A DNA stretch of 64,000 bases from Hyaloraphidium curvatum SAG 235-1 (GCA_025558095.1 JAIVFI010000002.1:992001-1056000), one strand, 5' to 3'. Counted from the stretch's first letter, positions 1-64,000 are shown. A program made the numbers and translations. The notes: generated from the letters alone by a model not told the origin.

Positions 1-98
1 ATCGTTGCAACTGTCAGGCGGCACCGCCCGCCGCGCTGCCGCGCTTCCAACCCCTTGACACGGAGCATCCGCGTCCCTCCTCGGCGAGCGGCGACGCG

Positions 99-2396
99 AT
101 GTCTGCGCTATCATCTCCCGAAGAAACAGAAGCGCCACTGGTGGAGCGGTGCTCGGTATCGCCGGCGCCGCCGAGCCCCGTGCCGACGGAGGATGCCGTC
201 CGGAACGCCGAAGTCTTGAAACTCATAAGAACTTTCTTCCGCATGCCGCTGCGGAGTGACAGCGAGGAGGACTTCTTTGCACTGGGCCGGCACATCGTTC
301 GGACGCTGCGGAAGTACATGAACTGCGACCGTGCCTCCCTCCTCATCGCGGACACCGAGTCCGGCATCTTCAAGCCCACCTTCTGGGACTGGAACGGCCT
401 CGAAGTGCCGGCGATACAGAAGCTGCACGAGGCAGAAATCAGGGAGCTGGCGTTGCCGCTTCGTAAGGGCATCGCTGGAGATGCCCTGTCGAAGAACGCG
501 ATACAGGTCTGCGACGACGCGCAGGAGGATCCCCGGTTCTTCAAGGAGGTGGACATCCGGTTCCAGTACAAGATCCGCTCCATCATGTCGGTCCCTCTTG
601 GTTCGGTGGCGGTATTGAACCTATACAACAAGCTCTGCCCGGATACGGGAGACATTCTCATCTTCTCTGCTGACGACCGAGAGGTGATCGGAGTGAGTAC
701 ACCGCAACAGGCGGACCACGGAATACACGGCAGAAACTAATTCCCGTGTGTCGCAGACCTTCCGCGACCTCCTTGGTGTGCTCCTCGAAAGGGCCGTCCT
801 GCAGCGCCAGGTGGCGCAAACGGAGATGAAGCTCAAGATTACTCTGGACGTTTTGTCCTACCGAATCGGAGTATCGGACGCGTTGATCGCCTCCTTCATC
901 AAGGACTGGACTCCGTACGTCGAGCAGGATCCGCACCCGATCGACGATTACGCCTGGGACCCGCAGCACCGCGACGACGACGAGTGCGTCGCGGCGTTCG
1001 TGCGGATGGTCTACTCCCTGGGCTACGTGGAGAAGTTCAAGATCTCTCACGAGAAGCTCGTGCGGTTCGGGCTCACGGTGGCCCGCAACTACCGCGAGAA
1101 GTCGGACGTACAGTACCACAACCTCGGACATGCCACCGCCGTAACGCACGGCATGTACATGCTCGCCAAACGCTACGGCCTGAGGAAGCTGTTTAAGGAC
1201 GACTTGGAAGTCTTTTCGCTTGTGCTCGCTTGCTTCTGCCACGACTTGGATCACCGGGGGCTTTCAAACGCGTACCTCAAAACAACAAACAGCTTTCTCT
1301 CGGGTTATTTCAGCCACTCCATCATGTAAGTCCGCTTCCCCTGTTTTCGCGGCGCGAATTCGAAGGGTGCCTAATCGCGCTACCTTGGCTCGGTCCTTTC
1401 TTTCCTACCACAGGGAAGAGCATCATGCGAACTTTGCGGTCTCAATTCGTTGGGTTGCTGCACTTTGCACCCGCCTCTACATGCTAAACCGCGCGCTCCG
1501 ACAGTGACGGCGCCCGACTGCGACATCCTCGAGAACCTCTCCGTGGAAGACTTCAAGCACGTCCTCCACATGACGCGCGCCAACATAATCTCGACCGATC
1601 TGAGCGTCTTCTTTTCGCGCAAGGCGCAGTTGACGGAGCTCATCACGACCGGGACTCTCGACATCGACCATGACAAGCCTCAGGTGCGTTCCCGTCCGGA
1701 ACGAATCCTCTGTGCTCACTCTTGTCCTCACCCCAGCGGCGCATGATCCGGGGTCTTTTGATGAACTGCTGCGATCTGATGGCGATGACCAAGCCGTTCC
1801 TGACCGTCATCCGCGTCGTCGACGTCATCTTCAAGGAGTTCTTCACCGAAGGCGACAAGACCAAGAGCCAGGGCCTGGCGCCGAGCTCGGAGCTCATGGA
1901 CCGCGACAAGGAGCACGCGATCCCGAAGATGCAGGTCGGCTTCATGTCAGGTGTGGTGATCCCCGCGTACGAGCTCATGGCCAGCCCCAACGTCCTGCCG
2001 CGGACGGAGGAGCTGGTGCGGCTCGCGAAACGGACGCTGGCAAAGTGGCAGCGCTGGATCGAGACGGACGCGGGGTACACCCTGGGCTGCGGGGTGCCCT
2101 GGGAGGGCGAGGAGGAGGACGAGGCGCGCGAGGCGGAAGAGGTCGCGAGGCACTGGGCCGAGCTCGACGAGGAGGACGAGCAGGACCTCATCAGCGAGCG
2201 GGAGCGGCAGCGGAGGGCGACGGCCGAGCGCCGGCATTCCATCGCCCTCCTGACCAGCGACGCGCTCAAGCGGACGTTTTCGAAGAACAAGGGGTCGCGG
2301 CGACCGCCGGGCTTCGGCAACCTGGCGATCCCGGCGACGACGGGACCGGGAAGCCCCACCTATCGGAGCCCCCCTGCCGACTCTCTGAAGCCGTAG
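99..2396 (+). CDS. GAF-domain class I cyclic nucleotide phosphodiesterase (5 exons)
   Basis: N-terminal GAF (CDRASLLI...GIAG...DAQEDPRF...SIMSVPL), then PDEase motifs YHNLGHA, CHDLDHRG-SN, MEEHH, STDL, CCDL, EFF-EGD, Q-GF. Introns 693-756, 1326-1413, 1449-1504 and 1684-1736 (GT..AG) restore one frame. Confidence 0.93.
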
Positions 2397-2437
2397 TCTT
2401 TCCTCATTTTCTGTGTAGTATATTGGTCTTGCTGGAA

Positions 2438-3733
2438 TCAGAGTCTGGTTTGCACGCTGGACTCGGCGACCACGGCCCAGAAGGCGTTGACAAAAGCAAG
2501 CACCTCCTCGCGCGTGCTCCAAAGCCCGACGCTGAATCGGAGGGCCGATTTGGCCAGGGCTGGCTCCACCTGCATCGCGGCAAGCACACCGCTCGCGGTG
2601 CCGTCCGAGTGGCACGCCGCGCCCTTGCCAACCACAAAGCCCGCCTGCACCAGCTTCGCGGCCAGGGTTCCGTTGTCGAGCGACGCGTTCCGCCCGGCCA
2701 CGGAAAACATGGAAACGTTCGAGGCCCGGCCCCACGGGTTCGACTTGCCGTGGAAGACGACGCGGAAGCCGGCGGGGGCTGACGCCGCAACCCGCTCCTC
2801 AAACAGGCCGATCAGCTGCGAGTTCTTGGCCTCGATCTCGGCCAATCGGACGGTGATCGCTTCCGCCGCCGCGCCGAGGCCGGCGCACTGCGGCACGTTC
2901 TCCGTGCCCGAGCGCCACCCTTTCTCCTGTCCACCGCCCAGGACCGTCGCAAAGAGCGGCACCTCGGCCTCGAACTCAGCCGCCGCCGAGTATCCCCTGT
3001 CCCAGCGCGCACCGAGCCCGCGCACGTACAGCGCCCCGATCCTCGGCGCGTAGAACTTGTGCCCCACGACCGTGAGCATGTCCACCCCCAGCTCCCGCGC
3101 GTCCACGCGCATCTTGCCGATCGCCTGCGCGGCGTCCGTGTGGACGATCGTGCGCTTCGGGAAGGATCGGCGGGCGGCCCTTTCCCAAGCGCGCACCCGG
3201 TCTGCGATGCCCCGGAGGTCGGCGACCGCCCCCGTCTCGTTGTTGACCAGCATGATGCTGACGAGGGCGGTCGTGGGGCGGAGGGCCGCGGCGATGTCGT
3301 CGGGGTGCGCGGCGCCGTGGCCGGGGCGCAGTCCGACCACGGTGAGGTCGATGAGGCCACGGAACTCCAACTCCTTTGCGGGGACCGCGATCGCGGGGTG
3401 TTCAATTGCCGAAATGACGACGTGCGGCTTCGGTGCGGCCAGATTGCCACGTCCGTAGCGGTGCTCGAAGAGCCGCACCGCGTTTTCCAGGACCAGGTTG
3501 TTCGCTTCCGTTCCTCCCGACAGGAAGACAACATCGTGGGCCGCCTCGGCGCCTACGGCGCGGGCAATTTGGCTCCGGGCCTTTTCCAGCAGCTCCTTGG
3601 ACCGCCGGCCGAAGGGATGGCCCGTGCTGGACGGGTTGCCCCAGCCCTCACGCATCGCGTCCGCCACGGCCATGGAAGCCTCTGACAGGTACGCTGTCGT
3701 CGCATTGTAGTCGAAGTAGCCCCGGTACTCCAT
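2438..3733 (-). CDS. SCLY: Selenocysteine lyase-like PLP enzyme (class V aminotransferase, NifS/SCLY group), intronless
   Basis: YFDYNATT, WGNPSS, SGGTEANN, HTDAAQAIGK, VGHKFYAPRIGALYVRG, GGGQE..RSGTEN, GAACHS. The GHKFY-PRIGALY and GAACHS segments match animal SCLY as I recall it, rather than Nfs1 (GSACTS). No mitochondrial presequence. Confidence 0.85.
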   Translation of the reverse strand: MEYRGYFDYNATTAYLSEASMAVADAMREGWGNPSSTGHPFGRRSKELLEKARSQIARAVGAEAAHDVVFLSGGTEANNLVLENAVRLFEHRYGRGNLAAPKPHVVISAIEHPAIAVPAKELEFRGLIDLTVVGLRPGHGAAHPDDIAAALRPTTALVSIMLVNNETGAVADLRGIADRVRAWERAARRSFPKRTIVHTDAAQAIGKMRVDARELGVDMLTVVGHKFYAPRIGALYVRGLGARWDRGYSAAAEFEAEVPLFATVLGGGQEKGWRSGTENVPQCAGLGAAAEAITVRLAEIEAKNSQLIGLFEERVAASAPAGFRVVFHGKSNPWGRASNVSMFSVAGRNASLDNGTLAAKLVQAGFVVGKGAACHSDGTASGVLAAMQVEPALAKSALRFSVGLWSTREEVLAFVNAFWAVVAESSVQTRL

Positions 3734-3839
3734 GCTCGATCGACGATTCGTCTATCGTCGCAATACGACGTCTCACAGACTTGGAGTCGGGCCGAGTGCG
3801 CGGCGGCCCGCATCATCAGGCCCCGCTGATCCCGGAACC

Positions 3840-5250
3840 ATGGCGGCTTCCACGCCCGCGCCGGCGGCAGTTGGCATGACGGGGCTCGCGTGGCTGATGG
3901 CGGCCGAGCAGCGCAACAAGGAGAAGGCGCTCGTGCCGTTCGATGACGCGCCGCGGGCGAACGGCCGCATGTCCCCGGAGCCTCGCATGCGCCCGCCGGC
4001 CACGCCGCTGTCGAGCGCCGCGTCGTCGCCGTCGCGCCCCTTCGCGGAGCCGACGCCCGGCCGCGACGCCGCCGTCGCCCGCGACCTGGTCGAGAGCGCG
4101 CAGGAGGCGCCCGCGTCGCCCGTGTCGGACGTGTCGCGCGCGCTGGGCCCCGTGCGGACCGATTCGTCGGCGTCGATCGAGACGCAGACCGCCTTGGCGA
4201 GCGCAGTCACGCCGAAGCAGGTGTCGTCGATGATGGACCAGAGCAAAAAGGTCATCTCGCACCTGCGCCGGCTGCACGACGAGGAGCAGCAGCTGGACAT
4301 CATGGACGCCGACGGCGCCATGCCCTCGTACGAGAACCTGGTGATGCGGCTAGTGGACAAGTTCCGGAACCAGCGGGAAGTCAACGCCGTGGGTGCCGAC
4401 GCCGCCACGTGGCCAGCCCCAGCAGCTGACTGTCTCCCGCCCCTTCCAGGCCAACTCGCGGCTCTTTTCCCTCTCGTACGTCGTGCAGATGCACAACTAC
4501 GCCCGGACGCGGCAGCTCATGAAGGACGTCGCGCGCGGAAAGCGCGAGGTCATGAGCCTGCAGACCAACGTCAAGGAGCTGGAGCAGGACGTGGAAAACA
4601 TCACCGTGGACCTCGAGGCGCAAAAGGCCCAGGCCGCCGTCTTCAAAAAGAACCTGGAGAACACGCAGAGCCTGCTGAACAAGATCATGGTGGACTACCG
4701 CGACGAGCTCAACCGGCAGCGCGAGGTGCTCCGGCGCCAGCAAAAGTACCTGGGCTCCATGTACTCGGCCAAGCTGTCCCAGGACCTGGCGCTGGACATG
4801 TTCATCCTGATCTTTGGCGTCTACATCGTCTCGCACCCCTTCATCCGGCATCCCCTCAACTTCCTCGCCGCCTCGTTCAACCAGCTCGTGCCGATGCTCC
4901 TGCGGCGCAACGAGAGCGTCGGCACCTACCGCGCCGCGGCCGAGCAGCGCGGGATCTTCCTCCAGCGACTGATCCGGATCATTGCCTTCGTGACCTTTGT
5001 CCGCAACGTGCGGGAGCTGGCCATGGGATACGGCCTGCACAACAAGGTCGGCGCCGCCTTTTCGTACTTCACGTACCTGAGCGACAACGTGCGGAACCGG
5101 ATCTTCGGGGCCACGGACCTGCTGCCGACCGAGCGGCTGATCGAGGAGGGGGACCGCAAGATGCTCATGTACGAGCAGGTGCCCCGGGGGGTGGAGCCGT
5201 TGGACCTGGTGCCAGTGGAGAGGAGGCTCGAGGGCGGGCCGGCCAACTGA
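3840..5250 (+). CDS. Hypothetical coiled-coil protein with C-terminal hydrophobic helices
   Basis: ATG 3840; intron 4389-4449 (GTGGGT..GCTGAC..CCAG) joins the two ORFs in frame; heptad-rich region followed by two hydrophobic segments. Confidence 0.7.
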
Positions 5251-5445
5251 GGCCATCCGTCTCGCTGGACCTCGTAGACAGCTAGTGGTAGATGCGATCA
5301 AACTGATGTAGCTTTGCCAAGGTTGTTTTCTTGCCATCTACTTCGGTCACTTCGGTCGTCCTGGCGGGAGGCGGCGGAACCTTCCGCCTCTCGACGACGC
5401 GCAAGCCCAAACAGCTCCCTCCTCTCCCGCAGCCCGCCGGTCCCC

Positions 5446-7524
5446 ATGGCCAACGAAGAGTCCTCGGAGGTCATTCTCTATGTCTACGGTGAGATTGTAG
5501 CCTCGGCCTACGCTTCGGCTGCGATTCTGACCCCTCTCCGTGCTCGGTCGCTCCGACGTTCTCCCGCGATTCCGCCCTCCATTCCCATTTGTTCCCCACT
5601 TTTGCCCGCCAGATCTGTCGCAGGGCATGGCCCGCATGCTCTCCATGCCGCTCGCGGGCCGGCAGATCGACGCAATCTACCACACCTCGGTCGTCGTCTA
5701 CGGGACCGAGTACTTCTTCGGGCAGGGTATCATGTCCTGCGCCCCGGGGCAGTCGATGCACGGCACGCCCATCGAGCAGCTGCGGATGGGCACCACGTAC
5801 CTGCCCCGGTCGGTCGTCAGGGAGTACATCGACAACATGAGGCAGCACTGGACGGCGGACCGCTACCACCTGCTGGACAACAACTGCAACAGCTTCTCCG
5901 GTAGGTCCGGCGCAGCTCCTTTGCCGGTGTCGCTCACGCGGCGCTGTCAGACGAGGTGTGCACCTTCCTGGTCGGCAAGAACATCCCCTCGCACATCACC
6001 GGCCTCCCGGCCGACTTCCTGAGCACGCCCCTGGGGCAGCAGTTCCGGCCCATGATCGAGGCTATGTTCGGGCCGTCGCGGCACGGCAGGGACACGGGAG
6101 GCTGGAACGACGGGCCGATCAACGGGTTCGGCGCCGCGCCCGCGGGCGCCAACGGGGTTTCCCACGGCGCCGTTCCCCCGGTTGCCGCGGGGCCGGGAGC
6201 GCTGACGGTCGACACCCACCCGTCCGCGAAAGCCTACGTCCCCGCTTCCTCGCTGGCCCAGTTGGAAGGCATCGTTTCCTCCCAACGCGCCGTGGTGGCA
6301 TTCTTCACGCGGGACGGCTGCGGACCTTGCAAGATGATCGAACCCCGGCTGAAGGAGCTCGTGGATGAGATCAACTCGGAGTTTGTTCAGGCGGGGCGGC
6401 GGAGGGGTGCGGCGGAGCCTTACATCACCGCGGTCCGCGTCGACACGGGCGTCGCGTTCGACGCCGCCACGCGTTACTCCGTGACGGCGACACCCACCTT
6501 CATCTTCTTCCTTGACGGCGAAAAATACTACGACTTCAAGGGGGCGAACGCGGCGGAGCTCAAGACCAGCCTCTACGGCGTCGTGGGCAAGGCCTTCCCG
6601 CCGCACCCGCACGCCAAAGTCTCGACGCCGACGGCGAACGCTCTGGGCACGGCGCCGCACGTGCATCCTCCGGTCGGGGATCTGGACAAGCTGGGGGCCA
6701 AACTCGGGGAGTTTGCCGTAGGTGCGGGCGTGGTGTCGGCGGCCGAGTGGGCGTCCACGGGGACGGGCCTGGTCGCCGCGGCCAAGGACCCGAAGCGGCC
6801 CCTTCCCAAGGGCTGGGAAGACTTCGCGGCCCGTCTTTTGAAGCTGGACGTCGACAAGGTGTTTCCTGCGCTGGACCTGCTGCGGATGCTGCTTTCGCAG
6901 CCCGATGTGGCTTCGTGGACCGCGGGTGGCGGCTTTAAACCGCTGATGCACCTGGTCCGGGAGCTCGGCGCCAACCCATCCACGCCGAGGGCGGCCCGCT
7001 TGACGCTCCTTAAGCTGGCATGCAGCTTCCCGACCACCTCCGCCTTTTCCTCCCGCGCCCTGGACGAATCCGACGGGGGCATAACCACCCGGACGCTGAC
7101 GACGGCACTGTTGGTGGAATCGCTGCTCCACGAGGACGCTTCCATCAGGCAGGCAGCCGCCGGGCTAGCCTGGAACGCCGCGCTCGCCGTCGCGGCGGGG
7201 CGCGAGGGCTCTACGGTCCCCGCGGCGCTGTGGCCGCGCGGATCGGCCGAGGACGAACAGGAGTGGGCGATAGAGCTCGCTTCGGCCTGCTCCTCTACCT
7301 TGGAACGGGACGAAGGGGACGAGGTGCGGCTGCGGCTCGCGGGGGCCCTGGTCCACATCGTCAAGTACGGGACCGCCGATCTTGCGGAGCTCATCCGCGT
7401 CATGGGCGTGTGCGATTTCCTGAAGGCGGATCCCGACGGCGGAGAAGGCGAAAAGGACAAGGAGAGGCGGGCCCGGGTGGTAAAGATCGCCAAGGAGCTC
7501 GAAGCGCTCATCAACGCCGTGTAG
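5446..7524 (+). CDS. PPPDE/DeSI peptidase - thioredoxin - PUL domain protein
   Basis: LYVY|DLSQG, YHTSVVVYGTEYFFG, YHLLDNNCNSFS (His/Cys dyad), Trx-like CGPC, PUL-like FPALDLLR. Introns 5489-5612 and 5901-5950. Confidence 0.9.
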
Positions 7525-7584
7525 AGACATAGATCACATTCGGCCTCGAATTTCGGGTATCGTCCGCGCCGGAGCAGAAGCGGC

Positions 7585-8090
7585 CTATGTCGAAGCAGGC
7601 TGGGGCTCCTCCTTCAAGGTCTTCGTTGTGAGCTGTAGAGCATGGAGACCCTTCACGTTCAGCTCCTCGTCCAAAATCTTGTATACCATCTTGTGCCGCT
7701 CCACTAGCCGCTGTAGAGCCACGATGAGACCCGAAAGAGGATCTGGAAAGGGGTCGCAGGGCCCCACCTTGCCCTCGAACTTGTCCGAAACGATCTTGAC
7801 CTTGAAATGCGACTCGACCGGGTCCTTCCCCTTCATCGCGGCGTGCCCAGCATGTTTGTGGCTCTCGTCTTCGATCTCCAACAGCACGGGTTCCAGCTCC
7901 GCCGTCAGCTTCTCCCGCATCGAACGTTGCATCGGGCCAATCTGCGGTCCGTCGGCGGGCGTCTGGACGCGTCACGTGAGCGAGGCGGTCGGTTGCGGGC
8001 CCGGATCAGAAGCACCTCGGAAGCCATGGTGCGCAGAAGTGCGAGCCGCGGGGCGATGAGGCGCGGTGCGCGATGGAGGGCGCTGAGCAT
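7585..8090 (-). CDS. BolA-like protein with probable mitochondrial presequence
   Basis: EDESHKHAGH, ESHFKVKIVSDKFEGK|RLVERHKMVY, LHALQL. Introns 7942-8015 and 7711-7767; Arg/Leu-rich N-terminus. Confidence 0.9.
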
Positions 8091-8578
8091 TGACAGTGGA
8101 AACGAGCCGGAGGGCGGGACGATCAACCACCACCAAATCCGCCATCAGCAGCTCGGCCGATGGATCAGAAGTAACGTGACTACATGGCTTACGTTCAGGA
8201 TTACTGTACTGCCTTTACAGTCAGTTTCGTGGCTAGGGAGGAAGCTGGCTCGGAGTTGATCCACAACTCAGGAGGATCACGCCTGCATCGGAATCCGTGT
8301 AGGTCAGACATCGGGGAAGCTGGATCTAAATCTGATGGATGATGCGTGCTCTCTCGGGGGCAAGGTGAGGCTGCTCCACTGGCGAGGATTCCGCGGGGCC
8401 TCGACAAGTCAGCGCGAGACAAACTTTTTCCCTCCCCCGCTTCCCCGCTCCATCTGGGCAAGCCGCGCCGTTGGGACATCGCCGCGTCGCGAATCTCGCC
8501 GCTCTTTTCCGCCCCTCGATGGGCTTGGCCGCTCCGGCGTTTGTCGTCGAACCCGCGCCGCCACCCTCCGAAGCAAAG

Positions 8579-9785
8579 ATGCCGCGGGAACGCAGAGAGG
8601 ACCCCGCTGTCGCGTTCGAGTCGAAGCTGGATAGACCCGTGGTTAAGCCTCATTTCCACAAGAAGGACGTTCACCTTACCGAGTTCCAGAAGTGGAGGAG
8701 TGGGCTCTTCGTGGTCTTTGCTCGTCCGACCAGGGAGTTGACGCTGCTCCCCAGATAACTTCATTTCGGGAGCATTGGCTCTGTCGACATCATATGCTGT
8801 GATGCACCCTTTGGATACCCTGAAAACGAGGATGCAGGCGCAAGCAGGGACGGGCAAGGGCAGCGGCATCTCGTTCAGGGCCATGTTCACCCGGGAAACC
8901 ATGAGGATGCTCAGCAAGGGCTTCACAACGAGTATTCTGGGGGCAGCAGGCCAGGTAGGACCGTCGTTCGTCCCTTGCACTAGGGTACCACTGAAGCATT
9001 TGTTGCAGGGAGGCCTCCGCTTGTCGACCTACGAGTTTACGAAGGCTCACATGTTGCGATGGTCGGCGGCGCATTTTCCTTCGTCCACCTCTTCAGCAGG
9101 CCCTTCGCCTGCCATTTCGGCCATTGCCGCCATCTTTGGCGACCTGGCCTCATCCATCGTGAAGGTACCGCGAGAAATCATTACCACACGACTGCAAACG
9201 GACTATATGGGCGACGGCCGTGCTTCGGCGTCAAAAGTCTTCCGCGATATTCTGAAAGAGGACGGGCCGCTGGGACTTTTCCGTGGATTCTGGAGCACGA
9301 CGGCCAGAGATGCGCCGTTCATGGTGATCCTGTTTGTGGTCTATGAGAGCTTCAAAGGCTACAGTATTCGGAACAACATTGGCGTTACCGTTGCCCCCGG
9401 TAGCATCGGTGGGAGCCGAAACGGGAATGGGGATTACATTTCTTCGCTGGAGGCGGACGATTCTGCTGCTCCTGCGACGGGCATCACCACTTTCCGCTCC
9501 ATTCTCTACGGCGGCATCTCTGGCTTTTTGGCCGGTTACGTGACGACGCCCTTCGACGTTGTGAGGGCAAAAGTCATGACGTACAAGAAGAAGGACCCTC
9601 GCGCCCCTGCGCCAGGCATGACAACCGTGTTTCGCGAAGTTGCGGAGGCAGCACGCGCGCGTGGGGATTCTGTCACCCGGGTGTTCTTCACGGGAGCTCT
9701 GGCACGATCTTTCTGGTGGTACTGCGTCTGTTCCTCCTTTTTCGCCATCTATGAACGAATGCGCCAGGTTCTCCAGGTTGTGTAG
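8579..9785 (+). CDS. Mitochondrial carrier (SLC25), SAM-carrier-like
   Basis: Three PxD/ExxK/R signatures (PLDTLKTR, PREIITTR, PFDVVRAK) and ARDAPF. Introns 8700-8754 and 8955-9008. The start could also be ATG 8519. Confidence 0.85.
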
Positions 9786-9821
9786 GCAATAATGTTTTGC
9801 CTATTACAGTGGCTTTGGAGG

Positions 9822-12800
9822 CTAGTTGTTTTTCAGCGCCTCGAAGTCCGCCAGAAGCTCTTCCATAATCTGCCTTCGCGGGCGCAAGACATACGTCACC
9901 AGCTCAGCAGCCGTGAACGATGTCTGGGCCCCCCTCGCGCTCCTCTGCCGCTCCACCTCAACGCCCAATGGCTTGCTTCGCACCAAGTGAAGCATCTGCT
10001 GAAGCACCGCACCGAGTCCTTCCTCATTCAGTCCGCGATCGCGGATGAACTTCTCGACGTCGCCCAGAATGAGATTGGTGATCCGCTCCAAGAAGCCCCT
10101 CAGAGCAAGACCGGCTGAAATGTTCAGCGTCATTGACACTGCCGATAAAGGTCGAATGTTCCGTCCAACTTACATGCCTGGCTGTGGTCGTGATCGAGGT
10201 GGTCACCGGGGCGTCCAGTGAATGGATCCAACAGGTGTCCCGCGTGATCCCGCACGATCCTTGCGCGTAGATCGCGCCACTCCTGGCTTGCGTAGAGCGG
10301 CGTAGGATCCGATCGGTCTCCGTCGCCATACACCGTGCTCAGAACGCGCTCGTACTGAGTGCTGTAGTCCCGAAAGATGCTACGCCCGGTCCATGATTTT
10401 GACAGGTACCGGAAAATCAGCATTGCCAGCCTTGAAAACGGCTTAGCTGTTGATATTCAATTCGTGCGTCGCCCATACCTTCTGCCCGCATCGTTTGCAA
10501 GCGGGTCCAAAGTACCCGCTGCGATGAGCCAGTCGATGAACCCTAACACCTTGTTGCACGGCCCACACAAGAACGCTCGCAGGTTGAGGCAGTCTGCGCC
10601 AACGAAGTCTTCTGCAGTGTGAGCATGGTCCGTGTCGGCTCTGACCGACATGGCATCTCGCGTGTCTTTGAGGCCAGGTATGATGTCATTCTGAGCAGAG
10701 GGTGAGTACGCTTTCCCAGGCAGAGACTCCTGGACTGACTGCGTTGTGCTCTGCTACGGCCGACTTCCGTTTCCACTGGCCGACTTCCTCGAGGCACGCC
10801 TCACATCGCATTTTGTGGAACTCCAATTCCCACAGACCACTGTCCCGAAGTCGCTTGGTGTAGATCTGAACGAACAAACGTTTACTGCAAGTGCAGTGAT
10901 GCCTGAACCTCGGTCACTCACAGCGCAAAGGTCCGCGACAAATGGCAGGAAGGCGACGATGTCGTCCGTGATCCCGTCACCGCGGGCCGCCCGCAGGAGC
11001 TCACAGTGGTACGATGATGCCCAGTCCAGGAGCCGACCGTTGGTGGATACCAGTTTCCTAGCAAGATTGACCTTGCTGTGCCTTTCCCTGTTTGTCGGGT
11101 ATAGTCCTGTGTTGGGGCCGACCTTCTTCTTGGGCTTGCATGCCGAACAGAACCAGAACCCTTCGTCTCCTTGGCGTCGCGGCACGGCGTACTCCGCAAG
11201 CTGTGTCCCCGGAGGAAGAGGGCACGTCCCTGACTGGCACTCAATCTTCTTTGTGCTCAAGCACGTGGCCACGAAGTGAGCGCAGTCTCCGGAGTCATTA
11301 TCCCACTCTTTGACGAGATCCTTGGTCCCGAGTGAGCAAACGCAATCGGATTAGCGTCGCAAAGAGCATTTCACCTTGAAGTCATCGTCATTGGCTCGCT
11401 CGATGATGTCGGAGACCATGAAGAGGGGCGGATTGGCGATGCTGAGGATGTCGACGAAGGTCCCGGTGACTTTCTTCCTCAGCTTCTTTGCTAGCCGGAT
11501 CGTCGCCCGTTCGGTGTCGTAAGTTACTAGACGAGCGTTAGCCAGACAGTTACCGAGCTTATACCGTTGCTCACAGATCCACGACACGTTATCCCCGTAA
11601 TCGTTCTGGACCGATGGTGCGTTGGGATCAGGATCGACGACGGCTTGCTCTTGTGCGTCGGGGGCTCGTCCAGGTGCCAGGCGAATGAGGTTGCTGCAGT
11701 GACAAACCATGAGCATCCCGCAGAAAGAACTGCCCAACGGATCCGCACCGCAGTTCCCGGGAGTTCATGAAAAGATCGAAGACTCGCGCCACTTTCGTTG
11801 TTGAAGGTTTCCATGTCAGCTGACTGCCGTGCGCGGTCAGTCGCTGGGGGCCGATCGCCGTGTCCCTCGCAACAAAGGCCATCCCCAATACATTCTGCAA
11901 TACGGCGATCACGGTGGGCTGAAGGCCATCGAGGCGAATGGTGCCATTCAAGGGGCGCCCCTGGATCCGTTGGCGGAACCCGTCCAACCGATAGTATTGC
12001 TTCCCGCCATTCGAAGTAGGGAAGATTATGCCGAAATGGACACTCGCCGAGTCCGCCTTGAAGCTAAGGGCATGCATCCGCGCCGCGTCATTGCCGATCA
12101 TCTCCGTCGTGACGGAGACATCGCGTCCGAAAGCGCCAACGAAGGCTTTACCGGCGGCGACCCAAGCATCAGCCGCTCCGCGGGCGTATCCCGTCGACAA
12201 TTGCTGCCCCTCCTTCTTGTATCGATCCCACGGAATTACGACCCGCATGCTGTCTTTCTTGCAGTTTTGGCGTGCAAACCGGACGATCGCCTCGTCGTCC
12301 GCGAAGTACGGCTTGTCTACAGGTTTGAAAATGTAAGAACGTGCCGGGGGAGATGGCACCGAGAAGTCGTCGTACCGGTTCTGGCGGTGCGATCGACGTC
12401 GTTGACGGTACCTGCTCTGTGCTTCTCCTGGATGCCGCCCTGCGATTCGACGGCGCCACGTGAACTCCGGCTGGATCGACTTGCTGATGGACCAACCCCG
12501 AGTTCAGAACCCTGATCCTTGCCCGTGGTCCCATTGTCGACCGTCTCGTGGTCCTTGGTCTTGGCGTCGGGCTCCACATTGCTGCGGGTTCGTCGCCGGA
12601 TCAGAGAACTGAAATGGTGAGGTGAACTGTCCAACCCTTTCGGTCCGAATAGGAACCCATCAATCTGTGGCGGCACATCGATCAGTTTCGATCGATCGCG
12701 AATGCGAGCATGCGGCGCACCGTTGTCGTAGGCGTCGGCCTTTGGGTATGCCACTCCATCGTGAAACTTCCCTCAACGCTCTCGCCTTGAGTCAACTTGC

Positions 12801-15800
12801 GGCTGGGATGCTCGTTGTCAGCCGAAACGGGTGCCGTTCAAGCGCTCATGCTCACTAGATGGCGAACCGCGGAACGCACGTCGGCCCTTGGAACGCTCGT
12901 AGCCTCGGGTGTAGCTCGGCCAGCGTGAATGGGCCCAGGACCGTGTCATCCGACACGATCTCCCAGCGGTTCGCCCCGGCACGCGTTATGTACCCATAGT
13001 GTCCATGCTCCGAGACCCCGGTCTGGATGTGGCCGGAGTGCCAGAGCACCTTGTCCAGCACAAAGATCGATATGTCAATGGTCAGGTATTCCGTGAAGAT
13101 GATGCTGGGGTAGGTCTTTGTAATCGCGCCGTCAAGCTGACGGTATGCCCTGATGTCAAAGGCAAGAATATCGCCGATGCGCTGGATGTTCTGCACGAAG
13201 ACGTCAGAATCGCAACGCTTCGGCCTTCTTCTCCGGCGATGAGCACCTTCATGTTTGTAACTTCGGCACTGCATTGGACGCAATTGAATGAATGTGATAG
13301 GTTCCGCTCCAGGCAAGCGTTGAACGTTTCGGGAACGCCCTCCATAACGTCCAGCTCCAGATACGGTACCAGCTCGGAGGTGGCCCGCTCTTCATCCTGG
13401 GAGCGACAACCATCTGCGTGGCCGTGGGGCTCTGGAAGAAGTTCTACGGTGCAAAGGCCTTCGTAGAGGCCGGAAAGGTCGCCAAGGAGCGGCCGTACGA
13501 GCCGTTCCATCGCGTCGTCCTGCTCCAGCGTGCCGCTACCGATCATTGCCTGCGGAATGTTTAGCTGACTCCGCCTTTAGGCGGAGGAACTCACCCCGAG
13601 GGGTACGCCCTCTCGCTGGCACAAGTAACGGATGTCGTACGCCAAATCCCCGCCGGGTAGTTCCATCACCCGCCTGAGTAGTCGAACGTATCGCATTTCC
13701 TCTGACAATGCGTCCCAGTCCGTGGCGGAAAGGCGAACGTATATTGGCCCAACACCTGCGAGCAAGCCGAAGGACGAATTCCAAAAGCACGTGTTCGTGC
13801 CGTAGTTTTGGAACCTTGGGAATCGGAATCATGTGAGCCGAGCACATCGCAATGGCGAAGTGGAGCTGACCTGACGATCCCGGGCGCCTGTGGTTCTGGT
13901 AAGGCGAAGTCCAGAACTCTTGCAGTCCTCGGTCTCGTGTCGCGATCGTCGCCGTCTCTGTTCGACCAGGTGTCTCTGCTGACGACGAACCTGGCTTCAG
14001 CTGTGTTCGATCAAATGACAGGTGACCAACCTCGCGGTGCCTTCGGCAATGCGGGTGGATGAAGCCGGAGCCGGTGCTGCGGGACTGAAGCCCACGATTT
14101 CGGCGGCGCCTCTAGAGGTTGGCGTTCCAGGCGGGGGAACTTGCGGCGTTGTCGCCGCCAGAACTGGGAGCGACGGGGAGGGGAAGACCGCTGCATTGCC
14201 CGCGCGTATCCTGCCAGGCGGCGTCGCCTCTACGAAGATCGGTCGATGTTGCAGGACTGGAGCACGATCGCGCCCTGGTCAGCACGCCCGGATCGGAGAT
14301 CCGAACAGCAAACCAGCTCTCACGGTCGAATCTCCCAGAAGCCGAAAGCGCAGGGTCATGGGCGTGGGCACCATGTTGCATGCCTGCCTGCCGTCCGGGG
14401 TGTAGAGGTTGTGTGGTCGAAGAGCTTGTGGAGTCAGTATCATACCCGACGTCGACGTCCATTCGGGCGGGCCGGGGGGGTCGGGGGAGGACGAGATTAC
14501 AATTTGGGACCCGGCAGGCTTCCTTTTCGGACTTGTTTTGTCCTCTGCAGATTGACCGCACATGGTCAGCGGTTGTATCGAAGTTGGGCCGGGATGTGAC
14601 TGACCGGGATTGCTCTGCGGGACCTTGACGTACTCGCGGAGGGACACCTGTCCTCTCTTTGCCGGGGGCTCTGTAACCGAAGGCGTGAGAACGGCGCTGT
14701 AAGCATCAACGGCACTGCTTACCGATCTCCTCGTGCTCGTCATCCGATCCCAAGGTCAGATCGACGCATGGGAAGCCTGCGAAACGGAAGGTTAGTTCAC
14801 GTTGATCGCAAGGTTAGTTCACGTTGATCGCAAATGGGACGCGACTGATCTGACCCTGCTGGCTCATGTAGTTCTGCTCGGGGTTGACGTCAACTGGCAC
14901 TGGATCGGGGTTCTTGGCCGGGGACCGGTGAGCGCCCCGTCGGAACTTCCTGGGAAATTGGCCCACCCGGTTATGTTCCAGATCCGGTCCCGGCCTCCTC
15001 AAGAGTCGGCGCCTTTGTTGCTCGTCGCGGTGATCGTCTGCATGTTGGACGCATATGTGCGAACTGGCTCGGCTGTCGACGATCTCGTGACCTACCACCC
15101 GAATCGACATCCGCGAACTTCCCGCTTTCTGAGCTTCCCTTGAGCTTCCGAAGCCTCTTCTCTTTCAGAGCCCGCAGGCTCTTGCGCCGCTCCTCCTTGT
15201 CCTTGCGCTGCGCTCTCGTCCTCGTATTGTACCCATCTGGGTCGTCGGTCTCGGGTTCAGAGTCCGATTCCACCGTGACTACCAAACACAAAGCCGGTTA
15301 GCAGGAATTGTGAACGGATCGGACATGGAGCTGACCTTGGTTGCTCCCCCCGCCGCGGAGACGGAGCACACTCCGGCACGTCGAGGCGGCAGCAGCCACC
15401 GGATCCTCCTGTGATTCATCTGCAGATTGCATCGGCTGAATGGCTGTCGATGCACGGCGCCTCCGGCATTTGGCTTACCGCGGAAAACGTCGGCCTTCTC
15501 GGCCCCGAACTTCTCCCAAAGCTCCCGCCGGATCTGCCGGAGGGCCTTGTTGTGCTCCTTCCGTGCCTTGTTCTCGGCCGGCGTCTTGGCGGCGGCGGCG
15601 GCTGGCTCGTCTTGATCCGCGTTTCGAAACTGTCGAACCTGTTCGTCCCGGATTGTTGACGGCTGCCGCTTTTTGAGTTCCTGCTCCTTGAAGGTCTAGC
15701 GCACCTTGTCAGGCCGGCAACTGGGCAAAGGTCTGCATGCTTACCTGGAACGAGGCAATGACGTCTTGCGCACGCGGGATCTTGTGAAGATCCAGCAGTA

Positions 15801-16493
15801 TTCTCATGTCCTTCGGGTCCGTGATGCCGTGGATGTCGAGTCCGGGGTAGCAACGCCCGATGTAACGAACTGCGGCGTCGTAGGCGTATTGATCATCCGC
15901 GGCGAACGTGTTCTCGGTGAACACGGGTTTGAACGTCTTGCTGGCCCAGAAGGCGTAGCCGGCAGGCCGCCGGGCCCCCGTGTCGCGCACAGGCGGCGGA
16001 CGTTCTTGCACTCGAGCCCACGCATCTGCGAGGGGGCTGTGCTGGAAGGGGCGCGGCTTGCTGCTGCTCGACTTGTGCTTCCCATCCGCCATGATCCGCT
16101 CGTAGGACGCTGTGATGCGGGAGCCATTAAGTCCTGGGTATGGGTGCTCTGATGTATACGTACCAAGTCGAGCCATCAGATCCTTCGATCTTTCAAACGA
16201 CCTTCCGAGTTTGGCGAGATGCGACGGGTCGTCGTCGTCGTCGTCGTCGTCGTCGTTGCATCGATTCTGATGAAAGGGTGAGATCGACCCGATGCTCGCG
16301 GCTGCATACTCACGGCGGTGGGGATGCGCGCGGATGCGTGATTCGAGAGGCGCTGCCGGTCCTGGACATCGTACCGCTCGGCGAGCTCGCTGAAGTACTC
16401 CGAGATCGATGTGGGGCGAGAGGCCGACGCGTTGTCGACGCGGGGACTGCTGCTTTCGGCCCTCGACCACTCGTGGGGGTAGATTGACGCCAT
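9822..16493 (-). CDS. Large multi-exon protein: USP (peptidase C19) domain + half-PHD-like Zn finger + two tandem endonuclease VII-like domains
   Basis: Hand-spliced. Frame-consistent GT-AG introns include 16267-16313, 14777-14854, 14671-14722, 13550-13594, 12317-12375, 11694-11748, 11321-11374, 10866-10921, 10691-10739, 10431-10478 and 10115-10173; junctions between ~13830 and ~15480 are less certain. USP motifs: NYGTNTCFWNS, QDDAMERL, HSG..GHY, WEIVSDDTV. EndoVII motifs: CEAC..DHAH..RAFLCGPCNKVLG and DPFTG..LDHDH..RGFLERITNLILG. Confidence 0.72.
14788..14831. repeat. Perfect 22-bp tandem duplication (AAGGTTAGTTCACGTTGATCGC x2) inside a predicted intron
   Basis: Read directly: copies at 14788-14809 and 14810-14831. 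Each copy carries a minus-strand branch point ACTAAC. Confidence 0.9.
16228..16254. repeat. (GTC)9 microsatellite encoding poly-Asp on the minus strand
   Basis: Visible directly; in frame as NDDDDDDDDDP in exon 2 of the USP-EndoVII gene. Confidence 0.85.
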
Positions 16494-18318
16494 CTAGCGG
16501 CGATCGAGAATGTTGGAGGTCAGATCTGCTGCTTGCGAGCGAGCTCGCTGGCCTACCGTGCCGGGCGCAGCGCGGTGTGACGCGAACCCGTGGGGGCGGT
16601 CCGGGAGCTCCTGCGCGCCCTGTGGCGCACCCGCGCGGCCTCGAATTCAACTCGCGCGCGCTGGGAAGCCCACTGCGAGGGGCTACGCGGTCTGGTGCTG
16701 CTCCAGTCCCCCGCAGGAATTGCGGGCCGGTGGCCGTCCGTTACGTCGCCGTGGCCGGCACCGAAGGCGAAAAAACGCCTGCGAGCCGCGCCACGCGTTC
16801 GCAAGCCTTTTTGAGCGGGCAAGGAGCACGCGTTCGGGCGCTCGCCTGCCGGTTTTGCAGGGCAGGGTGGATCGCACCCGATCGCCCATCACTGCTCCAT
16901 CACTGCGTCCTCTCGCCCCTGCATACCCGTGCGCGAGGCACCTCAACCCCTTTAGAAGGGCCGGTCTCCCTTTGCTGCCGGCCAGAGGCCTATCTCGGCT
17001 CCGGGTGACCTGCGCTGGTGACGTTGGTGCGACGCGGTGCTGGCCGCGTCGCACGACGCTCGCCCGTCGGAAACGCCCGGCAGGATCGGCGACCGATCGG
17101 CTGCGTCACATGCACGCGGAGTGCTACCGCTGCCGCTGCTTCTGGGCGGGCGCGAGATGTCCGTCCCGTGCACAGTCATCCCTGGCTGATTGCGCGGGGG
17201 CGGGCACTCGCGGCAGTCTGTGGAACGCATCCCGCTCGAGTGCCGGGATTCAGAGCGGGCGGCATATGGCAGTACCTTCGCGGCTCCTGCTTGGCCGGTG
17301 CCGGCGTTTTTCGTTCGACTGGAGTCGAACTAATGGACCGGTCGTTATCGCGCTTGGACGGTTCGCCATCCCGGCCGCTCGGGGGCGCGCGGCTCTCGGC
17401 CGGGGCTCGTGTGCATTGGAACGAGGTCTCTGTGTGTCGATTCTGACGCTCCAATGAGCGGTTTCCCCGCGGAATGTTAGCCCTCTCGCTCGTTGTTTGT
17501 TGCGGGATGTTTCACCTTCTTTCTCGACCGCGTTGAACCTTGTTCCCAAATCTGCGAGCTTCACGGGAGCTATCACCCTCGGGCTCTGCAATATCAAACG
17601 CGGAGGGATTTGGCTTAGGACGGCAGCAACGATGCCGAGGAAGGCTCTGCAGTGGACCGGGGCAAGTCCGTCGGGGTCGTCTGGCTCTGAAGGATAGATT
17701 GGACGGTACAATACCTTGGGCACCTCTTTGCAAAGCAGAGAATGTTACGGACGTCGTTGAGTTCTGCCGCGTGCTTTCAAAGTGGCGGTGTGCGAGCTTG
17801 ATCCTCGCGAGAACCGGAACCTCCGCGAGGGCATCGAGAGCAGACAAGGAGGGCCTTCGGCTATCAGATCGCACTGGAGTGCCTGGGCTTTTATCTGTCG
17901 ACGTTCTGAATCGGATGGTGCCTGTCGTTGGATGCCAGCTCCACTCGTCCGCGAATGCGCTTCCATGTTTTCTTTTCCCCCGTCATTTCCTGCGCAATCG
18001 ACATACAGCAGGACGCACTCCATCGGCGGCGCCACGTAGTCCGTGTGGGGACGTGCTTCATTACTCGCGATGGATGTGCAGCGAGACAGGGGATCGCGGG
18101 AGGCGATTAGGTCGCAATGGGCACGCGCGTGGGTGCAATCCCGCAAAATAAATAGAGGTACAGGTATTCAAGTGTTGCGGTGGGCTGCGAGAGAGCCGTG
18201 TCGCTCGTTGGTTGTCAAACGTCGGCGGAGATTTGGGAAACAACCTGGCGCTCGGCGGTGCAGAAATCGAGATCGAGATCGAGAGGCTGCCTCCAAACAA
18301 CTCGCCCCGTCCTTCGCA

Positions 18319-19943
18319 ATGGCACCGCCTTCTCGTGCGCCGTGCAAGTTCTATGCCCGAGGCACCTGCCGGGATGGCAACGCGTGCCGTTTCCCGCACG
18401 TCGCCGCGCCAGCCCCCGCCCCCGCGTTTCCGCTGGTGTCGAAGGATCCGCGGCGGGCTGCTCAGCAGGCCTGCGCTTTCTTTGCTCGCGGACGATGCAA
18501 GTACGGCACCCAGTGCCGTTTCCGGCACGTCCCGACGGGCCTCTTTGCCCGGGAGACAGAATCCGGACCCGTTGGCGGAGTGGCGGCCGGGGGCGCGTCG
18601 TCGTCAAAAGTTGCCCGGGGATCTACGCGTGACGAACAGCGGTGGGTATGTCTAGTTGCGCTCTGGTTGCTGCGGACGTCTCACGCGTCTGTCTGATCAG
18701 CGCGTCCGAGGAACTGGACCGCCTCCGCCGCCAGGTCGAGAGCCTCGAGATCGAGAACGCGGAGCTCCGCACGCGGCAATCACTGGAAACTCCTGTGATG
18801 CCTTTGAATGCGGCCTCCAGGATCGGGTGGACCTGCGTGCTTCCTATCGAGCTCGTGCTCAAGATCGGGGAGTGGCTCCCCGCCGGCTCCAAAACCTTGG
18901 CGACCTTCATGCTGTCGTGCAGGGCGATGTACGGACTTCTGCTGCGGCACCATCGTAATGTCGTGTGCACGGAATCTCTCGCTACGCGCGCCCGCTTGGA
19001 TCAGCGTATCCACCAGCTAGCGTCAGCCGGAACTCTGGAGAAGGTCAAGGAGCTCCGCATGAGCCGGAAGGGGACCGAGGATTCGGTCCCGGAGGAGTTC
19101 GATCCCGAGCAATGGCCGGATGCCGATGTGGCTTTCCGCCTGATGGCCGAAAGCTGCCCGAACCTCGAGCGCCTGCAGTGCTCGCTGCAGTTGGGCTACA
19201 TGCCCGCGTTATTTGCCACGCTCCAGCTTGGAAAGCTCGCGCTGCTGGACCTGGCCTTCACAGACTCGCGCTTTTCGGGAGGCACTGAGCCGGCACCCTT
19301 GCCACTGACGTCGTTGCGGACGCTGATACTCCGCTCGCCGTCTCCTAGGATCGAAGCGGCGCTGTTTTTCCAGCGCTCATGCCCTTCGCTTGAGCGCGTT
19401 GAGTATTACTTGTTGAGCAGGTCCGACGGCGAGCACTTCGATGCACTCAGCTTCCGCCGGGGGCTGTCCTACGACTTCAAGGAAAAGATCAAGGTCTGGG
19501 AGTCACGGACGTCCGCTGACCTCGCTATCATGCTCCGCAGCATCGCCTTCGCCCCCGAGGTGATCAAGCTGTTGGATCACCGTGCGCTTCCTCTGTCCGT
19601 GTGGCGGTCCCTATGTCAGCGGCAGACCCTGCGGGAGTTCTACCTGAAGGACTTCCTTTCCGATCTGCTGAAATGCCGGCCTCCGAATCTGCGGGTCTTC
19701 GAGGTCGAAACCGTGGGCGTTTCCGGCGGCCTGGAGGCCGAAAGTCTCCGCGACATCGGGACCTGGTTGGAGGGGTTGGAACGCTTTTGCGTTCGGGGGC
19801 TACCCGAACTACTGTCTGATAAGCTCACGTTTTGGTACTTGGAAGGCGGGGACTTTGGCGTCAAAGTGAATCCCGAGGCCCGCGGTTACTCACGGCGGGT
19901 GAAAAACGAGCTTCAGTTCTGGAGAGCCCGACTCTCGCTTTGA
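18319..19943 (+). CDS. Tandem CCCH zinc finger + coiled coil + F-box-like/LRR-like protein
   Basis: Two C-x7-C-x5-C-x3-H fingers (CKFYARGTCRDGNACRFPH; CAFFARGRCKYGTQCRFRH); intron 18642-18700; F-box-like LPIELVLKIGEWL..LATFMLSCR; LRR-like CPNLERL and CPSLERV. Confidence 0.8.
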
Positions 19944-20457
19944 TGAGTGCGCCGAACGTCATGTGGAGGGGACAGGCGCTGGAACCGGATGCCGGTAACC
20001 TGCAGCTCTTCCGACTGTTGTTTCGATAGAGTGCGTGGCGAGGGCTTGAACGCTCCGTACTGCAAAACCTGCTGCCGCAGTGCCTTCGTGTCCTCGGCAT
20101 AAAGAAGCAACGTTGAGTATTGTCATTCGCGCCTGGCTGGGATTAGCAAGACGCCTCAAGCGAGGCTGATCGATACGAGGAAACACTGGCCATGGTTCCA
20201 TCTCATCGTTTCCACCAAGCAAGCAATAGAGTAGTACATTCCAACTTCCAGCTTTGGAAAGACAAGACTCGGACAAAGCTTTTGGTTTCCGAAAGGGTGT
20301 AGGAGAACGAAGTTCGAGGCTCTGGTGATAAACAAGCCGGCCTGCGCCCCAGCAACAGCACCCGCGCAAACCTGCGCGCAAACCAGCCTCGCGCGGCGCT
20401 CGATCCACCCCAGACTGCGGAGCCGAGGCTACCTTCTGCCTCTGTCGCCCCTCGGCG

Positions 20458-23400
20458 ATGTCCGCCGCCTCTCCCACCCCAATACAGTTGCCGGAGGAGC
20501 GGATAGGAGACCTGGAGGCAGAGGTCGCCCGTCTCAAAAAGCAACTCGCTCGGACACTTGTGATGCTGGAGGAAGCCCGTGCCGCGATGAAGGCAAACAA
20601 CGACCGCGCGGCAGAGCTAGTGGAAAAGGCAAAGCGGTGGGAGGACCTGGCGAAGGAAGCATCCCGCGGCCCGCGTGCAAGCAAGTCCCGTACCGTGAAA
20701 AGGCTGGACACGGAGATCGCCCGCCTTCAGGGCCGATTGCGGGTCTACGGGGTTCTGGAGAAGGACACCGGCCGTCTTGTCCAACAGCTGAATTCGGAGA
20801 ACAGACAGTATCGGCAGATGCTCGGGCTGCCGCAGATCGACGAGCCGTAAAGCAAAGCGAACCACCTGACTTCTATAGTACATTCGGACGTACAGTATTC
20901 GCCAGTTTCCACCCGAGCCCGGCTGCCTCATCGTGGTCGTCGTCCTCGTCGTCATCGTCCTCGACACCGGCTGCTGCCTGCGCACAGGGACGCTTTGTCA
21001 TCATCAAAGACCGCGTGCAGATCCTGGACGACACGGTGGTGACGGCCAACGCAGTGACCCCGAGGTTTCGGTGTACGGCAGCAACCCGGCCCAGTTCCTC
21101 GAGGAGCTGCCCGAGTTCTTCCCGGATGCGCACGAGCAATTTGTCAAGGAGTACTTTGAGCAGTTCTGCGTGCGGTGAAGCGTCGGGTGCTGGGGTTCTC
21201 GAGTGTTTCGGGCCACGCGGAGCGCGCCGGTCAATTTGGGGAGCTGTCGGCTACTCGTCGGACGTCTAAGTCGAGGTCAGGACGTCACATCGTTCCGCAA
21301 AACCCGCCCGAATTTAACCTTCGGTGCAGATTTGAAGGCAATCACCCCTCCCGGAGTGATACGAAGTTGCAATGCTGCAGTGGGTGGACTCCGCACGCCC
21401 CCAGAGAAGGCTTTGGTCAAACTCGTGGAACGCGCGGCCTCGCAACACGTGCTCGGCCAGGAGCTGGCGGAGCAGACCAAGGTGATCACGCGGGGGTCGG
21501 CGTTTGGAGCCGGGGATCTGGCGGGCTTGACAGAGACGGCGCAGAACGGCGAAACGCGTGAGTCGGAGCGGGAGTCGGGATCGGCTCGGACTCGGGGTTC
21601 GGACGACCAAGGCGGGCTCGAAGGGGTGGCCGGGGGGGGGGGGGGGGTTCCGGGGCCAGGACTAGGCTGGTTTCACCACAGGAACGGGAGGATCGCATTC
21701 TCGGTGTGCGACAACATGGCGACACATATCCACAATGGGGAGTTCCAAGTAGACCCCAAGACTTTCTTCAGGGGGGATTTGCCGAACTGGGCCAAGGTGC
21801 CCAAAAGCGGAGAACACTTTTACTTCACGAAGCTTAACGGTGATGTGAGTGGCGAGGGAGCTTGATCACGCACAAATTCCTGACGGTTGTGTTGCCCTGC
21901 AGTCCATATACGGGGGCAAGCATGTCGATGCCAGCCACAAGAAGATGGGCCCCCACAAGGAAGCTATGGAGGAGTTCGTCATCAGCCTCCTAGGCAAGCT
22001 CGTGAATGGCAAACGTCAGGGCGGTTGGTTGGATGAGGTGAAGATGTCGCCGATTGGCGGTGGTGCCGGGGGAGCATCTTATGGGTCAGCCACCATCGGC
22101 GGGGTGGACAAGCGGGGAGGTCACGAGGGCGGCAAGCTCGGGCCTCCAGCCTGGTTCCGCAGCCTAAGGCAGAAAAAGGAGATCGAGGCGGCGCGGCACA
22201 TCCTACATGGGATCAACAAGCTGATGATGGATCTCGCCGAAGACGACACCCTCGGGTACTCCAAGAAGGCACTCGCCGAGATGTTTGCCTCGCAGAAGCG
22301 GTATGGAAGCGTCATGGCGTGCGAAGGTTCGATGTGAGTCGTCCGAGCGGCAAGCTATTGCGAGAGTTGTCGGCTGATGCGCGATACCCCACCAGTTATA
22401 CATCCTTTCAACTAAACCTTGTCAACTTCTCAGTTGCAAATGACCCGGAAAAGTTCTACCACAAGAAGAGTGAAGGGCTTGAACTCCACACCGATCCGGG
22501 CAACGACTACTCCGACATTTCGGCCAAGTTGGAGCTCACCCTTATGCCCAGGGGGTTCTGCGAAGCCCGACTTTACCTTCCCGAGACCGGGATTTGCTAC
22601 CCCGGGACTCAGTTCTCATACTCGCTCTTCCGGGGCCTTGCTACCCACTTCGTTGCACCGCCCTTCCTCGTGGACCCTGCGGCCTTCAAGCAGCAGAACA
22701 CCGACGGTCCTGAGCTTCGGGAACCCAACACCGAGGATGCTTTTGGCGAGATCGGGCCTTACTGTAGGCTTTCCATAATCGCGTACCGTCATGGAAGCCC
22801 CCTTCGACAGCATAAACCCTGGTACTTCCTGGAAGTTCCGTACATGGCAAAGTGAGTAGGAACTTCGGCTCCATCATTGCATGCCTGCGCAAATTGCTTA
22901 CATGCTGCCACGACAGGCTGGGGGCCAAGGTATTTAGGAACGACGCCAAGGGTGCCGATCCGTACACGCAGCTTCTCAACGACGCTGCCCTGCGAGAACT
23001 GATCGAGCTCATGAACGGCCAGCCGGCTTCAATCGTGAAGCGAAAAGAACTGGCCTACAAGCTCGAGAAGGGCAAGATCATTCCCAAAGGCACCTCGAAG
23101 TTCCTCGTCGGCCAATCGTGCTTCAACAGCCTCCCAGCAATCGGTACCGGCTCCCACTCGGCAACCGGACTCTTGAACTGGGGTGGCAAACGGTGCGCGC
23201 TAACGCTGCGCACTGTGCGCATGAAGATGGGGTACGCCAAGGCAGCCGAGCCAAAGTACGCCACTCGGCTTATCTTACACCCCGAGCACATGGACATCAC
23301 GAAAATGACTGACAAGGAGCTCGACAAGGAGCTCGAGCGGGCAGGAGTGTGGGATGCGTATGTCACAGATGCAAGAAAAGAGCAGGTGGAGCGCACAAAG

Positions 23401-25064
23401 GCAAAGGCAGCCCGCAACAGCAGCAAGCAGAATGGTGCCCAAGCAGCCAAGAACGTTGGCAACGCAAACGGCGAGAAGCAGGATTCAGGCGACAACGAGG
23501 TCATCGAATACGATCATCATCTGGTCGCATCGTTCTCGCGTGACATCGACCGCCTCAAGGACCTGGCAACAGATGAACAGGATGCCAACGGCAACATCAT
23601 CAGAAAGAAATGGGAGCACCCTTTGACACCGGGTGGGTCTTATGGCCCGCGTCGGAGGTGATCTCGCTGACACAGAGGAGGCGATGGACGAGAAGAACCA
23701 CGAGGTGCACGCTGAGGAAGTTCGCAAGTTTCTTGGAGACAAGCCTTCCACCGATGCAATGTTGCAAAACGGCGTCAACATGGTCAACGCCGCCCGCGCC
23801 TCCAAGGGCCTCAAGCCTCAGACGGCTTCGCAGATCTGGGGTAAAGGGGAAGATACGGATGATGACTCCGAGGAAGACAACACTGCGCCCAACAAAAGCG
23901 GTGCTGCTTCGAGGAAGAAGAGGAAAGGGAAAGGGGGGAAGGGGAAAGGGAAGGGGAAGCAAGGCAATGCTTCCGATGATGATGCTCGGGATGCGTCAGA
24001 TATCGACAGCGACTATGATGTCAAGCTCGACACGTAAGGCCGTTATTGCCGAAGAATGCAGACACCTAAGTGCCCAATTTCTGCAGATCTCACCCGTGCA
24101 ATAAGGGCCTGATCCGCATGCTGCGCAGCTTGGACTCCAACGCCGATCACACGAAGTGCCGCTGCGAAACACAATTTGGGAAGCAGAAGGGCGCCAGGGT
24201 GTCTGACAAGAAGCTCAAGAACCTGAGCTCTTCCGCTATCAGCACACTGTACCCCGTGCCGCCCGACGAGGCCCAATCCAGCAACAACGACGCGATCTCC
24301 AAGGCCCTCAGCAACCTGCCTGCCGATGCACATGCCCGGAGGGATGCAGTGCGAGCGCGCCTGGAAGGCGCCGCGGTGGTGGCAGAGCACGCTCGGAACG
24401 CAAACGAAATCAGCGACCAGCATGACGATGCTCTGGGGTTCGTGCGTGGGGTCAACAATGCTTGCCGGCAGTCGATCCAAGCGGTGCAGATGTGCAGGCT
24501 TGCTCTCGACGCAACCGGACGGAGCTCCTGGTCCTCGTTCATGCGTAAAGGTCACTCTGCAACAGAAAAGGAGATTGAGGTGGAGGATTGGGTGATCAGC
24601 TGGCTGATCGCAGAAGGCTATCTGCCCGAAACTACACAAAGTGAGTGAAGCGACAGGTCTCCTCGCGCAAGATCTAGACGGTATTCGTCTTGGCAGCTGG
24701 TTGGAGCAGGCGGAGCTCGTTCCGCAAGAAGGTGAACGGGATGCTGCGGTTCCACGCACTCGCAATCGGATACGGGTACCGGATCCACCTCCTCCTGGAC
24801 AAGCATATCTTCTACACGAACCTGGAGTATATCTCGGACGAGTTCTTCGAGCAGTGGTGCAACCTTGCAATGGCAAAGCTGGAGAACGTAAGCAATGTCA
24901 AGGCGCACGAGCAGGTCAAGGAACTGCACCACCGGGTTCAGGTCAGGCTCGCTTCCATTTCGAAAAAGCTGGAGGCCAAGTGGGCGGGTGAAATGTCGCA
25001 GCGCTTTACAAATCTCTTCAGCAAGGGGCCCTATTCTAATGTACCAATTTTGGAGAGGAGTTGA
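20458..25064 (+). CDS. Multi-exon TET/JBP-type 2OG-Fe(II) dioxygenase with basic/acidic C-terminal region (5' structure uncertain)
   Basis: Core exon gives YTSFQLN...LHTDPGND (His 22487)...FRGLATH (His 22646)...RLSIIAYRH (Arg 22766). Canonical donors near 21558, 21845, 22334, 22852, 24034 and 24641 link the exons in frame. It is unresolved whether the coiled-coil ORF 20458-20850 is exon 1, and there is a frame break near 21050. Confidence 0.7.
21632..21647 (+). repeat. G16 homopolymer within a G-rich predicted intron
   Basis: Read directly; flanked by GGGG runs; lies in putative intron 21558-21665. Confidence 0.8.
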
Positions 25065-25213
25065 AGATAAACTTTCTATCGCTCAACGTTCAAGGCTCGT
25101 TGCTTTGCCATTGATCTTCGCTTCCTGCTTCTCTAACCTCCTCCATCCACCCATCCACAGGATTACCTGCGGGACGTCTCCTAGAGCCCCCTATACCCTC
25201 CAAGCAATAGACA

Positions 25214-26570
25214 TCAAAGCTTCGCGCTTCCCATTCTCTCCCAATCAACGACGATTTGGTTGTCCTGGCGCTTCACGCGGATCGACGCGACGGCGTTCCT
25301 CACAGCCTGCCAAGTAGCTGGGGCGCCATCACCGAGCGAAGCTATGAACTCCTCGACTGTTCCTCGTCCTGTTGCGCTCAATTGATCGAAGCAATCGACA
25401 ACTCTTTTAATCATGAAAAGAGCGTACGGGTAAACTCGCCGGTTGCCTTTGAAAGGCTTCTTGGGGTCCTCGGGGTTCGTGAGCCGGAAGTCGACACCGC
25501 CGATGGTCCTTTTCAGCGGCTTGCGCCGGTCCGATTCCGGCATGGCGGCAACGCTCTCGCGGACGATCCGCACGACGTCGAGAATGTGTGGCAGAAAGTC
25601 GGCGAAGATGAGGCGGAACAGGAAAAGGATCGACTCTGCGATCCGATCGTCCTCCTTGGGGATAGGGGCATACTGGAACTTGAGCTTCTGCCCGGACTTG
25701 CTCGTTGCGGGATCCGCTCCAATGATACGCCCGGGCTCCGACCTCGCCGGCACCATCCCCGAAGCCCTTTCAATCCAGTCGGCAACCGGCTGCGCCTTCA
25801 TCTTGATCATCGTCGAGGGCCACGGGTCCCGATATAGGTGAGCATAGAAGGGCCCCATCAGAGAGAAGTCGCCGAGCGATGGGACGTTGCCGAGGAGGTA
25901 CGGTGAGCCGGTGAAGTGTTTAGCGAGGGGCTCGAGAATGCAACGTTCGAAGTGAGCCTCGCACGCCTTGTCGCCGAGCGACGAGATGCCTTGGCCAAAC
26001 AGGGACGCGGCCGAGAACTGATCGCCCATCTTGGATCCGATATCGAGGTACTTTTGCACTTGTCCCGGGCCGGGGAAAGCCCCCATGAGTGCCATCCTCC
26101 CAAACTCGAAGTATATGTGGCTCCGCTCATCGCGCCGGGACCAGCGATAGTGCATGGCCCAAATTACTAGCCATTCATCCGACCATGCTTCGAGGAGGTA
26201 GTTGGCCCACGCCTTCAGCGGTTGCTGTTCGGGATCCGGTAGCAGGCGAGGTTCAGGGTGCGTCCGCTCCAGGTAATCGATGATGTCGCTTGTATCCTGA
26301 ATGACGGTCGTGTCGTCTGGGCATATGAGCACGGGAATGAACTGAACGCCCGTCCTGGGGCCGATTATGGTCTGGCGAACGGCGGGGGTCGCCTCGACTT
26401 CGACGAACGGGATCTTCTTCGCCCGTAGGTACGCGCGAGCCTTCGACGTGAAATAGGAGTTCTCAGTTCCCAGAAGCTGACGTGCAACAGGGATCGGAGT
26501 CAGGGCGCTCCAGTCGAAGGGGACAAGTTCGACCTCAACACACCTTGTACTTCCCGTCTCCGTAGGGCAT
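25214..26570 (-). CDS. Glutathione S-transferase-like protein (SYFT-type N-domain, long C-domain)
   Basis: MPYGDGKYK|LLGTENSYFTSKARAYL via intron 26477-26543; FIPVL..QDTSDIIDYLE; PYLLG..PSLGDFSLMGPFYAHLYRDP; ends in -AKL (PTS1-like). Confidence 0.85.
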
Positions 26571-26829
26571 CGTGGAACCGTCAGAGGGCTCTTTATGCCT
26601 GAGGCGCGAAGCTTAGTCCGACCGCCGTGTACCGGACGGTTGGAAGCCGGAACGAGAGTGAATCGATTTTGTCCCCCAACTTGCCGCCCGGCCGCCCGCC
26701 CGGGCCCGCCCCGCGCCCTTTCGATCTCCATCACCGAGCAAGCCGGCCCCGTTCCCGAACGGAATCGCGTTCTTCGCGAGGAGGATGTCTTCAAAATCTC
26801 ACGCAGCACCGCCTAGTACGAACGCGGCG

Positions 26830-28192
26830 ATGGGATTTGTTCGCTACTTCATCGGACCTCTCGTCCTGGTGACTCTTCTCCCGGGCGTTATCCTCCTCGT
26901 CGTTTACGCGATGAAGGAGCTGGACGGCTCTATTGTCGCGCTGGGAAGCGCGATGCTCGATTCCGGACGCCGAGGCGCCGTCCTCGATCGCATACTCTCC
27001 CCGCCTGCAACTCTGGAAGAGCTCAAGGTCCTCGCCGGGTTCTTTTTGTTCCAGCTGGCTGCGCTAAACATCTTGCCCGGGCCGATGTTTAACGGACCGA
27101 CCGCACCATCGGGACACACGCCTTCCTATAGAGACAACGGGCTCCTTCACTTCGCCATCACCTTGGGGGCCTACTACGCCGTCACGAGGCCGCTGGGGCT
27201 GTTGGAACCCGGCTGGGTCTACGACCACATCTTCGAGGTCATGCAGATTCTCAACCTGTTCGGGCTTGCTGTTTCGACCGTGCTTTACTTCAAAGGGCTG
27301 CATTACCCGAGCACAAAGGATTCGGGGACGAGCGGCTCGTTCTTCCTTGACTTTTACTGGGGCACCGAACTATATCCACGCATCGCAGGTGTGGACTTGA
27401 AACAGTTTTTGATCTGCCGCGGAGGAATGGTTCTGTGGTGCCTGTTTGCGATCGGCTTCTTGGAGAAGCAGGTGGTTCTTGCTGGTGGATGGGAACACGC
27501 GAACCGCGGGCAGCTCGTTTCGGTTGCGTTGGCCGTCATCTACATCGCAAAGTTCTTTTACTGGGAGAGATGGTACCTCCACGCGGCCGACATTGCCGTC
27601 GACCGATTTGGCTTCATGCTTGTCTGGGGAACCCTATGCTTTATGCCTCTGATCCATACGCTGCAGAATTTCTACCTCGTCACCCATCGCGGTCTCCCAC
27701 TTACGGACGCTCAATGCAATCTCATCTTTGTCGCCGGTTTGATCTGTACGTTCCTCAACTACGACTCGGACACGCAGAGGCACCGCGTCCGTTCCGCAAA
27801 TGGCGACTGCTTGGTGTGGGGACGAAAACCCGTGATCATCGTCGCGGATTACGGTGAGCTCTGCTCATGTACTGTGCGCAGAGGGGAGCTGACTCTTACC
27901 TCGCCGCAAAGTGACTGCGGACGGCAAGCGGCGCAAGAACCTGCTGCTCTGCAGCGGCTACAACGGCCTCTCGCGGCATTTCCATTACCTTCCCGACATC
28001 ATCCAATTGGTGCTGTATGCGCTGCCCGCGGGTTTCGAGCGGATCCTCCCTTGGACCTATGCGATCTACCTGACATCGCTTCTCGTGGATCGGACTTGGC
28101 GAATCGACGACAAATGCCTGGCCAAGTACGGGCAGGCGTACGAGCAGTACATGAAGCTCGTCCCATACCGATTGATCCCGTACGTTTGGTGA
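26830..28192 (+). CDS. DHCR7: 7-dehydrocholesterol reductase (ERG4/ERG24 family, DWF5/DHCR7-type)
   Basis: DFYWGTELYPRI, DLKQF..CR, KFFYWE, DIAVDRFGF, LLCSGYNGLSRHFHYLP, DDKCLAKYG; intron 27854-27911. Confidence 0.88.
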
Positions 28193-28250
28193 ACTGGTTG
28201 AGTAGGCCTAATGTAGACAAGGAGCTGATGCAGGGCCATGGCTATGGACG

Positions 28251-29390
28251 TCAGCTATTAACTTTGAAATACACGCTCCGCAGCTGATCCATGAACACCA
28301 ACGTCAACACACCGTGCGGCCCGATGCGCAGCACATGTGCGCTGTACCCTTTGCCCAAAGCGCGAACGCCTTCGGTGCGAAGGGTGCGCTTGAGGCAGTC
28401 CCAGCTGCTGGTGTAGGGGTGCGTGGGGTCTGCGTTCTGCACGCGGCTCATGATCACGTCGAACGGATTCATACCTGGAACGCAAGCCGTCAGCCGAGGA
28501 TAACGGGTGGAGGAGCGGGACCCACCAGCAGCCACCGCAAATCCCTGCACGGTGATGGATGTCGCAAGATTTCGTTGGATGGAATGTGTGTCAGCACGAC
28601 AGCCCTTCCGCCCACCATCAGCCACCCACGCACCGTAAGCAAGCTCGACGTCAAGTTGTTGGCGAGCGAGTGGTCGTCCCCGAGTCCCCAAGTTTCGAAG
28701 ACCTTCTTCAACGTCGTGTACGTTGACAACTGAATCGCAGACCCGACGGCCGTCCTCATTACGCCGACCTCCGCGCCCTTGAAGATGGCGCCGAACCCTT
28801 CTGTTCGGTAGATTTGGATAAAGGAGTGCACGAGTCCTTTCTGCACATATGGAAACTGTGTGCCGACGGGGAAAGTCGGGGAATACGATTGCATCCTGGT
28901 GAAGTACGTCAGGCCGAAAATCCGAGCTCGTCGAGACCACCAACCTGGTTTTCAGGAGAAAGAAAGGGCTCGCGACGCCGGCTCCGACCGCGCCGCAGAC
29001 CGCGCCAGAGACGAGGCTCGCAAAGTACGGCGAGAGTCCGCGTTCGAGCATGGAACGCCGCACGGGTTCGAAGAGGCCCAGCCTCGTGCCGTTCAGGAAT
29101 ATCTGGTACACGTAGGCGGCCGAGAGTCCCCGTTGGATGCCGCGAAGTCCTTCGTGCTTGTACAGCGTCCTCAGAACGCGGAACGGGTTCGGCTGTCGGT
29201 ACAGCTCGACCGATTTTGCCGGCGTCGGGTTTCCGCCTCCTCCGCCCTCTCCGAGAAGTTGGTAGCGCGTTTTAAGCATTTCGGGAACATTTGAGACAGT
29301 CACCGCCATGCAGGCGGCGGTAGCACCAATAACGAAGCCCTCCAAAGTAGAAGGCTCCTTTCGCGGCGCCTTTGCAGGTTCGGTTGCCAT
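28251..29390 (-). CDS. OAC1: Mitochondrial oxaloacetate/sulfate carrier
   Basis: GIQRGL..AYVYQIFLNGTRLG, SPFFLLKTR|MQSYS..VGTQ, NPFDVIMSR, RIGPHGVLTLVF; introns including 28896-28944. Confidence 0.88.
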   Translation of the reverse strand: MATEPAKAPRKEPSTLEGFVIGATAACMAVTVSNVPEMLKTRYQLLGEGGGGGNPTPAKSVELYRQPNPFRVLRTLYKHEGLRGIQRGLSAAYVYQIFLNGTRLGLFEPVRRSMLERGLSPYFASLVSGAVCGAVGAGVASPFFLLKTRLVVSTSSDFRPDVLHQDAIVFPDFPRRHTVSICAERTRALLYPNLPNRRVRRHLQGRGGRRNEDGRRVCDSVVNVHDVEEGLRNLGTRGRPLARQQLDVELAYGAWVADGGRKGCRADTHSIQRNLATSITVQGFAVAAGGSRSSTRYPRLTACVPGMNPFDVIMSRVQNADPTHPYTSSWDCLKRTLRTEGVRALGKGYSAHVLRIGPHGVLTLVFMDQLRSVYFKVNS

Positions 29391-29438
29391 TCTGTGCTAG
29401 CGACGCGAAAGCAGTTCGAAGATCCCGGTGCCACCCCT

Positions 29439-29552
29439 GCACCGTGCAAGTGACGCGCCTCCTAAGCCGCCCGTGAAGCAGTCGTCCGTGTCCTCGTGGC
29501 AGGTGCGGTCAAGGATCCAGAGATCCAAGCACCGGGCAAGTGACGCGTCTCC
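29439..29552. promoter_or_regulatory. Pair of 24-bp near-identical direct repeats in a divergent promoter
   Basis: GCACCGTGCAAGTGACGCGCCTCC (29439-29462) and GCACCGGGCAAGTGACGCGTCTCC (29529-29552): 2 mismatches, 90-bp period, between the OAC1 and NmrA-like starts. Regulatory role is inferred. Confidence 0.5.
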
Positions 29553-29857
29553 CCGGCCGCGCGTAAACCACTCCACGAGTCCGGGGACCACGACGCTCCA
29601 ATTGAATGCTATCAATCGATGTAGCTCTGCCGGTGTTCGCTTGCGTTGGGACACGGCGCGTTGAGAGAGCTGACGAGCCAAGACCAAGTTAAGAGACGCG
29701 ATCGTTGGCGCGCGCAAACACGGGAGCGCGGCGGCGAAGTGTCCCCCACACGCAGCCGGGCTCTCGGTGTCGCCCTACCGGGCAACGTGCACGTACCCAA
29801 ATTGCGTGGTGCACCCCGTGGTCCCGCCCGGTCTTCCCTTGCAAACCGCTTAGAGGG

Positions 29858-30926
29858 ATGGGATTCCAGCACGTCGCGATAGCCGGTGCCACGGGCGGCA
29901 ACAGCTCTGGCCTTGGAAAGTTGATCCTGGACACCCTCTTGGAGAAGAAGGCCGCCGGAGCCATCGCTTCCCTCCGCGTGCTCGGCCGAAAGCCAGCGAA
30001 CGACGCCAAGAAGGCCGAGGTCCACGCGATCGTCTCCCGCGGGATCCCATTCCACGAAGTGGACTACACGGACATGGATTCGATGGCGTCCGCGCTCAGC
30101 GGGTGCGACGTTCTGCTCTCGACCGTCGGCGGCCCAGCGATTCCGGACTTGGAAATCAACCTGATGAGGGCTGCAAAGAAGGCTGGGGTCCGGAGAGTCA
30201 TGCCGTCACAGTACACAGCTGATTTGGACGCGTTGGGCGACCAGGTGAACGCCTACCACATGTGAGATTATCTCTTCACACAGCTGTGCTTCGCACCTCT
30301 GATCGGCCACATTCAGCAAAAAGGTCGAAGTTGCAAACGCCTTGCGGACCGACCCGGAGCTCCAGGGCCTGGAATTTACTCTCATCGTGACGGGGATCTT
30401 CCTGGAAGTTGTCTTCTCGCCGATAGCTGGTTGGCTTGTCCGCAAGCCGCCGTCGTCGGAAGCGGACGAGGTTTGGGTGGTCGATCCTCCCTCCTACCGC
30501 CTCACGGGCACGGCGCGGCCGGACATTGCCAAGTTCGTCGCCGAAATCGTGTCGGACAAGGACACGGACAGGACCAAGAACGTCGCCGTCCGGTGTATCG
30601 CTTCGCAGTGGACCTACGAGGACGCGATCAAGGCGTTCGAAGCGACGACGGGTTGGTGTTGCCTTCGCGTCGCTTCTATAGCCGCAGCTCACCCTGCCTT
30701 GCCTGCAGGCCGCAAGATCCAAGTGCGAAAGATGACGCTCGACGAGGCCAACAAGGACGCCCGCTTCGAGTTCCGTTACGGAAACGGCGTGCTGTCCAAC
30801 TTTGCCACGCTGTTTGCCGAAGAGTACTATAACGTGCCGGAGCCCTGGAACGGGACGGACTTTTACGGTGCGGCGGTGAAGCCGATGTCGATGCAGGACA
30901 TGGCCGCCAAGGTCTTCGGGAGCTAA
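29858..30926 (+). CDS. NmrA/isoflavone reductase-like NAD(P)-binding protein
   Basis: VAIAGATG..LG, VDY.D..L.G.DVLLSTVG, AAKKAGVRRVMPSQY, K..V, DIAKFVA; introns near 30262-30316 and 30651-30708. Confidence 0.88.
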
Positions 30927-30962
30927 GAACATAACCTCGGTCAAATAGCGCGGACAAGTAGA

Positions 30963-31886
30963 CTACATGGTGTCGCATCTAGACTTTTTCTTGGGCGTCC
31001 GCGGCTCGTATCCCAGGAAGCGGTCCAAGTCGACGTGTGTCCGCACCAGCTTGGTCTCATCCACGCCATAAGCCATAGCAAGCTCTAGGCTCGCCAGGTT
31101 TATTCGGTGGGCAGGTTGTCGCAGATCAAATGCCCGTTGTGTGAGGTCAAAAAGTCGCTGCAGTTCTCGTTCCATCCGCTGGAGCTTCTCCCTGTGATCC
31201 CGTCCGAGGGCGGAGATGGCCGGTTCGATCCGTTTATCGAGGCGGGCCCGGATCTCTTCCATTGTCCCTTCGTCCATCTGGTCCTTGATGTAACGAACGA
31301 AGAAATCGGCGGCAACCCTGCCAAGATAGCCTCCTACGTAGGGGATAGGAATGAGCGCCTGGCCGAGGACTGTGCCAACACCAATGGCGGCGGCATCCAC
31401 GCATGCCGCGCATCCCATCTCCATGAACTGATCCGCATCAATGCCTCCCTTGATGTAGCTGGCAGCAAGGGTGAAGACGGCCTTGCCTGCACCGACAACC
31501 GCACCAGCAAATGGCGCATTTGTCTCGGCAAACTTGGACATCCCAAAAATGTCCTCCCCCGACAGGACGCCCGGCGCGCCGGCCTCCAGACCGCCAAATC
31601 CAATCTTCAAGCAATCGTCCCGGATTACGCTGACGAAGTCCTTGTCCCCGGCCTGTATCCTGTCCCACACGAACGCGGCCATCCCGACGCCCGCGCGGCC
31701 GGCAAACTCCCCGAGCGCGGCTTTGCCAGGCTTGTCGCGTAATGACCGGCCGGCTTTTCCGGAAGGCAGCTTCGCATCTGATGCCAGGCCGAGGACCGTG
31801 TTCAACTCCTCGCACGCGGCGGCCATTGCCTCGTTGGCGAAGCCCGAACCGGCCCCCTCGGCCCTACGCTTCTGCCGAGGAGCCAT
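30963..31886 (-). CDS. Intronless bacterial-type membrane protein (GQALIPIP..G glycine-zipper hairpin), partner B
   Basis: 307-aa ORF; hydrophobic hairpin AAIGVGTVLGQALIPIPYVGGYLG, helical C-terminus ending AFD..SLELA..GV......DLDRFL. The family resemblance is recalled, not searched. Confidence 0.7.
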   Translation of the reverse strand: MAPRQKRRAEGAGSGFANEAMAAACEELNTVLGLASDAKLPSGKAGRSLRDKPGKAALGEFAGRAGVGMAAFVWDRIQAGDKDFVSVIRDDCLKIGFGGLEAGAPGVLSGEDIFGMSKFAETNAPFAGAVVGAGKAVFTLAASYIKGGIDADQFMEMGCAACVDAAAIGVGTVLGQALIPIPYVGGYLGRVAADFFVRYIKDQMDEGTMEEIRARLDKRIEPAISALGRDHREKLQRMERELQRLFDLTQRAFDLRQPAHRINLASLELAMAYGVDETKLVRTHVDLDRFLGYEPRTPKKKSRCDTM

Positions 31887-32056
31887 CGCAAGTACAAGAT
31901 CCGATGTGCACTCCTGTTGTCAAGGTTGGGCGCGTCCGATGCAGTCACGAGGGACTGAAACGTTACGACGTACGTGCCATAAGTCTGTCTCAGACGCATG
32001 ACCTCAACTTCGCTCCCGCTTGCAGCACGCCTTGAGCAAGAAAAAGTAACGACTTA

Positions 32057-32956
32057 ATGTTTCTGAACGACGAGAGGAAGGAGGCCGTGCGCCTCCTCGA
32101 GGCGGAGGTGCAGCGGCACAACGAGCTCGTCGAGTGGACCAACCAGCATGTGGTCTGTCTCCACGAGTTGCGCACCAACGATTGCCACAAGGCCATCGAA
32201 GAGGTCGAAAGGTTCTTCAACGAGCTCGCCAACGCACCCGTGGAATTCTCGCGGGCGGTCGCGGACCTCGGCAAGTCGTACGCCCAGTTTGACCGTGCCC
32301 TGGGCGAAATCAGGGCGGCATCGGCGGATGCACCGAACCAAGGTGCCGCGATGGCCGCCGGCGGTGTCCTGGCGGGCGCGGGGGTGGCGGCGCTCGGACC
32401 TTCGGTCGCGATGGCGGTCGCCACGACGTTCGGCGTGGCTTCGACCGGAACGGCCATCGCCAGCCTGTCCGGGGCGGCGGCTACAAACGCTGCGCTCGCA
32501 TGGCTCGGCGGAGGGGCGCTGGCAGCGGGGGGTGGCGGCATGGCGGCGGGCAGTGCCTTCCTGGCGATGGCTGGGCCCATCGGCCTCGGCATCGGTGCTG
32601 CGCTGATGGTCGGGGGCGGCCTCGTCGTGCGGGGAAAGAACGAGGAAGTAATCAGGGAAGCGGAGGAGAAGCGCATCCAGGTAGAGCAGGGCAGGCTTGC
32701 CCTGCAAAGGGCGGCGTCCCAGCTGGATGAGATGGTCAAGCGGACCTACATGCACACCCGAGGGGTCATGGCCAAGCTGGCTGCGCTGCAATCTGTGCCG
32801 GAAGAAAAGGCCGGCGGGTGCTGCGGATGCCTCGGCCGCCGGCGTGCGCGCAACTACCGGTCGTTCTCCAAAGACCAGAAGGACCTTCTGATGAGCCTCA
32901 AGAACGACGTGGAAGCCCTCTCACGCCTCATCCGGGAAAGAATTGATCTCCAGTGA
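32057..32956 (+). CDS. Intronless bacterial-type glycine-zipper membrane protein, partner A
   Basis: 299-aa ORF; helical N-terminus, long G/A-rich core TFGVASTGTAIASLSGAAATNAALAWLGGGALAAGGGGMAAG..GPIG, coiled-coil C-terminus. Confidence 0.8.
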   Translation: MFLNDERKEAVRLLEAEVQRHNELVEWTNQHVVCLHELRTNDCHKAIEEVERFFNELANAPVEFSRAVADLGKSYAQFDRALGEIRAASADAPNQGAAMAAGGVLAGAGVAALGPSVAMAVATTFGVASTGTAIASLSGAAATNAALAWLGGGALAAGGGGMAAGSAFLAMAGPIGLGIGAALMVGGGLVVRGKNEEVIREAEEKRIQVEQGRLALQRAASQLDEMVKRTYMHTRGVMAKLAALQSVPEEKAGGCCGCLGRRRARNYRSFSKDQKDLLMSLKNDVEALSRLIRERIDLQ

Positions 32957-34487
32957 GGATATTAATGCAATCACCCGCTGCTGGGCTTCGATTGTCGCAA
33001 TTCTCGAATGTACTGTGGGTTTTAGTTGAATGATTACGCTCGCCTGAGCCGAAGTTGTCCCTACCAGGCTCGAACGAGCAGTCGGTGGGCCAATAGTTCC
33101 AGAAAGCCGTGCCCGTGCGTCCTGGAAGCTGGCGAGACTGTGAGCACGCAAAAAGCTTGGTCCAGCACGTCCCCGAAGGCAGCTCCTTCGGCATCGCCAA
33201 GAGTGCTCCGCAGATCCGGCATCATCCGTCGCCGCACAAATACAGCAACAAACAGTTATGCCTGACCGTGCGATTAGCGCGGCGGCGGAGCACGGAGCGT
33301 CGAGTCCACCGCAGACGACATCCGCAAAAGAACGCTCCGGCGGCATCTGGTCCCTGCCGCAGCGCGCCCCAGGCAGTACCCGGAACCCCAGCGGCCGACA
33401 GGGCGTGGCGCATGGAACAAAGAGGCATCGATGGGCCGCTTCTCGGGCACATCACGCGATGTCCGGCCCACCAGATACCAAGAAGCCGCGCGGTCAGGAA
33501 TGCGTGTTCGGCCCCCCGAAAACGTCGCACACCGGCCATTGGAGGGGCCAGACGGCGAAACTCAATGCGTGATAAGCGAATGAGGCCGACGAAGCCGCAG
33601 GATAAGGCCATTGGTTCATGAGAGATCCCTGAGCAGATTCGAAAAAGCGTAGATCTGTTCCGAGGTCTCCGCGAACAAGTTGGTCCCCGAGGAGGCCACC
33701 GTTCCGGCTGGCGGTCGAGAAGCAACAAAAATGCACCCTCGCGGTGCGCAGTAGGCTCCAATTCTGCCGCCGGGGCGTTGCCGTGGTGCATGCTGTAGAG
33801 CGCTCCTGTCGGCGCCCCGGAACCAGCCGCTCCACGTCCGCCGTGCCGCGACCGCGCGGCACTACGGCTTTATGGACGCAGTGAAGCAGTTCCGGTCCGC
33901 GAACACGCCGTCAACGCCTTCGGGAGTCGTCTGGGCACGCGAGCCATGCGCACGCCCGTCGACGCGTCCACGCGCGCAGCGAGGCAGCGCAGCTCCAACA
34001 AATGGCAGCCGTGCAAACATGACTCTAGACGCGCGGATTTGAACTGGGGGCGGCGGTTCGCCCTCGCAAACAAGGACGACGTGGTTCTGACGATTCGCAG
34101 CTGGCGCAGATGCAAGCATCCGCACACTGCCCCGAAGCCATTCCTCCCCTTCGTCCACCATCAGAGTCCAATGCAAGAAAGCAAAGGTTGATTCTGCGCA
34201 GGTAAAGCGTACGAAACCTGGGTGGCAACGGCGTAGCTCTCGACATCGACGGATCGCTGCCGGACCCATAAACCGATCAATGACGCCGAGGCCTTCTTGA
34301 GCCTTATCATGCACGAAACAGAAGCACGAGAAGCGACATGCAGTCTCTCCCATTGACCATGCGTGCACATCCGCAGGTCCAAGCTGCTCGGTGACGTTCG
34401 GCGCTGCCACATAGACTTGCCCCGCACAACAGGCAAGCGCACCGATCCTCCACCGCCTGCCTCGCCCATGGACCGCATTCCCGCAAA

Positions 34488-34784
34488 TCATGCCCTCTCC
34501 CCATGCGCTGCCCGCCATGGTCAGCCCCTCCCCTTCACCCGGCGCACGCACGACAGACCCACCCAGGTTCCCCTGCGACTCGGCCAGCGCCGCCTCGGCC
34601 TTGAGCGCCTCCTGCGCCGCCCTCCTCTGCTCGTCGCGGGGCATGTCCGGCTGCCCGGCCTTGGCAGCCTCGGACTGCTTGGTCGAGCCGTCGTCGATGG
34701 TGGAACCGCTGCGTCGGTGGGGGGTCAGCGCGGGGCGGGGAGGGGAGGGAGGGGGAGGACGAACCAGGAGTAGCACTGGCCCAT
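34488..34784 (-). CDS. 61-aa three-exon microprotein with MGQCYSC N-terminus (predicted myristoyl/palmitoyl anchor)
   Basis: Exons 34784-34765, 34708-34563 and 34507-34488; introns of 56 and 55 nt, each with a GCTGAC branch point; host-like codon usage. Confidence 0.65.
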
Positions 34785-35216
34785 GGTGGGAGGGGTTTGC
34801 GGTGCGGTGCGAGGAGGGCAAGGGTGCTGAGCGGGGTCGTGTGCGTTGGCCGTCAGGGGTTCACTCGTGGGGCTGTGCTGTATGCGCGTCGTTGGACCCC
34901 TTTTGGCGTTGGATGCACCCGCCGGTCCTCGTGGGAGCCTGCGAGGCGGCGAGATGGGGATACATATGCGGATTCGTACTTTTCCGGGGGTTTGCGCGCG
35001 GGTGCAGACGGCGGGGAGCACGGAGGACGGGCCGGCCACCGCCGTCTGCTGGTTGGACGGGGGAGGACGTGACCAACACCGCGATCGGCCGATTAATGTA
35101 ACGTAACGCCAATGTAAATAGGACCTCCAATACGCTGCGATTGCGGCCACGAGCCGTCCCCGCGCCACCGGATCGCCGCCATGTGGGCCCGGGCTCCCAC
35201 CGCCTCGCCGCCCCGC

Positions 35217-35895
35217 TCAATCAACGAGCTTGATCCAGGGCAAGAATTTGGTCCCCGCACCCGACGCCAGCCGCACCGCGCCGTACCCGACCAGCCCGAC
35301 GGGACCCAGCATCAGAGTGAAGAAGAGGCAGAAGCCGGTCGCGATCTGGGGCCGCGGGTGAGCTCCGGAAGACGGCCGGCCCGCCGCGCGAACCTTGTTG
35401 ATCCCGTTGGCCAGCGCATCGTTCGCGATCGCATACCCCGTCAGCAGGTCGAAAGCTACGTAGTGCAGCCACGCGGCGGTCATTCCCCCCGGCGAAACGT
35501 TCTTGAACAGCGTTGTGACCCCCTGCGGACACCGTCAGCCCCCCGTCTCCCCAGATAGCGCGCCCGACGCCGACCTCCAGCGACCCAAAGTTCCCCTTCT
35601 CCCCGCCCTCCTGCTTCGCGAACATGCTCGGCACCGCCAGCACGTAGATGGCCGCGTTCAGGCCGACGCCGAGAGCGACGGCGCGCTCGGTCCACTTCCA
35701 TCCGGGGCGGGCGGCCAGCAGCAGCCACGCGGGCAAAGCGGCGTTGCTGCCGAGCTTGAAGAGGGTGGGGGCGTAGCTGTTGAGGAGGCTGGAGGGCGGC
35801 AGAAGGGCCGCGATGGAGGGCGGGAGGGCGGTCAGGCGGGGGGCCGCGGCGGGGCAAAATGGAGGCACCCACTTGGCGTACTGTTCGAGCGACAT
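35217..35895 (-). CDS. ABA4-like / DUF4281 membrane protein
   Basis: LPAWLLL..P, FGSLE|GV..LF, AAWLHYVAFDL, CLFFTLMLGPVG; about three short introns. Confidence 0.85.
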
Positions 35896-36322
35896 GGCTG
35901 AGGCACCGGACTTTCGAACTGGCCGGGATGGCGGGAAGGCGGGCGGACGGAACTTCGTGCGTACCAGAGACAGGGTCCACCGATCGAGCGGCCGATGCAA
36001 CCATCACGCCGGACCGCTCGACCTGACACAGGGCAGGCAGTAGGCCAGAAAGAGCGCACATTCTACTCGACGGAGACAAACACTCGCTATGACAGTTCCC
36101 AACGAGGGCTCGCGGGCCGCACAAGGGCCTTTGGCGCACAGGAAGCGCACGGCCACCGCGCCGAGCCCCGCCGGTGCGGCGGGCCGGCCCGCGCACACCG
36201 GCCGGGGCCCGGGCGAAGGAAGCCGGCGGGTCCCGGGCGCAACAATGTCCACGCACCAAGTCCGACCGGAAAAGTCCGAAGATCGCGCACGGAAGCCGCG
36301 CGATCACGCACGGGTCCGGCGA

Positions 36323-37243
36323 TCAGTTCCTCTGCAGGAAGTTGTGGATGCCCACCCCCCTGTGGCCCTTGACCCACCGATGGCCCCTGTCGTCGACCCA
36401 CTCTGTCGGCGGTGCGATGATCTTCTTGACGGCGCGCCCGAAAGCGGTGCGGTTGATCCACTTTTGCGCCTCGCGCTCCTCCTCCCTGCGCGCCTCCTCC
36501 GCGGCCTGCGCGGCGGCGGCGGCGGGGTCGAACCCGGGCGCGAGCGAGAAGGACCACGCGCCGGAATGCTCGGAGCGATCGTCCGCTTCGTGCCCGTCGC
36601 CGCAGCCCTGGCGGCGGGCGGCGTTGCGCAGCGAGAACTTGCCGGGGTTGACGGCGATGCCCTGCTCGGCGAGGTAGAGCACCACGCCGTAGCGCGAGCG
36701 CACCGCGCGCGGCAGCGGGATGGGCGGCGAGTCTGCGCAGGCGTCGCGGCGGCAGGCGGGGCACGTGCCGAGCACGATGGCGACGTGCGCCTGCTCGGTC
36801 GCCGAGTGGCGGATCTCGCCCAGCTCGTCGGCCTCTGCGGCGTCGTCGAGCACGGCAGTGACGGCGGCGCGCACCAGCCACGGGTCGATGCAGTCGTCCG
36901 AGGCGTGGAAGAAGTGGCCGCACGGGCGCAGCACGCGCACGGCGTCGTCCGCCTCGAACGGCGCGAGGCAGATTGCGCACGGCGGGGCGGGCGCGGCGGC
37001 GGGCGCCTCGGAGCGGCGGCGGCGGGCGGCGGCCAGCGCGGCGTGCGCCGGCACCGCCGGGAAGAGGACGTCCAGCGCGGGCTGCGCGATGCCCTGCGAG
37101 CGCGGCGGGCGGCGCTGCAGCTGCTCGGGCGGCGCGTCGTGCGCCTCCTTCTCGATGGCGTAGTGGCCCATGAGCACGCTGAAGTAGCCGGAAGGGTCGG
37201 CCGGGTGCGGGCGCGGCGCGGCGTCGGGGGCCACCGTCGTCAT
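36323..37243 (-). CDS. RING-H2 finger protein
   Basis: CAICL..F...VRVLRPCGHFFH...CIDPWL...CPACR; start codon uncertain (ATG 37243 chosen). Confidence 0.75.
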   Translation of the reverse strand: MTTVAPDAAPRPHPADPSGYFSVLMGHYAIEKEAHDAPPEQLQRRPPRSQGIAQPALDVLFPAVPAHAALAAARRRRSEAPAAAPAPPCAICLAPFEADDAVRVLRPCGHFFHASDDCIDPWLVRAAVTAVLDDAAEADELGEIRHSATEQAHVAIVLGTCPACRRDACADSPPIPLPRAVRSRYGVVLYLAEQGIAVNPGKFSLRNAARRQGCGDGHEADDRSEHSGAWSFSLAPGFDPAAAAAQAAEEARREEEREAQKWINRTAFGRAVKKIIAPPTEWVDDRGHRWVKGHRGVGIHNFLQRN

Positions 37244-38095
37244 GGCTCTCGCGGGCGGGGGCGGATGCGGCGGGGTGGGCGCGGGCGCGGTCCGCCGATG
37301 CCGGCGGTTAACGGGGCGCTTAAAGAAGTCGCCTCGGTGGCGGAGCGCGGCCGAGGAGGCCGGGTTGCGGGCGGCGGGGCCCTGTGTGACTGGGCGCCAT
37401 GACATCGCCGGCGTCAGCGACCGAAAGGACGCCGCCGGCACCGCCGGGCGCGGCAGGGCTCACCGAAACGCGCGGCGCGGCAGAGTCGGGCGGCCGCGGC
37501 GCTGCTCTCCGCGGTTTGGAACGATTGGGCGAGCGGCCGATTGGGGCGGTGATTGAGTTCAGCCGCGTGACCCCCTCGAAGCCAAATTCCTTGCAAAACC
37601 GCCCCTTTTCCCTGACTTATCGCAACATTTCGCCGCCGGTCCCGGCCCGATGGCGCCACCAGCCGTCATCAATCTCCCACGCAGTTGTTCCGCGTGGTTT
37701 CTGCCCTCCTGCGACCTGGACAACGAGATCACGTGAGGCGCCTGGAAACACAGCTTTTCAAACTTTCTCCAAAACCCCCCGGGGTGTCGCCTCCATCGCG
37801 GATCCCGGGCCATCCGCATCTTTGCTAGCTTCATTATCGACTCCCTGGACGCGGACCGCCGGCGCGCCGCCCACCCCGAGAAATCGCCACCCCGCCCCAT
37901 CCCCCATCACGTGCAATTGCCCTTCACCGTCAAGGCCGAAACCGCGCAGGGCGGCCCTTTCTTTCGAGAGGCCGTACACTCCAGGTCGCAGGGTCCGCCA
38001 TCCTCATTATGGAAGAGACATCCACCGTGTTTGCGAGCTCCGGCGGCCGCCGCATCACCACCCGCATCCATCACCTCCACCAGCCAGGCATCCAG

Positions 38096-41000
38096 CTAAC
38101 CCCACGACCCCCCGCACTCGCACCCGCACCCCGTCGGACACCCCTGTTCCCCCTCGAACCACCCCTTCGCGCACGCCTCGTGCCCGCCGTGCCCGCACCG
38201 GGCGCAGTACGCCCCCATCCCGCCGACCCTCGTCCCGCACAGCGCGCACAGGGCGCGCTGCCCGCCCGCGCGGCACTCTGCGCACCCCTGCGATCCGCAC
38301 CGCGGGCAGACGGGCTCCAAGGCCACCGTCGAGGGATCGGAGGGGGTGGAGGGGGCGGGGAAGGGGTCCGCGTGCTTGAGCACCCACGCGCGCTCGGGGA
38401 GCATGCGCCATGCGAGCAAAACGTCCGCGTAGGCGGACATGGCGTGCGCGTAGCGCGGGGGAAAAGGCACGGGGAGGAGGGGGAGATCGGGCGGGGCGGG
38501 GCCGTCCGCGCGGGTTGCCTGCACGGGGTGGGAGGGGCGGGCGACGGGCAGGGCGGGGTCCGATGCGCCGTGCGCGGCAGGGCCGGCGAGGAGGGCGCGC
38601 AGGGAGGGCGGCATTCCGCCCTGCATCGGCATGTGCCTGCACGGAATGCACGGTCAGCACCACCCGCGATCGGCGCATCCGACGCGCAAACGCACCCCGT
38701 CTCCTCGTCCGCAAACTCCCCAAACGCCGCCGCCCTCCGCATCCCCCACCCCGCCTTCTCCCCCTGCTGCACGACCGCCCTGCCCCCGCCGTCGCCCTTG
38801 CGCCCCGTCGGGCTGCCCCTCCCCTCCCTCCCGAGCTTGCCCAACGCCGTCGCCGAAAGCGAGCTCCCCAGTCCCCTGCGCGGCGCCGGGTCCGGGAACC
38901 CCGCCCGCGCGCGGGGGAGCGACTCGGCGGTGCCCGAAAAGGGCGAGCCGACCACCGCGCCGGCGAGGATGGGGCCGGCGGTGGACATGGCCCTGTGCGG
39001 GGCGGGGCGGCGGGGGAGCGCGATGCCGACGGGGGAGGGGTGCTCGTCGCCGTCCGCGGCGGAGGGCGGGGCCGAGGGCACGCGGTGCCGCGGGAGCTGG
39101 GGGGAGTCGTCGCCCGCGGGGCTGGTGCGGCCCGAGGGGGCGCGGTCGGGGAAGAGGAAGGAGGGGGCGTGGCCCGGGGAGGTGCCGGGCTTGGCGTCCA
39201 GGGGCAACTCGAACACGCTGCTGCGCGCCGAGGAGGTGGTGCTGCCCCTTGCGGGGGAGGTGGCGCCGTGCCGCGCGATCGGGGGAAACGGGAAGCCTTC
39301 CGAGTCAAAGGAGGGGGAGAGCTCGATTGCTGGCGCGGCGGGGAGTCGGGGGTTCTCGGCGAGCCGGCCCAGGGCCGCGGCGAGGCGGCGCTGCCGCTCC
39401 TCGTACTCCTTGGCCGCGGCATCGGCGCGGCGCCAGTCCGCCGCGGGGTCGTCGGCCTCGAACTTTTCCGAGAGCACGCAGACGAGCATCGAGAGGGTCT
39501 GCACGTCGCGGCGCAGGTACAGGGCTTCGAGCACGTTTGCGACCAGCTCGCGGGCCAAGGGGTGCGAGCGCCAGGCCACGCGGGTCCAGTAGGCGTGGTT
39601 CTGCAGCGGCGCGGGGAACTCGTCGCCGTAGCTCGAGTCGCCCAGCAGGTCAATGGCCTCGTCCACGAAGGCCTCGGAGACGAGCAGGCCCCGGTCGTCG
39701 ACCGAGATGCCCTCGCCGACGGGGGAGCGCACGATGCCGCCCGGGTAGCAGCGCGCAAGCAGAGCCCCAGCCAGGGCCCAGATGCCCGCGGCGTCGCGGC
39801 GGCCGTGCGCGAGGGCGACGGCCTGGTTGTGCAGGCAGATGGAAAGCGGCGAGCCGTTGAAGAGCCTGCAGAGAAACGCATCAGCGCGACTACCGTGCCA
39901 CGAAATCGTTGGAACCCACTTGGACTCCCTCGCAATGCCCTCCTGAACGATCGCCAGCTCCGGCGGCAGCCTCCTGAGCGACACGACGGGCTTGAAAGGC
40001 TCGGCGGCCGATTCGACCGCGAACCGACTGCTCGTGGACCGCGTCAGTGGCCCCGGCATGAGCCGCGGCGACGACGCCGTCGTGTGCGACCCGACCGACG
40101 CATCCTCGGCCGGCACCGCCGCCCCCTGTACCGCCTCGTCTCTCGCAGCAGTGGCAACCTCGGTAACCATCGCCCCGGAAGGCGACCGCAGCAGGAACTG
40201 CACGTCCGGGATCGACACCCTCCTGCCGCCCCTCCTTTGCGGGAGGGAGGAGGCCATGGATTCCTTTAGGTTGCTGCCAAACTGCCTCTGCAGCCGCGCC
40301 AGCAGGTTAGGCACCAGCGGCGGGAACCCCTGCGCCAGCCCCGGCACGACCAGGCCCGGCGGGCGCTGCTGCCTCTTCCTCCTGCGCGTGCGGCGCCGCG
40401 TGCGCGGGCTGAGTTCGTCGTCCGAGGAGGCGTTGGACGCCGTCTGGCTGTCGTCGCGGCTGCCCGCCAGCTGCGCCAACGCGAGGTCGCGGAGGAGGTC
40501 CGAGCGGAGCGCGGTGTAGCCGGTAAAGTCGCGCGGGCGGGGCTGGCTTGCAGCGGCTTCGAGCGTGGAAAGGGGGCTGCTGCTGCCGGGAGGTACAAAG
40601 AGCGGGGAGCGGAAGCAAACGAGGACGTCGCCGGCGGCACCGGCCGAAAAGGCGGCGCCGCACAGGCGGGGGAAAGGAACGTAGCGGTCCTCCTGCTTGG
40701 GGAGCTCGACCGCCGCACCGTCGTCCTCGGCATCCTCGCCGGCCGTTGCGCGCCTTTCCTCGTCGTCGTCGGCCGTCAGGTCCAACTCCTTGCCCACGCG
40801 CTGGCCGTCTTCGCCGCCCAGATACCGCACCAGCCCCTCCAGACAACCACGCTGGATGCGCCCGTAGTACTTTGCCAGGCCGCGGCACGTAGCCTCGAGC
40901 ACGCGCTTTGAAGACGGCGGGATGTCGCCCCAACCCGCAGTCTTGGAGAGGTCGATGCGGATGCTGGCGCCGGGACTGCGCGAACCCGGCAACACGACCT

Positions 41001-42804
41001 CGGCCAGAAACATGCCCTCGGGCACCCGCGTCGTGGGCACAAAGATAGTCAGCCGCCGATCCACGCCGCCGTCGTCGTCCAAGCCCAGCCCGGGAGCGGC
41101 CTCCATGATCCTGACGCCGGGGAACGACTTGCGGATGTGCTCGATCTCGGCCGACGCCGAGGTGGCGCGCGCACGGGGCAGGCTCTCGAAGATGGAGGTG
41201 CGTCGCTTCTTGGCCGGCGGCTTCGCGTCGCCGGGCCGCCGTTCGTCCTCCGAATCGGACGAATCGGATCCGCCAAAGTATTCGCGCAGCCACGCCACCT
41301 CGTCCTCGTCGTCTGCGTCCACCGGTTCGCGACCGTCCGCGGATCCCAACGGCGACAGCGGCGCCAGCCGACCTGGTTGGTGCTCGACCGCCTCGGCGCG
41401 GAAGTGCTCCACGATGACGGCGGTTTGGGGCGCCTCGCCCTCCTCCTTCACTGCCTCTTCTTCCGCCTCCCTCTGCCGCCCCAAAAGGGCGTCGATCGCC
41501 GACCGCGACACTTCCCACACCCTGAGCGTCTCGTCCATGCCCCAGCTGACGACCTCGAACGAGTCGCCGCTCTTGTGCCGGAAGACGAAATCGACCACGG
41601 GCTCCTCGTGCCCCGTGAACGCGTGCACGGGGGTGCTCATGGCACCCGGCTTGTCCTGCTGCCCATCAACCTCGGGCGGCGCGCGCGGGTACAGGTACAG
41701 GTTGGTCCGATCGTTGCCAAAGGGCAGTATCACGAAGCCGTCCCCGACGGGAGTCCATCGGCACTTCCACGCCGCGTACTCGAGCGAACGCGACTCCGTC
41801 AGGCGGAGCGATGTGCCCGAACCAAAGTCCCATATCTTGATAGCGCGGTCCTGCCCGCACGAGACAAGCGAATGCCGGTCCGTGCGCCGGCTAAAGTCGA
41901 TCCCGCGGATCTCGAGCTGGTGCGCGGAACGGACCGAGTGCGCGGCCTCGGAGGTGTTGGGCTTGCGCAAGTCCCAGACGTGGATGTCGGTGTGGTGGCT
42001 GGAAGCCAGGAGGTTCGGGTCCTGCGTGGAAAAGTAGAGCAGCGGCGCGCCGACACCAAAAGGGCAGAAGCTCGCGACCGGGCTTCCGACCCTGTCCGAT
42101 GTGGAAAGTGACTCGTCACGGAGCTGCGGAGACGACGGGGTATTGATCGACGAGGAAGAGGGCACGCGCATATCCCAGACGTGGATCCACGAGTCGAATC
42201 CGGCGGTGGACATCAGGTCCGGGTGGTGCGGGGACCAGTCCAGGTCCGTGATCGTCCTCGTGTGGCCCATAAAATAGCGGTAGATGTTGCGCGCCGCCGA
42301 AGGCACGTAACCCCGCTTCCCATCGCCGACCTGCGGCCCGGGGTTGCCAGTAAGAGTCCATATCACCAGGTTCCGGTCGGTCGTGGCGGCGATCCAGTCC
42401 TTCCGCGACAAATGCGGGTTCCACTGGATGTCCATAGGTGCCCAGTCACCCGGAGACCGCACGAACACGGGCGCAGTCCGCGGGTTCTCTAGGCTGAACA
42501 GGAAGAGCCCCTCCCGGGAGGCGACAGCCGCATGGTCGCGGTCGGGCGACAGCGACAGCGCGGAAATCCCCGGGGCATCAAATTCAACGACCACCGAGCG
42601 GCCCGGAGTGGCGCGTTTCTGGCCGGTGGAGGAAGGCGTGTCGGGAGACGCGAGGGCGGAGAACCAGGGGGACGCGGTGCGCAGACGCGCCCCGGGCGTG
42701 CCGGAGGCCGATCCAAACGACGCCCGGTGGGCATGGTGGGGCGTTGCAGCCGGAACCACGCCCGGAGCGCTGCCCGATCGCGGCCGCGGCGGCGTTGTCG
42801 CCAT
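38096..42804 (-). CDS. WDR59: GATOR2/SEA complex subunit Sea3/Mtc5/WDR59 (WD40 - RWD-like - C-terminal Zn/RING)
   Basis: WD40 repeats (GHTRTITDLDW, GHEEPVVDFVFR), VPFPRLCGAAF, DVQTLSMLVCV, C-terminal CALC..CARCGHGGH..C..WF....CPTGCGCEC; introns near 39870-39918 and 38637-38696. Confidence 0.9.
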
Positions 42805-42888
42805 CGCCGCCCGCCGCGGAGATTGACTCTGGGCCACCCAATCCCTTCGTCCGTCAGAACGTCATTCCGTCGAGGGAGATAGCAGACG

Positions 42889-43228
42889 ATGGGCTGCGCT
42901 TGCGGCAACTACGAAGCTCAGGTCTGTTCCTTTTCGTCTTGGCTCGGTGGCTCCGTTCTCGACGGTCGCCCCGCCTGCCGCCATCGCCTTGCGCTCACAC
43001 CGCGGAACCCAGTCAATTGCCTTCCAGAAGCAGCTCGAGGCGGAAGCCCGCACAAAGCGCTATTATGAGCTGAAGGCGCAATTGGAACGGGAACAGGCCG
43101 AGAAGGAGGGAAGGGTTTCGCTTGCTTCGGAATCTTCCGATGCCACGCTGAACGGCGATTCCGCTCCGCGGAAGAAGAGCGGCCTGCTGGACCGTCTTTT
43201 CAGGAAGAGCGGGGCCGGCCGCGATTGA
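42889..43228 (+). CDS. 82-aa two-exon microprotein with MGCACG N-terminus and coiled coil
   Basis: Exon 42889-42921, intron 42922-43012 (GTCTGT..CTCAC..CCAG), exon 43013-43228 in frame. Confidence 0.65.
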
Positions 43229-43409
43229 AAGAACTGGCAATATTGCTCGGACATGGTCGATGAAGGATTGGAACTGGCTGGACCGAGGGAAAGAGGAAGT
43301 GGACCGTTGCATATCTGTGTCGTTCACAGGCATCGCTTGAATGTCAATGTTACAGCGTGCCGGGTATCATTCCCGGGTATCGTCATCGTCCCTCGATCGG
43401 GTCCGCCCC

Positions 43410-44786
43410 CTATCGCACGCCCGTCTTGGGCTTGGGTGCCCTCTGCTTCACGTCCTCCTCCTTTGCTGCGTGTAGGAAGATGGCGTTCTTGTTCGTCTGC
43501 GGCGTGTTGTTCTCGTAGCCCTGAATGGCATGGAAATGAGCTCAGGTGTAACGCAATCCGACCGCTCAACGCACCTTCGACCAATCGTAGCCCATGGCGT
43601 AGGCAAAGATGGCACCGGTTCTCGAGAAGGACGACGCGACGATCGGTCCGCCCACGTTGTTGAACTGCTTCAGCCTCTGCTTCGAGTCCTTGTCCCAGAA
43701 GTTGAAGGTGCCGTCCGACCCGGCGGTGGAAAAGGTGCCGTAGGTGGGGTGGAACGAGATGGCGTTGACGGCGAAAACGTTGTTGCTCGCGTCCCGGTGG
43801 CACTTGAACGAGAAGTTGGCGGTCTGGTCCTTGTCGTCCACGTACTGGATGCCCACGCGGCCCTCGATGGAGCCGATCGCGTAGCCGTTGGCCTGGATGA
43901 AGCACGAGACGACGCGGGTCTGCCACTTGAGGGGAGATTCCGTCGTCTTTGGGCCGAAACGAGATTCTGTGAGTACAAACATAGCGCACACCTGTTCGTG
44001 CAGCTCACCTTGTAGATCTGCTGCGGCGTGTTGAGGTTGAAGACAAACACCTTCCTCTCCGAGGCGCCGACGACCATGAGTTGCTCTTTCGCGTCGATCG
44101 TGTAAACCCGTTCCGGCAGCGCCACCGTCGCAATGGGTTGCGGTTGCCTCAAGTCCCAGTACTGAAAGAGGATTAATCTTCTGGCGGACGGCCCCAGTGA
44201 GGCAGCACCCACCCGGACGGTCTTGTCCCAGCTCCCCGTCGCCAGGCACGTCGCCATGCCCCCCGCCCCGTCCACGAACCTGATGCTCTTTATCGGCGCG
44301 TCGTGCGCGTTGGGAATGTCCATCGTCTGCCCGCTGCCGATGTCCATGACCTTGAGCACCTTGTCGGCGCCCCCGGACGCGAGCTTCGTCCCGTCCTGCG
44401 CACCGCCCCCGTTTCAGCACCTCCGACGCGACCCGCGGGCACGAACAAAGCACCTTGGACCAATGGCACGCCAGCGCCGGCGCCTCGTGCTGTATCGCCG
44501 CCTTGGGAATCGACTGCCCCGTCGTCGGCTGCACCTCCCATATCCGCGTCTGTCCCCGCGTCAGTCCGCGCCCGCCGCAGATCGACGGCACGGCGAGCAC
44601 ACCTGGTTATCCCACGAGCTGGCCGCCAGGAACTCCCCCGCGGGGCTCCACGCGAGGTCGCTGACGGTGTCGGTCGGCGGCGAGACGATCTGCGACGCGT
44701 CGTCAGGCGCGCCAGGGAGGAACAGAGGGCGGGCGGACCTCCATGTCCTTCGGTTGCGGCGCGGTGGCGGTGGTAGAGAACGCCAT
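43410..44786 (-). CDS. RAE1: mRNA export factor Rae1/Gle2 (WD40)
   Basis: PPTDTVSDLAWSP, SSWDNQ, ATGSWDKT, ESPLKWQTR, GSIEGRV, FSFKCHR, HPTYGTFSTAGSDG, AYAMGYDWSK|G; about 6 introns. Confidence 0.95.
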
Positions 44787-44932
44787 CGCGGCGGCGAGGC
44801 CCCGCGGAGGGCGTGAAACGAGCCGGAAGTTTGAAGTTGTGAAACGGCAGCGCCGGCTCGACGAAACGTCCGCCGCAAGCTGCCCACTCATCTGCACGCT
44901 CTCGATCGATCACGGGTTTCAACGAATCTAGT

Positions 44933-46480
44933 CTACAGCTGACTCTTTGGAGACGCCTCCCCCGTCCACTCGCTGATCTTGTGCTCCTTCGGCCCGCCGA
45001 GCCCCTCGGGATCGACCTTTACCATCCCATCATCGGGCCCCATCCTCGCCGCGTCGACGTCCGCCGCGTACTCGGCCGCCCAACCCGGCCCGCCCTGGGC
45101 AAAGAATACGACGAGTACCGTGACGTCGTCGCGGTAGTTGCGCGCCGGACCGGGGGGGATCGAGAGGAGCTGCTCGGCGCGCCGGGCGCGCCGGGAGGCC
45201 GGCTGGCCCGCGCCGCCCGAGAATGCTTCGCGGATGAGGGTGGTGGCGGGGTTCGCCGAGGGGAAGGAGGGTGAGTCGATGAGGGAGGCGACGCAGGCGA
45301 CGGCCGCTGAGGAGGAGAGGAAGTCCCAGAGCCCGTCGGTGGCGAGGATGAGGAAGGAGGACGGTCCGGGTTTGTCGGTCGGCGTGTCCGGCGTGGGGAA
45401 GAAGAAAACGTCCGGATCCGCAGTCATGTCTGGAAAGGTCGTTTGCGAGTGAGCACGGTCCAAGACCGATTTGATGGCAAACTCACATGGCGGCGACTGG
45501 TATATCCGACTCGGAAACGGAATCGAACCCAGCTTCCGCTGTGCCTCGGGTTGCCACTTGAAATCGGCGTCGCCAAACGCACGGCTGGGCATGAGCACGC
45601 CCAGCACCCTCCCTCCGCTCCCCAGCACGGCCGGCGGCTCCCCCGGGTGCTCGTCCTGCAGTCTTTTCATTTCACCCTCGTCGCGCAACGTGTGGTCCTT
45701 GCTCATTTCCACCATTTCCCAGCCCGTGGCGGACCGCTTGCCCAGGACGGCGCGGCAGTCGCCCGCGCCGGCGACGAAAATGCCCCCCTGCGCCGGATCA
45801 AAGACCGCGCTGATGCAGCATGCACCCTGTTGCGCCAGCCCCTGCGGGATCTCGGCGTTTGGCGGCGCGGGAATGCCGCCGTTGACGATGTCTGCGTCCA
45901 AGCGCATGAAGGCGCGGGTAATGGCCTCTGCCCTTGCCTCCAAATCCGGTCCGACGCCGTCCTTTGCGTCACCCGATCCGGATTTCGTGTCCTCCTGCAC
46001 CTCGATCTTGCCGAGCTCCCGCGCCAGGTACGAGGGCAGATACCGCGTCACGACCAGGGCGACGTCCGGCCCCATGTGCCCGTCGGCGACGGTGAAGAAG
46101 GTCCGCGTGGAGCCCTTGCGCGGCTCGCACTGCACCGAGTACGCGTCCTCGATCGGGTCGTTCGCGGGCACGCTGTTTGCGTGGAACGCGGCGACGCCGT
46201 GGCGCGGGTCGCGCAGGCCCTGCGACACCTCGGCCTTCCGCAGCAGCTTCGCGACGGCCGGCGAGAGGCCGTCCTCGGCGCGGTGCTCCGCGCGCGGCGA
46301 CGGCGTCGACGAGAGCGCGCGCGCGGACGGCGACGTCGGCGACCGCGGCGCGCCGAGGTGCCGGCCGATCTGCGCCACGCGCCGGCGCGGCGTCGTCATC
46401 GCGGGGCGGGCAAAAGGAAGGCCGGCGGCAAGAGACGCGATTCCCGAGGGCCGGACCAGCAGCGGGACAGCCCGGCGCAT
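44933..46480 (-). CDS. PP2C phosphatase, mitochondrial pyruvate dehydrogenase phosphatase-like (Ptc5/PDP)
   Basis: Presequence, ANDPIED, VADGHMG, AGDCRAVLG, LMPSRAFGD, LILATDGLWD, YRDDVTV; in-frame intron near 45431-45487. Confidence 0.88.
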   Translation of the reverse strand: MRRAVPLLVRPSGIASLAAGLPFARPAMTTPRRRVAQIGRHLGAPRSPTSPSARALSSTPSPRAEHRAEDGLSPAVAKLLRKAEVSQGLRDPRHGVAAFHANSVPANDPIEDAYSVQCEPRKGSTRTFFTVADGHMGPDVALVVTRYLPSYLARELGKIEVQEDTKSGSGDAKDGVGPDLEARAEAITRAFMRLDADIVNGGIPAPPNAEIPQGLAQQGACCISAVFDPAQGGIFVAGAGDCRAVLGKRSATGWEMVEMSKDHTLRDEGEMKRLQDEHPGEPPAVLGSGGRVLGVLMPSRAFGDADFKWQPEAQRKLGSIPFPSRIYQSPPCEFAIKSVLDRAHSQTTFPDMTADPDVFFFPTPDTPTDKPGPSSFLILATDGLWDFLSSSAAVACVASLIDSPSFPSANPATTLIREAFSGGAGQPASRRARRAEQLLSIPPGPARNYRDDVTVLVVFFAQGGPGWAAEYAADVDAARMGPDDGMVKVDPEGLGGPKEHKISEWTGEASPKSQL

Positions 46481-46705
46481 GGGGGGCCGGGGAACGTTGG
46501 AGCTGGACACCTGCAAGGGGCGACCCGATCACAATGCTCCCTCTCGGATCAATACGTGCTCGCGGGCCTATCAGCAGCCGCCAAGCTACAAATATGCTGC
46601 TCAGGTCCAGACTGCAACGATCGCGGGGCGCAATCGCAACGACCGTGCGAGTCCAAGCCAGCAACGACCAGTCCTTCCGTGCCCAAGCCCCTGCCCGGCA
46701 ATCCG

Positions 46706-47523
46706 CTATCGCGAGTACGACGAGCCCGCCCGCGACATGTTCCAGGCCGCCGGCGACACGATCAGGCGGGGATAGTCCACCCGCGGGTTGGCCCCGACCC
46801 GGATCCCAAAGCCGATGTCGACGTGCGCCATCGTACGAAGCATCCTCGTGTAGCCGACCTGCGGGATCGGCGTCAGCCACGACCACGTAGAGGTCAGCTG
46901 CGAAGAAAGTTAACCCACGGGGTCGATCCTCGCCAGAACCTCCCAGATCGGCATCTCGACGGTGAATTGGTAGATGGCCTCGCCCTCCGCGTGGTCGCCA
47001 CGTCCCGCCACGTCATGCTCGACGTCCACTTGTGTCTGCGCCATCGGAGCCTTGCTGTCCGAGTAGATTTCGACGATCCTATTCGGATTGATGGCAACGT
47101 ACGAGCCTTGGGGCTGCGACCTGTGGACGTATGAGCTCTTCCGCTGATCCCGGAGTCGACGATACCGTCGCCCCAAGCCTCGGGGGACGCGTCTACCCAC
47201 CTGACCTTGGCCAGCGGGCCCAGCGTGACGAATGTGGGCAAGTACTCGTCCAGGAAGGATTGGAAGTCGTAGCCCTCGGGCAGATACAGCGCGAGCATCT
47301 TCTTGTGCGTCTGCTGGGCCATGACCACGCTCCGGTCCACCGCAATCACAGCCGAGACCACCGAAGGTGGGACGAAGTAGTAGCGCCGGCTTTGGGACTT
47401 GGCGGCCCAAAGGGGAATGAGCAGGCTCGGCGTGTATGGGGGCGGAGGGGCCGGGTACGCGCTCGAGGAGCTCGAACCGTTGTCGGCGTTGAAGCCCGAG
47501 ACCTGGGAGGCGGATTTCTCCAT
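46706..47523 (-). CDS. Hypothetical protein (3 exons)
   Basis: Host-like codon usage; GT-AG introns near 47144-47205 and 46858-46918 join the ORF pieces; stop TAG at 46708-46706. Confidence 0.6.
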
Positions 47524-47658
47524 GACGGTGGGTAGGATGAGGCGGAATGGCGGCGGATCGAAGCTTCGTAACGATCACTAGAGCGGCCCCGATCACGGAC
47601 GTCTCCATGCGACTCAAGCGACAGTCCGCCCCCGCGTAGCGTCAGCGGACGTTCGAGG

Positions 47659-49107
47659 ATGGCCGCGTTCAGCGAAGCCGAATGGGCGGCCATTTTGCCG
47701 CTGCGGACGGCCGAGGAGGACGGCGCCGGGGCGGTCAAGCTCGGCTCTCGCGCGTGGACGCTCTCCCCGACCCCGCCACTTCCTCCGGGCGGCGCCTCGG
47801 ACCTTTCTTCCTTTCCAGCGCTCGCACGCAACGCGCAGGTTGACGCCGCTTTCGTCACCCGGCCGGCGCAGCGGCTCTTGGCGGTCTGCCAGATCACCAT
47901 GTTGGGATGCATGGCTGCCCTGCTCGCGTTTGCATGGCTCGCAAACGCCGCCCTCGATTCCCCGCGCTACTCAACGACGGCGCTGGCGACGGGCTGTGCC
48001 GTCTTTATCTTCGACGCCATCGGCACCTTTGCCGTCTTCGTTGTATATGCCGCCATTGCGCGCCAGCCCCGCATTTGTTCCTACGCGTTGGAAGCCACCG
48101 CAGCATGGAGGCGTCTCGTCGATGAAGAGCCATCTTCGGCCTTGATCATCCATCGGGCAGGCGATCAGGCATGCCCTTGTCCGGCACCGAACTGTGCCGG
48201 GTTGTTCCCCGGGCTCGCTACACGTTTCTGGATCCCGGGCGTGCTGCTCTTCGTGGCGTGGGCAAACGTCGCCACCGTCTTGTTCTCCGTTTGGTCTCCA
48301 CTCGTAATTTTCGGCCCCCAAATGTGGGGCTCCCCATGGGCGATCGTAGCAGCGCTTTGTCTCCTGTCTGGCACTGTTGGTAACCTCCGCATGGTGCTCG
48401 CAACCCACCTGGGCTACCCTGCACTCGTCGCGCTCGCGAATCGGGTGCAGATCCGCGCTGTGGCAATATTGCTTTCTGATGACGTGGACCGGCTACGCCA
48501 GCGCGCCGTTGGAATCGCGGAGCGGAAGCCGGACCTTGCCGAAACCTTTCCCCAGCGCCCAACGGACGGCCATCTGGCCGCTGCTTCGTACATTCATTCA
48601 CGCCTCTCGGAACGCTGGACTTCCGCCGCCGCAGACGTCTCCCGCAGCCGGGTCGTTCTCTCGTTGCTTTTCGGCGTCTGGGTGGTTGATTGCATCGTCT
48701 ACGCCTCCGTGTCTGGATGCATTCCCGCCTGGCCCCTGGCCTCCGCGACCTGCGTGGTGATCACCCTCTTCCTGGACCTCGCCATGGTGGCGACCATCAA
48801 CTCGGGCCCCGAGCGGGCTTCCAAGCTCTACACCGACGCGGCGGTGGCGGCATCCGAATGGGCGCTGGCCGCGCGCCGGATGGGCGACACCGAGCTGGCC
48901 GCGGAGGCGTCGGATTTCGCCTCCGTCGCGCGCGGATACGCGGGGATCTCCGCAGCGCGGGCGCGCATGTTCGGGGTGCCGGTGGACTGGTCGCTGCTGG
49001 GGCGGCTCGTCGTCACGGGCATGACGGTCGTCATCGGGATGTGGACGCTGCTGCGCGGGGCCGGGGTCGTGTTCGTGTTGGATACGTTCTGCCCGCTCCA
49101 GGCGTGA
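47659..49107 (+). CDS. Multi-pass membrane protein with CPCxxxC motif, GRL/DUF3537-like C-terminus (paralog 1)
   Basis: 482-aa intronless ORF with about 7 hydrophobic segments; C-terminal ARMFGVPVDWSLL..TVVIGMWTLLRG-GV aligns by eye with 62125-63705. Confidence 0.7.
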   Translation: MAAFSEAEWAAILPLRTAEEDGAGAVKLGSRAWTLSPTPPLPPGGASDLSSFPALARNAQVDAAFVTRPAQRLLAVCQITMLGCMAALLAFAWLANAALDSPRYSTTALATGCAVFIFDAIGTFAVFVVYAAIARQPRICSYALEATAAWRRLVDEEPSSALIIHRAGDQACPCPAPNCAGLFPGLATRFWIPGVLLFVAWANVATVLFSVWSPLVIFGPQMWGSPWAIVAALCLLSGTVGNLRMVLATHLGYPALVALANRVQIRAVAILLSDDVDRLRQRAVGIAERKPDLAETFPQRPTDGHLAAASYIHSRLSERWTSAAADVSRSRVVLSLLFGVWVVDCIVYASVSGCIPAWPLASATCVVITLFLDLAMVATINSGPERASKLYTDAAVAASEWALAARRMGDTELAAEASDFASVARGYAGISAARARMFGVPVDWSLLGRLVVTGMTVVIGMWTLLRGAGVVFVLDTFCPLQA

Positions 49108-49392
49108 GGCGGCGGCACCTAGATATGCATTGGCTTCGATGTAGCTTCTCAACTGCATTTCAGAGACAAGGATAACTTGGCCTCTATATGTGCACGATAT
49201 TGGACTTTGCTCCTTTTTGCTGTGCTCAAACTGGACAACACTAGTGTCGCTCGAGGAAGCTGCTCGAGCTGCGTCAATTACTGTCGACTGGGTTCCCGGC
49301 GAGGAGAGTGTGAGAAGGTGATAGTCGTTTCGAAGCCAGCACGGGATGGGTGCTTACGGGTTCCGCCAAACAGGTTGAACTTCGAAGAGATC

Positions 49393-49908
49393 ATGGCAGC
49401 GGCAACTACCATTGCACATTTGCCCCGGATTAACGAGGTCAACGAGGTTGGGGGCTTCGATCAACCAGGCAACTGCAACTTTTGTGGATGTCTTCTTACT
49501 GAGCCTCTCGTGACGCTTTGTTGTCTGAACGCTGCAACCTGCCTCCCGTGTCATATCAGGTTCATCGACGGTCAAAGAGGAACTGACAAGAAGTGCCAGT
49601 ATTGCCGCCGTGTCATCACAATCAAAGCATCCGGCCCGGCAATCACGAGCTGCAACATCGTGTACATCATGGAGCCTTCGCTCGTGCCTAGTCTGGAGAA
49701 GCAGGCGCTCTCGCGGATCCATCGCCAGGGTCAGGAGCGGCCGACTTGGGAAGTTCAGGTCGTACAGGAGGGTTCTGTCGACGAGAATGTCCTGGCGTTC
49801 CGTGAGGAGCAAGGCGTGGATCTGCGGGCGAACCCGTCGCAAGCAAGGCGGACGGCAGGTGATTGGTGGAAGCTGCTCACGGGCCAATGGGGACCCGAGA
49901 ACGAGTAA
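49393..49908 (+). pseudogene. Rad5/SHPRH-like relic: RING finger joined to the SNF2 helicase C-terminal tail
   Basis: CNFC..PLVTLCC..TCLPC..CQYCR followed almost directly by TSCNIVYIMEP....EKQALSRIHRQGQ (motif VI) and GSVDE; no ATPase lobe seen. Confidence 0.65.
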
Positions 49909-50240
49909 AGGAATCGTTGGGGTGCACGATGCATATGTATGGATTATGGTACGAACGTCCGGGCCGGTAACCAACGGTTCTCGTTGATTGTTTGTCCACC
50001 CCAATTCGCCGCACGCCATCGGCCGGAGCCCGGCCATCGGGCGCCTCCGGGGTCCGCGTTCCAACGAGCCTATTCGGGGCTTGCGGGCGCTGGACGCGGT
50101 TGGGCGTTTGCGGGGCCAGGTGCCGCCGGGCCGGCCACCGAGTCCGTTCGGGCCGCGCACCCCGTCTCGGTGCCCAAACTCCATCCTGGGCCTCCCATTC
50201 CGGGCCAACACCTTTCTTCGGAGTTTGGACGTAGTCGAAA

Positions 50241-53200
50241 ATGACGCTTGGACTCGGCAGAAGGTGGGCGACACGATGCTCTCCATTCCTTGCGTCTGTT
50301 TACACTCGTACGCCGCCCATGGCTGCTTTCGTCCCTCAGCAGAATCTCCCCGGTCGTGCCGACCGATGAGGATGAGGAGAGCGTACCTTCGACGCCGACC
50401 GAGTCCCGCGGACGGTCGACAATGCGCGACTCTGCTCCCGAGAACGTGGAGCCAGGCTCGGCGGACTCGCTGCCCCTGCCGACCGTGCCCGAGGAAACTC
50501 TTCCTGCGTCGGACCCTGAGGCCGTTTCTAGTTTCCCTCCCGACCTCGGTCGAGCCCCATCTTCGTCTTCCCAAGTGCACCGCCGCCGGCCGCGTCGAAT
50601 CACGTCCTCCTCAACGACGGACGCCGACCGCGCGGCCACGCACCGTCTTTCGGTGTACGAAATGGGCAGCAGCGTCGTCGACGATACTCTTTTGCGGACG
50701 GGCATCGCCGCAAACATAGCCACGGGACTCAACCTGAACACTTCCGTGCCGGTGGTACCGATGCCAACAATCCGGCCGACGCGCACTGGTTCGTCGAGCT
50801 CCCTCGGCTCTCTGTCGGGGCGAAGGCAGCACTCAATGTCACCAGTTCGGGAAACGGAACGCGAGAGGGAGGCGGAGCGCGCCAGGGCCCGGGAAAAGGA
50901 GAAGCAGGGTTTCTTTGCCCGCATCATGGAGAAGACCTTCTACCGGACCAACAACACCGTGACGTCTCGATCCTCGGCCGGCTTCCCTGCTGCCGCACAA
51001 GGATTGAGCTACGGAACGTCCAGCAAGCAGAGTGCCGAGGTGCGCGAGGCCCTGGACAAGATTAAGAACCTGCCGGACGAAGATGTCGACGGGGAGCTGG
51101 AGAAGCACATGGTGAGCTGCTGTCTCTTTGACGCCAGGGTTCCTCTGAGATCCGAGCAACGAATCAGGACATGTGGAACATCCCCGAGCCCAGAAGGGAC
51201 GACATGCGCCGGCTCAAGCCAGAGGCAAAGAGGCAAATGCTCGAGATTGCGGCGGAGCAGGCTGCAAAGTCGCCGTTGGAGCGTGCTCCCGGCTACTTTC
51301 TCGACGGCCTCCGCGCAAACAAGCTGGACATACGCCTCGTCCAGGATCTAACGATTACGATGCGCACAAAGTCGGTCGAGTGGGTTGCTTCATTTCTCAA
51401 GGCAAACGGACTCGTCATTTTGGCGGAGAACCTCAACTACATCTTGCACGCGGCGCACGAAGAGCGGATTGATCACCGGACCTACGGTTTTCTGGAGGAA
51501 TCCTACGTCCGTTGCCTCAAGGGCCTAATGAACACGAGGGTGAGTTGCTGCGTGTTTGTCGTTAGCGGCGTTCGGCTCTGAACCCTTTCCACTAGCCCGG
51601 CCTGGCTGCAGCGTTCGACTACATCCCCCTGTACCCGACCATGGCCCTCGTTCTTTACTCCAAACGGACCAGCGGCACCCGCACTCATTGCATGGTCCTC
51701 GATCTCCTCGCGGCGATCGCAACCTTCCCTGGCGGCCTGGGCGTGGTCGTCGAGGCTATGCGTGCGGCATATCTTGCCGACCAGGAGCGCGAAATGGGGT
51801 TCGAGTGCTCTTCGGAGGACGACAGGCGTCGGTTCCAGGAACGGTACCGCCGCTTTGCCGACGGCATCGACAGCGCAGAGAGCGAGCAGAACCGCTTCCG
51901 GATCGTCACCAAGCTTCTCCGGCACAGCGTGCGGGAGATGCTCCTGCCGAATGGCGCTTTCGGCCGGGACGGATCCGCGAATAGCCGCTTCGCTCACGTC
52001 CGGGACCTCCAGACTTCTTGCCTCGGCTTCGTCAACTCGATCCTGGTCGGTTCGGAGCAGGCGAGGGAGAACATGGAGTACCGCATGCACCTGCGCGGAG
52101 ATTTTCTGCAGTTGGGCCTGGAAAGCATCATCGAAGCCATGATCCAGTGCGCTTCCGGCACGGGCGAAGCGCTCGCGGACACAGTCATCGGACAGATCGA
52201 CATGTTCATGCGCAACTTGGAGCAGGACGAAGCCGAGGTCTGGCGCAGGCTCAAGGTCCCCGAGGACGATGTGGCCGGCATCGACGACTCGGCGGGCGAA
52301 TCCGATGCCGAATCGGTCGCTAAAGAGGAGGAGGCTGTGCCGACTGGGAATGTTCCGCCGCCGCCTCCGCCGCCTCCCATCCCTGCCAGCTTGCAAACTG
52401 GTGCTTCCTTTCCTCCTCCCCCCCCTCCTCCGCCGCCGATCCCGCCGAGTTTGCAGCTTTTTGCCGGCGGAGCTCCGCCGCCGCCGCCTCCACCACCTCC
52501 ACCGCCTCTTCCTCCGTCGGTTCTGGCAGCAGCAGCCGGGGCGGCTTCGGCAAACGCAGGCAGCGAAACGAGCCCAATCAGCACAGTCTCGTCGGATGGC
52601 GACGACAGCGCGGTCCTGACCGCGGTCGCCACCGAGACGCCAGCTCTGGGCCCGAACGCGCTGACGATCCAGGTCTCGCGATCGGAAGGCTCCATTTCGC
52701 TGGTCTCCTCGGAGTCTGACTCGATTCCTCCGGCGAGCGCAACGAGGCGGGGCCATCTGGCTCTGCTGAACCCGGACGAGGTTTGGGAGGTCGTCCGCGC
52801 CGCGCTGCAGGACACCCCGGCATGGCGGCCGTTTGTGGACGTGCTCCGGCATGGCCTGCTTATGAGAGGCACCACCGCACTGCGAGCTCGGCAATGGAGA
52901 CTCGTGGACGTCTTTCTGCAGCATCTCATTTTCAGCGACGTTGTGGATCGGGAGGGCGGGAAGCCACCTTCGCCTGTCGGTCCCGGGGACCTGCCCAACA
53001 GCCCCCTCGTGATCAAGGGCGACGACTTGATCGCGGCGATCGACCGTATGGAGGCCGCAGAAAGTGCTGCTGGCGGCGAGGAGCGGGTGACCAAGCTCGC
53101 GGACAGGTGCCGAAAAGCCGAGCGCGATCGGGACGCTGCGGAGGCGCTGGCAGGACAGAAGGAGGCGGAGGTGACCAACTTAACGCTCGAGATGGAGCGC

Positions 53201-55739
53201 CTCAAGGTCGAGAATGCACGGCTGGAGAGGGCGCTTCGGGATGGAATTGGTGCAGAAGGCGACACCGACGCAATCCTGGAGAAGATCAGGGCGGACATTC
53301 CTCCGATCGACTACACCAAAATCGTCACCTCGGCATCGCTTCGACGGGAAAAGGACCCGGAAGACGAGCCTGCAGACGGACCAGCTTCTGCTGGCGCGCC
53401 TCCCCCGCCTCCTCCACCCCCGGTGATGGGAGGGCCCCCACCTCCACCGCCGCCTCCTCCAATGATGGGCGGTCCGCCTCCCCCTCCACCTCCGCCACCC
53501 GGCTTCGGCCCTCCGCCACCTCCACCGCCGCCACCTGGAATGGGACCTCCGGCTCCACCGCCGCCGCCTCCCGGACCTGGAGGGCCACCGCCCCCGCCGC
53601 CTCCGCCGGGCATGGGAGGCCCACCACCCCCGCCTGCACCTCCTGGAGCTCCCGGGGCACCTCCGGCACCAGCTCCTGGCTTCGTGCCGCTTCCGCCGCC
53701 AAAGAAAGCGGTGCTGTCTTCCAAGCCGCTTAAGGCTTTCAATTGGAGCAAGGTCGGGCCGGGTCAGGTCCGGGAGACGGTCTGGAAAAACATCGACGAC
53801 GCCGAGATCCACTCGCAGCTCGACAAGGAATGGAACGAGCAGTTCGAGGACCTGTTTTCGGCCAAGGAAAAGGTCCTTGCTCCCGCTCCTGCCGCCGAGG
53901 CAGGAGCTTCGTCGGCGGATGACGTTGCAGCCAAGAAGGTCACGAAGCAGATCATCTCGTTCCTTGACGCCAAGCGCGCGCAAAACATCAACATCACCCT
54001 GCGAGGCCTCAAGCTGACGGTCGAACAAATCAAGGAGGCGCTCTTGACAGGCAACGAAAGCATCCTGGACCGTGCTTCCCTGCAAGCGCTCATGCTCTAC
54101 ATTCCGACGGAGGAGGAGGTGGCTATGCTGCAGGAGTATGCCAACGACCGCGAGAACCTGGCGAGCGCGGAAAAGTTCCTGCTGCAGGTCTCCGAGATCG
54201 ACCAGTACGCATTGCGGCTCAAGGTCATGCACTTCAAGGTCGGCTACAAGGAGATGGTGGACGACCTGCAGCGAAGCCTGGATGCAATTATCGGAGCGAC
54301 GCGGGAGGTCAAGACGAGCGCCAAGTACAAGGAGCTGCTGAAGGTGAGGCTCTACATGGTTGAGCAAAAATCGGTTGCTAACACGCGGATGCAGGTCATC
54401 CTCGCGCTCGGCAACTACCTCAACTCCGGGCCTCGCGGTGGAGCGTACGGGTTCAAGTTGGCTTCGTTGACAAAGATCGCTGACACGCGGAGCACGGCGT
54501 CGGATCGGAGGTACACGCTGCTCAACTACCTGGTCGACTTTCTCGAGGACAAGTTCCCGGACCTGCTGGATTTCAAGGACGAGCTGCGCACCGTGCAGGA
54601 GGCTCTCAAGATCCCCCTCCCGATGCTCAGGCAGCTGCTCGCCGCAATCAAGGAGGGCGTCAAGGCTGTCAAGGGTTTCAATGACGCCGGCGCAAAGGGG
54701 AACGGAATCTTTTCAAAGGCGACGCCGCCCAAGAAGAAACCCATCGTTCTCGGAGGCAGCGCCCCCGTGGGAGAGGTCGTCGAAGGAGCGGCGCAGACGC
54801 CGGTTTCGGCAGGGGGCTCATCCATCGACTTCGGCGAGGACTTTGGTCGCGACGACAGGTTCAGCCAGATCATGCTGGTCTTCTACGCCAAGGTCGAGAA
54901 GAAGATCGACGAGTTCACTGCCGAGGTCGAGAAGGCCGAGTCGGACTACGCTGAGCTAGTAACTTGGTACGCCGAGGACTCCAAGACGACAACGGAAGAG
55001 TTCTTTGGCACGATCTGGCGCTTCGTACAGCAGTTTGACGTGGGTTGTGGGAGCGGTTTCAACGCCACCTTTCTGACTCCATTTTGGTAAACAGCAAGCA
55101 AAGGCAGAGAATCTGGCATACCTGCAGAAGAAGAAGGATGCGGAGCGCAAGGAAAAGGAGCGGCTGCTCATGGAACAGCGCAAGTTGGAGATGAAGTCGC
55201 GGACGATAAAGAAGGGCCCAGCGGGGCCCGGCATGGACACGCAGGACTGGAGCACAGCCGGCAACCGATTCAGCGGCATCGGCCCGGACATTTCGAGCCT
55301 GATTAAGTCGGCGGGCGGAGAGGGAGGCGCATTGGACGAGATCATCGGCTCGATCCGCGACGGCAAGGCTTTCTCGCCGGGCGGAGCCTCGAAAACATCG
55401 CGCGGTGCCAAGCAGAACCCTCCCATGACCCTGAGCTTTGAACCTTTAAAGAGCTCCAGCCCGGCATCTTTGGCTCAGCCGGAGCAGACATCCGCTTCGG
55501 ATCCGACGCTCGGCTTTCCTCGATCGCCATCGGGCTCGCTGAAGCTCCGAGACGCTCGTGCGATAAGGGACGCCCTGCGAAAGATGGCGGCGGGCTCGAA
55601 GACGCCCACTGGGGGTATGTCGACGGACAATTTGCTCGCGCATTCCAGCCCGAGCTCCTTGGTGAGCCCGGAGAACAATCGGACCCCGACCACGCCGCAG
55701 ACGGCGTTCTTGGCTTCTTCGCCGATGCATGCTCAATGA
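50241..55739 (+). CDS. Diaphanous-related formin (GBD/FH3 - FH1 - FH2 - DAD-like)
   Basis: LRT..V.WV..F, CLKGLMNT, YRMHLR..F..LG, polyproline FH1, LKAFNWSK, LDAKRAQNINI, LALGNYLN, AYGFKL.SL.K, ALDEII.SIR.G; several introns, the first at 50264-50342. Confidence 0.95.
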
Positions 55740-55865
55740 TGGTTCCCTCGTTCACGTGTGGCGATGAATGATTGATTGATGTAGTAGCTGATTGATGTAT
55801 GCTCGTGATCTAATGCACCTTCTATGTGCGTGGCTTTTTCGGCAACACATACAGTGTCCATCCGT

Positions 55866-58281
55866 CTACTCCTCGTCCAGCGGGCCCTCATGGACCACGT
55901 AGGTATAGAATCGGACCATACCGTCCTTGTCCTTTTCCCTGTACAGCCCCTGTATCTCGTTCTCGAACCCGGGGAACAGGTTCGCTGCGCGTTCGAACGC
56001 CTTGAGATACTCGATCATCGGCCTCGACCTCTCCGTAAGCCGCTCCCCCGGGATCACCGTCGCGATCCCTGGCGGGTACACGAGCCACATAGTCGCCGCG
56101 ATCCGCCCCTCGGTCTCGTCCAGCGGCACGTAGTCGACAGCATTCCTGACGAGCATCCTGGTGGCCTCGTTGGCCGGCATCGCGAGCTCGGGGATGTGTT
56201 CCCGCCGGAACTGGGCCGCCTGCAGCGCGCTGATCCCGGCGGAGCGGTAGCACCCGTGCATGGCCGCGCACAGGTCGCGCAGCCGCATGCCGGCGTACTT
56301 GTCCAGGCGGCGGGCGACAAAGTCGGGTATCACTTCCTCGAGGGGCACGTTGTCGTCGTGCATCTTCTTGAGCGTGACCAGGTGCGCAAGTAGGGTACCG
56401 GCCTTGCTCGATTCCACGCCCGGCGTGAGCAGGAAGAGCAGCGAATGGAGGTCGTTCTTTTCCGGCACGATCCGCACTCCACGGAGGTACTCTGCGACAA
56501 CGGGAGCAGGCACGCCGTGCGCCTCGTACTGCCCGTCTCGGAACCCGGGCGTCAGCACGGTCAGCTTGCATGGATCCGTCATGGCGAAGCCCGCCTCGAC
56601 GTCGCCGAACCCGTGCCACGCTTCGCCCGGGCGGAACTCCCAGTGCGACACGTCCGATGCCAGGACGTCCGTCGGCGCGTTCTCCCACGGCACCGTGCGG
56701 CCCTCGGCCAGGGTCACCTCGGCCGGGACGAAGGGCTCGAAGAACCACCGCCGGGAGGGGCGATGTTCCTTTTCCTCGAACTCCCGGCGAATGAGGCGCA
56801 TCTTCTTCCGGCACTCGATTCCCAGCCTGATCGTGTCGTCCCAGAGCACTTCGCCCGACCTGCCCTTCATCATGTGCGCGCCGACGTCCAAGGAGGCGAA
56901 GAGCGGGTAGAACGGGCTCGTGGATGCGTGCAGGAGGAAGAACTCGTTGAACCGGCGGTGGTTCACCCTGCGGCGCTGGCTCCCCAGGTGCGCGTCGCGC
57001 ACGTGGATCTGCGAGGCCTGGGAGAAGGAGGCGAGCTGCTTGTGCGTGCTCTGGGTGACGAAGATGCCGGGCGAGTCGGGGCCCAGGTCCTTGAGGCCCA
57101 TGCCGTAGCGTCCGGCAAACAAAGGATGGAACTTTAGGAAGCCAGCCCACGCTTCGTCTGTCGGGGACAGCGCAACGTCACGGCCAACTCCGGCCCGGCA
57201 GCAAGCGGAACCCACCAAAGAGGATGTAGTCGCACAGGTGCCCGATCTTGGCCACGATCATCTCCGCCGAGTAGATGGTCCCGTCGTACGTGCACCCTTC
57301 CACCACCGCCGCGCGGAAGGGCCTCTTCTTCTTCCACGCTTCCCCGTCCTTCACCAGCGGGTTGCTCCGTATCGCCTCCCTCAGCTTCTCCTCGTCGAGC
57401 GCGCTGAAATTGAGCGGTCCGATCATCCCATACGCGTTCCGCGTCGTTTCCACGTAGCATGGTACCGCCCCCGCGAGCACCAGCGCCCCGTGGATCGCCG
57501 CCTTGTGGTTGTTGCGGTCGAACAGCACCAGGTCGCCCTCGGCGAGCAGCGCCGTGAGCACGACCTTGTTGCTCGTCGAGGTGCCGTTGAGCACGAAGTA
57601 GGTCCTTTCCGCTCCGAATATTTTGGCGGCCTCCTTCTGCGCTTTGAGCGCCGGTCCCTCGTGCGTGAGCAGGTCCCCGAGCTGCAGGACCGAGTTGTCC
57701 AGATCGTCGCGGAAAACGGCCTCGCCGAGGTGCTCCCTGAACACCCTCCCGATGGGGCTCCGCGCGTAGAACTGCCCGCCATTGTGGCCCGGGCACGTCC
57801 ACAGCTGGTTCCCCTGGACCGCGTAGTCGATCAGGGCGCCGAAGAAGGGCGTCTTCAGGCTCTCGGCGTACTGCCTGATCCGCGCCACCAGCCCCTTTGC
57901 GATGAACTCGGGGGTTTCCTCGGCCAGGAACACGAACCCGTCGACGTCGTCCATGGTCCCGTTGGGTATGTCCTCGAGCCTGTGCCGCCGCACGAGGAGC
58001 ACGATCGGCACGTCCAGGCCCCGCTTGCGCACCAGCGAGACGAGCGAGGCGGCCTTGCCGTGCTCGCCGCGCTTGCCCCAGTCGATCAGGACGGTGCCCA
58101 GGGCGGCGTCGGTCCGGATGACCAGCTCCGCGTCGTCGTCCCGGCGCGCACGGACGGCGGAGAAGCCCATGGATTCGACGCGCGAGAGCACGTCGCGGAG
58201 GCGGCCGCCCTCCAGGTCCGTGTCGTCGAAGGCGAACGAGGGCGCGCAGACCAGGAGCTTGAAGCGGCGCGCGTACTCCAT
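55866..58281 (-). CDS. Bacterial-type (fold-type I, SpeC/SpeF-like) ornithine decarboxylase with one intron
   Basis: Receiver-like wing domain, TPFFGAL, CPGHNGG, TYFVLNGTSTSNK, DRNNHK, YILF|DEAW, PLP motif QSTHKQLASFSQASQIH, STSPFYP, YPPGI..PGE; intron 57158-57215. Confidence 0.93.
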
Positions 58282-58425
58282 CGCGCGGAGCTGCGCGATT
58301 CGCCGCGCGTCGGAACGGCGCCCGACCGGTGGCCGTCGCACGTGGACCCATCAGCCGCCTCACGAATCCATCCGCCATCCAGTCAGGTCCGTCCATCTTC
58401 ATCTTCCATTCCCACGTCTACACTT

Positions 58426-60357
58426 CTACTTCCCCTCCCCCTCCTTTTCCTCGTCCTGCACCGCCTCCCACATGGCCCCCTGCCCCGCCGCAACCTCACC
58501 CGCCCACGCGCCCAGCGCCCCCAGCCTCTCGCCCCAGCTGCCCTGCGAGCTCCGATCGGGCACGACCGGCGGATCCAACTGGCTCGCGGGGCCCGGGATG
58601 CCGGGCAGCGCGGTGGGGGTGCTCGTGGGCACGGCGGCGTACGCTGCCTGGACGAGCGAGGCGTCGTCGTCGGCGGCGAGGGACGACGAGTCGCTGCCGC
58701 TGTCGTCGTCGATGCTCGCCGCGTCGTCGGCCTGCCCCGCATGCGGCTGGGCCTGCGGATGCGGGAGCTGCGCCCCCGCGGGCGGCGAGGCGGGGCGGAA
58801 CGACAAAAGGGACGCGTTGGGGTCCGCGCCGTCCTTTTCGGAGAGCCGGGCAAAGGAGCCGATGCTCGATACGGTGGCGGTCCACTGCGCGAGGAGGGCC
58901 GGTGGCGGGTTGGTTGCCCCCGGCGGGGGGCGGCGGGTGACCTTGCTCGGGAGGGGGACGCGCGGGGGGACGGGCGCGGGGGTGGAGGTAGGGGGGAGCT
59001 GTTGCATTTCGGGGGTGGTGGGAGCGGGCTGCATGGCGGCGGCTGGTTGCATGAGAGAGGCCTGGCCGGCGGAAGCGGCGGATGCAGCCGAGGTGGCCGA
59101 CGCAGCCGATGCGAACGAGTCGCGCTGTCCGGCGGTGGGGGCCTGGGCGGCCAGGAAGGCCGGCGGCATGGCTTGCGGCAGGGGCGCCGACGCATCCGAC
59201 GCCGCGCTCGCGAAGCTGGCGTTTATGCCCCCCCCTGCGGGCAGCAGCGCGGCGGTGGACGACACCGAGGGCGGCCTCGGCGCGGGCGGCTTTTCGGCCT
59301 CGGGGACGCCGAACGTCTGCGAGCCTGCGGGCTTGCCGTCCGCCGCCGGATGGTAGCTCGGCGGCCTCGCGTCCTGCATCTGCGCCCCCACGGGGGCCTC
59401 GGCGGCATCCATGTCCTGCATCACCATGCCGTACCCGCCCTGGTTGGTCGCGTCCAGGTTGACGTAGGCCGACTGCTTCCACACGAAGCCCTCGCCCTCT
59501 GGCAGCCGCTCCTTGGACGAGCGGTAGGGATCGACCATGCGGCGGCGGTGCCTGCGGGCGATGAAGAAGGCGGCGACGGCGACGACGGCCGAGACGGCGA
59601 CGGTGACGCCCGCGATAATGCCGATGGTGCTGATGGGGACCTTGTACGGCGGCGGGGCCGGCGAGGGGGTGACTTCGGGGGGCGCCGCGGCGGCGGCGAT
59701 GGCGACGGGAGCGGCCTGCGGGGGCGCCTGCGGCGGGGCGACGGGCTGCGGGGCCGGGGGAGGGGCTGCGGCGGCGGGGAGGAAGCCGGGCGGCGCGGTG
59801 ACCTCGACGGACCACTGCGTGCTCAGCTGCCTGCGCTCCGTGGAGCCGCCCATGTCCACGCGGTCGATCCACTCCGCCGACACGACGCCGGAGTAGATGC
59901 CCCCGCCGGCGGGCTTGAAGCCGCACTCGAGCAGGGCCGGGAACTGGCCGGCCAGGATGAACTGCGCCGAGCACTGCGGGCTGCCGCGCAGCATGCCGGC
60001 GAACTGGCAGCGCGGCGGCGGGTTGGGGCGGAGTGCGCCGAGCATCGCCTGCGCCGAGCGGCCGTCGACGGCGGGCACGGTGACGGACAGCAGCGTGTTG
60101 TTCCACAGCAGCGATGCGCGCAGCAGCGTGGGCGCGCGCGGGTCGGCGGCGAGCGCGTCGTCGGTGGCCGGCGCGAGCGGGCAGCCGGCGGGCGGCGACA
60201 GATACTCGAGCACTTTCCCGTGCGCCGCGATGGGGCACAGCGCGGCGAGGAGGAGGAGGAGGGCGGGCAGCGGGGCGGGGAGCGGGCGGGCGCGGGGCCG
60301 GGCGCGCGGCCCCTGGCGGGCGTGCGCGCCCCCCGGCGGCGCGGGTCCGGCTGGCAT
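58426..60357 (-). CDS. Type I single-pass membrane protein (signal peptide, Cys-containing ectodomain, Pro/Ala-rich tail)
   Basis: LLLLLAALC signal-like segment, four-Cys beta-rich ectodomain, Pro-rich stalk, TM IIAGVTVAVSAVVAVAAFFIA followed by RRHRRR. Confidence 0.75.
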   Translation of the reverse strand: MPAGPAPPGGAHARQGPRARPRARPLPAPLPALLLLLAALCPIAAHGKVLEYLSPPAGCPLAPATDDALAADPRAPTLLRASLLWNNTLLSVTVPAVDGRSAQAMLGALRPNPPPRCQFAGMLRGSPQCSAQFILAGQFPALLECGFKPAGGGIYSGVVSAEWIDRVDMGGSTERRQLSTQWSVEVTAPPGFLPAAAAPPPAPQPVAPPQAPPQAAPVAIAAAAAPPEVTPSPAPPPYKVPISTIGIIAGVTVAVSAVVAVAAFFIARRHRRRMVDPYRSSKERLPEGEGFVWKQSAYVNLDATNQGGYGMVMQDMDAAEAPVGAQMQDARPPSYHPAADGKPAGSQTFGVPEAEKPPAPRPPSVSSTAALLPAGGGINASFASAASDASAPLPQAMPPAFLAAQAPTAGQRDSFASAASATSAASAASAGQASLMQPAAAMQPAPTTPEMQQLPPTSTPAPVPPRVPLPSKVTRRPPPGATNPPPALLAQWTATVSSIGSFARLSEKDGADPNASLLSFRPASPPAGAQLPHPQAQPHAGQADDAASIDDDSGSDSSSLAADDDASLVQAAYAAVPTSTPTALPGIPGPASQLDPPVVPDRSSQGSWGERLGALGAWAGEVAAGQGAMWEAVQDEEKEGEGK

Positions 60358-60733
60358 CGTACGGGAGAGGCGCGTGGCGGCGCGGGATCCGGAGTGGCGT
60401 GCGGGTGACGTGGATGCGGACTGCGTTGGATGGTCCCTAGTCCTCTGCGCGGGCGGTTCGCTGGGGACGGTCCCTACGACGCCATCTCCGATCCTGAAAA
60501 TCCGACGCCGCGATCGCGCCCGGCCGGGGCCCAGGGCCACCCGATTCGGGCTGAAGGCGGCGACCGCGGTGGCGGCTCCAGTTGCCGGGGGGACTTTTCG
60601 TGCTGCGGCGCGCACAGCCTCTGGTGGGAGGCCGGCCCGGCGTCCCATCGAGAAGCCCCAGCGGCCGCCAGAGTGGATGCAACAACAAGCATTTCGATTC
60701 GCAAGCCCAAGCACCAAGCGGGCGGAACTTCCA

Positions 60734-61611
60734 TCAGGCCGCCGCCACCGCCCTCCTCGCATCCATCAGCGCCTCGGCCACCCTCCTGTCCGCCCCGCCC
60801 CTGATCGCATCCGCCCGCTCCAGCACCGCGACCGCCTCCCCCGCCCGCCCGGGGATGTGGGTCAGCACGATCCCGAGCTGCCACATCCTTTCGGCATCCC
60901 CCGGCTGCTCCTCCACCGCCGCCCCGAACGCCCGCGCGGCCTCCTCGAGCCGGTTCAGGCCGATGCAGCACTGCCCCAGGGTGACCTGCGCGCGGATCCA
61001 GTCCGCGCTGCCGCGGGGGAGCCCCGTCGCGGGGTCGACGACGGGTTTGAGGTGCTTGAGGGCCATGGCGTCCAGCCCCGTGAGCTGGTACAGCATGCCG
61101 AGCATGATGTTGGCGCGGCCGTGGTTGGGCGCTAGCTCGAGGGCGTGCTTGTAGTGCTTCTCGATGGCCGTCGAGGTGCGAGCGAGGGGCTTGAAGGAGG
61201 CTGAGTAGGATGCGAAGCCGCCGCCGGAGCGGTAGTAGATCTGCTTGCCGCTGCGGCGGAGGTCCTGGAACCACCGTCAACGACCGCCCCGGGGTCGCCC
61301 CGGATGTTGCCCACCTGTTCGACCCCCGACATGAGCCTCAGCCCGCGGTTGTAGCTCTCGTTCGAATCGTCCGCCAGCTCGACCTCCTCGTCCTCCTCCT
61401 CCTGCTCCGCCTCCTGCGCCGGCATGTGCGTCTCGGGCACGTTGGCGTACGCATTGATCATCGCGTCGAACATCCCGACCAGCTGGTCGTCGGGCATCCC
61501 CATGGTCAAATAGGCCCGGTACTGCTCGGCCATCTGCGCGCCGCCGGGGCCGAACTTGGCGGCGAGGACGGGGAGCAGCTCGTCGAAAGCCTGCTGCGCG
61601 GTGCGCGCCAT
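60734..61611 (-). CDS. TPR-containing protein
   Basis: Intron near 61265-61314 joins the ORFs; TPR-like YKHALELAPNHGRANIMLG, LGQC..L.RLEEA..AF..A...QP. Confidence 0.75.
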
Positions 61612-62124
61612 CGCGGGAAGCGGAGGGTCGAAAGGAGGGAAGGGTTATCGGTGGGCGGGCGGCAGGCGGGGTGCGGCCCGCTTATGTGGGCGTGCGGGAG
61701 GGGGTGGAAGATCCGAAGCTGTGCCCCCGCCGATTCTCCGCCCGCGGGAGAACCGGACGAACTTCCACCCACTGCGGGCAAGGGATGCGGAGGAAGCAAT
61801 CCATCGGATCGGTCGCGTCGCGATGGATGCGGAGAGCCGCTCGCTTGCTGCAGTCCGAGCCGCCCGGGTGCTTCGAGTAGCCAGGCGGTTCGGACGCACG
61901 AGCCGAGGGCCCCTTGGTTCGTACGGTGCGAGCGATGAAGAAAAGTCTTCTGCAGCATTCTTAGTGTTCATCTCCGGGTCTGGCCCCGCAGCTGGCGCCG
62001 AGTCCATTGCGGTGCTGGCGCGTGACTCTGGCACCCAGCATCTCCCATTGTTCGTCTCCCCGTCCGCGCCTCCCAGTGCTGCCGGCAGTTCCCGCCCCGC
62101 GCCTCCGCGCTCATCGACGGCGCG

Positions 62125-63705
62125 ATGGAGTCCCACGCGATCGAACGCGATCCGGAGGCGGGCGACGCGCCGGGCGGCGGCGGGGATCCGGATCCGGCCC
62201 CGCTTCGGGACAAGCAGCCTCCCGCCCCGCCGTCCTCCTTCCCGGACGCGGTCCCTTTTGCCCTTTCGCCGTGGGAATGGCTCACGCTGTTCCCGATGGC
62301 GCCCGTTCCCGACCACGACTCGGGATCCCCGCCGCCCCCGGACCCGGCGTTGTCCCTGCGCGCCGCCGACCCGCTCACCCCCGCCGCCATGCTCGCCGGC
62401 CTCGGCGCCGCCTCCCCCGTGCTCCGCGGCTGGACAAGGGCGCAGCTTGCCGTGTCGCCGTGGGCCGCCGGCCGTACGCGGCTGCGGTTCGCGACCAACA
62501 TCGGGTTGGGTCTCGCGCTGCTCTCGGTGCAGTGGACGTTCAACGGCGAGGCGGGGCGATTCGGCGTGCCGCAGCTGGCCGCAGCGACGGTGTGCACCGC
62601 CACGGCGGGGATCGCCAGCCTCATGCTGGGCTTCTATACGGGAAGGAGGCGGTACGCCGGTCCAAAGGACCTTTCGACGCACCCGCTCGCGGTCGTCGTC
62701 CGCTGGGTGCAGCTCCAGCAGCTTTCGGGCAAGGATGGGTCGCCGCTGCTGGCACACGATCCGGGAGACAAGCTCTGTCCTTGTTCCCAATGCGGCATGC
62801 GGGTGGTCACCAGGGCGGCTTGGCTGCGGACCGCCGAGTTCGCCGTCAGGATCCTCGTGATCGGGACCGGGTTCATGTTCTACTTCTTTTGGATGCCGGC
62901 CGTCGTCTACCGGAGCTACACGTGGAGCACCTCCTGGGCCGCCGTGCTCTGCGTCCTGTTTGCTATTTCGTCGTTCGAATTCCACGTCAACAACCTCCTC
63001 GTGGTGCAGCCCCTGACCGTCGGCCCGCTGGACCTCTCCCTGCGGCTGCACAACCGCGCCGTCTCGCTCGCGCTCGTGGATTTCCGGCGGCGGTACCGGA
63101 TCCTCCTGGCCGGCGCGGACGGGCCCTCGGTGACGCGCATGGTCCCGGAGGAGGAAACCTACATCGTGCTGCAGAGCTCCATGGTGCCGACCTGGATCCG
63201 GCGCTTGTCGATCGTCGCCTTCGGGCCCTTCTACTTCTTCGTCGTCGCGACGCCGAACCTGGTCGTCAGCCTGGTCGCGAGCCTGGCCGCGGGAAACTGC
63301 ATCCCCGCCGCGGTGCTGTTCGGCCTCGGATACCACCTCTGCATCGCCGGGACGGACCTCCTCAACTTTGCCGAGAGCAACGCGCACGTGTCGGTCGTGC
63401 GGGACCTGTACACGCGGACGCGCACCGCGCTGCTCGAGCTCGGCATCAAGTCGGACACGATGGAGGTGCGCGGCGGGACGGGGCGCAGGAGCCCCGCGGC
63501 CGTCGCCTTGCTGGAGCGGCACGACGCGCTCCTGGGGAGCTACATCGCGGCGTCGGGGAACTACCTGGCCCGCTACATGGGCTTTGCGGTGGACGGGGCG
63601 GTGGTCCGGAACGTGGTCGCGACGTTCGTGACCGTCGCCGTCGGCCTGCTGGGAATCCTGCGCGGATCCGGTGTGTACGTCACATGGAACATGGCCTGCG
63701 GGTGA
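62125..63705 (+). CDS. Multi-pass membrane protein with CPCxxC motif, GRL/DUF3537-like C-terminus (paralog 2)
   Basis: 526-aa intronless ORF; HDPGDKLCPCSQC, GNCIPA, ARYMGFAVD..VVATFVTVAVGLLGILRG-GV. Confidence 0.7.
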   Translation: MESHAIERDPEAGDAPGGGGDPDPAPLRDKQPPAPPSSFPDAVPFALSPWEWLTLFPMAPVPDHDSGSPPPPDPALSLRAADPLTPAAMLAGLGAASPVLRGWTRAQLAVSPWAAGRTRLRFATNIGLGLALLSVQWTFNGEAGRFGVPQLAAATVCTATAGIASLMLGFYTGRRRYAGPKDLSTHPLAVVVRWVQLQQLSGKDGSPLLAHDPGDKLCPCSQCGMRVVTRAAWLRTAEFAVRILVIGTGFMFYFFWMPAVVYRSYTWSTSWAAVLCVLFAISSFEFHVNNLLVVQPLTVGPLDLSLRLHNRAVSLALVDFRRRYRILLAGADGPSVTRMVPEEETYIVLQSSMVPTWIRRLSIVAFGPFYFFVVATPNLVVSLVASLAAGNCIPAAVLFGLGYHLCIAGTDLLNFAESNAHVSVVRDLYTRTRTALLELGIKSDTMEVRGGTGRRSPAAVALLERHDALLGSYIAASGNYLARYMGFAVDGAVVRNVVATFVTVAVGLLGILRGSGVYVTWNMACG

Positions 63706-63833
63706 TTGGAAGGGGAAGTCTTGGCATTGCGGTAGCCCATTTAGTTGTTGATCCGGATCAGATTGGTGATCGAAGAAAAAGTCCGTTTTCTGCCACGTCA
63801 ACCTCCGTCACCCTCCCGCGCGTAGACAGGACA

Positions 63834-64000
63834 ATGGCCGCCGAGACCAGCGCGGAAAGTATTGCCATCGACGTCAATGTCAGCATCGGCGGTGCGGGAG
63901 AAACCGCGTCAAGGTTCACTATTGCCGTGAATCCGACTGGCGCGACCCGTCGCGACCTGCACCGCGCCGTAGCGGAGGAACTGCGCCTCACCAGACTCCA
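63834..64000 (+). CDS. 5' end of an unidentified gene (runs off the window)
   Basis: ATG 63834, open to the window end: MAAETSAESIAIDVNVSIGG..FTIAV..T..DL..AVAEEL, a weak beta-grasp-like pattern. Confidence 0.45.
   Translation, partial: MAAETSAESIAIDVNVSIGGAGETASRFTIAVNPTGATRRDLHRAVAEELRLTRL

Follow-up and report, generated by a model that had tools for sequence, protein, structure and literature searches.

A three-gene block with an unusual, putative set of TET-like, USP-like and EndoVII-type motifs lies between conserved genes in Hyaloraphidium curvatum and is missing in a relative

Fungal TET genes are known as cargo of DNA transposons (Kyakuja/Dileera/Zisupton, Plavaka, EnSpm, hAT and Helitron), and the elements known to carry them occur in Basidiomycota and Pezizomycetes (PMC12730594). 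A 2017 census of the endonuclease VII (EndoVII) type of nuclease counted 330 viral, 289 bacterial and no eukaryotic members (PMC5714182). Here we describe a block of three genes in which motifs of both kinds appear to lie together, in a 64,000-nt window (the whole stretch of DNA that was analysed) of chromosomal DNA of Hyaloraphidium curvatum (Monoblepharomycota). The putative domain set of this block is unusual, and every enzymatic function that we discuss for its genes A and C is a prediction from sequence.

What is new here is that the block is missing between the carrier and GST genes of a relative represented by SRA run SRR23967301. On the relative's sequence L003 these two genes lie ~130 bp apart without any of the 15.2 kb that separates them in H. 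curvatum, and tblastx of L003 against the window returned matches to ERG24, GST and the carrier only, with the flanking genes at 65-76% protein identity (the carrier at 62-76% amino acid identity). This synteny supports the discrete block described in an earlier note on this DNA, and Pfam matches bear out the limits that the note had drawn, as the carrier gene ends at 9785 (plus strand) and the GST gene at 25214 (minus strand). The gene models likewise bear out its description of two long genes pointing apart with another gene between them: the order is A (minus strand), B (plus strand, in the middle) and C (plus strand), with A and C divergent and the stop codons of A (9822-9824) and C (25062-25064) at the two ends. 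Around the block lie genes for a formin, a WD40 protein, PP2C, ERG24 and carriers. Most likely, the block was gained by rearrangement in the Hyaloraphidium lineage or lost in the relative, over a deep divergence; because the comparison comprises two taxa, insertion and deletion are indistinguishable. We favour, at even confidence, the reading that the block is a lineage-specific three-gene segment of an ordinary H. curvatum chromosome and cannot be recognised as a transposon, provirus or restriction-modification-like cassette. Against this reading, neither profiles nor PDB searches nor folds back the TET and USP calls, and an origin from outside, or from a conflict system, would also suit a discrete orphan trio that bears nucleic-acid and ubiquitin motifs and is missing in the relative.

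Table 1. Features of the block and its flanks; positions are counted from the first letter of the window.
Feature	Position	Strand	Detail	Basis
Left flank, mitochondrial carrier gene	8742-9785	+	Mito_carr, E 3e-38; conserved in relative SRR23967301	Pfam
Three-gene block	9822-25064	.	15.2 kb; bounded by carrier and GST stop codons
Gene A, firm part	9822-13814	-	~12 exons	heuristic splice model; sequence reading; gene annotation
EndoVII-type module 2	9825-10378	-	DHAGH..DHLDHDHSQA 10175-10249, intron, GLALRGFLERITNLILG 10062-10112
EndoVII-type His-Me module 1	10481-10865	-	CEAC 10794-10805, 49-nt intron, DTDHAH...LRAFLCGPCNKVLGF 10538-10636
Cys/His-rich stretch, presumed zinc finger	11078-11284	-		read from sequence
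Largest gene A exon	11751-12425	-	225 aa	splice model
USP-like His box	12939-13064	-	FVLDKVLWHSG..GHYGYITRAGANRWEIVSDDTV	read from sequence
CxxC	13268-13285	-	NCVQCS; downstream of EQDDAMERL	sequence reading
USP-like QQDAxEF-type motif	13499-13525	-	EQDDAMERL; ~75 residues after Cys box	sequence reading
USP-like Cys box	13760-13813	-	FQNYGTNTCFWNSSFGLL (NYGTNTCFWNS at 13775-13807)	read from sequence
Possible 5' exons of gene A	14031-16493	-		heuristic splice model
Gene B	18319-19943	+	one intron, leucine-rich tail; ~521 aa (deposited model 313 aa)	gene model
Two CCCH fingers of gene B	18343-18399 and 18472-18528	+		Pfam
F-box-like motif of gene B	18834-18941	+	sub-threshold, 13.3 vs 24.3 bits	Pfam
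Gene C	20458-25064	+	~9 exons, ~1330 aa; three introns verified by P0001	splice model
Candidate DSBH dioxygenase core exon	22396-22851	+	eight beta-like hydrophobic segments	sequence reading
Core motifs of gene C	22487-22504; 22643-22663; 22766-22792	+	HTDPGN; THFVAPP; RLSIIAYRH	sequence reading
Right flank, GST gene (P0004, DFJ74DRAFT_186083)	25214-26571	-	GST_N; conserved in relative SRR23967301	Pfam

Genes A and C had been described as intron-dense and as weaker in GC3 bias than their neighbours, of which the first part holds and the second does not. The intron density of the block is the highest in the region, and the introns of the two genes (45-65 nt, of the form GTRAGT..CTRAY..YAG) have host-type splice signals and the same style as those of neighbouring genes; GC3, however, is 0.72 in gene C and 0.70-0.76 in gene A, equal to the immediate neighbours (carrier 0.67, GST 0.73, ERG24 0.71), and only genes farther from the block reach higher values (0.74-0.86). 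These figures bear on the possibility that, in the Hyaloraphidium lineage, a large mobile element or an integrated virus entered between the carrier and GST genes, lost its mobility genes and termini, and left the block as its domesticated or decaying cargo, an origin that we consider improbable. Presence and absence fall, in an insertion-like manner, exactly in the ~130-bp intergenic spacer, and orphan genes with phage-associated domain types, together with an EndoVII census that holds no eukaryotes and the precedent of TET genes on fungal DNA transposons, would fit such cargo. Yet Pfam searches of every ORF of 85 aa or longer in the block, 105 in all over the two strands, found no transposase, integrase, reverse transcriptase, helicase, polymerase or capsid family, the block ends carry no TIR, TSD or flanking inverted or direct repeats beyond shuffled expectation, and the left side leaves an element terminus at most 36 bp of room. 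The gene encoding P0001, the deposited protein that spans the core of gene C, is single copy and lies on one contig, and scans of IMG/VR, phage and metagenome sequences returned no relatives of the block sequences searched. GC3 identical to that of host neighbours, the region's top intron density with host splice signals, and introns inside both EndoVII modules all speak against the same origin. For these reasons we do not follow the earlier note in its suggestion of a mobile or viral source. A KDZ/Plavaka-type TET transposon, a kind of element that it had cited as background, is not supported either, as the defining features looked for (transposase, TIR/TSD and further copies of P0001) are absent.

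Gene A is deposited as a 1022-aa model that starts at 13546 and is annotated 'Endonuclease_7 (faint)' from a precomputed faint match to PF02945. The exon that carries the Cys box (13595-13814, minus strand) is unannotated and joins the model in frame via a canonical 45-nt intron; it holds no in-frame ATG, so gene A must extend further upstream. The possible 5' exons gave no domain in a Pfam search, and in an alternative annotation 15165-16493 (minus strand) forms a separate 373-aa gene. Within the firm part, the 225-aa exon has no domain in Pfam, PHROGs or NCBIfam and no metagenome or viral relatives, the Cys/His-rich stretch has no Pfam match, and the gene A exons searched have no relatives in close-relative scans of metagenome and viral sequences.

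In the USP-like region, the motifs follow the canonical order of Cys box, QD.AxE, CxxC and His box over ~260 residues, and the Cys box is the sole match to the box regular expression across the six frames of the window. They deviate from the PROSITE patterns by a one-residue insertion in the Cys box and a four-residue insertion in the His box. Profile searches run exon by exon matched no UCH/USP family, whether with the exon of the Cys box, the middle one or that of the His box, NCBIfam, PHROGs and PDB sequence searches returned no USP, and no UCH match is on record for the deposited product, in which the greater part of the putative USP region lies; the USP call of the earlier note thus keeps its motifs and lacks profile support. 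To our knowledge, no architecture joining a USP to EndoVII has been described.

The tandem EndoVII modules proposed for the same gene are both present as cores. Module 1 has all four zinc cysteines (CEAC, CGPCN) as well as DHAH and the catalytic Asn, and its exon aligns to positions 38-66 of the 82 in Pfam PF02945 at E 6.7e-5 with 23.2 bits, just below the cut-off of 23.6; in PHROGs, three families of endonuclease VII match it as well (E 0.007-0.075). Module 2 retains the core DHDH..RG..N..LG, with the cysteine pairs replaced by His, Glu and Thr, and its halves, which an intron splits and which were each searched alone, have no Pfam match. Loss of the zinc cysteines is known within the EndoVII-type fold (PMC3113570). 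In gene B, taken by the earlier note for a CCCH/F-box-like gene, the two CCCH fingers are the only domain call in the block to pass a profile threshold (zf-CCCH 40.5 bits against 20.5; Torus 44.7 bits), and the F-box-like match stays below its own.

The deposited annotation divides gene C into three models (223, 586 and 423 aa, the second being P0001), with only 23 nt between the P0001 stop and the ATG of the next deposited model; three of the introns that we predict match P0001 exactly. The encoded protein begins with a coiled coil and ends in an acidic/basic low-complexity tail. The signature that had suggested a TET/JBP dioxygenase is present in P0001 as H218-T-D220, N223, H271, R311-L-S313-I-I-A-Y317 and H319 (22487-22792), and we take H1382/D1384, H1881 and R1896/S1898 of human TET2 (hTET2) to be the counterparts of the Fe(II) triad and the R-x-S. 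From HxD to the distal His the spacing is 53 residues in P0001; in CcTet the triad is H326/D328/H376, with a spacing of 50 (PMC11040006). At motif level, N223, Y317 and H319 are in register with N1387, Y1902 and H1904, the base contacts of hTET2 (PMC11040006). R311-x-S313 lies 40 residues past H271; the residues in between are hydrophilic and may represent an inserted loop.

How far such a signature can be trusted depends on chance. In shuffled 64-kb windows the expectation is 0.11 occurrences per window for the loose signature of the earlier note, and 0.08-0.11 for loose patterns in general, one of which also occurs in a clearly non-coding frame (25274-25543). For a stricter pattern, built on the contact residues published for TET, it is 0.01 per window. 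Such a level is suggestive for one window and not decisive genome-wide. P0001 has no homologue or paralogue among 1.84 billion representative proteins, and neither P0001 nor the gene C exons resemble TET/JBP or 2OG-oxygenase families in Pfam (to E 10), NCBIfam, PHROGs or a phmmer search of PDB. Because the protein has no homologues, AlphaFold2 was run without an alignment, and it gave pLDDT values of 35 and 34 and no usable fold. Gene C may encode no dioxygenase at all, the H-x-D..H..R-x-S having arisen by chance in a fast-evolving orphan and the block being three unrelated lineage-specific genes. We rate this as unlikely, though to be reckoned with: the zero matches to any 2OG-oxygenase profile or structure, the want of a homologue that would show residue conservation, the chance expectation of the loose pattern and its one further occurrence by chance, the atypical His-Arg spacing and the missing fold all favour it, whereas the rarity of the full literature-defined pattern (N at HxD+3; Y and H at R+6 and R+8), its place in a verified coding exon, and eight beta-like segments that would put HxD, H and R on DSBH strands II, VII and VIII count against it. 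It seems to us about as likely as not that gene C encodes a TET/JBP-like dioxygenase of nucleic-acid bases, though a very divergent one, and the earlier note's reading of the domains, as a reading of motifs, seems reasonable. Rejection by profiles, which the note had named as a ground for giving up its domain calls, applies in part, since no profile backs the TET or the USP call.

On such motifs, the gene A product may be a large nuclear-type protein in which the signature of a papain-like peptidase of USP type is joined to a zinc-finger stretch and two EndoVII modules. The tandem modules would mimic the EndoVII homodimer in a single chain and cut branched or distorted DNA, and at these sites the USP part would bind chromatin ubiquitin or take it off. 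Gene B encodes a protein with CCCH fingers and a putative adaptor motif of F-box-like type, and gene C a ~1300-aa coiled-coil protein whose central exon would hold the iron triad, the Arg-x-Ser for 2-oxoglutarate and the base-contact N, Y and H. It is a further step, and in our judgement a quite improbable one, to join these into a modify-and-cut module in which the TET-like enzyme acts as an oxidase on 5mC or T in DNA and the gene A nuclease recognises or spares the modified DNA, in the service of genome defence, selfish addiction or drive, or programmed rearrangement, with the USP and F-box parts tying it to ubiquitin control. In its favour, A, B and C make up a single discrete block that is either there or missing as a whole, each of them has motifs of the sort usual in conflict systems that involve nucleic acids and ubiquitin, and the hTET2 base-contact residues are kept in register. 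Against this, searches with P0001 and the gene A exons found no homologous pair of A and C, the 105 ORFs of the block yielded neither a DNA-methyltransferase nor a modification reader, and the TET and USP calls come from motifs. Genes A and C lie ~4 kb apart with gene B in between, and they therefore have no common promoter. The boldest form, a presence/absence-polymorphic cassette in which a divergent TET-like oxidase and a deubiquitinase-tethered tandem EndoVII, with an F-box/CCCH adaptor between them, would constitute a eukaryotic modification-dependent DNA-cutting system, is a long shot; if true, it would serve defence, drive or programmed DNA processing in an early-diverging fungus. We know of no described counterpart to this architecture.

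Our preferred reading, an ordinary lineage-specific segment, can be set beside the known systems that its genes recall. Like the TET-carrying transposons, the block places a TET-like gene with other genes in a lineage-specific DNA segment of a fungus; unlike them, it has no transposase, TIRs or TSDs, its TET-like gene is single copy, its host belongs to the Monoblepharomycota, and the TET-like sequence of gene C matches none of the PU, AG and PE transposon TET types at sequence level. With the TET/JBP enzymes (human TET2, Naegleria NgTet1, Coprinopsis CcTet, Chlamydomonas CMD1), gene C shares H-x-D-x-x-N, the distal His and R-x-S-x-x-x-Y-x-H. It differs from them in its distance from distal His to Arg (40 residues, against 9-15 in CcTet and hTET2), in having no detectable sequence or profile similarity (PF12851), and in placing its candidate core within a ~1300-aa coiled-coil protein without a Cys-rich or CXXC region. 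With the USPs (MEROPS C19, Pfam UCH), gene A shares the Cys box, QD.AxE, the finger CxxC and the His box (H-x-G...GHY...W...DD.V), though known USPs have a longer core and the USP-like region of gene A is fused to nucleases. Finally, module 1 of gene A shares CxxC..D-H-x-H..CxxCN..LG with the T4 endonuclease VII/Hpy99I family (PF02945), and module 2, although without zinc cysteines, comes near the family consensus DHDH..G...RG.L....N..LG. Whereas known EndoVII enzymes are small homodimers, gene A is eukaryotic, intron-split and fused to a USP-like region, and it carries its EndoVII-type modules as tandem duplicates in one polypeptide.

Comparison of the interval between the mitochondrial-carrier and GST genes with its counterpart in a relative is the most informative new result of our analysis, and it concerns a block of three genes (A, B and C) at window 9822-25064. 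A search with the GST led to a 65%-identical fragment (P0006) on a Logan contig of 4.2 kb (L003; SRA run SRR23967301). By tblastx, this contig shares with the window the order and orientations of the ERG24, GST and mitochondrial-carrier genes, whose proteins are 57-78% identical between the two. On L003 the GST stop lies about 130 bp from the end of carrier homology and the contig has no tblastx match to window 9822-25064, so the whole block is absent at the relative's orthologous site; the presence/absence comparison proposed in an earlier note therefore separates H. curvatum, which has the block, from its relative. The breakpoints fall in the short spacer between the two convergent genes, GST and carrier, and an exhaustive search with the DSBH-like exon of gene C found no homologue among the proteins of the collection that yielded L003. 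The block's absence from the same site in a relative provides a natural comparison, in which insertion and deletion cannot be told apart. Gonapodya was the one further relative to hand, and its GST locus (L002) was rejected as an outgroup because it is not syntenic. At 3270-3560 of L003 the carrier frame lacks a stop at the orthologous position and continues across the spacer into GST antisense, which could be due to erroneous sequencing or to an intron at the 3' end, or the extension could be genuine.

On the best-supported reading, the block is a chromosomal segment of three genes that is specific to the lineage and codes for unusual nuclear proteins. Two further readings, that genes A and C form a modify-and-cut module and that the block is the relic of a giant element, draw their sole positive points from the adjacency of the genes and from the presence or absence of the block as a unit; we regard the former as improbable, any functional link between genes A and C being hypothetical, and the latter as similarly unlikely. 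The two strands of the block hold 105 stop-free open reading frames of 85 aa or more; in Pfam searches these matched only CCCH fingers and EndoVII, apart from noise due to coiled coils or low complexity, with no transposase, integrase, reverse transcriptase, helicase, polymerase or capsid. No terminal inverted or direct repeats exceed shuffled expectation at the block ends, and there is no repeat family in the window. The block genes have host-type codon bias and introns, the latter interrupting even both EndoVII modules of gene A, and these features, together with the lack of mobility genes and termini, argue against recent foreign insertion. The relic of a giant element or virus envisaged in the earlier note thus lacks mobility or viral families and terminal repeats in a block with host-type introns, and the link it drew to KDZ/Plavaka-type transposons is rejected, no transposase, termini or further copies having been found. 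The same features fit long-resident genes that the relative has lost or relocated, or else a segment that was translocated within the genome.

Positions of the block genes and of deposited proteins in the window
Feature	Position	Strand	Structure or product	Source
Gene A	firm part 9825-13814, possibly to 16493	-	12-21 exons, about 1100-1700 aa	splice model
Gene B	18319-19943	+	2 exons, about 521 aa	splice model
Gene C	20458-25064	+	9 exons, about 1330 aa	splice model
P0001	21716-23661	+	DFJ74DRAFT_187419	
GST (P0004)	25214-26571	-	DFJ74DRAFT_186083	deposited protein

Gene models were built with a simple splice-aware dynamic programme. The block limits proposed earlier are accurate: the gene A stop codon (9822-9824) lies 36 bp from the carrier stop, and the gene C stop codon (25062-25064) lies 149 bp from the GST stop. 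Introns in the block are 45-65 nt long; their donors read GTRAGT, their branch sites CTRAY and their acceptors YAG, and three modelled introns of gene C are matched exactly by P0001, the deposited 586-aa protein. Public annotation looks fragmented at 20458-25064 and 13547-15164; it represents gene C by three models (223, 586 and 423 aa), leaving only 23 nt between the P0001 stop and the next ATG, and it misses the Cys-box exon of gene A (13595-13814), which has no in-frame ATG and must therefore be spliced to something upstream. No gene in the region is denser in introns than gene A, for which the annotated span against product length gives about one per 93 aa. Its uncertain 5' region contains a 22-bp perfect tandem duplication (2.1 copies, 14788-14833), and about 10 consecutive GTC copies at 16228-16256, read as nine aspartates on the minus strand, lie among its possible first exons. 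An annotated 315-aa gene at 16510-17457 (+) looks spurious: its Arg/Ala/Gly-rich frame lacks a Pfam match and lies in a spacer of 63% GC. The rest of the 16.5-18.3 kb stretch holds no convincing gene. In exon 3 of the gene C model, a G16 homopolymer (21632-21647) is translated as a glycine run and could be an error-prone assembly site or a piece of an unrecognised intron.

The block sits in an ordinary chromosomal neighbourhood. The window is nuclear DNA of Hyaloraphidium curvatum (Monoblepharomycota; assembly GCA_025558095.1) within the 1.3-Mb contig JAIVFI010000002.1, with a thioredoxin-PUL protein and the mitochondrial carrier to the left of the block, GST, a spliced ERG4/ERG24 gene, a second carrier and an NmrA protein to its right, and a WD40 protein, PP2C and formin farther on. 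GC content is 57-63% over 8-31 kb of the window, housekeeping neighbours included, and 63-75% in the remainder. The weaker GC3 bias that the block had been thought to show relative to its neighbours does not hold, since GC3 is 0.70-0.76 in the block and 0.67-0.73 in carrier, GST and ERG24, and on this ground a compositional island is rejected. Scans of the window for tRNA genes and Rfam families gave no match. The formin (51641-55090, +) is a single open reading frame with FH3 and FH2 domains (Pfam) and proline-rich FH1 repeats at 53397-53650 with a period of 36-39 nt.

An exhaustive phmmer search of 1.84 billion cluster representatives with the DSBH-like exon matched nothing beyond P0001 and a pair of repeat-protein artefacts (P0002 and P0003), and word-indexed searches with the exon's open reading frame and with P0001 found nothing besides P0001, which occurs on a single contig. 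P0001 and four gene A exons have no relatives in IMG/VR, JGI metagenomes or GenBank phages (tblastn). The Hyaloraphidium lineage is phylogenetically isolated, the best named eukaryotic match of its GST, from Gonapodya, being only 51% identical, so that orphan, fast-evolving genes are less surprising here than they would be in a well-sampled clade. Besides Gonapodya and the SRR23967301 relative (65%), the GST best matches bacterial GSTs at 33-38% identity, with almost no further eukaryotes among the best 120 matches, which may mean that this fungal lineage acquired it from bacteria long ago.

Sequence and profile searches were run on single exons and on P0001 as the one multi-exon protein, and the CCCH fingers of gene B are the sole domain call in the block above curated thresholds. 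The first EndoVII module of gene A reads CEAC, an intron, then DTDHAH...LRAFLCGPCNKVLGF; by itself, the core exon reaches 23.2 bits, the Pfam cut-off being 23.6 (E 6.7e-5), the module matches three PHROG endonuclease VII families, and a faint PF02945 is on record for the deposited 1022-aa gene A product, making an EndoVII-type fold highly probable. The second module (DHLDHDHSQA, an intron, then GLALRGFLERITNLILG) lacks the cysteines and is by eye closer than the first to the family consensus core; searched as two intron-separated halves, it gave no profile match for either. A USP fold in the same gene is a reasonably likely prediction, judged from four motifs that follow one another as is canonical: a Cys box, EQDDAME, CVQC and a His box. 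Single exons of this domain, which spans at least three, gave no USP match in Pfam, NCBIfam, PHROGs or PDB sequence searches, and none is recorded for the 1022-aa product; searching exon by exon makes the negatives for this domain and for the second EndoVII module less telling. The USP and tandem EndoVII motifs of the earlier note are thus present, the first EndoVII module falling just below the Pfam cut-off and the USP call lacking profile support. The His box (12939-13064, -) shows a weak similarity to WW domains that is not significant (phmmer, 2jxw, E 0.8), and its G-H-Y-G-Y...W-E stretch resembles the WW consensus, a caution against the USP reading.

The enzymatic roles of genes A and C are putative, and we present the block as a starting point for experiments rather than as a discovery. 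We know of no description of a USP-like peptidase joined to tandem EndoVII modules. Should the motif calls be right, gene A would encode such a fusion as a eukaryotic, intron-bearing nuclease of a family that a 2017 census placed in viruses and prokaryotes only (PMC5714182).

Whether gene C encodes a TET/JBP-like dioxygenase is, judged from its residues, close to an even call. No TET or other match to its exons or P0001 emerged from Pfam, NCBIfam, PHROGs or PDB sequence searches, and AlphaFold2 run without an alignment gave a pLDDT of 35 for P0001 and 34 for the core. In triplet-shuffled windows, the expected number of occurrences per window is 0.01 for the TET residue pattern defined from the literature and 0.11 for the looser dioxygenase pattern used earlier; a loose pattern without the serine (H.D..[NDG]..H..R.....[YF].[HR]) also occurs at 25274-25543 (+), in a non-coding frame antisense to GST, indicating that TET-like residue patterns can occur by chance. 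The core has eight hydrophobic beta-like segments, ordered as a double-stranded beta-helix would require. In CcTet and hTET2 the metal ligands are an H-x-D and a distal histidine 50 residues further; a conserved arginine is also described, with base contacts at N1387 (HxD+3), Y1902 and H1904 (PMC11040006). P0001 has H218-T-D220-P-G-N223, H271 and R311-L-S-I-I-A-Y317-R-H319, so that the H-x-D..H..R-x-S residues on which the TET/JBP call was first made stand, with an atypical His-to-Arg spacing of 40 residues and no profile match. It is this residue register, shared with CcTet and hTET2, that suggests a TET-like enzyme, and, provided that the motif calls are correct, Monoblepharomycota would have in gene C its first candidate for a TET/JBP-like enzyme.
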